Positions 1 through 64,000 of a DNA stretch of 64,000 bases are shown here, one piece after another. The stretch's first letter is position 1. Each line of letters begins with the position of its first letter. The notes beneath the pieces are model-generated. The model was not told the DNA's origin and did no database searches. It saw only the letters and a program-made list of their open reading frames with translations. A program made the position numbers and the translations under genes. This DNA is from Camelus dromedarius (taxonomy: Eukaryota). The stretch covers positions 12,338,001 to 12,402,000 of the forward strand of contig NC_087436.1 of assembly GCF_036321535.1 (NCBI RefSeq). The letters run 5' to 3'.

Positions 1-1212
1 CTAGTATATTTTTCATTTCAGTTACAATCTTTTTTTTTATCTCTGTTTGGTTTTTCTTTATATTTTCTAACTCGTTTTAAAAACTTCTAATTTTTTGCTC
101 TGTGCATCCATTCTTCTCCCAAATTCTTTGATCATCTTTATGATCACTACCCTGAACCCTTTGTTGGTTGTATTGCTTATCTCCACTTCACTTAGTTCTT
201 CTTCTGGAGTTTTTATCTTGTTCCTTTGCCTGGAATATGTTCTTCTATCACCTCATTTTGCCTAAGCTGCTATTTTATTTTTTGTGTATCTGGTAGATTG
301 GTTGTATTTCCCAGTCTTGGGAAAGTGGCCTTTTGTAGGAGATGTCCTGTGCATCCCAGCAGTGCACTGCCTTCTCATCACCCAAGTCATATGCTCCAGG
401 GGGTTCTCACTATTAGGACTGCATGGGACCTTCTGCTGTGACAGGCTCCTTGGGTAGTCTGGTAGGCTCGGTTGGCCCTGATCTGGTTGGTCACCCAGCT
501 CTCCCTTGTGTGGAGGCTGTCAGTTGCTTGTTGGTGGGGTCTAGTCATGAGGTGGCTAACTACAGAACCTCAGGAGGCCTGGAGCTAATGCTGGCTCACT
601 GAGCATCCATAAGATTCCAAGGCTGTTGCCTGCCCACTGGTGGGTGAAGCCAGGTCCTGATGTTATTGCTGAACTACTGGTAGGCAGAACCAGGTCCTGG
701 AGTCTGGTTACAGGGCCCAGGAGTCCCAGAGCTGGTTTCAGATTGCTGGGCCAGGGAGGGCAGTCCCTGACACAAGTAGATACAGGGTCTAGGGTGCCCT
801 GAAGCCTGCTAGTGGGCAGAGCAGGGCCCAGCTGGTCCCAGGGCAGGATCTGGCCTGCTGTGGGCAGGTTAGGTCTGCAGGCTATAGGGTTTTGGTTTTC
901 TTGCAACTGGTGTCTGCCCTCTGGTGGGTGAGGCCAGTCCAGAGGCTAGCCCAGGCTTCCTGGAGGGCAGGGCCAGAGCCTAGGGGATTGTGAGGCTGGT
1001 TCTTCTCACTGGCGGACAGAGCTGGATCTTAGCAAGTCTGCCCCTCCTAGCTGTCTCGTTGTGGTTCCTTCTTTAAGTCTTTAGTTGTAGAAGATCTTTT
1101 CTGGTAGACACCAGTCTTTTTCAATGATGGTTGATGTGCAAACAGTTATAATTTGGTGTGCTTGTGAGAGGAAGTGAGCTTAGGGTCTTTCTACTCAACC
1201 ATTTTGGCCAAT
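1..1212 (-). mobile_element. Old L1 fragment (5' UTR and start of ORF1), antisense in a TLL1 intron
   Basis: T-rich antisense ORF1-like sequence at 1-330, then GC-richer 5'UTR-like sequence ending in 'ccattttggcc', the reverse complement of the L1 head motif GGCCAAGATGG. Subfamily not determined. Confidence 0.7.
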
Positions 1213-1252
1213 CCCTTTGAAATTGAATCCTAACAAATGTGACTAATGGTTA

Positions 1253-1468
1253 GTGATCAGAAAACTTTTTATTTAAAGGGCCAGATAGTAAATATTATGA
1301 ACTTTGTAGACTATTTGGTCTGCATTGCAACAGTCTGCCATTTTAGTGTCAAAGCAGCTATAGACAATAACAAATGAATGGACATGATTGTGTTCTGGTA
1401 AAAGTTTAATTACAAAAAACAGTCTTCAGCCCAGATGTCTCCTGTGGGACTTAGTTTGTTGACCCGAG
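1253..1468. mobile_element. MER58-like hAT DNA transposon relic
   Basis: 'aaacttttt..taaagggccagatagtaaatatt' and 'tagtttgttgaccc' resemble the MER58 consensus as I recall it. Confidence 0.65.
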
Positions 1469-1572
1469 CTAAGAAAGTCAGAAGTAAAAGAGTTTAAAAT
1501 TATGTAGTAATAAATGTTTGTCCTCATTTCCCCAGAAAATCACAGAGAATAAAGATATTTGACCTTACCTTC

Positions 1573-2022
1573 TACGGTAGGCAGAATAATGCTCCCCATC
1601 CCCCAAAGATGACCATGCCCTGATCCCCAGAACCTGTGCATATATTACTTTACATGGCAAAAGGAGCTGTGGTTAAGTTAAGGGTCTTGAAATGCAAAAA
1701 TTATCCTGTAATATCTGGGTAGGCTTGAAGTAATCATAAGAGTCCTTACAAGAGGGAGGCAGAGGCTCAGAGAGCTGTTATGGTTGGTTCAAAGCCACAG
1801 TTGAAGATGGAGGAAAGAGACCTGAGCCAGGGAATGAGGGCAGCCTTTAGATGCTGGAAAAATGCAAGGAAACAGATTCGCACCTAGGACCTCTACAAGA
1901 AACACAGTGCTACTTCACCCATTGTAGACCACTGACTTCCACAGCTCTAGGACAATAAACGTGGGCTGCATTGAGCCACTAAGTGTGTGGTAATTTGCTG
2001 GAACAGCAATAGGAAACTAGTA
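1573..2022 (+). mobile_element. MLT1-type MaLR solo LTR
   Basis: Start 'ggtaggcagaataatg..cccccaaagatg..ccccagaacctgtg' and end 'gccactaagtgtgtggtaatttg..cagcaataggaaacta' are typical of MLT1. Confidence 0.8.
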
Positions 2023-5000
2023 TATTTGCCATGTTTTGTGTGTGTATGTGTGTTTAATCATGGGATGCTGACTGCACGATAATAGCTTTAAAGTAAAAGA
2101 AACCATGGTCTAAAGATACTTGGAAAAAGTCTTCCTACTAGAAAGGAGATAAAGTTCTGAATGAATGAAGAAAAGGGTTTATCATTGCTGGCTTCATCTC
2201 ATCTTGGTTCTGAGAGACTCAGCTGATCATTAAGTTTTTGGTACTTTTTTCATATTCTGAGTTACTCTTCGTTAAAAACAAAACAAAGCAAATAAAATTC
2301 TAGGCAGGAATACACAGCAATAAGCTAATATGTTTATGTCATTTTTGATTTATCATATCCTAAAGTTCTGCTAAGTTACATAGTTGCAATTTATAGCTTC
2401 ATATATGGGATATTTAGAAACCAAAAACACCCACAAGTGTTATATAATTCTCCACCACAAATCTATTAAATGTATATTGGATTGCAGTTATAGAAGATTC
2501 ATGGAAAAGAAGAGCTCTTTTGAATCAGAGGACTGGGCTTTGTATTCTAAAAAATGTAGCCATTTTTTCCAGGGGCCTCTAATCCTTCCAATATCTTGTG
2601 GGAAACCAAATGATAGTTCTTACTGAAGGCAGGAAAAGGCAAAGGATGGCTGGAATGAGGGAGCCTCTGGATGTCCTCTCAAAATTGCTCACATTGTATC
2701 AATCTTTTTAATTCTTTTAAGTTTACATGGTCAGCCTGGCTATATTTTATTTTTTGCATTAAGTGTTACGGTTTTATTATCTTGTCCTTTGTGAATGTGT
2801 GTGGTGACTGTGCAGGTAAAGACCTTGGTGTCTAGCCAGTGCCTTTAGAACCCCTACCATTGTTCATCGGAGGGGGCCTCATAGGGAAGCCTGGCTGGTG
2901 GCCAGGTAGGTAGGTGAGCTTGCTTGGGTGTTGGAGAAACATAGTTACTCTCCCTAGAGCTTAAAAGTACAATTATTCACTCTTTATGGTTTCTCTAAAA
3001 CCTAGATTATTAACCTTAAGATCATAGAAATATAATCATGGAGTGAATAAGGTTTAAATATTTGAATATCAGAATGTCTGTAAAGTCTTAGTGTAAAGGC
3101 ATGGGAAAAATATTTAAAAGTCTCCCCCAAAGAGGGCCGAAATCAGGTTCCTTACAGCTCCACACATCAGCTTTTCTGTTCTGTCTCCACTGTAACGTTG
3201 AAGGACTTTTGAGGAATCTTTTTTAGGAATGTAAGTGTCTTCTGGAGGAACATTTCTGTGGCATTGGTTCTTGGTGGCTGGGAATTTAGACATAGGCATG
3301 GCTCAGAATGTGTGATAGAATAAAGTAATAAACTGTGTATCTTACTTATCTTTGGGAACTCCGAAAACTGTCCTTAAAAATTGTCTGTTTTCCCTTGGAC
3401 TCCTATCATACCTTTCTGTGGCCTAGAAGTATTTTTTGTTAAGGCCAAGTCACTATGTATGGAGGTGTCTCTATGTGATATTACAGGGCAGATTTATGAG
3501 ATCTCAGCATGTGAATTAGTCACATTTTGCTTGGATATGGTGGAGCATTTGGGTTAAACTGACTTCAAAAGGACCACCCAATTGTCGCAGCTGATCTAAC
3601 AAAATTCTGCTAATTCCAAGAGGAAAATTCATAAAACTTTAACGAATGAGAGTTATTTGCGTTGCTTGAGAATGTGTCAGCTACAAAACCTTTGCCTAAT
3701 CTGACTCTTAGAGAATCAGTCTGATTCCATTAGTAATTTGATAAAATGTTGGAGCCAGCTGGTTCCAGACCAGGTGTCAGCATGCCCTCAACCCACCAGT
3801 TCAATGCCACTTTGTGCGGTGTCGCTCTGTTCTGTAAAACAGAAGTTAAGATGTACTCCAGACACCCTGCACTTCATTAGAGAATGAAGTAGCCGCTTAG
3901 TTAGCTCATTCACTTAGTTTTCAGCGGACTGAACATGTGTGGTCTGAAATTCTGATCCCAGTTTCAGCTTTTACTTAAAGGATACGGTTTAGAATTCCAT
4001 CACCCTCATCATTCTTAAAAATTTCTCTTCTACACAATAGATTTCTCTGCTCTTTATATTTATAGATGAATGACTCTAAGGCACATTCGAAAGAGACAAT
4101 TATTCGACTTGCAGTGGTTTTCAGATATTATTATTTTTCTCTTTAAACAATAATTACCTTATTATTCAGAAGTTTGGTTTCATGTTTAATTTTAAAAACT
4201 CTGGGTGCAGTTAAGCCAATTTTCTCTTCTTAGTTTCTTAATAGTTATAAATGAATATTAAGACTGTTTTTGTGTACACAAAGATAATAAAAGCTGACTG
4301 AGTTAGCATCTCCTGAAAGGCAGAAAACCAGAAGTTTCGGTTTGCCGTATCCACAGTGTTCCCATCCATGGGATTGGCCATAAACAGGGCTTAGGTAGGT
4401 AGGTAGATGGATGGACAGACTTATTCAGATATCCAGCCAGCCATCCATTCAGGGTCTTCTATATTCCAGGCCCTGCATGTCTACTTTGCTTCACTTTCTG
4501 CTACTAGATTACAGAGATTAATCTAGTGACAAACCTTAAGTGATGATGTACTTTGAATGCCGTGCTTCAGATTAAATAAACTCTGCTGAAGTTTCCCTGC
4601 TCACTGTATTTTTCTGCTCTAGTTTGTTTCCAGTGAGATTCTTTTGTGCTGTGTTTAATCTTTTTTGCACTATCCAGTGTCTTTGGTTGAATGAAGTGAA
4701 TATTCCTTTTCACTCATAATAATTATAATAAATGATGATTCTCTAATGCTTATTGGTTATAGCATTTTAATTTATACTTTTAAGTAGGGCCCAGTGGAAT
4801 GAGACATGAGAGATCAGCTTTCTTCCTTTTCTTTTGTCTTTTCACTCCTTTTTCCAGTTCCCTAATTAATATAAATCGCTTTCTTCATTTTGTCCCTTAC
4901 TCCTCCAAAGTCAAAAGTGAGAGCCAGTGGTGGTGTGGTACGGAATCGATAAATGTGGCCAGCACTGAGGGAGAACCATTCTTAGTCACTTTTTTTCTTA

Positions 5001-6085
5001 CAAAAATACAAAATGTATGTCTTAAATTGAGAATTAAGATCACTTCACAAAACTGTGTTAAAGAAAACTTGTATGTAAAAAGTGTATCTGCAAATATTTT
5101 ATGCTGCAGTGATTGTAGCAAAATTAATACATTTTCAAGCATATTTTATATTTCCACAAATTTAGTTCCTTTATTTTTTTTAGCTTTGCTCTGTAGACTC
5201 AGTAAGACTCAGTGGTCTATTTCTTGAATGTATGATGGTTTTTCTGAGGAAAGGAAAAAGCCTTAATTAGCAATTGGCAAATTATCTGGAATCTCTGGAA
5301 TTATTAATAGTTTGGGTAATAGTTATTTTCAGTCCATCACAATTAAACTTTCTGTTGTTGTATTTAATGTTTTACATTTAATAAATTTTTATTTTAAGAA
5401 TTTGCTAAAACACCTACACAGAAAAAACATATTAAATTTTGCAAGACTCCAAATATTAACATAAGTGTACTATCTCTCTGAAAAGTTAATTAAAAATAAT
5501 CTAACCTAAAGTCATATTAGTGTTTTCTAATAATATGAGCTTTAAGATCTAAATAAATAAATACATAATGAGAAATCCCTTTGTTTTAGGCATTCTATTA
5601 AGATTTACTACATTTATTTTTTTGTGAAAATAATTACTTTTTAAATTACTTTATGGGATTTTCTTCTTAGTTTAAATGCTCAAAAGTAGGATGATGTTCA
5701 ATAGTTTATGATCATCAAAACCAGAAGGAATCATCTTTTAATATAATTGTTTAAATTTTCCTGATGCATGAAGACTACATTCTGAATAAAATATCAGTTT
5801 CTTATTATAATTGGTCTAAATTCTGGAGTAGATTCAATGGCAATAGTAGAATTAGTTGCAATAGTCAAATAGTAGAATTTCACGGTTTTACATTGTTAGT
5901 ACATTGTTTTCCTCATTGTATTTATAGTCTATTGATTTCACACCGCTTTCAGTAATGTACTACAGGATTAAATCATTTGCATGGCCTGAACATGTTTTTT
6001 GCTCCGTGTTTCTGCTCCAAAGAAGAGAACCTATTTTCAGTGGTATGTGGTTTTTTGAGTTTTTTTTTCCTTTCTTTTAAAATAG

Positions 6086-6304
<219 letters not shown>

Positions 6305-7012
6305 TAAATCAGGGGTGCTGCTCTTTTCTAAGAAGATCCAGCCTTCTCTTCTGGTGCGTGCAGGGGATCCTATAACAGGATTATAAATGAATCAGAAGAA
6401 ATCTCACTGAAGCACGGTGTGAAATATTTGAGAATCACATAGCATCCTACCTAAATATCTTTGTAGTTGCTGAACATTTAGAAAAAAATGCAAGTTTGAT
6501 CTGGTTCACGTTCAATGTGCTATTATGATCAAGCAGAACTACCTCTAAATATTTGTATAATGTATTCCATGTTAACTTTAGTGGTTTGATTTATAGGTTA
6601 TTTTTAGCAGATAGAAATCTGTAGTTTAGTCTTCAAAATTTTGTTTGTAATCTGACCTGGTTAGCTAAATTTTGCATTAATATATTTTTGTAAATCAAAT
6701 TTGGGATTTATCTCTCTGTTTTACAGAGCCTCATTGTTTTTCCTTTTATTTAATATGCAACACAATATTTTCCCTAATCCTAATCCCTAATTTGATGCTT
6801 ATAGATTCCAGCTGTAATGGAAGTCTTTAAGAAATAAAATATAATTTAGAAAAATATGGAAAATTTTAGACAAACGTGTATACTAATATTTTAATAATTT
6901 GAAGCCAATCTAATAATATATTCCATAAATGTTTAGTAAATGTCCTTTTTTTTCTTTTAGTTAAAAAAGAAATCAGTTAATTGTAGGTATTCACTGAAAT
7001 CATTTATCTTAT

Positions 7013-7028
7013 AGTGACACCTAGTGGC
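7013..7028 (-). promoter_or_regulatory. CTCF-like motif
   Basis: Reverse complement GCCACTAGGTGTCACT resembles the CTCF core CCACYAGRKGGCAS. Motif match only. Confidence 0.4.
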
Positions 7029-10000
7029 ATTTCCAGTGCATAAACTACTGAGACACCAGGAGAACTCTATCTTGTTGTAAAACAAAGCATGGTAGTCTAC
7101 AAATTCATCCACAGAGAAATTTTAGTGTAGTCATTTTTGTCATGGTTTTCTAATTATTGTTTTTTCTTTGACTTTCATTTTGTTTTAGAATCAGAACTTT
7201 AATTTATTCCATAGTCCAGTATCATTTGCCACTCTAGTATATTTTATTATGAGCATTAGATTTATATTGAAGTCTATTTGTAAGAAAGTGGATATTGTCC
7301 GGATATTGGTCTGATCCATGCTAGTATTAATTGGACTCCTCAGTAATACAAAAATAATTACTTCTCATGATTAATATAATTATTTTGATTTGAGAAAAAT
7401 CTTTCTTGGATTAAAAAAATTTTATACTGTTGAAAGATTTTTTCATACGTTTGATATTTACTCTTGAAATTTTTTTTTTTGATAATGTGTCATGTGTTGA
7501 AGGAATGGAAAAATTGGAATCCCATTATTTCATCAATATTTTTCTGACAGCACAGAGTTAATGGCATAATTTTTAAAATAATCCTGGCTGTCACAGATTC
7601 CAAGAACGGAGTGTGAAAATAGGCTATCAGAACTCTAGAAAGCTGATAGTGAAAGCTGATAGAGTATTTTTAAATTACTTACCTATAAATTTTTCTTAGT
7701 TTAATAAAAACTTAGTTTTACAGTTTCTCTTTTTATCTTTACCTTTACCTTAAATCTCAAGCTATATATTTCCTTACAGTTATAAAACTGTTATCTTATC
7801 TTACAACTATAAAACTCCATGACTTTAATTTGCACAGCCTCTGCTCTGGACCCTATTTACAGTGTTTGTATTACCATTAAGAATCCATTGGTAGGCTCTA
7901 ATTATATTATCCTAGAGACCATGTCCAATCCAATCCAATGGTATATATTCACATTTCAGGCACATACATTTACTTAACATAAACTACACATACTGAGTCC
8001 TCGAAAGAGCCATATGATGTAGGAACTATCTTCATCTTCAGAATAAAGAAATTAAAAATCTGAAGGCTTAATTAATTGGCAAAGATTTCTAAAATTATAT
8101 CAAAGCTTGAATTTTACCCTAATTCTGACTGTCTCCGGAGTTCGTATACTTTCCACTATGGTATATTTTCTCTTAACATAAACTTTAGATTAGGAAGAAA
8201 ACCAATACAAAACCGGATCTCTGTTATTTGAGCAACATGTAGAGACTGAATGCCTCCTTATGTAAGTTTTAAACAAATCCTTTGTCCAAAGTACCCAACC
8301 GACTAGGCTCATTTTATTTATTTGTTCAGTTTACATTCATTCAAATCCCCATGTGAGCAGCCTCAGTCACATTTTGTAGGCAGAATATGCCTTGGATGTT
8401 GTTTGATCCCATTCTGTCATCTCAGAAATGAAGATTTTGAGACTAAAACTTAAATAACAACCAAAGTAGTGCAAAAAAAATAACAGTTGGAGTTAGAGTG
8501 CTGACCTCCCAACTCCTGTCCACCTGCTCTTGTCAAAATTTTTGGCATTATCTGTTTGCTTGTTTGTTTTCTTCATGTGTAAATTTTTGCCGTCACTTAA
8601 CCAGCTGTCTTTGAATTTTCTGGGCAGATTCATTTTATACTGTTACTTTTGAGGAGACATACATGCTGAAATATTCTTTTGTACTGCCTACTGTTTATTT
8701 CTTTTGAAAGCTTTCTCTTTAGCAGTTTATTTATTCCACAGTTTTTCATCAAATATTTACTTGGTACCTGTTTTGAATAGGCGCTATGAAGTATTTGTAA
8801 TTCATAGGAAAAAAGTAGATATTTTGTGGGAATTTATTTAAAAAATGGAAGGAATCCTTCCTGTTGGCATCTTATAGTATGGTAAGTTAAACTTCTGATT
8901 CTCAGAAGTTTCTGAACTTCTGATTTTTTAGTTAGTTTCTACCAACAAGACAGCCAAGCCAGTACCACGTATGTCAATTTCCACTACACGTATAAAGCAT
9001 TTATTCAATGTTTACTGCCTTCTAGAATACATGTAACTGTTATTGATGGGCCCTGCAATATACATTGAGTAAATTTATATTTCTGCATATAATTTAAATT
9101 TTATCCACCAGAAAATCTTCTAATACTATGAATTTTGAAATTAGATGAATAGAAATATTAACAGTGCTTTATGACTATTTTTTCACAAGTAATACTATCC
9201 AAATCCATGGAAAATAGACTATTGGAAAGAGTCCTTTTTTCCTCTAAAAGTAGGTCCAAATTCTAAGCCAAATTTATTTTAATCAAGTAACAACCAAAAA
9301 GAAAAACCCAGCTCTTTCAATAAAAACATAGCATATTCTTTCAGAGGATATGGTGCTAAAACAGAAAAAGAAAGGAAATGTGGAGAGAAAATAATTTAAA
9401 ATATGCCATGTATGGTGGGATTTTTTTCTGTAGCATAAAGTATCATCCTATTTGTCAATGATATTTAAAAATCAAATATTACATTAATAAGTTCCAAAAA
9501 AAGAAACTATTTTGATGTAACTTAAATTATAATGCCTAAACTTATTTGGCACTCTCAGAGATTTAACATTTTACCAGGAAATTTAATTTCCAAATTAAAA
9601 TGAAGGCTGCCCTTTCTGAAACATTTTTAGTCATTTTTAACATCATTTATTTTGAGTATTGTCATTTTCTAGAAGTTTTCAGTAAAATCAAATAATGATG
9701 CCTCACTGTCATTTTCAGATTCACACAGGCTTTGTGAAATCTCCTTCCCCATTTTGTTCAAATACTTCATTTCCTTCCTGATTTCTGCTCTGAGCGGAGG
9801 CTAACAGAATCGTTTCTTCTGGATCTTGGTCTTTGCTTTGCTGCTTTGTTTGAAACAGGCACACGGAAACCAGCGCCTGTCCTATCTCACAGTCCACCCC
9901 TTCCTGGGTTGTGAAATAAAAGTAACTAGAGTGCTGACATTTTTTTTTTAACTTGAAAATAAAAAAAATCACTCAATTATATCAAACTTTGAGAATAAAT

Positions 10001-10249
10001 AGATTTTTTTTTTAGTATCTGTAAATGAGATTACACTGGTTTATACATTCACCTATTGACTTCAGAAATATTTTCCCAAAATATTTTACTAGCCTTCCAA
10101 AATATAATCCCTCCTTTCTGAAAAACAGATTAATAGTGCTTGAAATTATTTTTCAATTTTTCTGGCTTTTCTTTTCATACCTGAGTGGATGCCTAAAAGT
10201 GTAGATGATGGCATTTAAATGTCCTCACTAGAAAAAAATATCAATGATG

Positions 10250-10450
10250 ATGGCAGTGTACACTTGGATGGCTTTTCCTGTGGGCCAGGTGTCCTTCAAG
10301 AACTGTACATATTTTAGCCCATCACTCTTCACCTAGACCCTATGATGTAGGTACTATGTATGATCTCCACTTTAGGAATGAAGCCGGGGACAAAGTCCCA
10401 CAGCTAATGAAGAGCAGAGCTCAGATTTGTGTATCCAAGCCATTTGGCTG
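10250..10450. mobile_element. MIR SINE relic
   Basis: Degenerate MIR core 'accctatgatgtaggtactatg..ctccactttaggaatgaag..ccacagctaatgaagagcagagctcagatttg'. Confidence 0.6.
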
Positions 10451-11859
10451 TGGAGTTGCATCACAGGGAAAGGGCAGAGAGGTACCATGGTGGGAAAGGA
10501 AGGATGCTTGGCTTCCAGTCTGTGGGACTCATGAGATGATTCCCAAGACTGATCAGATTTCCAGCTTCCCATAGTGGTTCTAAGCACGTGTGTTTTGTCA
10601 CATGTTTACATCTGAAATAGTAGTAGCTATATCAATAGATTGTGCAAGACACCCCACCTAACCATCTGGAAGACAAAGGGACATTTAGATTCATCATGTC
10701 ACATGGTGAGGAAAGCCATTCTCATGACTGAAACCCTAGTTGGAAGCCCTTTCATATGTTAGCCACACAAAGGTCTCTGAATGTGCAGTTGTCTGTGACA
10801 ATGACCATAGTTTTGGTTGGGCTGACGTGTATTCAGACACAGCTGGACTGGATTCCATCCTTGGGATTCAGAAATATTTTGTTATTTAAAATCACCAAAC
10901 CACAATGTGGGTATACCATATACAAATCAAAAAACTCAACTAAGAATTTTAGCTGTCCTGACGCATCCTCACGGGGGGCTGCCAAGGGCTATCTGGCCAC
11001 AGATGACCATGCCACAGATACAGTTGTGTGTTGATAACCAGTGGCTTAGCCATCCAAATCTTTCCACACTGGAGTTTTGTTTTTGTTTCCTCTCAACTCA
11101 TCCCAGTTTTCTGGGGACTTTCCTGGTTTTAGTACTGCAACTCCTGCTTCCCAGAAACCTCAGTCTTTGGCAAATAAGGGTAGAAGGAAACTCTTACCTT
11201 CTCCTGACACCCTTCACAGCCCTCTTTTCCTCCCTCGCCCCAGCCATGTATGTTTGCACGTGTACTTACTGGAGGGAGCATTGCAAATTCCCTTTACTTT
11301 GATTTAATCTCTAGTCGTTGTAAAATTTGGGGTCTCAGACCACACACAGTTCCTGAGAAAATTTTGAAAATTTTATTCTCTAAATTACACTAAATGTAAA
11401 TTTTCATGCAAGTGTATTTATTTCTTTGGTATAATTTACCTCTACTGACAAAAGTAGTAACTGGTAAAGTGCATGTTTATTATTAGCTCTCTGAGAAACA
11501 AGCTGTAAAAAGAGCACTTAAATTTTTTGTTTGTTAAAAACACAACATATAACTGACTAGGTTCTGGAACTACAATGGTAACTACAATTAATGATGTGTG
11601 TATGTTTTCCCAACCAAGTTAGATAAATATTTCTAAATAAAGTAAAACTGTTCTGTATATTCTTTGTAGAGAGTTCTCTATGACATGTATACACATATAG
11701 CAGTTTTATATATTTTGTTGCTTTTAAGTTATCTCTTATTCCTCTGGATGCTTCAATTAAATTATTAAGATTAAACTCAAATTAAGGCATTGACCTTTTC
11801 CCCATGAAAACAGTTATTTAATACTGAAAACAATGTGAGATCTAACAATAAAAAAAAAA

Positions 11860-12100
11860 AATTCATTGAGCGTTACATATGGCAGAAACTGTTTTAAGTG
11901 ATTGTCACGTTTTACTTAAATTCTCAAAAGCCATTAAGATTGGTACTGTTATTATCATCTGCATTTTACTCTTGACCACTTTACCCTACAGATCAGAGAA
12001 GTGATGTCACTTATCGAAAGTCACCGAGCCGGTAGGTGTGGGAGGTGAGATCCCGACTCCGCAGTTTCTGTAGGGCCTGTGATGTATTCATTCTGCCATC
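11860..12100. mobile_element. MIR SINE relic
   Basis: 'attcattgagcgttac..ggtactgttattatc..cattttac..agagaagtgatgtcacttatcgaaagtcac' is MIR-like. Confidence 0.6.
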
Positions 12101-12205
12101 TCAATCTTACAATATGGGGAAAATGACTAATGGTGGAAATAAACACCAAACTTAGAGAGTGGTTAGACTACATTGAAAGCGAAATTGGAATAAACTGTTA
12201 AATAA

Positions 12206-12544
<339 letters not shown>

Positions 12545-13552
12545 TGATGATTGATATGATAACATATACAAATCAGCAGTACTTTTACCAAAAAAAAAGT
12601 TACATCATATTATTAATGGCTTGACAAATTATAACATGCCTCTTCTTCCCTTATTTTTCCATCTCTAGTGAATTTGTTCGATAATATCAAACAAGGCAGA
12701 TGAATTTGGTAGCTATACTTTCTAATTACTGTCCACATCTTTTTAAATTCATGTTTTCATTGTGCAAAAAAGTTAAATATTTAATAATCTAAAAGCAATG
12801 TACCTAAACATACATCTTTGACAATTTTGTAAACTTCCTAAATTAAAGCTTAAAGGAGAAAAAGCATATGCACACCATTCAAATTGGCCTTCCCCTCTCA
12901 ACAATCTGTTTGATAAGTGGCAGGGTCCACCACTTAGCCAGTACTGTTGAATGTTGTTGCATTGCAGTGTGTCGCTTGTGCACAGGACAGAGTGCCAGAA
13001 ACATGTCAGAGGGTGTCACCATGAGAAATAAGAAAAAGAAAAGCTTAGGATTTTCTCAGTGCTTTTTATCCCCAAGATTCACTGGATTATGGTCAGATGT
13101 TCTTCTGAATACGTTTTTTCCTGAAGATATTAATCTTATTTTTGAAATGTCTACCAGTATATATTGCTTAAATAATACTGAACTTGAATAATATTCAAGT
13201 TGGGATTCCTGTCCAAGTAGCAACTGAAATGGAATATAAATGCTTCTCGGTACATAGATTATTAAAACAAGAAGGAATAGATGATTTGTATTCTGAAAGT
13301 GGCTCTTCCTTGGAGCAGCTTCTGAAACAGATTTAATGTCCCTTGATCCCCTCTGAATTTCACACTATGTACTTGTAAATCAAAGGAACTTGGCTTAACA
13401 TTTTGGAAAAAACATCAAGTTCCAGAACTTGGAAACTGACTTAAGTATGTTGGAAGCCCAGCTATATCACTGATCAGCCTTATGACATTGAGTATATCAT
13501 CTGTTCTCTGAAACTCAGGTTTTTCTCATCTGTAAAATAAAGTCACTCTTAA

Positions 13553-13819
<267 letters not shown>

Positions 13820-16800
13820 CACGAAAACCTCCATCAGAACCTAAAGGGATGTGCATAATGGAGAGAAGATGTATTTCTTTTTTAAAATGAAGATTTTAGC
13901 ACAAATGTTTTATATGACAAGTTTGAGCAGAAGGAAACTGCAAGACCAGAATTATCTATGAACTAAAAGAGAAGTTTCCAGTTTCCTGATCAGCATTGCC
14001 AGGATATTTGAACTTTATTCTTGACAGTATAAGTATAAATAAATCTGGTGAACGAGCATCTCATGCTTCAAAGAAGACTTCGCAGCCTTTATTCACAGCT
14101 CAACATAGATGCTTCACAATTCAGACAGTTCTGTTCAGGGTCTGTGACCCTGAAGAGTGTTCTTTTTGACAATTTTTTAATATATAGGAGAAATATAATG
14201 ACCCTGCAGGTCATAAACTGGAAAACCCTCACTTCGTATCTTACGATCATTGCTTTGGCTTGGTATCTCGAAGACAACGTAAACCAGATCTATCTAAAGT
14301 GCTGTGCAACGGGAGTCATTTCAGGGTGGCTTGTACTTTAAGTGTGGGTGTGCCCAATGTTTGGAAACTGGAATATTTCAGCTTCATTATTTTCACTTGC
14401 AGGCTAAACTAACCTCCTTGCAACATAAAAAAGATCTTGAGACCATTTCATTTTACTGACATTTTGATAAGTTTGAAATGTCAGTAGTATCTATTATTGA
14501 AGTTAACTGTAGACGTCATTTACGTAAGAGCTGGAAAATGCCCGGATGATAGGTAAACTCAGTTCTTTTTCCCTGCTGCCTTTTCCCACCAAATCCAAGA
14601 AGCCTTGTGATGTCTTGTGAACATGATGAGAAAACTCCCGACAGGTGTGAACAGGATTCTTCCAAGTGACTGCCTGGATGGCTCCTACTCAAGTTCCACT
14701 GCTGCTATTGTCTTTCTTTTGTTGTTGATCTGTTGTAGTTGTTACTGTTGGTGTTGTCATGGTTAATGTTGTATTTTTTTTTTAAATGAAATGAAATGAA
14801 GCGAAAGTAACCCTTGTAAGAATTGAAAGATATCTTTCTTTCTCTTCCTAGGAATCAGTTTTTTAAAAAATGCAATGTTGGAAAAAAAGGATTTGTTTCT
14901 GAAAGACTTTCTATGGTGCTATTCTATAAACATTTTTTAAACAAAGTTTTTGACCTTTGAGCCAACCACCTGTAGACTATGAACGTCTCTCTCTGTCTAG
15001 ATGGTAGCACTTGAAGACTCAAGACTTGTTACATGTAACAAAAGGATATCATTGCAAGGGCAGCCCCTGTCCTATGGAACAACTACTTATAATGCCTTAG
15101 AATTCTGTCACGTGATCGAGCAGATCCTCCTAAAAGACACTTTTTGAAAGTTGAACATAATAGTCTATGTTAATTAGCATCTCTATGAGGAAAATCCATT
15201 TCTGTGACTGAGAGCATTGTATATAAATATGATGACCTGCTTTTACTGTAGAAGATGAATTTTCTGCTTTAAAGCCAGGGTTTTTTTTTTTTTTAAATAT
15301 TAATGTCTGTATATGTGAGATTGAGTGAGTGAAGCTACAAGAAAGTGAAAAGTAGTGGGTGAATGAAAAGTTTAAGTTTATGTGCCAAGTTCTACTAGAA
15401 TCTTATTTGAATTTGCACCTTTCTTAGGATGTTTCATGGACAAATAATGGAAACTTCTAATTATTATCAACCCATTTAAAAAAAGGCTCCTTCCTTTAGA
15501 GAAACTCTATTTTGATATTTTTGATGTTGATATAGATTGCTATTGAAGTAGCTTTGGTTCTGTTACCTGTCCATGAACATTCAAAATCTAATAAAATTGA
15601 GAATTTGTCTTCATTTTACAAAATTAAACTATACACACAGATTTAGCTTATTTGTTTTTTGTCATTGTTGCCTTGAAAAAGCTCTTCTTGCATATGAATT
15701 GTAATATGTAAATACATTTTTAAAAGCAATTTTTCGATCTTATTGAATGTTACTTTGGAAATGTATAACCGTTGCCTGCAATATAATGAGCTTTTTAGTG
15801 GAGCTGATTTATTCCAGTAACAACTTCTACATTTTTTTCACTAATCTCCAATTAGCCAAAATATTAGGAATGGGAAAGAGAGGTGAAAAAAAGCGTTAAC
15901 CCTAGCCACTATACTGTATCCAGCCCAGTAGTAGGCACATGCACTAACTCTCTTTAAACTTTATGCCACCCTTTGAGAACTGTGGTCATGCTCTCACTTT
16001 GTTTAGGAACTGAGGTTCAAAGAAGGTATATAATGTTCGCAGGGTCACAGTGCAAAGTTAGATGTTAGAACCCAGATTGTCTGATATACAAATCTGTGCT
16101 TGTTCTACAAAAGATAGTAGAATCAATCTTGACATACATCAGTAGTAGATATATTTTTGTGATGAAACTTCTACAGGTGAACTCAAGTTTAGAGATGCAT
16201 TGCAGTAAAACTTTCAGGATAAGCATTGTTCTTTTCAGTAATAGCATGACAAGTCAAATATCAACTGTGGCTATCTTTAAGAACCACAGTTAGTACTAGA
16301 AATTAAAAAAAAAATTACTAGATAGTCTAGAGTTAGTAACTATGGGCCTTTTGTTAAAATAAATACATTAAATTATTTTATCTGGTGTGGTAGGAGAAGT
16401 GTAGTGTTCTACTTTAATAAATATTGTGGATATTCTGGTTGACATCTTTTTAGGCCACAATGAGCTGCATTTGATACAAACAAGAAGTATTTAAAAGGCG
16501 TACAACAGAGGTGTTGTCTTAAATTAGGACTTCAATGGGAACATTAATTTTTATTGTACCTTATGTCAGATATCAGCTCACTGTATATTATTTTTATAGT
16601 AATTCAACTTTGGCTTAAGTGTGTTGTTAAATTCAAGTACAGTTTCATTGTTATTTTGTTCATAACTGTTAATTACTGTTCCAGGCATTTTATTAGTTTT
16701 GTAAATTTATTTTTAACCATTATGTCAACTCCTACATTCATCTTGGTTGTGCTCTCTATTTGCCAAAGTTCTAACTCCTATAAAATCCTCACAGACTACA

Positions 16801-16945
16801 CGGAAAAAACTGCTCACACTTAATGATTTTATTAAATTATTTTTAAAAGTCAATTTTGACTATTAATCTAGTTTATGGAGGAGATCATGACTTAACATAA
16901 CTGCACAAAAGAACATTTTAAATAAATATATGTGAAACAGCAATC
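13820..16945 (+). other. TLL1: TLL1 3' UTR (end approximate) with several candidate AATAAA signals
   Basis: AT-rich, largely unique sequence after the stop. AATAAA near 14038, 15590, 16415 and 16921. The true cleavage site cannot be determined from sequence. Confidence 0.55.
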
Positions 16946-18223
16946 CTATTTCCAAAGTCCCCAAATGTCCCTTGCCTGGATTGGCTGGATTTTTGCTATC
17001 TATGGTTAACTTTAGTATATCACAATCTCAGATACAAATTCTGTCCAATTTTATTTTTAAATACCTTGGTATCTTTTATTTGGTTTCTATTACTATATTT
17101 TTGATAGCCTCAAATAATGAAATTTTATTCTCACACATTAAAAAATCTCTAAAAGCATCTAATTATTATTCTTCACAAGGGTAAAAGTTTTTTAAGAAAC
17201 ATTTGTTCCATATTTTCTTAGATTTAGTAAACTATAGCCATGTGTGACATTAAAAATAACTTTTACTTAAAGCAATTATCAAAATGGTTGGCAATTTTAT
17301 TTAGCAACAATTCTATTTTAGTGAGAATATTTTATATGAAGGAAAACCTTTAGGACCACTTGTTAAAGCCAGCATAGAAGGTGGTAAACAAGAAAAACAA
17401 TGGCCATGTAAAAATCTATATAACCTAAAATGAAGTAATGCCTTCTGTTTTATGAGGAAAAAAATGTTAACAGCTTATCAAAGAGAAAAAAATGATGGTC
17501 TATGAATAAATTGAAGCTTTTTTTACCTTCATTGCAAATTAAATAATTGCAATTAAATAAATTAAAAAGAATAAAATACCTAGGAATTAACAGTTGCTAG
17601 TGAATATTTAACTTTTAGTCTTTTAGTGCTATTTTTATAACGTTGAGAAATTTAGCTTAGGAAATGATGGAAAGGCTGGCTCCTATACAGTGTGAAATAT
17701 TATTAATCTCCAAAATTTCTTTTGATGTGTGCTTTCTAATTGTCTTGCCTTCAACCAGCCTGCCTTTCACTCTGCACAAGTGTATTCGACCTGAATTCAG
17801 ACTTATCACATAATTTGAGTCAATACCATGAGACCTACCTGGTGCAGAGGTAAATGTAGGGTGATTCCAAAAAACATGTAAGGCCCTGAGCATGTCTCAC
17901 ATATATAAGGCATAATTGTAATATGAAACATCTGAGTGCATTTTACTACCATTTGTGGGGAATTATTCCAAACAGTGTGGTTTAGACTTTCAGACAAGAT
18001 ACCAATATCCACTGTCTTCTTCCTTGCATTTGTGCTTTATAAAATTTCAACTTTTGTATAATATAACTTATTTTGAATCAGTCAAATATTTTCAGCTTAT
18101 AAACAAAATTATCCATTCTCAAGATGGGAAGTGAAGCTGGGATAGCATAACAGAATTTTGATACTTATTCATATAATCATTTAACAGCAAAAATTAACAA
18201 TATAATCTTATAAAAAGCACCTA

Positions 18224-20419
18224 GGGAGGTGACCAAGATGGCAAAGGAGGAAGATCCTGACCTCACCAATTACCAGTAATGAAATTGAATTAGTAATATA
18301 AATCTCCCAATAGGCAAAAATTCAGGAATAGACAGCTTTACAGGTGAGACCTATCAAATATTTAAAGAATAGGTAACATTTATCCTTCTCAAACTAGTCC
18401 AAAATATTGAAGAGGAAGTAATACTTCTGAACTAATTCTACAAGGCCAACATCAACCTGATACCAAAACCAGACAAAATCATCACACACAAAAAAGGGAA
18501 AAATACAAGACCAATATCACTGAAGAACACAGATGAAAAATCCTTAACAGATACCAGCATACCAAATTGAATAATACATTAGTGGGATCATGCACCATGC
18601 TTAAGCAGGATTTCCACCAGGAATACAAGGATGGTTCAATATCTGCATATCAATCTCTGTGCTATACCACATTAACAAGCTGAAGAATAAAAACCATATA
18701 ATCATCTCAATAGATGCAAAAAAGCTTTTGACAAAATATCCATTTATGATAAAAAAAAAAAACTCTCAAGAAAATGGGTATAGAGAGACTATACCTCAAC
18801 ATAATAAAAGCCATATAAGATAAACCAGCAGCCAACATCATACTTAATGGTGAAATTTTGAAAACATTTTCTCTAAGATCCGGAACAAGACAAGGATGCC
18901 CACACTTATTGTTTTTATTCAACATAGTATTGGAAGTCCTAGCCACAGCAATGAGACCAAAAGAAAAGAAAAAAAGAAAGATAAAAAGAAAAGAAAATAA
19001 AGAAAAGGAATTCATGGGAAAAGAAGAAGAGTCACTGTTTAGAAATGAAATAACAGTATATAAAGAAAATCCTAAAGAGGCTACCAAAAATATATTAGAA
19101 CTAATAAATGATTGTAGTACAGTTGCAGGATACAAAATTGATAAATAGAAATCTATGCACACTGGCAAAAAACTATATATAAAAAAGAGAAAATATGAGA
19201 ACAATTTCATTTACATTTAAATTAAAAAGAATAAAATACTTAGGAATGAATCTAACCAAGGAGGTAAAAACCTGCATTTGGAAAACTATGAGACACTGAG
19301 AAAGAAGCTGAAGACACACAAACAAATGGAAAAATATACTGTGCTCATTGATTGAAATAATAAACACTATTAAAATGATCATACTCCCCAAGACAATCTA
19401 CAGATTCAACTCCTAAGTTAATACCAATGACATTTTTCACAGAATTAGGACAAGGAATTCTAAAATTTGTATGGAAATACAAAAGACCCCAAATAGAAAA
19501 CAGAACCTTGAGAAAGGAGAGCAAAGCTGGAGGTATCATGTGCCCTAATTTCAAAGTATACTCAAAGCTACTGTAATCAAAGCGGTATGGTATTGCCACA
19601 AAAACAGTCACATCAGTAAGCAGAATAGAATAGTGCCCAGAAATAAACCCAAGGTTATATGGTCAAATTATCAATGACAAAGGAAGAATATGCAATGAGG
19701 AAAAGACAGCTTCTTCAATAAGTGGTGTTGAGAAAACTGGACAGTTATGTGTAAACTAATGGGATTAGAAATTTTTCTCACACCATACAGAAAAATAAAC
19801 CAAAAATGGATTAAAGGCTTAAAAGTAAGACCAAAAGCCATAAAACTGTTATGAGAAAATGTAGGCAGTACACCCTTTGACATCAGTCTTAGCAATATTT
19901 TATTGAATATGTCTCCTCAGGCAAGGCGAGAAAAAGCAAAATAAAAAAAAAAATAGGACTTCATCATACTAAAAAGTTTTGCACAGTAAAGGAAACTATC
20001 AACAAAACATAAAGACCACCTACTGAATGGGGGAAGATATTTACAAATGATATATCTGCCAATGGGTTATTACTACAACATACAAAGAACTCATACCACT
20101 CAATACAAAAAACAAACAGTTCAATTTTTAAAAATGGGCAGAAGAACTGAATAGACATTTTTCCAAACAAGACATACAGATGGCTAAGAGGAACATGAAG
20201 ATGGTCCATATCACTCATAATAAGGGAAATGTAAATCAAAATCACAATGAGATATTACCTCACACCTGTCAGAATGGCTACAGTCAAGAAGACAACAAGT
20301 AATAAATGTTGGCAAGGATGTGGAGAAAAAGGAAACTTTATGCACTGAGGGTGTGATTGTAAATTGGTGCAGTCACTCTAGAAAACAGTACAGAAGTTCC
20401 TCAAAAAACTAAACGTATA
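18224..20419 (+). mobile_element. L1: ~45-bp 5' head fused to a decayed ORF2 (RT and downstream), cut off at 20419
   Basis: Head 'ggaggtgaccaagatggc..cctgacctcacc' directly followed by ORF2-like sequence. ORF 18858-19148 contains '[24 protein letters not shown]', the L1 RT motif. Confidence 0.9.
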
Positions 20420-23044
20420 GAGGGCCAAGATGGTGGAGTAGAACACTCTTAGCTCACCCTCTCCCATGAATTCACCAAGAGAGACATACATGGACTCACC
20501 CATTCACCCAGAACACCTGCTGAACTTTTGACAGAACATTGCCTACTTTAAAAGACAAGATTCCTCAAAAATCTGGTAGGAGGGCAAAAAAAAAAAAAAA
20601 AAAAAAAAAAAGAAGAAGAAGAAAAAGGAAATCAGTGTGGGACCTGATCCACGGGGAGGGAGCAGCAAAGGAGGAATAGCACTCCTACACTGGGACACCC
20701 CTTCTCCAACAGAGAGGTCAGTGGGGATGGAGAGGGAACCTCCGAGGCTTGGAGGAGTGCATGGCAGCCGCTTGGCTGATAGAACTGAGAGAAACCAGCA
20801 CAAAGGGCCCCTGCAATCCCAAGCCCTGGGCACAAGCCGTCAGGGGTGGGCCAGGACGGGCTGCCTGAGCCCAGGCAGAGGGCTGGGGCTGACTGTGCAG
20901 AGGCAGCCTCAAGGGACTGCAGTGTGCTGTGGGCTGTGGCTGGTAGTGTATACAGAATAGAACAGCATGGTCCTCCATAAAAAAATGCACTGTTGGTGCT
21001 CATTGGGGGAAGGTGCCCAAAGCATCTGGGCCATAGCCATTGTCTCCACAGGCCCATGGCACCATTGCTGGTGCACTCTCCCGAGAAGAGAGGCAGGACT
21101 CAGCTATAGCCATCATATTTGCTGGTGCATCAATCCCAGGCAGAGGCGAGGTTGAACCCTGAATCCATACCCAGGGGCTCTGCAACTTCACAGGTGGGAC
21201 TGAGATTTGTTTACAGCCCCAAGCAGAGGGGACCAATTTGTTGAACAGGTGCTTTATGGACCCACACTTCTAAGAAAAAATGAGCAAGGAGTGGAGTTCT
21301 GGAACACAGCAGGGGCAAGTGCAGGTGCAGAGTTTTCAGCAGATATACATACTATACATGGATGAGGTCTGGGGATGGCACTGACCAAGCAGTGCACCAT
21401 GGATTCAGGTATCTGATTGCATAAACACTATAGTGGACCTTGGTGCCTGACATTGGTGGATCTGAACTGGTAGCTCTGAGGGCACAGAACTTGGGAGACA
21501 TCAGAGCAGAGTACTGACATTCTTGCGATTAAAGCAGGGACAAGGGCAGCATCAACAAAGGGTACCTGAAGTGCTCCAACCCCGCCTACAGCACGCTGCA
21601 GGTCAGAAACACATCTGGAAGCCTCCATTCCAGCAAAAGTGGAACAGCCCCTGAGAGGGCTGTGCCAACCACAGTGCTAAAAGAAGGCCCTGCTCAACAA
21701 CCAGGGCAGGTTCTGATCACCACAACACTGGCTGCACCCCTAATCAAAGCTATAACAGCCAACACACATGGAAAAAAGACATGGCAACCATCTGTACTAC
21801 AAACAGACCTCATGAGAAAATTATTAGATGCATACTGTCTACACAGTAATGCATTCTCTTAAAAAACAGCTCTTCAGGACCACAGTAGCAAACTGATACT
21901 CCTTAATCCAGAGAGCCAGAGAGATATAAATGACATAAAGAAGCAGAGGAACTACTCCCAAATAAAACAACAAGAGATGTCCCCTGAAACAACAATCAAT
22001 GAAATAGAACTTAACAGTCTATTAGATCATGAAATCAAAAGGGATGATAAAAGGATGAAGAAAATAAGAGAGACTATGAATAAACATGCAGGATACTGTA
22101 AAAAGGAAACAGAAAATATAAAGAGGAACAAATTATAAATAGAAAACTCAATGACTGAGATAAGAGGCAATCTAAAGTCAGTAAAAAGCATACACAATAA
22201 TGCAGAGGGATGAATAAGTAACTTAGAAGGCAGGAAAACAGAAATCATACAATCAGAACAAGAGACAGAAAAGCAAGAGAAACCTAATGAAAGCAATATA
22301 AAGGACCTATGGGATAATATAAAGCATGCCAACCTATGCATAATAGGGGCCTCAGAAGGAGAAGAAGGAGAAAAGGGAATTGAAAAGATATTTGAAGAAA
22401 CCATGACTGAAAACTTCCCAAATCTAAAGACGGAATCAGATATCCAAGTACAGAAACCACAGAGGGTCCCAAACAAGAACACAAATAGACCTATACCAAG
22501 ACGTTATAATTAAGATGGCCAAGGTTAAAGATAAAGACATGATTCTAAAGGCAGCAAGAGAAAAGCAAATAGTTACAAGGGAACCCCCATAAGGCTTTCA
22601 GTTGATTTTTCAACACAAACATTGCAGGCCAGAAAGGAGTGGCAAGATATATTCAAAGTCCTGAATGAGAAAAAGCTGCAACCTAGGACACTCTATCCAG
22701 CAAGAGTGTTCGTTAGAATAGAAGGAGAGATAAAGAATTTCACAGACAAGCAACAACTAAAAGAATTTAGCAATACTAAACTTATGCTAAAAGAAATTTG
22801 AAAAGTCTGTTCTAAATAGAAAAGAAGCAGGATGCTATGGAAAGGGGAAAACCATAATTGGAAATACAATACCTACAATCAGTTGCCATAAAATAATGAA
22901 GACGTAAAAAAGGATATCAGAACCATGTAAGGTGGGAGAGGGGAGCAAGAAAATATAGACTTTTTCTTTTTCATTTTATCATTCTTTTTAGGATGTGTTT
23001 GAACTTATATAACTATCAGTTTAAAGTAAATAGATACAGTAATG
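20420..23044 (+). mobile_element. L1 5' UTR, decayed ORF1 and inter-ORF spacer, without ORF2
   Basis: 'ggccaagatggtggagtag' head, GC-rich 5'UTR, then ORF1-like A-rich region ~21930-22815 ('aaaacttcccaaatct', 'caggccagaaaggagtggcaagatatattcaaagt'). Confidence 0.88.
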
Positions 23045-24525
23045 GAGAAGGTGGCCAAGACGGCGGAGTAGATGGACACTCTTAGTTCAGCCTCTCCCAT
23101 GAATACACCAAGAGAGACATCCACGGACCCACCCATTCACTCAGAACACCTGCTGAACTTTGACAGAACATTGCGGACAATAAAAATGTAGAAGAAGAAA
23201 AAAGGAAATTACTGGGGGACTAGTTCTGTGAGGAGAGAACAGCAAAAGACAAATAACACTCTCATGCTGGGGCTCCCTCTCCAGCTGAGAGGTCAGCAGG
23301 GACAGAGGGGGAACCTCTGAAGCTCAGATCTGTGCAAAGCAGGCCTTGACCGAGAGAACTGAGTGAAATGAGCACAAAAGGTCCTCATTAGCAAATGGGA
23401 CCTAATTAAACTTACGAGCTTGTGCACAGCAAAGGAAACCATGAGCAAAAGAAAATGACAACCTCTGGAATGGGAGAAAATATTTGCAAGCGATGAGACT
23501 GACAAAGGCTTAATTTCCAGAATACATAAACAGCTCATACAACTTAATAACAAACGAACAAACAAACCCCAATCTAAAAATGGGCAGAAGACCTAAATAA
23601 GCAATTCTCCAATGAAGACAAACAAATGGCCAATAAGCACATGAAAAAATGCTCAGTATCACTAATTATCAGAGAAATTCAAATCAAAACTACAATGAGG
23701 TGTCACCTCACACCAGACAAAATGGCCATCATTCAAAAGTCCATGAACAATAAATGCTGGAGAGGGTGTGGAGAAAAGGGAAGCCTCCTACACTGTTGAT
23801 GGGAATGTAGTTTGGTGCAGCCATTATGGAAAACAGTATGGAGATTCCTCAAAAAACTAAAAATAGACTTATCATATGATCCAGCAATCCCACTCCTGGG
23901 CATATATCCAGAGGGAACCTTAATTCAAAAAGATACCTACACCTCAATGTTCATAGCAGCACTATATACAATAGCCAAGACATGGAACCAACCTAAATGT
24001 TCATCAAAGGATAACTAGATAAAGAAGTGGTGGTATATTTATACAGTGGAATGCTACTCTCAGCCATAAAATGATAAAATACTGCCATTTGCAGCAAGAT
24101 GGATGGACCTAGAGATCATCATTCTAAGTGAAGTAAGCCAGAAAGAGAAAGAAAAATATCATATGATATCACTCATCTGTGGAATCTAAAAAAAAAAAAA
24201 AGAGAAGAAAAAAGAAATGTACTTATATATAAAGCAGAAACAGACTCATAGACATAGAAAACAAACTTATGTTTACCAGGGATGAAGTGGGTGGGAAAGG
24301 ATAAACTGGGAGTTTGAGATTTGCAGATTCTGACTGGTATATATAAAATAGATAAACAAGTTTATACTGTATAGCACAGGGAACTATATTCAATATCTTG
24401 TAGTAGCTTATGGTGAAAAAGAATATGAAAATGAATATATGTAGATTCATGTGTGACTGAGGCATTGTGTTGTGCACCAGAAACTGATACAACATTGTAA
24501 ACTGACTATACCTCAATAACAAAAA
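23045..24525 (+). mobile_element. L1: ~340-bp 5' head fused to ORF2 C-terminus and 3' UTR
   Basis: Head 'ggccaagacggcggagtag..gaacacctgctgaactttgacagaacattgc' nearly repeats 20423-20542. At ~23390 it switches to 'caaatgggacctaattaaactt'. ORF 23812-24018 ([32 protein letters not shown]) is the ORF2 C-terminus. Ends 'tgtaaactgactatacctcaataa'. Confidence 0.9.
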
Positions 24526-25189
24526 TGTCATCCATGAATGTAGATAAATTAAATATCCTAATTATTTTTTTTAGCAATGACTTGTATAGAAACATGCCAT
24601 GTACATATACTTGTTAAGTTTAAGGATAAAACAAAAATTGAAAATGATCTGCTGGATGACAAAATAAAACTCAAAATTTTCTTTAGTTTAAAACACTGAA
24701 AAGTGATGCCCCAAACCAGATGATGATATTTAACAAATTAAAATAGCAAATTCAACATTTAGGTTCAAAGAACTTGTTGAATCATATGACACCTAGAAAA
24801 ATCACAAAACTTTGGTTGATTAGAAGTCCACAACATGAACCAAAAGTGAAACCCATCTCCTAGAAAAATTTTAACGTAAGCTCAGACTGTGTCTGCATTG
24901 TTCAGACCTTAAAAAGGGATTATTCCTTTGCACACATTGAACCACATCTAGGTTATTCTGTTCACCTTTACACACAACTCTCGAAGGACAAAATCAAATT
25001 ACATTGTCTGGCAAAGAACAACTAGGATGGTGATTTTTTTTATTCTTTCCTATTTTATTTATGTTCCTCTAGAGATAATCTATTCATGTATCAGACCATG
25101 TGTGTGTAATTATATATAAATATATATAATTATTTCATCCCACAGATGTTTTTTATTTCATTTTGTTTTGTTTTGTTTTTCGGTCTGGC

Positions 25190-26550
25190 TTTTTTAAAAC
25201 TGGAGTATAGTTGACTTACAATGTTGTGTTAGTTTCAGGTGTACAACAAAGTTACTTAGTTATATACATATATATTATATATATAATATTATATTATTCT
25301 TGATTATTTTCCATTATAAGTTACTACAATATATTGAATATAGTTCCCTGTACTATAAAACAAATCTTTGTTATTTATCTATTTTATATATGGCAGTGTG
25401 TATCTGTTATCCTATACTCCTAATTTATCCTTTTTCATGTGCCTGTCGGCCATCTGTATGTCTTCTTTGGAGAAATGTCTATTTAGGTCTTCTGCCCATT
25501 TTCTGATTGGGTTGTTGGGTTTTTTGATATTGAGTTGTATGAACTGTATGTGTATTTTGGAAATTAAGCCTTTGTCAGTTGCATCATTTGTAAATATTCT
25601 ATCTTAGTTTGAAGACTGTCTCTACTTTATTTATGGTTTCCTTTGCTCTGCAAAAGCTACTAAGTTTGAATAGATCCCATTAGTATAGTTTTGCTTTTAT
25701 TTCTTTTGATTTGGGACACTGACCCAAGAAAACATTGCTACCCTTATGTCAGAGAATGTTTTGTCCTTATTCTTTTCTAAGAGCTTTATGGTGTCATGTC
25801 TCATATTTAAGTCTTTAAGGAATTTTGAATTTGCTTGTGTGTATTGTCTGAGGGAGTGTTCTGACCTCATTGATTTACATACAGCTGTCCAGCTTTCCCA
25901 GCACCACTTGCTGAAAAGATTTTTTTTTCCTCCATTGTATATTCTTGCCTCCTTTGTTGAAGGTTCAGTAGCTGTGTAGGATTATTTCTGGACTCTATTG
26001 AATTCGATTATTCTATATGTCTGTTTTTGTGCTGATACCACACTGTTTTGATTACTATAGCTTTGTAGTGTTGTCTGAAGTCTCAAAGGGTTATGCCTTC
26101 AGCCTTCTTTTTTTCCTCAGGACTGCTTTGGCAATTCTTGGTCTTTTGTGGATCCATATAACTTTTAGGATTATTTGTCCTAGTTCTGTGAAAAATGTCT
26201 GAGTAATTTGATAGAGATTACATCAACTCTGTAGATTGCTTTGGGTAATATGGCCATTTCAACTATATTAATTCTTTCAGTCCAAGAAGGTAGGCTGTCT
26301 TTCCATTTCCTAGAATCTTTTTGATTTCCTTTATTGATGTTTTATTGTTCTCAGCACATCTTTTACCTCTGTGATTAGGTTTATTCCTAGGTATTTTTCT
26401 TACACAATTTTAAACAAGATTTTCTTTTTACTTTCTCTTTCTGATATTCCATTGTTAGTGTAAAGAAATGCAACATATTTGTGCATATTAATCTTGTATC
26501 CTGGTACCTTGCTGAATTCATTTATCAGTTCTAACAGTTTTTGTGTGGGG
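25190..26550 (-). mobile_element. 5'-truncated L1 (3' UTR and ORF2 3' part), antisense, with an internal deletion at ~25430
   Basis: 'tggagtatagttgacttacaatgttgtgttagtttcaggtgtaca' is an antisense L1 3' end. Antisense ORF2 'tttttcatgtgcctgtcggccatctgtatgtcttctttggagaaatg' follows abruptly. Confidence 0.88.
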
Positions 26551-27821
26551 AACAAGTCTATTTCACCTTAGAACTCACCAAATCTGACCTAGAATGTTAT
26601 TGATATGGGTATACTTACTTATCCAATGAATGAATGATGTTCAGAAGTGAAAAGATTATTAAACTTAAAAAATGTTTGCTAGGTAAATACTTCTGTAATC
26701 AAATATATTTCAGAAAAATGAAATAGAGTGAAAATGTTACATACACTACTGAAATTTTGTGTTGAAGTGTTTTCATTTTCTGAAGATCTGTGAGCTTTTT
26801 AAGGAACGTTTCAAAAATTATTTTTTGGTTTAAAATGATGTTTGTTTATTCTTGAGTTCATTCATTCAATAATTGTTTATTGCAAACTATACATTAGATA
26901 ACATTATACTATTAATTCAGATTTTATATACTACTAATATATTCTACTGAAGCTACCTGAAAATATTAAGAAAGTGCATAATATTCTGCTGCTTAAGATA
27001 TCAGTGGAAAGGCATTGTGCTTTAGGGTTGTGGAGAAAAGAGCCAGCTGTCTTCACTGTAACTATGTATGGCATAGCTTTGACATACTGTAAAATTCTTT
27101 TGAATTACCTTGAAAATATAAATCTAATGGGTTCTATAAAATGTAGACTCCTTCCTTAAAGGCTCTTTTTATTAATTTTTTTGCATTTTATTTTCTTAAA
27201 CCATATCTAAGTGAAAACTGTATTAGCCAAATGGATGGAAAAAATGAAGACAGTTGAGATTTTTGAATGAATATAAATATTTCAACAGGAGTAAATTAGT
27301 ATTGCACATATAAGGAAAATGTGGATACTGTCCTCTCATGGTGAACACTAGTACTATGATGGAATCATATTTGTTGAGTAGTAATTTATACTGGTCAGAA
27401 AGTTAATGGTAAGTGGTGAATGAAAAATCTTTTTCTTATGCAGAGTCTCACTTAAAAATGTTTGAAAACATCAACATGAAACAAATGTTGATCAAACTGA
27501 GTTTTTCAAACAAGGACAAGTTGAGAATAAACTGAACACAGCATTTAAAAAGTTGCATTGCACATATTGTTAAAAGTATATTTTTTTACTAAATTTCTTA
27601 TTTCTTGTTATATACATTTAGTTTTTCAATATGTTGATTTATTAAACATATATCTCAATGTGATTTGTTTATAAATAATCGTTGAACTGAAAATAAATTT
27701 CAGAGATAAGGAAAAAATATTGTTAACAAATTTAATTACTGGTCAATAAAAAAATAAATTCATTCAGACAATTTAACTAGGCTTAAGCTTCTTTTAAATT
27801 CAAAATAGTAGAAGTCCTTGT

Positions 27822-27950
27822 TATTTTTTGGAGAGGAGATAATTTGGTTTATTTATTCATTTGTTTATTTTTTTAATGGGGGTACTGGGGATTGAACCCA
27901 GGACCTCACCAATGCTATGCATGTGCCCTACCACTGAGCTATATTCCCCT
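27822..27950 (-). mobile_element. tRNA-derived SINE, Vic-1-like (camelid)
   Basis: Reverse complement GGGGAATATAGCTCAGTGGTAG..GAGGTCCTGGGTTCAATCCCCAGTACCCCCATTAAAAAAATAAAC has A box, B box and an A-rich tail, resembling the camelid SINE as I recall it. Confidence 0.8.
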
Positions 27951-28539
27951 CTCACTATCTTAGAGTCTTTAAAGAAGTATTTTTGTCTTTTGTTTAAGGA
28001 TTACCTATGCTAGTTAAGTGGTGCTGATTTTGGTTACTTTAGCAACACAGAGTCCTCTGCCTATTAGATCATTTTGTTGACTGCTTTGATTTTAGCCAGA
28101 CTTTCCACTGAAAAAAAGGGGAAACTTTACATTAAAGAAACTCTAGGAATGGGTTTTCGCTGTGTCGACAAGGGATGACTTCTGTCCAGGTCCTTTGTGG
28201 CTGAGTATCAAAAAGAACTTCTCTAACATTGACTGACTGCAATCCTAGGCACTCTTCCAATTAATCATCTGTATGATTTCATTCAATACTCACAGAAACG
28301 CTATTTTTTTTTTAACAGAGGAAGAAACTGGGGTATACAGACATTAACTTGCACATCAACTTGCACGACATCACACGGATAGAGGGAGGGGCGCTAGGAT
28401 TCAAGTAAGCAGTTTGACTCCCGAGCCTGCAAACATCACTACTGTGCTATTCTATCCCATCTGTCAGTGCACTATTCCTTCAGTACACACTCCGATTCAG
28501 AGAACTTCATGTCCTGTGACAAAAGGATGGATGTGCTTT

Positions 28540-29290
28540 GGTTTTTACAGCAGCGCGGATGAAGACCGTCAAGCCACTGGCCGGCGCCAGCTCTCAGCGC
28601 CGGGGTGGGAGCTGGCAGGTCCTGTTTCCCAGGCAACGACTAAAACACAGGCCACGAATAAAGCATCGCTCTCCCCAGACCCAGAGGGCTGATATCATTT
28701 CCTTAGTCTGGGCGGTTGCCCCAGTGACTAGTCGGGCTGTAGGGCGGTGTTAGGTGCCCGAGAGACCTGGTGGCAGGGAAGTCACTTCCTCCCGGAGACG
28801 CTGTTTCCTAGCAACCGCCTCCCACCTCTGTTCTTCGTCCCGTCCCCCTCCCATCCCCGCAACCTCCCGCCTGCAAGCGCGGTCTCCGAGAGCAGCCAAG
28901 CGCAGGCCCAGGCGACGGGCTCCTGCCCGAAGCCCGCCGCTGGGTTCTCAAGCCGTGGGGAGCTGTCCGCGGGAATGCGGGGTGAATACAACTGGGGACT
29001 TGGGCGTCGCAGAGAATCGGAGCGTCGGCGGCCCTCGGCTGTGCATCCGCCTGGGTGGTGCAGGGCGCTCGGCCCGCCGTGCGGGGCGGGGCGGGGCGGG
29101 GCGGGGCAGGCGGGGACCCGGCGCCACCTGGTCGGGCTGGAGCGGTCCCAGCGCGCGCTGCGGCGGGCGGCGGGCGGCGGGCGGCGGGCGGCGGGGCCCG
29201 GGCTCTGGGCTCGGTCTCCAGCACTGGAAACGTTCACGGGACCGTTTGTACAGGGACTTTAATGCAGCCCATCGCGGAAGCCTCGTTTTG
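28540..29290 (+). promoter_or_regulatory. CpG island / promoter and probable non-coding first exon of the MAP9 copy
   Basis: The only strongly GC- and CpG-dense segment in the window. It holds X-box-like motifs, an inverted ETS pair, tandem GC boxes and a candidate donor GTGAAT at 28982, and lies ~0.5 kb upstream of the first MAP9 coding exon. Confidence 0.85.
28624..28815. promoter_or_regulatory. Three RFX X-box-like motifs and an inverted ETS pair
   Basis: GTTTCCCAGGCAAC (28624-28637), GTTGCCCCAGTGAC (28715-28728), GTTTCCTAGCAAC (28803-28815), and GGAAGT-C-ACTTCC (28777-28789). Confidence 0.65.
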
Positions 29291-29813
29291 TTTCATCTAG
29301 TATTATCAACGCTCTTGTGAGAGGGAAGAGTGACTGGAAGAATATCCCTATTTATAATCTTTTTCTTTCCTAGCGCTGTGCGCAAGCTATTTTTTTTCCC
29401 CCCTTGCTTCTAGTGGTGATTGGTCTTAGTTATATACTTTCTGCTGACAACAGTCGTCTTGGTAGCCATTTAAATAAGTATGACTGTTTTGTAGGCAATA
29501 TTATCCTTTTTGAATGGAACAGAGGAAGTTTCTGTCTTAACTGGTAACAATCTATTGCACTCATTTATTTGTTCATCCTTAATTGTAAAACTATTTTAGG
29601 ACAAGTTCAATTTGAATTTTTTTAAGCACAGTTTTTAGTAGAATTTGCTATTTCTTTACAAGAACTCTACATTTTTAAGTGAAGATGTAGTTCAGTGTTC
29701 ATATGATGCTTTTCTTTCTTTTTTTTTTTTTTGAAAAGGGGATGGAGCAATAAATGTAGTAATAGAAATTCTCAAGCATGCAAAAAAGTCTGATTTGTTT
29801 TTATATATTTCAG

Positions 29814-29967
29814 CCACCATCGGAGTACGAAATAGTCCTATCATTTGTTAGCCATTTTATAAAGGTAGAGAATTAAAACAAAGAAATACACACTGTCTGA
29901 TGAAGTTTTTAGCACACCTTTGGCATATACAAAGAGTCCAAAAGTCATCAAAAGGACTACTTTCCAG
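29814..29967 (+). pseudogene. MAP9: MAP9 pseudogene, first coding exon (start ATG absent)
   Basis: 'tttcag' acceptor ending at 29813 and CAG|GTAAAG donor. From 29893: CTG then SDEVFSTPLAYTKSPKVIKRTTFQ, matching the MAP9 N-terminus MSDEVFSTTLAYTKSPKVTKRTTFQ (recalled), with CTG where the ATG should be. Confidence 0.9.
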
Positions 29968-30690
29968 GTAAAGTGGTTTTTATTTTGAATGGTTTTACAA
30001 GGTAAACACTGTGCTAGGAATTTTGGACTTGAAAGTGATTCCAGAGCTGCCCTATGTAAAGCTGGAGTAAATCTCACATTTCTTTTGAGATTCTGCAGTT
30101 GACTGTATTTGGGTTCCAGGATTACCGACTCTTCTGTGTGGCTTTAAGACTATCAATACTGGGATCTTACTAAATTACAAGTTAAATTAGCTTTTAAAAG
30201 TTGAATAACAACTTCAAATTGCTATTTTCATATTAATTTAAAAATCTTTTTTTCTGGTATAGCATAGTAATATTTAAGCTTTTTCTGTCCAGTCTCTACA
30301 GTGTTGAACTCCGCCTCTAAATTTGTAGTATTGATTATATCTGCTAACAAAAACAGTTGAAACAAAAGATCATAAAGAATACCATTTTCTCCCAGAATGC
30401 CAGTTTATGATGAACTCTGTAGGAACTGAGCTTCTCAATGAATTTACTTGGTATTGTCGGTCTCCTTTAATTTAACTGTAAGCGCCATGAGGGAGGGATC
30501 ATGTCTGTGATGTTCTGCGTTGAGTCTGAAGGATTGGGTGCACGGAATAAGGTAGGCTTTCAGTGAATATTTGCTAGATGAATGAAACCTAAGCTTTAAA
30601 GCAGATATTAATCAAGCATTATTTGTTTCAAGAATTAAATATGAGACCTCCATATCTGAAGGGAAATTGATTTTAATTATCTCATTTCAA

Positions 30691-30773
30691 GATGAGCTAA
30701 TAAAAGCAATTACAGCTCGCTCGGCCAGACAAAGGAGTTCTGAATACACAGATGACTTTGAGTGATGAGACTG
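30691..30773 (+). pseudogene. MAP9: MAP9 pseudogene, second coding exon (acceptor lost, frameshift and stop)
   Basis: DELIKAITARSARQRSSEYTDDFE** versus recalled DELIRAITARSARQRSSEYSDDFDSDEI. Preceded by 'tttcaa' instead of 'tttcag'. An inferred 2-nt deletion gives TGA TGA at 30763-30768. GT at 30774. Confidence 0.9.
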
Positions 30774-31860
30774 GTACATGAGAAGATGGGAAAGGAAACC
30801 ACATTTCTTCTCTTTGCTTCTGTAGTTTCATTTAGCCCAACCCTCCAAGAAAATCACTAGGTTAAAATAATGCCTATGAATTCACTGGTTTTAGATCTCC
30901 AACTTTTTAATGAGTAAAAAGCCACTCTTAATTTTCAAGAATTTGTATGATTGTCCTTGGTTGTTTCTGAATGTGTATATGAAAATGAAAATTAACTGAC
31001 AGCAGACTGATTTGTCAGTGATAAACCGCACTGGAGAGGGCAAGTTCATCTTAAAGGTCAACCCTATGAGACATACAGAGAGTCCATAACTAGGGCCTAT
31101 AGAGCTAAACTTGGTGCACATCAGAATCTCTTTTATAGTGCTTTTTATAAATCACGTGTTTTGGCTGTGAAAGGGGGTCTGTTTTAAAAACTCAATCAGT
31201 ACTATAATGATTAATTTGATTTCTTTTGATTATGTAAAAATACTAACATGTTGCATTTCAGGATAAACATACGAAATTCTAAATTGGAAATTCAGTGTTT
31301 TATACTTTAATATTTAGTAAAAAACTCAATGCTCTCTGTAAAAGTAATCAGAACAATTGTTAACTCATTGCTATATAGCTAGGTTAGCATTCTTTATTAG
31401 TCTTCTCATAATAAAATCTAATCTTCTGGTATAGATGGAATTGTAGTTCCAAATTTTTTATGGAAAAACATATAGTTAGCAAATTCTTCCATTTATGAAT
31501 ATTCTTGATTTTGTTTGATGAAGTTTTGCAAATAAAAGCTTTCCAGTCCAAAATCTAATTTAAATCTCCATGACTGTTATTTTGAAGAACCTTTGGATGA
31601 CTTTTCTCAGAGGAAACACACTGCTTAGCTTGACATACCATTCACACTTGATAAGTATGTTTTGAATAAATGAATGAAGTTGAAATTTTTATTTTATAAA
31701 TGCCAATAAAAACTGCCTACTTTAACTGTTTTTTAGAGCTGCAAATCTATTCATAGTTGTAAGTTCATTTCTAGTCTTTAAGGTAATCTTTTTGATTAAT
31801 GTAACCTTTAAAACTTTAAAATATTCTGTTGAAAGCATTTTTTCCTCTTTTATTTTTTGA

Positions 31861-32181
31861 TTCCCTTAGGTGATTTTTCTAACTCCTCAGTAGATGAAAA
31901 TTCACTTAAGAAAAACATAAATGATTTTCATATATCAGATGATGAAGAAAAGAATTCTCCAAAAGTGTCTTTTTTGAAAACCAAGAAATCAAACAATGAT
32001 GTGAGGCAATTTGAGCCAGTAGCCTCCATCAGAAACGAGGAGGAGATGGCACCCACTGGAGGTGAAGACATGGCGGTGAATCGCTTATCGGAATCTCAAA
32101 GTAAACAACAAGAACCTGAAAAAGAGCAAATTAAAACAGAAATTAAACCCAGAATACTTCCAATCAAAAGCTCATCTCCAG
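31861..32181 (+). pseudogene. MAP9: MAP9 pseudogene, third coding exon (321 bp, open frame, acceptor altered)
   Basis: ORF 31857-32216: LGDFSNSSVDENSLKKNINDFHISDDEEKNSPKVSFLKTKKSN..NEEEMAP..KPRILPIKS matches MAP9. The expected acceptor reads 'ttttga'; an alternative AG is at 31868-31869; donor GT at 32182. Confidence 0.9.
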
Positions 32182-33691
32182 GTAGTTGGTTAGGATACTA
32201 TAATTGCATTTCTTGAGAATTTATTTTAAGATAATCAATCACAAAATATTTTTAGATAGTAGCTAGTAAATAGGGAAAAAATCAGGCTTTTAAAATTTTA
32301 CAGCTATAAATCAAAATTAATAGAACCATAGAGAAATGCCATAATTCTGATGTCCAGTTGTATATTCAGTGTTGTCATCTCAGATGATGGCTGACGGGAG
32401 GCCGCAGTACCTTCAGTCATCCACAGCTGTGGCTCCGAAGCTCGTGGGTCCAGCCTCGCCTAGGCTATGAGCTCCATTTTTGTTTTTAGCAGTGGAGCCA
32501 CAAAGGAGTCCTTTCTAATTCATCTCACACTCCAGATATGAGGATTATAGCAGCATTGGGGCGAGTCCTTAAAACAGTCATTTCCATGCAACTATTTGCC
32601 AGAATATTTGTTTGACGTTTGTGTATTTGAAGGGGCTGTTTTGTCGCTGCCGTCACTGTTGAAGCCTCTGGACCTTCCTTAAGAAAAGAGAATTTCCATT
32701 TGGTTTCTCTGTTCCCCAGGAAAACCTGCTAAACCTCAGTTTTCTGAGGGGAATTTCCTGGTGTGATATTACAATAGTTTCTCCACAGTTGTACTGAGCT
32801 CTGGGCACAGGGCAGCAGAGATGGCGTAAAGCAGGCACCAAGCACTGTGACATCCCCTGGGCTGCCATGCAGAGAGAAGGGCGTGGAAGCTTAAGGGTTT
32901 GGGGGTTTTCCAGTCTTTTTCTGTTTCATAGAAAAAAATAGTAGCTGATGCTAACCTTAATAAAAATCTCTTTCCTTTACATCATCATTAAATATGGTAC
33001 TGGTAAGTATTTCATATTTTACGTATTAGATAGCACTGGTAACCTCAGGCAGAGCTTTATTTCATCCATGTATTAGGACCCATTCTTTTTTCCACTCTCA
33101 CTATCCCATCTACTTTCAAGTGGGGAGAAGATATGAGCAAGCAGGGATAGTGGGGAAAAAGCCACTGGATGTCAATTAAAGATAGGGTTAGCCTTACTGT
33201 CCTCATGAGGACGGGGGGTCCTGTCCTTCCTTCCTACGGAATTGTTTTAAGAATCTACTAAAGTATGTCTCAAACTGTAAAATTCTACAAAAACATAAGC
33301 ACAAGGCCGAATGAGAAACAGAATTAACGTGCTAAAATGCACCTTCCCAGTGTACCAAGTAGAATCAAAAATGCAGAGAAGGGAAATGTAATCAAACAGT
33401 GATTTAATTCCGTATGTCACCATTTCCCAAAGTACATTCCATGGTTTGTTCACTGGTATTAAGGAGAAAACAGAGTCATAGAAATTTTAAACTGATTTGA
33501 TTATGAGAGAACTTCTTGGAGCCATTAATAAAGAAATATGCACAAGTGACTCTTCAAGAAAGATAGAGTAGGCAGTGTTCCTTGGCCCTAATTGAGTTTA
33601 GAAACCTCTTTTTGTGGATTATGTTTGTCCTGATTCTGAAAAGCTTTTCATTAGATTAATAAGAAAATGTGAGCATATCATAGAAGCTAAA

Positions 33692-33806
33692 TTTTTTTTA
33701 CATTTTTGCTCACTTTTTTTTTAAATTGTACAGTCAGTTAAAATGTGTCAATCTCTCGTGTACAGCACAATGTCCCAGTCATGTGTATACATACATATAT
33801 TTGTTT
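33692..33806 (-). mobile_element. Very short L1 3'-end insertion with TSD
   Basis: Antisense L1 tail 'cagttaaaatgtgtcaatctctcgtgtacagcacaatgtcccagtcatg' flanked by ATAGAAGCTAAA at 33680-33691 and 33807-33818. Confidence 0.8.
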
Positions 33807-33947
33807 ATAGAAGCTAAAAATTATTCTGATATATATAGAAGTATGTAATTAGAACTTTATGGTAGATAATCAGCAATAATCTGCCTATTTAATACCTTTT
33901 CTAAAAAACCTGCGACAAATTAAAACAAATAGGGAAATACTGTATTT

Positions 33948-33965
33948 GACCACAAGATGGCACCA
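33948..33965 (+). promoter_or_regulatory. CTCF-like motif
   Basis: GACCACAAGATGGCACCA closely fits the CTCF core CCACNAGRKGGCRS. Motif match only. Confidence 0.5.
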
Positions 33966-34939
33966 GGATTCTAAATGTGCAATACTGTATTTTTAGGCAA
34001 TTGCTAACCATTTGCAATTCAGTATATGTATTATTAAAATAATCGACAAAATAGGTAGTCATTTACATTTGATTATAAAACAAAGCACTTTGATAATATG
34101 TAGACTTACTTTTTTTCTTTCTGAAAACTTGACAGTGCTTCTGGAAGTGGAATTTTGGTATAAAATACACTAAAATTATTATTCGTATGTTATTCAGGTT
34201 GAAAAAAAAAGTTGAGGCTATTGGTTAGTGCCTAGCATGTAGAATTCATTAAGTATTTGAATGTATAAATGTGTAAATGAATGAGCCATTCATGAAAGAA
34301 GGAATGTGGTTCATGAGCTTAGCTTTATCTTTCTCTAAAGTTTTAGACTTTTTATTACAAAGTTTAGAACTTAATATTTTTAATGTGGTGAGATATCGCT
34401 GAGTGTCATTTAATGCTTTACAAAAACACTAGAACCTGAAAGTCTCCTTTATTCTTGCTTGTCCTTTGTAAAAAGTACAATTATCACCTCTTTCACTTTA
34501 TCAGGTAATGGTCACATTGGTAGTGGGTGTAGAAAGTAATTTCTACAGGGTATTTTTTTTTAATTTTAACATTAAAATGACTAAAATCATGAATTTTGGA
34601 GTCAGGGTGCTCCTGCTTTAATCCCACAAGCTAGAGTTTAGGTCCATGGGCACACGCCCTCTCTGTTCTCATTTTATTAATCTGTAAAATGGGGACAGTA
34701 GTTGAACCACCACTAGGGGTTTAAGGCAATTAAACAAGTTCCTGTACCTGAAGTGCTCAGAGCAATCTTGGCATAAATTGAGCCCTCTGTAATGCTTTTC
34801 CTACTCATTGTATTATTCAGCGTTTGTTCCTTAGCAGATCATTTTATTTATCCACCCAATTCATCGTGGGTAACATATATTTCACTGTGATGGTAAGTGA
34901 GGCTACGACAGTCCAGAGACCTAGCACCAGTCCTCCAGG

Positions 34940-35272
34940 ACGGTCTGAGTCCACTTGCCCTGCTGTAACCAAGTACCGCAGACTGGGCGGCTTGTAACCA
35001 ACAGACACCTGTTTCTCACAGCTCCCGAGGCTGAGGTCTGACATCACAGTGCCCACATGGTCTGCCAGGGCCCTCTTCTGGGTTGCAGACCTCTCATTGT
35101 AACTTTATATGGTGGAAGGGGAAAGGGAGCTCACAGAGCATCTTTTTAAGGGCACTAGTCCTATTCATGAAGGTTCAACCCTCATGAACTAATTACTTCC
35201 CAAAGGCCCCACTCCCTAATACCTTCGGGTTAACACAAGCATCGGTTGGGGGCACAGACATCCAGGCCATAG
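34940..35272 (-). mobile_element. MLT1-type MaLR LTR
   Basis: 'tgctgtaaccaagtaccgcagactgggcggctt..tttctcacagctc..gggcactagtcctattcatga..cccaaaggccccac' is antisense MLT1-like. Confidence 0.75.
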
Positions 35273-35492
35273 CAAAGGCATTACAGTTCAGTGGGGAATA
35301 AGAACACAGGAAAGTGGGCACACAAGTTTACCTGAGGGCATCAGGGAAGGCTTCCTAACACCAGGAAATGGTGTTAATAGCAAAAATGACAAATAATAGT
35401 ACTCATAGTCAGGACTCAACTCAAAACAGTAGAAAGAGGAATTTATCACCATATTGAGCAGGGATGTCAGAAGGCCTTGCTTTAGGTGTGAT

Positions 35493-35551
35493 TGTGTGTG
35501 TGTGTGTGTGTGTGCGCGTGTGTGTGTGTGTGTGTGTGTGCGTGTGTGTGT
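35493..35551. repeat. (TG)n microsatellite with CG interruptions
   Basis: Directly visible. Confidence 0.95.
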
Positions 35552-36439
35552 TAAGGAAATAATTTTAAGTTTTTTCAGATATATTCTGTTGGGTCTAAAC
35601 CTCAATTGTAAGACATAGCAAAGATACAGCATTATTTTATGTACTGCTAAGAAAGAAGAAAACTGCCGATTAAGCTGAAACACACAGGAATTATATATAT
35701 AAGATGCATCTAATTTCACAGAAAGTGAAATGTGAAGAAAGAAGTTGCCCTTTTGAATCTACACAACACTTTAATCGCAAGAATTTTTATTTGCATATCT
35801 TTGAATTGTATAATTTATGGCTAAAGATAATAGGGCCAGTGTCATTTTATTCATTTGGTTTTATTCCTTTCACAAATGTGTGTTGAATGTTCATGGCACT
35901 GTGCTGTGTTTTGGGGGATATGCTAGGATGGGAGGAGATGTGACCCTTCAGGATTTCAGCAGGGAGTTTACTGTGTTGCTTTTAGGGAAGAGCACTTGGC
36001 CCCCTGTTTCACTGCAGTTACAGAACTTCCACCACACAGTTCAGAAGGGGTAAGTATGCGGAGATCATTGCTCCTCCATAATCTGCTGGAGCAGATCAGA
36101 GAAAAGGAGTCAGATGATTCCTAGCTAAGCTTCCTTCTTGTCCTGACTCCTCTCTGGTACTGGTAGGATGAAGCGTCACAAAGGGAGTGGGAGGGACTCT
36201 TCTGTATCATGACTAAATGGATGACTCTCTCTAACCCAGACCAGAAGGATGAGCACGGTGGGCTACGGATTCCAGTCTTGTTCTGTAGCTTAGCTCCACC
36301 AGTAAAGCTGGCGATTTGATATAAATCTGACTTCAGTGTGCTGTGTTTTGATTTGCTCTGAAAATCAGAAGAGAGAGTGTTATCAAAACCAAACAATTAT
36401 TTTACATTTAGTAAAATCACCTGGCCAAGTGTTATTTCA

Positions 36440-36690
36440 GGCTGAGCACAAGATTCCTGGAGCACCGCCCTGTGACCTCACCACCAACCAATCAGAAGAA
36501 CGTCCCACACCCTGCAGCCCTCCCCGCAAATTTTGCCTATAAAAACTTCTCCCTGAAAACCATGGGGGAGTTCAGTGGTTTTTGAGCACGAGCCACCTGG
36601 TCTCCTTGCTTGGCCCTGCAATAAACACTCTGCTCCAAACTCTGACATTTCAGCTTGTGTGTCAGGCACATGAACTTGCATTCAGTAACA
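36440..36690 (+). mobile_element. ERV LTR 3' part
   Basis: CCAAT ('aaccaatcag'), TATA ('cctataaaaac'), AATAAA and terminal 'gtaaca' occur in LTR order. Confidence 0.7.
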
Positions 36691-36878
36691 TCCCCAGGCC
36701 CATTTTTCCTTACCTACCCTTGTAATTCATTCCCAGACCTCAGTCTCTTCCCTCACTTCTTATCTCAGCAAATAACTTGGCACAACCCCCTCCAGGTCCC
36801 ACAAGCCAGATCCTTAGAATTCCTCATTGACTGCTCCCTCTCCATCACATATTGCAGGTCTCCAAGTTAAATTGATTC

Positions 36879-37400
36879 TGTTACCAAACTGAGAATTAAG
36901 TTGAATGGACCCTGCTCAGGCCCTAGTGCAGCTGGGGCTCTTTGCTTCAGTGGGAGGTTTCTTTTTCCATCTGGGTTTGAGCAGTGAAATAATAAAACTG
37001 AAGCTGAGATCGACACGGCACGTGCTTTATCCAGTGGCCAAAGAATGGCGGAGCAGGAACAAAGTTTACAGATCAACTTCTTGCCCACCTGCTGAGAAGA
37101 ATTTATTTTAAAGAGTAAAGACAAAGGGAGGAGGAGTGTGGTTAATGATGGGGAGGCATGTGCATTTGCCTGCTGAAGAAGGGGCGGGGCTTTTTCTGTT
37201 GGAGCAGTGTGCCACCCCCTTTTTATCCGCTTTTGGTCCTTAGTGTCCTATTCTGGTCACTGGAGGGTGTGCCATTTAATATGCTAACGTAGTAAAATCA
37301 GTGTATAAGGAGACTCACAGTCTGTTGGAGGTCAAATGTGTCACTATCTTGGTTCCCAGCTGGTTTAGGGCCATCTGGGTTTTTTGTTTGTTTTAGCTTG
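36879..37400 (-). mobile_element. Probable ERV LTR fragment
   Basis: Begins 'tgttaccaaa', with antisense polyA-like 'tgctttat' and 'tttaatatgctaa'. Boundaries approximate. Confidence 0.45.
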
Positions 37401-40346
37401 CTTTCTTTTTTCTGAATCCTTTCACTTAAAGATTTATATCAATATCTTACACCAGTTATCTCATAAGATTTTTTTGAAGATTAAAAAAAGTGGATTCAGA
37501 ACAATTTCCTAATTGGCCCAAGGGATAAAGTAAGTTGCAAATTTAGTAATGCAGCTCTGATCTATCAGGCTCTAAGTTCCATGAAATTGCTGCTACTTCA
37601 TATTGCTTCTCTGGAAAGCAGCTACTTACATTCTCATTCTGTAGATGTGGAAATAAGTCCAGAGATGTCACATGATTTATGAAAACCCTCACTAGCCAGT
37701 CAAACATAGCTAATAATACTCTTTGAATAAAAGTTGAACATAATTGAAGAAAAATAAAGGAAAGTATGTGAGTATGTAAAAATGACTCCCAAAATGCAAA
37801 AATTAGTAGAGAATTTGATGAAGGGTGAGAAAAGGATGTGCTGGAATCGTTGTGAAGTCCCCATGGAGGAACTGAGAACTGAACTGGGTCTCAAGGAATA
37901 CAGTGCAGAGAGATGAGAAGGGGGTGCTCTCAGGAGCACAGGGGGAGTAGGCTCAGAGCAGGGATGGGCCTCAGCCTCCAAGGAGCCATAAGGAAACAGT
38001 CAGGGTGGTATTAAAGTGTAAGTTCGGGAGTGGCATGAAATAAGGCTACAGATTACATGGAAACAGGCTCTGAAGACCCTTGAATGCCCGGGTGAAACTT
38101 CTGTAATTGGATTGTAGAATATAATTCAAGGGAGGACCCAGGTTAAATTAAAAGTTGTCTACTAAAGCCCAGGTGAAGAGAGAATTTATTAATCTAACAA
38201 ATTACTATCAAATTTAGGATTCAACTCAGAAATTTAAGTTCCGGAAGATAAGATACTGAACAAGATGCAGAGCATGTTAATTTTTTGGTAGGAACCAAAG
38301 ATTATCCATTGATACACGGATGTAGATTTACAAAGCCACAGAATACCTTCGTACAGATGCACAAACGCTAGGGACTGATTATCTCCGGAAAGGGGAAGTG
38401 AGTGAGGGGGACACAGGGAAAAGAGAAACATAATTTTCGTTCTATATACCCTTTGGTACCTCTGGAATTTTCTACCATGTACTCATATGCACTATTGTAA
38501 AGTATAAATTATTTTATAAAGTACCAGCAATATAAGCAAAAACAAAGAGGTTTGAGTAAATAGGAGGAGACATTTGGTGATGCTGATTGAATAGAGGAAT
38601 GGAGGATATGTGGCTGGACAGACAGGTGAAGATTCTTGTGTATTTTCCTCAGAATTCGTTTAAGATTACGTCTCTTAAACTTAGGAAGTGGTTAATATTT
38701 TAATGAATGAACACAAAAAGCTAACCACTTGCAATCGATGGCACTGCTCCTGTCTCACACTGAGTGTTCTGTACTCCTCTCCAAGCCTAAGTTCCTATTA
38801 TTAAAAGAAAGGAGTTGGGCCAGCATATTTTTAAAGCTCCCTTCCTGTTCTTACAATCTATGATTTTGATGCTCAGTTCTCTTCCTTTTGGCTAAATACA
38901 AGAGCACTGATTATTTCACATCACTGAAGCAGTGATCAAGAATCAGCTCTCTTGTGTCTGAAGATTTCCTCCAAACTCACACCTTTTATCCAGACTCCCA
39001 CATACTTAGTATTTTCAAATACAGTGTCTTCTGAGCGTAGTGTTTTCAATGGCAGTTTATTATGATAACATCGACATGAGGCTGTAGAGGAGAGAAGTGT
39101 TTTACTTGGGTTCTATTTACTAAAATTCATAAGCAGGTAAGTAGTTACTTAGGACAACCTGGAGAAGGTACAGCTTCCAGTCTGGACAGCATACCCAAGA
39201 CTCGGCTCCCTATGACGACGGCACTCTCATTGCCCCCACCAGATGCCGCCTCTCCTGACGTAAATCATCTTTTCCAAAACTCAGTCCTGGTGAAGAAGTC
39301 ACAGAAGTTATAAGACTGTCACTTATTCTGACCTGTTAGAGCGAGCAACCGACAGTCTCTTCTACCTTTTTCTCTCCTGTGACTAGGGTCTGAGTCCACA
39401 GTGTGAAGACCAGTAGGATGGGATATCCATGGAGAGAAATGTGTTCACTGATGGCCGTTCTCCTTTCGTATTGTTTGCAAAAGACAGGATATTCTTGAAA
39501 TCTAATCCCATACTCTCATAATTTGGCTATTGAATCTTAGGTGATTCAGTTAGCCTTTTTCTGACTTTTTCAATGAGTCTCAGCTTTCTCCTGTCTATGA
39601 AGAAGGGAGATTAATTGAACAGCTGTGTTGGAATTTGACAAGACCTCTATCTCCAAATTACTTCCATGTCCAGTAGTAAAACTTAACCGAAACTACACCA
39701 ACCTGCTACAGACAGGGTGATCGAAGACAGAGACCACACAGAAATAAAGGTGCACATGGCACTAATAAGTGAAGGCCTATGAATATATTCTAAAACATAG
39801 ATGCTAGAGTGTACTGACAAAGTGAGCAAAAAATTCTATAAACCATAAGTAAGTCATGCAGTAAAGCTGTTGAACTAGTTTTTCTCTCAAACGGCATGTA
39901 TTTCATGGGGAATATATTGCCTGTTCATTGTGGTTAGTATAGTAAGCCTCCACTCTGAGGTGTAATTTATTTACATGTTTCAGTTCTTTAAGCAAACTAG
40001 GTCATCAGAGACCTCCCAGAGGAGTCCTCCTTCACACACTCATCAGTACGATCAGATGCGCACCAGCAACTCGGCAGTGAACTTGATCCATGCTTGTTCC
40101 ACCCAGAAAGACAGCCACCCTACCACTAAACGCCAGGCCCCGGAACTAAAGATAAGCTTCCAAGTGCTTCATCCAGGACTGGTGTTATGAGGTGGCCAGG
40201 ATTCTTAGCTTCATGGCAACACAACATCCATATCTGGTTTCAGCACCAAATGATAAGACGGAAAAGAAAAATAAGGAGAAATTCTTCAGAGAAGATTGAT
40301 CCAGGGCTCCCAGTGGTTCTCTACTAGCTTTAAAAAGCTAGTCCAC

Positions 40347-40586
40347 GGATGTGAGGGTGATCTGGCTGTGCCATCTGTCACCCCATTGATCGCCAGGGTT
40401 GATTTGGCAGATCTGGCTGGCTAGGCGGGTGTCCCTTTCCTCCATCACCGCTCCACGTGCGTCCCTCCCAAAGCTCCGCGCTCGGTGGAAGAGGAGGACC
40501 TTCCCTGACAGAAGAGGACCGTTCTTCTCGGTCAAGGGTGTACGAGTAGCTGCGCTCCCCTACTAGAGCCTCCAACAAGCTCTCAA
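40347..40586 (+). pseudogene. RN7SK: 7SK snRNA retropseudogene, 3'-truncated (~240 nt)
   Basis: GGATGTGAGGGTGATCTGGCTG..ATCTGTCACCCCATTGATCGCCAGGGTTGAT..GGTCAAGGGTGTACGAGTAGCTGCGCTCCCC..CAAGCTCTCAA corresponds to 7SK nt 1 to ~240 with substitutions. The 3' ~90 nt are absent and a degenerate 15-bp TSD flanks it. Confidence 0.95.
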
Positions 40587-40939
40587 AAAGCGGCTCCACT
40601 AGTGGACAGCCAAGATCAGCTGACCCTGGCACAGGTCATGCGACCCGCGGATTCTTTGTAAGTAATTGATGGTTTTAATCCAGTGTATGTTGCAGTAGTC
40701 TGTTATGAAGCAACAGGTAGTGATGCAGTTCCTTCTGTTTTAAGGTTACTCTTACCTCCTCCTTTCTTATTGGCAGAGCCTACCTCCCATCTATTTGCTT
40801 TTTCAGTCACTTTTGCAGCTTGGGCATATGACCCATGCTGGCCCACAGGGCTCGAAGGGAAGGCTTCTGCAAAATTCTCACAAGAGTCCGCTCCCTTCTT
40901 CCACACTTTGAAGTTTTCCAGGAGGATATGAGGCTTGGC

Positions 40940-41495
40940 TGCTGCTAAAACCACTACATAACCATTAATATCCATAAGGAGGCTGAACCAATTGCTAGTG
41001 AGCCATGATTTAATCAGTGTGCTTACATGATAGGGCCTCCATAAAACCCCAAAAGGACAGGGTTCAGAGAGCTCCCCAGGGGAGACTTAGTCAGAGCGGC
41101 ATGCCTAGGGAGGGCACGGGTTTCCTGCGCTCTTTTGCCCTTACCTTTCCCTGGGCATCTCTTCCATCTGGCTGTTCCTTAGTTATACCCTTTTATAATG
41201 AACTGGCAATCTAGAGAGTAAAAATGTTTCCTGCGCTCTGTGAGCCACTCTTGCAAACTGATCAGACCCAAAGAGGGTGTCATTGGAACCTCACATCTAC
41301 AGCCGATGGATCAGAAGCACAAGCATAACCTGAATTGTGACGGGCATCTGAAGTGGGTGTGGGACTGAGCCCTTAACCTGTGGGTCCAATGCTACCCGCA
41401 GGTAGCTAGCATCAAGCTTGAGTTGACTTGTAGGACGCCTAGCTGGTGGCAGAGAGTTACTTGGTGAGGTGGGAAAATCCTTCCACCGCTGGAAA
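40940..41495 (+). mobile_element. MER21-like LTR fragment
   Basis: 'cttttataatgaactggcaat..aaaatgtttcctgcgctctgtgagccactc..gggactgagcccttaacctgtggg' resembles MER21. Confidence 0.7.
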
Positions 41496-42357
41496 AGCAT
41501 GCAGACCCTTACTTTCTAAAATATAATTTTTTCTTATTTCTGATCATTATTTATGGCTGCTTTTCTTTGAAAACAAAGAACAGCCTTCATTTTTAATGCA
41601 AGACTGATTACATTTTGCCATCTTTAATGCTGGCATTGTTAATGAGAATAAACCAAATTACTACAATGATTGGAATAAGATACCAAAGTGGAAAAAATAC
41701 TGAACTAGTAACCAGGAGTCTGGGGTGGTTTTTTTCGAGCACTTCTGTTTGTAAACTGTGTGGCCTTGATAAAACTTTGAGATTTCTGCTCCTCTATTTA
41801 TTTACAAAATGAGGAAATTGATTAGATTATTTCTAAGACATTTTCAGATAGAGTTTATGACTTTAAAAAAATCTTTGAAGTGACTACTCATAAAACAATA
41901 CGTTATCTTATATTGTTAATAACTGAAAAAAACCTCATAACATGCTGATCATTAACTCTTTTTGTAGATCTCTTTGTCCTACTGTGGACCCCTTGGTGCA
42001 GCTTGCTCCTAGTACTGAAGTCTTTCTATTGGAATTGAGCACTTAGGGAAAGTGCAGGCTCCAGTCAGTGTAGCTCATTGCATTACTGCTGTACTTGCCC
42101 TTAGAAGGGACAAGCTTAGGCCTTGGCAGGGACAAAACCCATTGAGTGTCACTTATCTGAACGTATCATGTGAGATATTTGTCCTTTCTACAAACATAAA
42201 TGAAACATTAACATTCAGAGGAGGTACAAATTTATTGCAAGAATTAAAAAAAAGATCTACCTAAAATGGCTTTGTGATTTTGTTTTTCATTCCGTGAAAG
42301 AGACCATTAATACTGTCAATACTTTTATAGAATAATTGTCATTCTTTAAATTTCTGG

Positions 42358-45300
42358 CTGAAAGTGACAAGATGGCAAGTAGAGGGACTCAGAGCTTGCC
42401 CCCTCCCATAGGTACACCAAGAATTACATCTACAGACCCACTGAATCGCATAGAACACCTACTGAGCTTTGGCAGAGTGTCTCTTGCTTTGAAATATAAG
42501 AGGATTCCTCACAAAAACTGGTAGGAGACAGGAAAAAAAAAATAAAAAAGGAAATCGGTGCAGGACAGGTCCCGTGGGGAGGGAGCAGCAAAGAAAGCAA
42601 ACCACCCTCATGCTGGGCTGCCTCCTCTCCAAGCAGGGTCAGCAGGGACAGAAGCAGAGCTTCAGAGGCTCAGAGGAGAGAGTGGCATGGGCCAGGACTG
42701 GCTGCTGGAGATCAGCAACAAGCCTGGGGAGAGGGCTGAGGCCCATTGCACAGAGGCAGCCTCAGGGGACTGGAGGGTGGTGTGAGCTATGGCTGGGAGT
42801 GCGAGTGGATCAGAACAGCTGGTCCAAAAAAAGCACCACTGCCGGTGCACATTGTTGGGAGGGGCGCAACACAGATGTGCGATAGCTGCTGTCTCTGCTT
42901 GGCTCCATCATTGGTGCGTTCTCACGAGAAGAGAGGTGGCTCGGTCATAGCTGTCACATCACTGCTGCATGGCTCTGGGGTGCAGGTGGCGCTGAAACCT
43001 GATTCTGTAACCAGGGGCCCTGCAACTTCACAGGCAGGACTCAGATTTCTTTACAGCCCCAGGTAGAGGGGCTGGATTCGCTCTGCTGGTATCTTTGTGG
43101 ACTCACGACTCTGCGATGGACAGGCAGAGAGTGTGAATTCTGGTGCGCGGCGGAGGCAGGTACAGGTATGTCACTTACAACAGGCCAGAATACCGTGCCA
43201 TGTGCAGAGGTGGGGCTGGGCTCTGCACTGACCCTGTGGCACACTGTGGATTCAGGTGTGTGACTGCACACTCGCCACAGCAGGTGCTTGCACCTGACAT
43301 TGGGGGATCTGCACTGGTGGCTCTGTGGGTGCAGAAACCTGGGGGACACCAGAGCGGGTGGCTGACATTCCCACGGCTAAGGCAGGGACAAAGGCACAGT
43401 CAACAAAGAGTACTTTGTAAGCCCACGTAACAAGTGACAGACAACACCACTGAGGGCATTTCCCAAGGGACAACTCCTGCAGAGGTATACTTGGCAGCTC
43501 TTCTTCTCAGCTGAAGTGCTCCAACCCCACCTACCACACACTGCAGCCCAGAAATGGATCTAAAAGCCATTCAGCAACAGGGGAGCAGACTTAACCCCTG
43601 TCAGGGCTGTGACAACCACAGAACAAAAAGGAGGCCCCACTCAACAACAACAATTAGGGCAGGCTCTGATCACCACATCACCAACCACAACCCCAATGAA
43701 AAGGATAACAGCCAACACACGTGGAAGACAGACATTGCAACCATCCATACTAAAAATAACCCTTGCAGCAAAACTATTAGACATGCAGAGTCTACAAAGG
43801 AATGCTCCCACTTTAAATAAAACAAAAACAAAAAACAGCCCTTCAAGACCACAGTAGATAACTGGTACTCCTAAATATGTAAAGCCAGAGAAATATAAGT
43901 AAAATGAAGAAGCAGAGGAACCACTCCCAATTACAAGAACAAGAGACAAACCTCTGGCCAGGCTCACCAAGAAGAAAAGAGAGAGGACACAAATAAACAA
44001 AACTAGAAATGAAAATGGAGAAATTATAAACACCACCATATAAATACAAAAAATCACAAGAAAATACTATGAACAACTATATGGCAATAAATTGGACAAC
44101 CTAGAAGAAATGGAAAAGTTTCTAGAAACATACAGTCTGCCAAAACTAAATCAAGAAGAAATCGATCATTTGAACGGACCAATCACTAGAAGTGAAATAG
44201 AATCAGCAATAAAAACAACAACAACAAAATCTCCCTGCAAACAAAAGTCCAGGACCAGATGGTTTCACTGGGGAGTTCTACCAAACATACAAAGAGCTCA
44301 TACCAATCCTTCTCAAACTCTTCCAAAAGATTTGACAAGAAGGGAATATTACCAAACTCATTCTATAAAGCCACCATTATCATGACACTAAAGACAAGCA
44401 AAGACACTACCAAAAAAAGAAGACAATAGGCCAATATTGTTGATAAGCATAGATGCAAAATCCTTGACAAAATATTAGTAAACAGAATCAAATAATACAC
44501 AAAAAAGATTATACACCATGATCAACATGGGTTCATCACAGGGACACAAGGAAGTTTCAACATATGCAAATCAATCAGTGTAATACACCACATCAACAAG
44601 AGATAGGACAAAAATCACATGATCATCTCAATAGGTGCAGAAAAAGACTATGATAAAATTCAACACCCATTTATGATCTGAACTCTTACCAAAGTGGGTA
44701 TAGAGAAAACGTATCTCAACATAATAAAAGGTATTTGTGACAAACCTACAGCCAGCATAATACTCAACGGTGAAAAGTTGAAAGCTTTCCTGTTAAAGTC
44801 AGAATGAAACAAGGATGCCCACTCTCACTACTTCTATTCAATATAGTCTTGTGGTTGCCAGGTGGAGGGGGTTATTGGAAGTCTTAGCCATAGCAATTAG
44901 ACAAGAAAACAAAATAGAAAAGATCCAAATTGGAAGAGAAGTGGTAAAATGGTCACTATATGCAGATGACATGATACTACATATGGAAAACCCTAAAGGC
45001 TCTACACAAAAACCAATAGAGCTGATAAAATAATTTAGCAAGGTAGCAGGATACAACATTAACTTACAAAAATCAGTGGCATTTCTTTACACTAACAATG
45101 AAATGTCAGAAAAGGAAAGGAAAGAAACAATCCCTTTTAAAATCACATCTGAAAAAATAAAATACGTAGGAATAAATCTGACCAAGGAAGTGAAAGACAT
45201 ATGTGGAGGACTACAAAATATTGATTAAGGAAGTCAATGATGACTTAAAGAAATGGAAAGATATCAAATGTTCTTGGATTGGAAGAATTAATATTTTCAA

Positions 45301-47003
45301 AATGTCCATATACCCAAAGCAATCTACACATTTAATACAATCCCTATCAGATTACCCAACACATTTTTCACAGAACTAGAGCAAATAATCCTAAAATTTA
45401 TATGGAATCACAAAAGACCCAGAATTGCCAAAGCAATACTGAAGAAAAAGAAGAAAGCTGGAGGAGTAACCATCCCAGACTTCCGACAATACTACAGAGC
45501 TATAGTAATCAAAACAGTGTGGTATTGGCATAAAAACAGACATATGAATCAATAAAACAGAATAGAGAGCCCAGAAATAAACCCACAGACTTCTGGTCAA
45601 TTATCTTTGACAAAGGAGGCAAGAATATACAATGAAGTAAAAACAATCTCTTCAGTAAATGGTGTTGGGAAAACTGGATAGCTGCATGTAAGTCAATGAA
45701 GTTAGAACACTCCCTCACACCATATACAAAAATAAATTCAAAATGGCTTAAAGACTTAAATATAAGACAAGCCACTATAAAATTCTTAGAAGAAAACAGG
45801 CAAAACCTTATCTGACACAAATTTTAGCAACGTTCTCCTAGGGCAGTCTACCCAAGGAATAGAAATAAAAGCAAAAATAAACAAATGGGACCTAGTTAAA
45901 CTTATAAGCTTTTGCACAGCAAAGGAAACCGTAAGCAAAACAGAAAGACAACCCAGGAAATGGGAGAAAATATTTGCAAAAGATGCAACTGACAAGGGCT
46001 TAATCTCCAGAATATATAAATAGCTCATACAACTTTATAACAAAAAAACAAATAACCCAATCCAAAAATGGGCAGAAGACCTAAACAAGCAATTCTCCAA
46101 TGAAGACATACAAATGGCCAATGGGCACATGAAAAAATGCTCAATATCGCTAATTATCAGAGAAATGCAAATCAAAACTACAATGAGGTATCACTTCTCA
46201 CCAGTCAGAATGTCCATCATTTAAAAGTTCACAAACAATAAATGCTGGAGAGGCTGTGGAGAAAAGGGAACCCTCCTATACTGCTGGTGGGAATGCAGTT
46301 TGGTGTAGCCATTATGGAGGATAGTGTGAAGATTCCTCAAAAGAATAAAAATAGACTTACCCTATGATCTAGCAATCCCACTCCTGGGCATATATCCAGA
46401 GGGAATTCTAATTTGAAAATACATATGCACCCTAGTGTTTATAGCATCACTATATACAACAGCCAAGACATGGAAACAACCTAAATGTCCATCGACAGAT
46501 GGCTGGATAAAGAAGATGTGGTATATTTATACAGTGGAATACTATTCAGCCATAAAACCTGACAACATAACACCATTTGCAGCAACATGGAAGTCCCTGG
46601 AGAATGTCATTCTAAGTGAAGTAAGCCAGAAAGAGAAAGAAAAATACCATATGATATCACTCATATGTGGAATCTAAAAAAAAGAAAAGACAAACGAACT
46701 TAAATATAAAGAAGAAACAGACTCACAGACATAGAACACAAACTTGTGGTTGCCGGGGCGGGGGGGGGGGAGGGAAGGGACAGACTGGGATTTCAAAATT
46801 TCTAGATACTTACAGGTATATATAGAATAAACAAGTTTATGCTGTGTAGCACAGGGAAATACATTCGAAATCTTGCAGTAGCTCACAGTGAAAAAGAATA
46901 TGAAAATGAATATATGTATATTCATGTATGACTGAAAAATTATGCTGTATATCAGAAATTGACACAACATTGTAAACTGACTATAACTCAATTAACAAAA
47001 AAA
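42358..47003 (+). mobile_element. L1 with complete 5' UTR, internal deletion of most of ORF1 and the ORF2 endonuclease, decayed RT and 3' UTR
   Basis: 'caagatggc' head, 5'UTR homologous to 20420-21950, ORF1 ATG at 43904, jump to ORF2 'DKPLARL' at ~43945. ORF 44092-44385 (DNLEEMEKFLETYSLPKLNQEE) and ORF 44815-45033 ([11 protein letters not shown] active-site motif). Many stops. Confidence 0.95.
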
Positions 47004-47011
47004 GCAGCCAT

Positions 47012-47437
47012 CTCAAACAACAAGGACCTACTGTATAGCACAGGGAACTATATTCAATTTCTTGTAATAACATACAATGGAAATGAATCTGAAAAGAAAA
47101 TATACAGATGTATGTATATGTATAACTGAATCACACTGCTGTACTCCTGCAACTAATATTGTAAATCAACTATAGTTTTGATAAAAAAAAAAACTTTTTA
47201 AAGATACACACTATTATATAGAGAATAGATAAAGAACAAGGACCTACTGTATAGCAAGCACAGGGAGCTAGATTCAATTTCTTATAATGAGCTGTAACGG
47301 AAAAGAATCTGAAATACACACATGCGCGCACACACACACACACACACACAAATCCGAATTGCTTTGCTGTACATCTAAAACTAATATTGTAAATCAACTA
47401 CACTTCAATAAAAAATCTTAAAAATTAAAGAAAAAAG
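47012..47437 (+). mobile_element. Two further tandem L1 3'-end fragments
   Basis: 'aacaaggacctactgtatagca..tgtaaatcaacta' units at ~47018-47190 and ~47205-47437, each with an A-rich tail. The second contains (CA)n. Confidence 0.85.
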
Positions 47438-47466
47438 ACAGGGCCTTTAAAAAAGGTAGATAAAAT

Positions 47467-47955
47467 TGTTGGAACAAAAACTTTTCCTTTGCTAACTTAT
47501 GTTCCAGTGTCTAGGGTCTGCAAATTAACTGACTGTCAACAGATTAGCAGGAGAAAAGACAAGGGTTATGCACATGTGTGCAGGAGCACTCATCAGTGAC
47601 TGAATAGACAGAGGTAAAGGTTTGCGTACCAATATAACAAAAGTCAGGGGAGGAGTTAAGGGCTTCACTGGGATTGCATGGAAAGTTCCATTAGGTGTTT
47701 CATTGCTGATGAAAATGGGCTGGAAGCTCCCTCAGAGCGGGTGGTTTATGGCACTACTGGTGCCAAGGGTCAGTCTTGTCCCACACAGGAAACTCTCTCA
47801 GTGGACAGAGTTTATCTAATCTCTACATGGCAGCTATATTTTCAGAAGGCTATGCTTAAGTTTAGGTAATGTTTCTTTCCCCAGTTGTTGACTGTTCAAA
47901 TATTTTCAGTTTAAAGTAAGATTTATAGGACTTTGATGGGCTCTTAGTCCCTTCA
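47467..47955. mobile_element. Probable ERV LTR relic
   Basis: Begins 'tgttggaac' and ends 'cccttca'; internal 'ggtctgcaaattaactgac..aacagattagcaggagaaaa' is LTR-like. Family uncertain. Confidence 0.45.
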
Positions 47956-47956
47956 A

Positions 47957-48216
47957 AGTTAAATGGGGTCATTAGGGTGGGCCCTAATCCAATATGACTG
48001 GATTACATATTGGAGACAGGGTTACACAGAGGAAGCACGCCGTGTGAACATGAAGACAGTCTAGTTACCGGTCAAGGAGAGAGGCCTCAGAAGAAACCAA
48101 CCCTGCAGGCACCTTGATCTTGGACCTCTGGCCCCCAGAACTGTGAGAAAACAAATTTCTGTTGTTTAAGCCATCGAGTCTGTGGTACCTCGTTACAGCA
48201 GCCCTAGAAAACGAAT
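47957..48216 (+). mobile_element. MLT1B/C-like MaLR LTR fragment
   Basis: 'gtcattagggtgggccctaatccaatatgactgg..ggcaccttgatcttggacctctggcccccagaactgtgaga..ttacagcagccctag'. Confidence 0.85.
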
Positions 48217-48762
48217 GTTGTCTATTTTGTTTTGTTTTCTCCTTCTGACTCTTGTGAATTATGTCAAAAAGAAACAAAAGTCTGCCCGGCAAGAATAAAA
48301 TTAAGGAAGTGTTTACCACAAAGCCTCTGACATTTTGGGTGTTCAGAGACATTTTCTAAGGTCAAGGGGAAACGTGGCAAGAATTAACCCACTTGAGCAC
48401 AGGACTGTCACAACTGTAAGGCTCTGCTGGAGAACCATTTGCGGGGGAAGGGGTTATTAATAGCCAGAGGCATCCTCGCCAACAACAATCCATCACCAGC
48501 TTCCAGAGGCCATCCCTTTAGGTAACTAATCAGAGCCCCCCCCCCCCCCCCTCCAGTGGGTAAAACTATAACAAAGCACAGGTCTGCGGGCACCACAGAG
48601 TTCAGGAAGCCCTGCGTGCTGAAAGGACTTGCTTGTGTTCACATATAAGGGCCCTTTGGAAACTCTTCATAGTAGTTTGGAGAGACACTGAGGGTGGGGA
48701 ATGGGATAGAGGCATGTGGGCTAGTAATCTACCACAGCTGGATGGTGTCAGTGCCAGGGAAA

Positions 48763-49068
<306 letters not shown>

Positions 49069-50924
49069 ATTAAAGTAATCTTATTACTTCCAGGCTGGGG
49101 CAAATATGCAATACAATAAGAAAGAAGGAGGCTCTCGCATTAACATTTGAATAAAGCAGGAAAAAACTAGAGATGTATCAGAGAAGATTACCCTTTGTGA
49201 TCAATGAATCATTCTGTCTCCAGAATAGAACTTTAATTGAATTAGATCCTTCTCCATTAAATCCAACTGGATTTTATTTTAAAGATTATGTTATCTTTTC
49301 CAGATTTGTGTTAATTTAATAAGTGACTACAAATCTTCTTCTTTATTAAGGACCTGAGCATCCTATGCAAAGCAACTGACTAACTGATGTAGAAAAGTGT
49401 CAAGCAAATTTAACTGACTTAGCAGAAATCTGCCTTTCAGAAAATGCTAGCCACCAAAGTGATTTAACAAAAGAAAAAGAAAAAACTAGAATTCAATAAT
49501 TTTGAATAACCTTGATTTATCTACAGAATGTTCCTTGAATTAAAAAACTATGACACAATATTACATTTAAAAATTATCATTTTTGCCAAAGGACTTCAAA
49601 TCACATATTAAGGTGTCATTTCATATATTCCAGCTCAGCATACCCATGTCAATATCATCACTGTCTTATTTTATGGAAGAAGAGGAATTCTTCTTGCTGT
49701 TTCCAAAGAAGCCGTGTCAATGCCCGAGGCCTAAAAGATGGCAGTACTGTGTTTGCAACCCTCAACAAACCATTTTAGAGACTTCAGCTGAGACACAGAA
49801 ATGACTTAAAGAGCACACAGGTAACTAGTGGAAAGAAGGGAATGGAAACACCTTGATAACTTTACTTCTTGATTAAAGGCTTGTGGCCCGTCTGTAACTT
49901 CAAATCTATCTCCCGCCGCCCTGCACTGACTCCTCCACCTGGAACGCTCCTTCTTCATGGCTCGTCGGCCCTGTATCTCACTCAGGTGTCAGCCCCGCAG
50001 GCACACCTTCCATGGCACCTTATTTAAGAATACCCTCATCCTTCATTATGCTACTTCTCACTATAGCACCCGTTCCACTTGAATTCAAGGATACAGATTT
50101 ACATTTCCTTAGCCAGAACTTTTGAGAACAAATGTGCTTCCAACATAACACATTTTAAAAAAATTTTAGAAAGAAAGTGTGAGGCATTTGCTGTGTATTT
50201 GTAACACCTTAATACCCCTGGTCTGGGCCACCATCCCATAATAAAATTCATCAATGTTAATTTCTAACAAGACTAAATAAAGTCTGTAGATAACTTCATG
50301 TCAGTTCAAGACAGCTATTGTGACCAAACAAGTTATAAAAATATGTATCTTTGGTTTTCTGAGCCTCTTGGATTTTAGAATTGTAGATAGAGGATTTGGA
50401 GAAATATATAAATATAAATTATAAATATAAACATAAATATAAATATATATAGTCTGCTTCTCCCACAAAATGTAAGTTCCATATTAGGGTAGGGGAGCAT
50501 GTCTGTAGACATGCCATAAATATTTCATGACTAAATTAATAAAACTACTTTCCACATGTTGATTGTTTTGGACCATAATTAGTAGATACTAATTCAGACT
50601 TACAAAAATCTTTCAGAGGGATGTGAGAGTTGTTGATCTGAGTAGCTCTGAAATCTGACACAGTAGAGGCAGTGTCATATAGTGGATAAAATTATGAACT
50701 ATTAGACAGAGCCCTTTGTCTTGTCAGTTCTTCACTAAAGATATAAAAGCTCTCTTCTCTGGTCACTTCCTCAGGTCTTCATTCTCTAATGAAGGCTCCC
50801 AAGTATCTGTAAAAATTCAGCAGAATTTGTATGCTTTTTGATTGTTAATCTGTCAGTAAAATTTTCAGACCCAGTCAGGAATGCAAAGAGAGTCATGGAA
50901 AACTTCTTCCTCCTCTGCACTGTG

Positions 50925-51200
50925 ATGGTTAAATGACTTTACACCAGTGACAAAATTGAATAAAATTAAGCTCATGCACACACACACACACACACACACA
51001 AACGAGTGCATGTAAAACTGGTGAAAACTGAACAAGGTTGGTGGACTGTATCAATGTCATTTTCTTGGTGATGATTCTACACTCTAGTTAGGCAGGAAAA
51101 CTCTTTGGGAAAAACTGAAAGGTGCTCAGTTTTTCTCTATCATATTTTTACAACTACATGTGAGTGTATAGTACCTCAAATAAAACAATTAATTTAAAAA
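50925..51200 (+). mobile_element. Old L1 (L1MC/ME-like) 3' end with (CA)n
   Basis: 'gagtgcatgtaaaactggtgaaa..tgtatcaatgtcattttcttgg..tttacaactacatgtgagt' and (CA)n at ~50977-51000. Confidence 0.6.
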
Positions 51201-51668
51201 TGAATGCTCATAAGCATTATTTCTCTTAGGATGAACCAGTAAGTAAGATATATTTTCTCTGATTCTATATAATTTTATAAATTTTTAATCCTTTTATAGC
51301 CTAAAAGTTTTCCATAACTAGATGATAAATGATTCACATAAAAGGGTTAGCAAGAAATTGAAATCCACTAATGAGGAAATTAATATTGTGAACATCAATC
51401 AGCTTGATATGGAAACATTTACCCTGTGTGTCTGGAAAATTTATCCTTCTACTTCAGCCAGCAACTGGCTTTAAAATGCATGAGTTCACAACCAGATGAA
51501 AGTCAAAATTTTCAGAATCTTGGCAAACATGATCATTATTTCATGGAAACATTTGGTTTTGATTTTCCTATAAAGCCAATAGGCAATAATAACTGTACTC
51601 ACAACTAACTGCTTAAATTTCTGTTTAATAAAAAGGTAGATATGCATGTCATAGATAAATATAATTTT

Positions 51669-51774
51669 TTTCTCTTTTTAAAAAACTCAAGTACCATCAG
51701 TTACAATGTGTCAATTTCTGGTGTACAGCAATGTCCCAGTCAGGTATATACACACACATATTTGTTTTATATTT
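51669..51774 (-). mobile_element. Very short L1 3'-end insertion with TSD
   Basis: 'cagttacaatgtgtcaatttctggtgtacagcaatgtcccagtca' flanked by GATAAATATAATTTT (51654-51668) and GATAAATACAATTTT (51775-51789). Confidence 0.8.
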
Positions 51775-51799
51775 GATAAATACAATTTTAATAAATGTT

Positions 51800-52250
51800 T
51801 AATTTTATAGGAGTTTTTGATACACCACACTCAATTTCCCCTGTCATTCACATCTAACATTATTATGGTACATTTGTGACAATTCAATAACTAATATACA
51901 TTATTAGTCATTATTATTAACTAAAGTTTATACTTCATTCAGATTTTCTTAGTTTTTTGCCAGGGCCCCTTTTTCTGTCCTAAAACCCCTTTCAAGACAC
52001 CACATTACATTCAGCTGTCATGTCTCCTTAAGCTCCTCTTGGCTGTGACGGCTTGTCAGATTCTGCTTAGTTTGGTGACCTTGTTTTGAGGAGTCCTGGT
52101 CAGATATTTCGTAGAATGCCCCCTCAGTGGTATTTCTCTGATTTGTTTTTTCCACGGTTAGACTTGGGTTATGGGTTTGGGGGAAGAACACCAGAGGTAA
52201 AGTGGCTTTCTCATCACAGCCTGTCAAGGATATTAACATGATTTTGACGC
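51800..52250 (-). mobile_element. Old L1 (L1MC-like) 3' UTR fragment
   Basis: 'tggtacatttgtgacaat..tattaactaaagt..cattacattcagctgtcatgtctcctta..gggtttgggggaagaacacc'. Confidence 0.6.
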
Positions 52251-52866
52251 CTGGAAATTTAGTGTGAGGGGATCCATTAACAACCCTAGAGAAGCAAAAA
52301 GGGGGCGCAGACTCTGGTCTCAGTTCTAACAGAAGCAGTTGGATGACTGTGAGCCGTGAGCTTGCCTTCCCTATGTCCTTGTTCACTCATCTGAAGACTG
52401 AACTTTCATCCATTCCTAAAATTCAGTTATTCACACCAGCCAGGGGCACTCGAGCTGCTCTGTGGGGTAGAGCTCATGCATTTCCTTGGACTCTGGACCA
52501 TCTCCTTGAACAGACTTTGGTGCGATTCATGCAATACTGATAAGAACAGTCTAAAAAAAGCCTGTATCCCCAAGTCAAGCAGCCTGAGCTATAATGCAGG
52601 ACACCTGTTTTTTTTTTGCCTGTTGTTAAACTTTATCAGTATCCAATCAGTAATTAAGTTCAAAAAATGAAATGGACCCCTCCTTCATACTTCCTCTCCC
52701 TTGCCATCCCTCCTGCTTCTCTATCACAGCGTCTTAAGTCTATGTCTGAGTTGAAGCCAACCTTCAGTTACTGCAAATTGAAGAAAAAATATTCTGTTTA
52801 ACTAGATTTAAATTGCTATTAACACTTAATTGGTACATATGCAGAGCTATTATGTCTGTTTCTATT

Positions 52867-53480
52867 TGAGACAGGAGGGAAGGGGACAGGGCATAACCAT
52901 TAAAAGAATGACACAGCGATCAGCACCAAGATGGTGGGAGATTCAAGTCCCAGTTAGACGCTGAGCTTCAATATACGCTCACTGAAATACACTAGGATGC
53001 TATATGGCACTCCCACAGGTGCCAGGGCAGTTTTAAGGGTGACCAGAAAAGGTCAAAGGGTGAGTGATGGCCCAGTTCCTGGGAACCCCACCCCCTTCCC
53101 CAAAGTAGTTGAATCAATCCTCCCACTTGTTAGCATATGAAGTTACCAAGCCCATAAGAACTAACAACCCCACACCCTGTGGCCTCTCCTTTCTGGGTGA
53201 GACGGTCCGCACTCTGTCTATGGAGTGTGTATCTGCTTTTACTTTAAATTGAGTGCCCAACCCCACACCTCGTGGCCTTTCTCTCACCTTCTGAAACAGC
53301 CTGCACTCTGTCTATGGAGTATGTATCTCTCTGAATAAATCTACCTTTACTCAACTGTGGCTCACTCTTGAATTCTTTCCTGCATGAAGCCAAGGACCCA
53401 CACTTGGTGGGATGCATGCCAGGGACTCAATCAAGACCTGGGACGTGGCCATCTTCTTGCCCCACATTTTTCCTGTATCA
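52867..53480 (+). mobile_element. ERV solo LTR
   Basis: TG...CA termini with imperfect inverted ends (TGAGACAGGA / TCCTGTATCA), AATAAA at ~53334, and an internal direct repeat containing 'gcactctgtctatggagt' twice. Confidence 0.8.
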
Positions 53481-54873
53481 CATTTACACACAGAAGTTAA
53501 AATCAGATTTTTTCAGAAGCACCATAGCTAAAAACTTTCAGTAATATTTTGTTTTCTTTCTATTTTTAAAAAAATCCTCCTCTCACCATCTGGTATAGTT
53601 TGCCAAAAGCACTAGAAAGATGGCAGAACAAGGAAAAGGAACTCGGGTGGTCCGCAAATTGGGCAACACTGTCTTCGCCAAACTGAGAATTTACGTGTGG
53701 TGAGTAGTGTCCTGTGTCCTCACCTCCTTCCCCTCAAACTTGTAGGACTTAGAAGGCTCTGTCTTTGGCATGTGGTCATTAATAGCAAGTCACCGGGAGA
53801 AATCTCAGCAAGGCACACAGCCCAGATCCCTGTAATGTTCACAAAGTTTGATAAATACAGATGGTGTCTTCTAAGAGATAGGTAAATACATCAGTTTTCC
53901 TCTAGTGGAAAACTACTATATGAAAGCAGAAAGAAAATTCTCCTTGACATTTGGAAAATACCAGCGTCCACAGATGGAAGGAACAGTCTATGGGCAGTAG
54001 AATTAAACTTCTACATTAAATGAGCAAACCACCTATGCGAAACAATCTAGGCATTGTTTGCTAATAGTTATTCTAAAATTGTTTTTATAAAATATTTTGT
54101 ATGTTTCCATTACAATTTTATTCCTCTTAACTTTTTATGTGACTTTTTTTTTTAATCCAGAATTCACTTTTGACCTTGAGGAGTGACTGTAATGTTTGAG
54201 GAGAGGAAGCTGAGTTGTGGCAGGAAAATTTCTATCTTGACATCTTAGGTCTCTCTCTCTCTTTTTTTTTTCCTGTTTCTAAGACCAGATTTGTTTATTA
54301 CCTCAAACTGCTCATGCTCCCTGGAATTCCATGTGTACACCCATTGGTCACTGAAGTATATACTTTATCATGGAATCCTGAAATCTATGGAAATCAAATG
54401 GAAACCTAAGTATTAAGCTGAAATTTCAATCCATTTAAACCCTGTTCACCCCTAAGCTCTCAATCACAAAATGTGACTCAATAATGCAGAAAATGTCTAA
54501 AATGAAAATTCACATCCAAGTATCTGCATTCTAGAGATCCACTTCTGTATTCGTCCTAGTCAGCCAAAACACAGCAATATCAAGACTGGAGAAAATTATG
54601 AATATTTGTTCATAACTAAACTTTATTCTCAACACTTTTCAGTATCTCTTTTTTCCCCAAAAAAATCTGTATTAGGAAAAGATTATTAACAACCTTTTTC
54701 ATTGTAAAAATAAAATTGTAACAATTAAGGGGCATTTGTGTTTTGAGTGCTGCCCACATGTAGAGAAAAAACTTCCTATGTACCATGTTTCTCCTATTTT
54801 TCATCTTTCTTGTCCAACAATAAAAATTCTTTATCCTTCAAGATCAGGAAATGCCTTTTAGTTAAAGAGAATA

Positions 54874-55166
54874 GGGACATAGAACAGAAACTTGTGGTTA
54901 CCAAGGGGGAAGGGATAAATTGGGAGATTGAGATTTGCAGATATGGACTGGTATATATAAAATAGATAAACAAGTTTATACTGTAGGTCTGGAAACTATA
55001 TTCAATATCTTGTAGTAGCTTATGGTGAAAAAGAATATGAAAATGAATATATATGTATGTTCATGTATGACTGAGGAATTGTGCTGTGCACCAGAAATTG
55101 ACACAGCACTGTAAACTGACTATACTTCAATAAAAAAAAAAATCACTTTATAAAACTGAAAAAAAC
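54874..55166 (+). mobile_element. 5'-truncated L1 3' UTR with poly(A)
   Basis: Highly similar to 24250-24520 and 46728-46995. 'aataggga' is present on both flanks as a possible TSD. Confidence 0.85.
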
Positions 55167-55290
55167 AATAGGGAAGAAGTTTGTGTTTTAAGTAAAATTT
55201 CTTTAGAGGAATGACCAGTAGTTACTTGGGGAAATGGAAGGGAGGATGAGGAAAATCTAGGAATGGGTTTAAGAAGTACTAACTCTTAGA

Positions 55291-56160
55291 TGTTAATAAA
55301 TTGGTTTTCACTCGCACACTGACATCAAATATGTGGATTTTCCACACAAAGCAATTCTCTGATTCTCTGCAGACACCAACTAGATGTCCTATAATTTAAT
55401 CAAATTCTTACACTGCCCAGAGTCAGAGCAGACCCCACAGGTCAAGGATTCAGTCGCAAAAGACTGGTTCGGACTTCTGATGCCTGTCCCAAGTCCCAGG
55501 TTGTCCCTTTATTTCTGACCAACCGGCTATAAATCAGGAGTTCCCGTAACAACCTACTAGGGTTTGATAATTTGCTGTAACAGCTCACAGATCCTTGTTA
55601 ACTTGTTACTTAATCTTTACTTATATTTATCAGTTTATTATTAAGGGTATTATTATAAAGGAAACAAGGGAGCACCCAGATGAAGAGGCATATAGAGTGG
55701 GGTCCAGAAAGATCCTGAGACAGGAGCTTCTGTCTCTGTGGAGTTGAGCGCACCACCCTCCTGGCATATGAATGTTTTCACCAACCCAGAAGCTCTCCAG
55801 ACCCAGTCCCTTTGGATTTTATGAGGCTTTATTGCATAGGTCATGCTTGATTAAACCACTGGCCATTGGGGATTAATTAAAGATTCAACCCTCTAATCAT
55901 TCCTCAGCCCTTCTGGCAAGTAGCACCAACCTGAAGCTCTCTGGGGGCCCCCACCATCAGTCCTTTACATAAAGATATTCTTATCACAGGGGAGATTCCA
56001 AGGGTCTTAGAAGATCTTGTATAGGAATCAGAGACCAAGAGCAAATATTATGAAAAGAGATGCTCCTATCACTTCTATCATTTAGAACATTATAAGGGTT
56101 TTAGGAGCTCCAGGAAGTGGAGACAAAGGCCAAATATATACTTCTTCTTTTATTACATAA
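55291..56160 (-). mobile_element. MER21-like LTR, antisense
   Basis: 'gcaattctctgattctctgcagacaccaact..tgtcctataatt..ttctgaccaaccggctataaatc..ttttatgaggcttt..cttgattaaaccactggccattgg'. Reverse-complement similarity to 40940-41495. Confidence 0.75.
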
Positions 56161-56739
56161 TCATGTAAGTTACAACAGAGAAAAATGTACTAAAGGAAAG
56201 TCATGTGTGAAAAGTTATTATAAAGTATCTGGCAGAAAATGAATCAGCTCTAAGCAGGCAGCAGTCAGCACCAGTGGGTCCTCCTTCTCCAACTGCAGTC
56301 TCCTGTTCTCTTTGCCCTTTCAAAATTTCTAAATGGGGAGGGGACTGTTGTCCATGTGTCCCCAGGAACCAAGCTAGGCGTGATGATTCATGCAGGGGGA
56401 AGAAGAAGCTCTCAAACTATTTGAGCCTACATTAGGCGCGTCCACTTTAGAGGTCACCATGGGGTTAAAGACAGTAAAACCAGATTCGCAGTTAATAAGG
56501 CTAAAATTATGAAATGTGAATAGTTGCCAAAAATTACCCACTTAATTACTCTTCTCTGAGTTTTTTTTTTTTTTTGCCCTCTTCCCCTGCTTTTCTCTTG
56601 TCTTTCCACCCTTCCTCTGATGTCACTGCTGATGTCCAGATAATTATGTAGAGTGTTCATGCAACACAGCCGTGCCAGACAAAGAAGCATCTCAGACTCT
56701 GACGGTCTGCAAAGCATTCTGCTACTGAGTTGAGAAGAT

Positions 56740-57342
56740 GTGTTCATTCTCTACTGCTGCACAGCAAATGACCACAAGTTTAGTGGCTTAAAGCAGCACA
56801 CATTAATTATCTCATAGTTTCTGTGAATCAAGAGGCTGGTAACAGTTTGAGTCTTTTACTTGGAGTCTCACAATCAAGGTGTCAGCCAGGATGCATTCTC
56901 ATCTGGAGGCTCTTATGTGGAGACAAATCTGCTTCAAAGCTCACTCAGGTTGTTGGCAGAATTCCTTCCCTTTCTGTGAAAGAAGTGAGGGCCCCAGATG
57001 CTTGCTAGGTATGAGCTGGTGACATAATATAATGAGGCTACCCTCAGCTGCAGAGACCAGGCGTGGTTCCTAGAAGCTGTTCACAGTGCCTTGCTATGTG
57101 GTCTTCCTAACGAGGCCATTTACTTGATCAAGCCAACGAGGAGAAGCCCTAGCATGTGTCTGCTAGCAAGAAAGAGTCTCACAAACTGTAATATAACCAA
57201 TCACAAGAGTGACATTTCATCACTGTTGTCTTTTTCTATTGGCTAGAAGCAAGTCTCGGGTCCTATCACCCTCAAGGGGAGGGAGTTACACAGTCACAGA
57301 CACTGGGAGGTGAGCATCATGGGGAGCCACCTTATTCCACAC
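56740..57342 (-). mobile_element. MLT1-type MaLR LTR, antisense
   Basis: 'accacaagtttagtggcttaaagcagcaca..tctcatagtttctgtg..ctcactcaggttgttggcagaatt..ttggctagaagcaagtc'. Confidence 0.75.
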
Positions 57343-59924
57343 TGGGGAAACCGGGGACACTAAAAAATTACATATTATGTTTATAATTATATATACAAGT
57401 ATATCTATATCTATGTACTACTTGTATTCCTTGAAATTGATCTCTAGAAAGGCTACAGGCTAACAGTAAGCTTAAATGTAACCTAGCATGTTAATACATT
57501 CCACTTGTGTAGACATAATAGATGTGTTCAGGGCAGACCCTTTATTACAAACTATGGTTCCTTTTAAGGAAGCACACATAGGAGTGTACAATGGACTCCT
57601 TGCTATACTTACACACTGCTCACTATCTTATGCACAGAAACATTCAATACCAGTGTTTCAGCTACAGGAACCTCCCATCAAACCTACTTCAGACCAGAGA
57701 CTACGATATCCAGTGCCCATATTTAACAAAATACATTGACTACTAGGAAAGATATACCATGTCTACTGAGAAGTTAAACTCCAGAGGAGTCCAAAAGGAT
57801 TCTTGCAAGCTGTGCTCATAATTCTACCCATTTTTCATAATGAATAACAAATTCTCAGAGATGGTAAAGTCAAACAGAAACTACGTACTGAAATTCAAAT
57901 AAATAATTTACCTCCTCTGCAGAAATATACATCATTTTTCACCAAAGATAATTAGATTTTAAACTTCATTCTTTCTCAGCGGTTATCTGTACGAGCACGA
58001 AAGAATTTATCTACACACTAATGTTTTCAAAGACCATGTTTAATGGATTTCAAAATTAATAGCTGTCAAATAATACACACCAACACACACTGGTCACATG
58101 TTTCCTACAATGCTCAAATCCCAGATGAGTAGGTTCAGAAAATAAAATTTTAATTTAAAGGAAGATGCAAGGATTTAATCAAGATTATCATGGGTTCTTT
58201 TGCATTATCTTCCCTTTGCACATCTGGGGGCAGGGATGAGCAACTGTATCACCTGAATGCTGCTCTGATTTGCCTCCTCCTCTCCATCTTAGTGATTTCA
58301 CCCAGCCATTGTCGTTGCCCACCTTTCTTTAACCGGTTTTTCCCCACTGTAGTCTATGCTTTGTATAAGCATGGATGCAATTTTTCTAATTGAAAGCCTT
58401 CAATGGCTCCTCATTACCTACAGGGGAAGGCCCAGATTACTTAGAAGGACGTCGACAGTCTTCCATCATCTGGCCTCAACTTGCCTCTCCAGGATTAGCC
58501 TTTGCTGTTCTCTGTCTCACTGTACAGACCCATGCTCACTCGTCTCCAAATGCACACGGTCTTGCATAATTTTCTCCCTTCATATAAATAGCATTTATAT
58601 ACCATGTTCATGAAGCCAGTTCTCTTCTCGTTCTCTTGATGTTGATCTCTGGTGCATCTGTCAAGACCAAATTGGAATGTCCACTGCCATGTTGATATGA
58701 AGTGCCTTCCCCGCATTTCCCAGAAGTTACAAAAAGACTTTATTCTTATTGAAATTTAAAAAGAAAGACATAATTGAACTACAGTTTAATTATTTGTTAG
58801 ACTAACTAGATCGTGAACTGCTCAAAATCAGGGACTATATCTTACATTTTTTATTCCAAGCACTTTCTGTGGTAGTGGTGCCTGCTCTATGGTGTAAACG
58901 CTATCTAATTGTTTACAAATTGGTGTTTTTCTTTGTACATATCTCAAGTTGGTTATTTTTTGAACCACTATTCATTTTAATAATTAAATTAATACATATA
59001 TCTTTATTTATTTAGTCCACTGTGTTGTTTTTTTCCTATTGAGAAAACCAGAGATATTTCAATAACCAAACTTTTAATGTCTTCAAATATAAATTCATCA
59101 AGCATTTATTGGACCCATACTATACTTCAAATGCATTTATTATACCTCTATCATGCTTCAGACACTGCTTAAATACTAGGAATGATCTCATAATCTAAAT
59201 GTAAAGAGATTAATATAAACCAAAAAAAACCAACCCTACTATACTATATTTAGTGCTATGCTGGAGATATTTATAAGATGTACAGGAACACAGAAGAATA
59301 AGTGGTTAATCATGACTAAAGAATTCAGAGAATAAGTCAACCAACGTAATTCTGTAAAGACAGGCTGTGAGTTTGGTTATGTGAGAGCAAAGCATAGAAG
59401 GGAGAGGGAATTGGAGTGGCCAGTAGGAAAGTTTCATAGTCTGCTCCATCTGACTCTCATTCAGCTTCTATTCTTACGGTGATGCCCATGTTAAACTTTC
59501 ATACAACAAAAAGAGTAACATCACGCTTCCGTTTAAAATGATGCAATTGTTTCTGTACAAACAAGAGGAGCTTAATTACACTCCCCCAAATGAAAACATG
59601 AATTCCCAAACGGCACAGTATTCATACCTATATTATGTTATTTCCTCTTTAAACCAGTCACAATCCTGATTATTTTATGACCTAGAGGCTGAATTATTAA
59701 TTTAGCTACTATTTACACTCCTCATGTAAGATAGCTAAATGGAGAGGGGAAATGTATACACAACAGAAGAAGACACCACGCGTAGCTGCTGTGGTCTGCA
59801 TCGCTGTAAACTGGCCACAGGTGATAACAATTTCATCCCTGAGACCTAAGAGTTCTTAATTAGTAGGACCCAAGGTTGCACGGATGGCAATCCCATGTTT
59901 GTGAATGTGCCACTAGGTGTTGGA

Positions 59925-60140
59925 CAGAGTTTACCAGCCTTCACACTACTGACATTTGGAATGGCTAGTTCTCAGTTGTCGGGGGCTGTCCTGTGCACTG
60001 CAGGGTACTGAGCAGCACCCCGGCCCTCCATCTCTAGATGCCAGTAGCATCCTCAGAGTCATGCAAATCAAAAGTGTCTCCAGACATTGACAGGTATCTC
60101 TGGCAGGTATGGGGGGTTAGGGCCCAACTGAGAACACTGT
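59925..60140. mobile_element. MER20-like hAT DNA transposon relic
   Basis: 'cactactgacatttgg..gggggctgtcctgtgcactgcagg..agcagcaccccggccctc..tagatgccagtagca..tgtctccagacattg'. Confidence 0.8.
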
Positions 60141-60186
60141 GTAGAATGATAAAAACCACTTTTTTTCCACTCCTTATTTCCTGAAC

Positions 60187-60980
60187 TGTGGGAGCCCACG
60201 AATGGGTTAACAAATTGTAACAGACCCCAGCCGCTTGTCTCCTTAAAGAAGAGCAAATGTGCTTAGTAACTGTCTTGCTTGCATCGTTGAGGTTTTAGAT
60301 AGCACTCTGCTCGTTGCAAAGCAACGACCCAGACCCTCGGCTATAAGCGCTGGGCGTGCCTGCTGTTAGATAGTCTTCTATCCCCAAAGCAAGGAACTGG
60401 CCGGGCTGGCGGTCTGCTTTAACATATCTATAAGAATGTATCTTGCTCCCCTCTTCCCATGACTTCCCTAAAGGTAAACTGTAGGCCACCGAAGGAACGA
60501 GCCTTGGGCTGGAATGGTAAGCAAGTTGTAAAAAGCTGCAGACTCAGAGGTGAGAAGGCTGGTTAGCCACTGATGGGTAAGACCCCCAGAGGGGGGCAAC
60601 CTAAGACAGCACAGCCGCCTGAGTCCAAGAAAAATGTTAAGCAGCTGCTTCTCATATGTTCCACCCTGATAAGCTGTAAGGCTCGCTGGTGCCAACACGA
60701 ACATGATTTACCAAAACACAAAGGGTCTTCTGACCTTGAGCCAGACTCTACAATCTCAATCCCACCCTGTCTTTCCCTAAATTCCTGCATTCCATCACAC
60801 AACTGTCAGTGATTTCTCCTTTGATTGTACACAATAAATGTGGGAGCATTTGAGAGGTTCGTGGAGTTGGCTCCCAACTCCCTCTCACTCTCTTGACTTT
60901 TTCCACAGAGTCTCGAGTAATTCATTCCATCTCAGTGGGACTTCTGCTGGCCAGAACCCACAACTGGTGACGAACCCACA
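60187..60980 (+). mobile_element. ERV solo LTR (~790 bp)
   Basis: Inverted termini TGTGGG...CCCACA, AATAAA at ~60833, imperfect flanks CTGAAC / TAGAAC, and several retained CpGs. Family not assigned. Confidence 0.6.
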
Positions 60981-61824
60981 TAGAACCTGTATGTGCTGCC
61001 GTTGTCTCAAAACATACATCAAAACTTTATAGGACAGGTCAGCATCCTCGCAGGAACACCATCCAGGCAGGGCCATGACAGAACCGTTATTAGGCTGTTG
61101 CATCATTTCACCCTGCCAGCTGGTGGGGTACGTGACAATGCCTTGTGGATCTTGTGAGTGTTGGCCTTTTCCTCATCTATCTGACTATTAAATGAGTTGT
61201 TTGCTGAGAATACTGTGTCGAATGCCACAACAGCAAATAGGGCACCCAGTAACTCCACAGATGGTAATGCTGATGGAAGCACTGCAGGTAGGAAATGCAA
61301 ATTCATACGCAGAGTGTCTGTTTGAGAAAAAGTCCTCCCTGCTGCCTCTGAGTAATCAGCCCACTACCAAACAGCTGGTTGGTTCTCTGAGGAACGGAGC
61401 TAGGGAGAGGGCTTAACACTGGTCTCTGCTCTTGACAGGTCTGACACTCAGCTGGCCATGTGGTGGCCAGGCCTCAGACTGGGGTGACAAGGCAGATCAA
61501 ATGCTCCCTGCCCCTGGGGAGCATTCTAGTTGATCATGGTAGGAGGAAGGAGGTAAGAGAGGGGGGCTAGAGTTCTGACAGTCCTATTTCGTGGACTCTT
61601 TCCAAGACCCAATATTAATTTTACTTATTTTCCTGAGTCCTTGACTTTGTTTTCACTAACTTGATATTGTAAGAAGAAATCAGGATTTGTAATTTATTTG
61701 GACATATGGCAGTCTAACTTTAGAAGTCCAAGATGACAGTTGAAAAAGCTTCATTACTGCTGCAAGATAAGCAGCTTGAGACATAGTAGCCTACAACTCT
61801 AACCAACTCAGATGTTTTTTGACT

Positions 61825-62230
61825 AGTGACAAGATAAACTAAACAGGTTATCCTCATACAATGGAATACTATGCATCAATGAAAAGGAAAAACTATAGAT
61901 ATACATAATAATATAGAGACATCTTATATCTCAAAAACATTATACTGAGAAGGAAAAATCCAGAAACAAAATTAGACACTCTGCCTGACTTCATCTATAT
62001 GGGATTCTAGAATTGGCTAAACTAATCTATGTTTGGCAGAAACCAGATCAATGGTCACTATAGTTAAGGATGGGACTAGTGAAAGCAAAGGAGCAGGGGG
62101 GTTTCTTTGGGATGACAGGAAGGCATAACTTGATGAGAGTGACAGTTACATATGGTATATGTATTTTTCTACACTACAGTGTATTTTTAATATAAATCTG
62201 CCTCAATTATGTTCATTTATAATAAAAAAT
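61825..62230 (+). mobile_element. Old L1 (L1MC/ME-like) 3' end
   Basis: 'catacaatggaatactatgcatcaatgaaaagg..atctcaaaaacattatactgag..aaactaatctatg'. Confidence 0.65.
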
Positions 62231-62589
62231 ACAGAAAAGCAAGTTTCAGAGATGAAGGTAATAAACTCAGATTTCTTGAACAACCAATGAGGCAGTTGAA
62301 AAACAAGTTGACTTCAGGTTCTCAGAAGAATATTTAGCAAAAGTTTGAGTTTTAGGGTCTTGAGCATTTCAAATAGTGATTCCCTACCATAGTTGCCCAT
62401 TAGAGCTGTTAAGGGAGACGTTGGGTACACCAACATCTGGGTTTTTCCTCCAGAAATTCTGATTTAATTGGTTTGGAGAGAAGTGCAGAATATAGTATTT
62501 TTTAAAAAGCAGATACGTATTTCTCATGTGCCATCAGGCGTAGATACTGTTACTATAAAGGGTTATTGAAATTATGGAAACAGATCAGA

Positions 62590-63130
62590 TTTCTTTCAGG
62601 TAGCTCATAAAATGAGAAAAGAAGAGGAGTAAAGATCAATATTTACAAGGCTAAAATTTTTTAAAGTAATGAATCTTTATTAGGAGTATTGGTATGCTTC
62701 TCAACAAAGACATTAAAAGGATAATAAAACAATACTATTAAAAAGTCTATGTAAACAAATGTGCCAGTGTAGAAGTGGACGGAGTTTTGGAAAATACAAC
62801 TTACCAAATAAGAAGAAACATATATAACTATTAGAGAAATTAATTTTTTATCCAAAGCCTCTAAAAAACCAACTCCAGACCCAGATGGTTTCACTGATGA
62901 ATTATATTAAAAATCTTCAAGGAGGAAACAGCACTAATCTTGCACAGATGATTTAGAGGAGGTAGAATGAATTCCTAGCTCATTTTTTGAGGCCAATATA
63001 ACATTAATACTAAAATCTGACGGACATTATTGAAAAAACAGAAGGATGTTACAGGCCAATGTGCCTTATGCAAGAAGATGAAAAAAGCACTTCTAAATAA
63101 TTAGAAAATCAAATCCAACAATCCACAACT
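62590..63130 (+). mobile_element. Old L1 ORF2 fragment
   Basis: 'actccagacccagatggtttcactgatgaatt..ctcattttttgaggccaatataacattaatactaaaatctgac..tacaggccaat' is homologous to ~18320-18580. Confidence 0.7.
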
Positions 63131-64000
63131 CATGATAAATTATCCCTTGAGCACGGAGTTTGCCCACCACAGAAGAACCACTTGGGATGTGGGAGAAGCA
63201 GCTTCAGAGTAAATATTGACATTTGGAAAGAACAACAAACAAACCAACAAAAATAACTAGTGCCTACCGCAAAAGATGCAATTTCTGATTATTTCTAACA
63301 TAACTATGCATATTCTTGCTAGGGGTAATTAACCTGGGATTTAGGGGTGTTATTTTACCTTGAGTAAATGAATGTATCTCCCTGAGTATCAACAGAGATG
63401 TGTCTAAGACAGAGAGAATAATGTATTTCATTAAAGACCCCTAAATAATTAGAGAGTGGGAGGAATAGAATCTTTAACTCCTTATCATCATGCCAGGACA
63501 CTCTCTATTTAGCATAATTAAACTTTAAAAGATGAGTTCTAAGTTCCAACAGTCTTGCTCATTCTCTACTATTAATGTGCACTTAATATACTTGTTATAA
63601 ATCTGATCATTGTGACCTAATTACTACATAATATCTTACTTCTAAAGCAAGACACATTTAGGTAATTTCTATCATCTCTGTGGGATGTAATCATCACAAA
63701 AACTTTCTTACCAATTGAAGGTATTACTTGTCTCTACTTTAAAAATATACCATAATCATGACATCTAAACATAGCAATATATAGCCAATTAAGCCTACTC
63801 TAACTAGAATGTGTGAAGTTTCAAGAAATATGCTCTTTTATGTCATTTCAGTTACATTTTAAACCTTACATCTTGTGATCTGGAATCAACTTTCCTATTT
63901 ACCCTTTGCATTCTTGGCTGGTACCATAGAAATTTAAATCAAAACCTTCACTTACTTGCTAAGCTATGATCAGGTTTAATCAAGCATTCAACCTGAAGAG

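What the first reader, a model, noticed from the sequence alone, without database searches (positions are those of the whole stretch)
28540..32216. Unprocessed, truncated MAP9 pseudogene ~15 kb downstream of the TLL1 stop codon
Seen: three intron-separated exons translate to the MAP9 (ASAP) N-terminus with four separate lesions. These are no initiator ATG (CTG at 29893), acceptor AG to AA (30689-30690), a 2-nt deletion giving TGA TGA (30763-30768), and GA instead of AG at 31859-31860. No further MAP9 exons, including the K/E-rich microtubule-binding region, were recognised in the remaining 32 kb. Known: dog carries MAP9 next to a duplicated MAP9 pseudogene, and deletion there modifies RPGRIP1 retinal disease. 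Inference: this is either a partial segmental duplicate or, less likely, the remains of the only MAP9 copy in this lineage.
Basis: partly seen in the sequence, partly recalled or inferred. Interest (0 to 1): 0.75.

Follow-up and report, generated by a model that had tools for sequence, protein, structure and literature searches.

The report
Relic of a relocated camelid gene
This broken piece of the cilia gene MAP9 appears to be the original gene, left to decay at its old address after a full working copy moved to another chromosome in the ancestor of camels and alpacas.

Summary
MAP9 coding exons 2-4 lie 16-18 kb past the TLL1 stop, with no ATG, a broken exon-3 acceptor, a 2-nt deletion and no exons 5-14. 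The fourth lesion is bypassed by an in-frame AG 9 nt downstream. TLL1-MAP9 adjacency is the pig and whale arrangement, and cattle keep MAP9 between CPE and NPY2R, so this is probably the ancestral site. Intact camelid MAP9 (620 aa, about 30 kb with introns) sits on chromosome 32 between PTPN11 and RPH3A, in a block homologous to human 12q. The relic groups with camelid MAP9 (support 75/82) but outside the camel-alpaca pair, and has decayed like neutral DNA (11:1 private changes in the conserved part, p=0.004). Best reading: DNA-based duplicative transposition on the camelid stem, then loss of the parent. It is not MAP9 loss and not a dog-like tandem duplicate. The relic keeps a CpG island and three X-box-like motifs. 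Transcription and base-level read support were not tested. The process is of a known kind; I found no report of this case.

The parts
6077..13819 (+). Last three coding exons of TLL1 seen by tblastn (about 6077-6298, 12248-12497, 13685-13819; stop TAA 13817-19). Synteny anchor.
18300..26546 (.). Cluster of LINE-1-like fragments in both orientations between the TLL1 3' UTR and the MAP9 relic. The join between TLL1 and MAP9 flanks must lie between the TLL1 3' UTR and 28113.
   Evidence: self-BLAST to the long repeat at 42.5-47 kb; the L1 label is my reading, no repeat library was run
27877..27948 (-). tRNA-derived SINE; resembles the camelid Vic-1 SINE (name recalled)
   Evidence: Rfam tRNA hit 40.1 bits
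28113..28217 (+). MAP9 upstream flank, homologous to DNA upstream of rhinoceros MAP9
   Evidence: tblastn of the over-extended rhino gene model P0025, E 3e-4
28540..29317 (+). CpG island with the presumed promoter, non-coding exon 1 and start of intron 1 (exon-1 limits not determined). Three RFX X-box-like motifs start at 28624, 28715 and 28803.
   Evidence: GC 0.68, CpG o/e 0.87 against 0.24 window-wide; 3 motifs against 0.03 expected per shuffle; homology to rhino MAP9 5' region over 28601-29317, E 7e-17
29814..29967 (+). MAP9 exon 2; CTG at 29893-95 in place of the start codon; splice sites intact
30691..30773 (+). MAP9 exon 3; acceptor AA (30689-90); 2-nt deletion giving TGA TGA (30763-68). 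The shift also brings an ATG at 30752 into the MAP9 frame.
31861..32181 (+). MAP9 exon 4, open throughout; canonical acceptor lost (GA 31859-60), tandem AG at 31868-69 intact and in frame; donor intact
   Evidence: genomic read-through ORFs of other mammals show the ancestral acceptor context
32182..34670 (+). Remnant of intron 4. Homology is clear to 32381, with weak collinear traces near 34361 and 34624-34670. The 3' break lies beyond this and exons 5-14 are absent.
   Evidence: rhino model P0025: E 1e-5 at 32319-32381; the later traces score no better than chance (E 0.68)

Best explanation
The window is the ancestral even-toed-ungulate site of MAP9, directly downstream of TLL1, and the broken copy is the original gene. 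On the camelid stem the whole gene (about 30 kb, with introns) was copied as DNA into the gap between PTPN11 and RPH3A on what is now chromosome 32. The new copy took over. The parent lost constraint at about that time, collected a start-codon loss, an acceptor loss and a frameshift, and lost exons 5-14, which encode the microtubule-binding domain. It can make no MAP9 protein. SHOWN: anatomy and lesions; an intact copy on chr32 among human-12q genes; functional MAP9 next to TLL1 in pig and (by accession order) whales; neutral-like decay. INFERRED: that the window is camelid and lies on chr2 between CPE and NPY2R; the camelid-stem date (roughly 27-45 My from a recalled rate); two steps rather than one; the molecular route (repair-templated insertion or circular intermediate, untested).
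For: Intact copy: alpaca MAP9 g4141 chr32:11,371,615-11,401,552(-) lies between PTPN11 (11,417,403-11,471,428) and RPH3A (11,110,592-11,296,320). The dromedary and Bactrian orthologues span 29.5-29.6 kb on scaffolds whose neighbouring genes map to cattle BTA17:64-65 Mb, while cattle MAP9 is at 1.9 Mb. A wild-camel gene model fuses PTPN11 to MAP9 exons (P0092). Human MAP9 spans about 29.5 kb, so the moved copy kept its introns. Ancestral site: pig MAP9 in SSC8:42.6-42.7 Mb with TLL1 within 200 kb; cattle order CPE(+), MAP9(+), NPY2R(-); TLL1 and MAP9 accessions within 16 numbers in 5 of 7 cetaceans with both records. The alpaca chr2 block FG-LRAT-RBM46-NPY2R-[635 kb]-CPE-MSMO1-TMEM192 is collinear with cattle but lists no MAP9, and dromedary has one accession number free between CPE and NPY2R. 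Tree: relic sister to Camelus+Vicugna, 75.5/82; placement inside either genus rejected, AU p about 7e-5; 4 clear shared derived residues. Decay: private changes relic:camel 11:1 in residues 1-88 and 8:13 in 89-160, Fisher p=0.004, p=0.011 with the published 1-98 boundary. The relic's own rate is flat across both parts (p=0.65-0.81).
Against: Camelid TLL1 was not located directly. The alpaca table row labelled TLL1 sits among human-8p genes between SFTPC and PHYHIP and is, by position, BMP1. Bactrian has no free accession between NPY2R and CPE. Accession order is only a proxy for gene order; Kogia does not fit and fin whale has the genes on different small scaffolds. Four deeper placements of the relic are not rejected (AU p 0.07-0.08). 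By raw identity the relic is closer to whale MAP9 (up to 81%) than to camel MAP9 (76%). No nucleotide sequence of the chr32 copy was available, so duplication ends and date are unmeasured. The species of the window is inferred.
Confidence: 0.78

Rival explanations
1. One-step move with staggered ends. A single event lifted the gene out, duplicating the 5' 6.5 kb or more (promoter to intron 4) and leaving the donor truncated from birth. Same direction as the best reading, different mechanism.
For: The relic decays at one rate in conserved and variable parts (11/85 against 8-12/72), as expected if it never worked after the event. The flanks stay collinear with cattle.
Against: A null donor and an unlinked insert would both have to spread. 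Copy-then-lose needs only ordinary events and also predicts a short overlap. The counts are too small to tell 0 from several million years of overlap.
Confidence: 0.12
2. Older duplication. The two copies split before or at the cetartiodactyl radiation and different lineages kept different copies.
For: Basal placements are not rejected (AU p 0.07-0.08); raw identity is higher to whales than to camels; delphinids carry two MAP9 genes.
Against: The ML tree and 4 shared derived residues favour the camelid stem. The delphinid second copy is 97-98% identical to the first, on the same chromosome as TLL1, and nests inside toothed whales (bootstrap 100), so it is independent. The relic's private change fits d of about 0.06-0.07.
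Confidence: 0.05
3. One reading: a partial segmental duplicate derived from the functional gene, as in dog.
For: It is partial, unprocessed and has an intact paralogue. MAP9 has duplicated in dog and delphinids.
Against: It would have to land back at the ancestral address in the ancestral orientation, with upstream flank attached. The intact copy is the one out of synteny.
Confidence: 0.03
4. Lineage loss of MAP9 (only copy), or an assembly artefact.
Against: Intact MAP9 in four camelid species. Runs from 5 studies without a possible source sample hold 95% or more of the words. An unnamed contig ORF, P0355, matches the relic's exon 4 and intron read-through at 80 of 82 residues. 19 private residue changes cannot be base-calling noise.
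Confidence: 0.02
5. Not exclusive of the best reading: the relic is still transcribed and does something, as a promoter or enhancer, a non-coding RNA, or a 122-codon acidic ORF from the ATG at 30752 through exon 4 into intron 4.
For: CpG island kept at o/e 0.87, three X-box-like motifs, 4 of the 6 canonical splice sites bordering exons 2-4 intact plus a rescue acceptor, exon 4 open.
Against: An open exon 4 is expected by chance (P of no new stop 0.38-0.44 at d 0.06-0.07). Residues invariant in other mammals are changed inside that ORF. The ATG context is weak and has upstream ATGs. No named camelid protein of this kind was among 15 hits of 58-186 aa. CpG islands can stay unmethylated without selection (recalled).
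Confidence: 0.12

Closest known systems
MAP9/ASAP gene (Venoux et al. 2008, PMC2551623; passages read)
   Same: Exon phases and N-terminal sequence of exons 2-4; GC-rich upstream region.
   Different: No start codon, frameshift, no exons 5-14 (C-terminal MAP domain). That paper calls the gene single-copy and invariably syntenic in the species it examined; camelids break both statements.
Dog MAP9 partial pseudogene (Forman et al. 2016, not read; seen through passages of PMC10464610 and PMC5634483)
   Same: Partial MAP9 pseudogene coexisting with an intact gene.
   Different: Dog: neighbouring downstream pseudogene, similar enough for a 22-kb deletion to give a near-normal fusion protein. Here: 5' exons only, 76% identical at protein level, on another chromosome than the intact gene, and at the parental site.
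Genomic (non-retro) gene transposition with loss of the parent, e.g. marmoset UBA1, 68 kb from Y to autosome (PMC4446799; passages read)
   Same: Intron-bearing copy on another chromosome replaces the parental gene.
   Different: That case is driven by Y decay. This one is autosome to autosome, with the parent's 5' part still readable.
Individual gene translocations between chromosomes (PMC13689697; abstract and outline read)
   Same: A single gene on an unexpected chromosome, shared by a clade.
   Different: That survey covers invertebrates and reports under 1% of families per 100 My; it does not concern mammals.
Delphinid MAP9 / MAP9-like pair (RefSeq records)
   Same: A second MAP9 copy in a cetartiodactyl lineage.
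   Different: Same chromosome, 97-98% identical, both largely full length, and a TLL1-adjacent copy is still annotated as coding.

Membership tests
Unprocessed pseudogene | Introns and flanks retained | tested here: met
   Three exons with introns, CpG island, upstream flank and intron-4 remnant homologous to rhino MAP9
Unprocessed pseudogene | Disabling lesions | tested here: met
   No ATG, acceptor loss, frameshift, exons 5-14 missing; modelled splice forms give 27-49 aa from the old start position
Unprocessed pseudogene | Loss of purifying selection | tested here: met
   11:1 against 8:13, p=0.004; p=0.011 with the published boundary. Protein level only; no dN/dS.
Unprocessed pseudogene | Lesions fixed and present in reads | tested here: inconclusive
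   Word-level presence in runs of two organisms; no base-level pile-up
Unitary pseudogene (gene loss) | No functional copy in the genome | tested here: not met
   Intact 620-aa MAP9 in four camelid species
Tandem partial duplicate (dog type) | Intact copy adjacent | tested here: not met
   Intact copy between PTPN11 and RPH3A on chr32; none in the window
Parental relic of DNA-based duplicative transposition | Dead copy at the outgroup-defined ancestral site | tested here: met
   Pig, whales and cattle gene order; accession order is a proxy and cattle TLL1 was not in the table
Parental relic of DNA-based duplicative transposition | Live copy at a new site between genes that are neighbours in outgroups | tested here: met
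   Human-4 gene between two human-12 genes; flanking genes at cattle 64-65 Mb against MAP9 at 1.9 Mb. Direct PTPN11-RPH3A adjacency in human is recalled.
Parental relic of DNA-based duplicative transposition | Live copy keeps introns (not a retrocopy) | tested here: met
   Spans 29.5-29.9 kb in three camelids against about 29.5 kb in human
Parental relic of DNA-based duplicative transposition | Both copies descend from one lineage-specific event | tested here: inconclusive
   Support 75.5/82; deeper placements not rejected
Parental relic of DNA-based duplicative transposition | Insertion junctions (microhomology, target-site change, permuted order) | not testable with these tools
Transcribed pseudogene | Stranded spliced RNA from the locus | not tested

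The most novel reading that the evidence does not exclude
After MAP9 moved chromosomes, its old RFX-type CpG-island promoter stayed alive and was kept by selection, now driving a non-coding RNA or a 122-codon exon-4 product, or serving a neighbouring gene. The relocation would then have split a gene's coding and regulatory roles between two chromosomes.
Probability: 0.12. Interest if true: 0.65.

Novelty: new member of a known kind. Interest (0 to 1): 0.42.

Why it matters
It is a clean mammalian case of a single-copy autosomal gene changing chromosomes by DNA copying, with donor relic and landing site both identifiable, so junctions, date and expression change can be read from public camel and alpaca assemblies. 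In practice, synteny-based orthology would score camelid MAP9 as lost, and primers or reads aimed at exons 2-4 could hit the relic. With the dog and dolphin duplicates it suggests that MAP9 sits in a rearrangement-prone spot. It does not imply a phenotype: the working camelid protein shows no rate change against hippo, whales, goat or pig (10 of 10 relative-rate tests p>0.05).

Tried and rejected
No whole genome is held for this window, so copies could not be counted by tblastn; public protein records and a published ortholog table were used instead. A scan of metagenome contigs with the exon-4 peptide: 362 pattern matches, none confirmed. The alpaca table's TLL1 row on chr31 was first taken at face value and then dropped as BMP1. 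K/E-rich tblastn hits at 48.7-49.1 kb minus strand are a CTTT microsatellite and vanish with masking. The MAP9 hit in PMC5792482 was the word 'map' plus citation 9. Faster evolution of the moved copy was rejected (8 against 13, p=0.38). One search failed on one empty row (Desmodus), which was dropped; P0125 (48 aa, unrelated) and the N-terminally different Rousettus and Tursiops-like rows were also left out of the N-terminal tree. Gene symbols gave no hits in the supplements; Ensembl ids did. Earlier scan findings: none. No structure or complex prediction was run because no protein product is claimed.
Full report
1. What is in the sequence. The window holds the 3' end of TLL1 (stop 13817-19), about 8 kb of LINE-like fragments (18300-26546), then a CpG island (28540-29300; GC 0.68, CpG o/e 0.87 against 0.24 for the window) and three MAP9 coding exons on the same strand. 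All four lesions are at the coordinates given. The fourth is harmless to the frame, because a second AG 9 nt downstream gives the form without VSL seen in horse, pig, peccary and a dromedary model. From the old start position the three splice forms I modelled give 27, 32 or 49 residues. Nine full-length MAP9 proteins and an HMM of residues 161-end find no exon 5-14 on either strand (best E 1.3). Of 167 MAP9-like proteins, 472 hits fell on exons 2-4 and 8 elsewhere: 4 from an over-extended rhino model matching the relic's flank, island and intron 4, 2 from primate models running into intron 2, and 2 weak ones at 21.7-22.0 kb (E 0.025-0.036). The reversed-window control gave 0. Intron 4 is clearly homologous to 32381; traces to about 34670 are no better than chance one by one. 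The C-terminal microtubule-binding domain (PMC2551623, passages) is therefore absent.

2. Is it real? 14 of 24 listed runs hold 95-98% of 549 sampled words of 28500-33500. They come from two organisms and 7 studies, 5 after leaving out the two studies with a possible source sample. An unnamed contig ORF (P0355) matches the relic's exon 4 and read-through at 80 of 82 residues. No reads were laid, so each lesion is not confirmed base by base.

3. An intact copy exists. The exon-4 peptide found 120 proteins among 330 candidates. Intact 620-aa MAP9 is annotated in dromedary, Bactrian camel, wild camel and alpaca, on sequences of 24.9-28.9 Mb. I take the window to be camelid from shared derived residues, a tRNA-derived SINE like Vic-1 (name recalled) and run sizes near 2 Gb; this is inference.

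4. The intact copy is the one out of place. In Supplementary Table 6 of the alpaca genome paper (PMC6598621; main-text passages, searched rows of Tables 5 and 6, part 1 of Table 6), MAP9 is at chr32:11,371,615-11,401,552, 16 kb past PTPN11 and before RPH3A, both human-12 genes. Chr32 is the human 12q/22q homologue and chr2 the human-4 homologue. Dromedary and Bactrian orthologues (the same accessions as P0128 and P0010) span 29.5 and 29.6 kb, on scaffolds whose neighbouring genes map to cattle BTA17:64.4-65.5 Mb. A wild-camel gene model fuses PTPN11 to MAP9 exons (P0092). Human MAP9 spans about 29.5 kb, so this is a DNA copy with introns, not a retrocopy.

5. The broken copy is at the old address. 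Pig MAP9 lies in SSC8:42.6-42.7 Mb with TLL1 within 200 kb (PMC7318759, passages). Cattle have CPE(+) at 0.55-0.70 Mb, MAP9(+) at 1.91-1.93 Mb and NPY2R(-) at 2.06 Mb on BTA17; cattle TLL1 was not in the table. TLL1 and MAP9 RefSeq accessions are within 16 numbers in 5 of 7 cetaceans with both records; Kogia is not, and fin whale has them on separate small scaffolds. In rhino they are 34 locus tags apart on one scaffold, so the adjacency looks cetartiodactyl. Alpaca chr2 keeps the cattle order around a 635-kb gap between NPY2R and CPE with no MAP9 listed; dromedary has one free accession in that gap and Bactrian none. I infer that TLL1 and this window lie in that gap. This is the weakest link: the table's TLL1 row is, by its neighbours SFTPC and PHYHIP, BMP1, so camelid TLL1 was not located directly.

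6. Date and decay. On 160 aligned columns and 26 sequences the relic is sister to Camelus+Vicugna (SH-aLRT 75.5, bootstrap 82). Placement inside either genus is rejected (AU p about 7e-5); four deeper placements are not (p 0.07-0.08). Against the reading, raw identity is 81% to some whales and 76% to camels; this follows from 14 changes private to the camelid gene. Private changes are 11 (relic) to 1 (camel) in residues 1-88 and 8 to 13 in 89-160 (p=0.004; p=0.011 with the published 1-98 boundary), and the relic's rate is flat across both parts. Constraint was thus lost close to the duplication. A neutral simulation matches 19-23 changes at d of about 0.06-0.07 and gives a 38-44% chance of no new stop, so the open exon 4 needs no explanation. 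With a recalled rate of 1.5-2.2e-9 per site per year that is about 27-45 My, between the recalled camelid origin (55-65 My) and camel-llama split (16-17 My). The moved gene evolves at an ordinary rate.

7. How it most likely happened. A DNA-level copy of the whole gene was inserted downstream of PTPN11 on the camelid stem, the two copies were briefly redundant, and the parent was disabled and lost its 3' part (0.78). A single staggered move gives the same end state (0.12). An older duplication (0.05), a back-inserted partial duplicate (0.03) and loss or artefact (0.02) are weaker. The direction alone, parent here and working copy moved, stands at about 0.9. The route of insertion is untested.

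8. Is the relic alive? The island is not CpG-depleted and has three X-box-like motifs against 0.03 expected (motif consensus recalled). The frameshift puts an ATG at 30752 in frame with exon 4, a 122-codon ORF with weak context. None of 15 short homologues is a named camelid product. I put a retained function at 0.12.

9. What is known. Dog has a neighbouring partial pseudogene (PMC10464610 and PMC5634483, passages; Forman 2016 not read). Delphinids carry a second, 97-98% identical MAP9 on the TLL1 chromosome. Intron-bearing transposition replacing a parent is known (marmoset UBA1, PMC4446799, passages), and single-gene moves are rare in invertebrates (PMC13689697, abstract). Listings from searches for MAP9 with pseudogene and duplication, TLL1, camel, RPGRIP1, pig and cattle locus terms, camelid names and TOGA terms showed no report of the camelid relocation. 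The library lacks most subscription papers, one supplement store gave no answer, and supplements of other genome papers were not searched. The chr32 position is visible in a 2019 table, so it may be recorded in genome-browser or TOGA data.

10. Verdict. New member of a known kind; interest 0.42.

Noticed in passing
window 40347-40659 (+): Full-length 7SK RNA copy, 215 bits, probably a retroposed pseudogene.
   Followed up: no
window about 36440-36690: LTR-like element (TATA and poly-A signals; my reading, no repeat library) near where exon 5 would be expected from recalled human intron length. It could mark the deletion end.
   Followed up: no
window 42500-47000 (+): Long, decayed LINE-1-like element related to the fragments at 18.3-26.5 kb.
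   Followed up: no
window 48730-49070: Long CTTT/CCTT microsatellite whose minus strand mimics the K/E-rich MAP9 C-terminus in unmasked tblastn.
   Followed up: yes
P0010, P0124, P0128, P0132 against P0126: Camelid RefSeq MAP9 isoform X1 (620 aa) lacks an internal stretch of about 22 aa that the dromedary GenBank model and most other mammals include; the moved gene may skip that exon.
   Followed up: no
P0149/P0150, P0153/P0019, P0157/P0162, P0161: Delphinids have a second MAP9 on the same chromosome, forming its own clade (bootstrap 100), independent of the camelid event.
   Followed up: partly
cluster of P0166: A TLL1 cluster holds sheep and goat MAP9 proteins, perhaps chained by a fused TLL1-MAP9 gene model, which would fit same-strand adjacency in caprines. 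The linking record was not seen.
   Followed up: no
PMC6598621 Supplementary Table 6, g19945: Alpaca BMP1 on chr31 appears mislabelled as TLL1, which may inflate the reported human-4 homology of chr31.
   Followed up: partly
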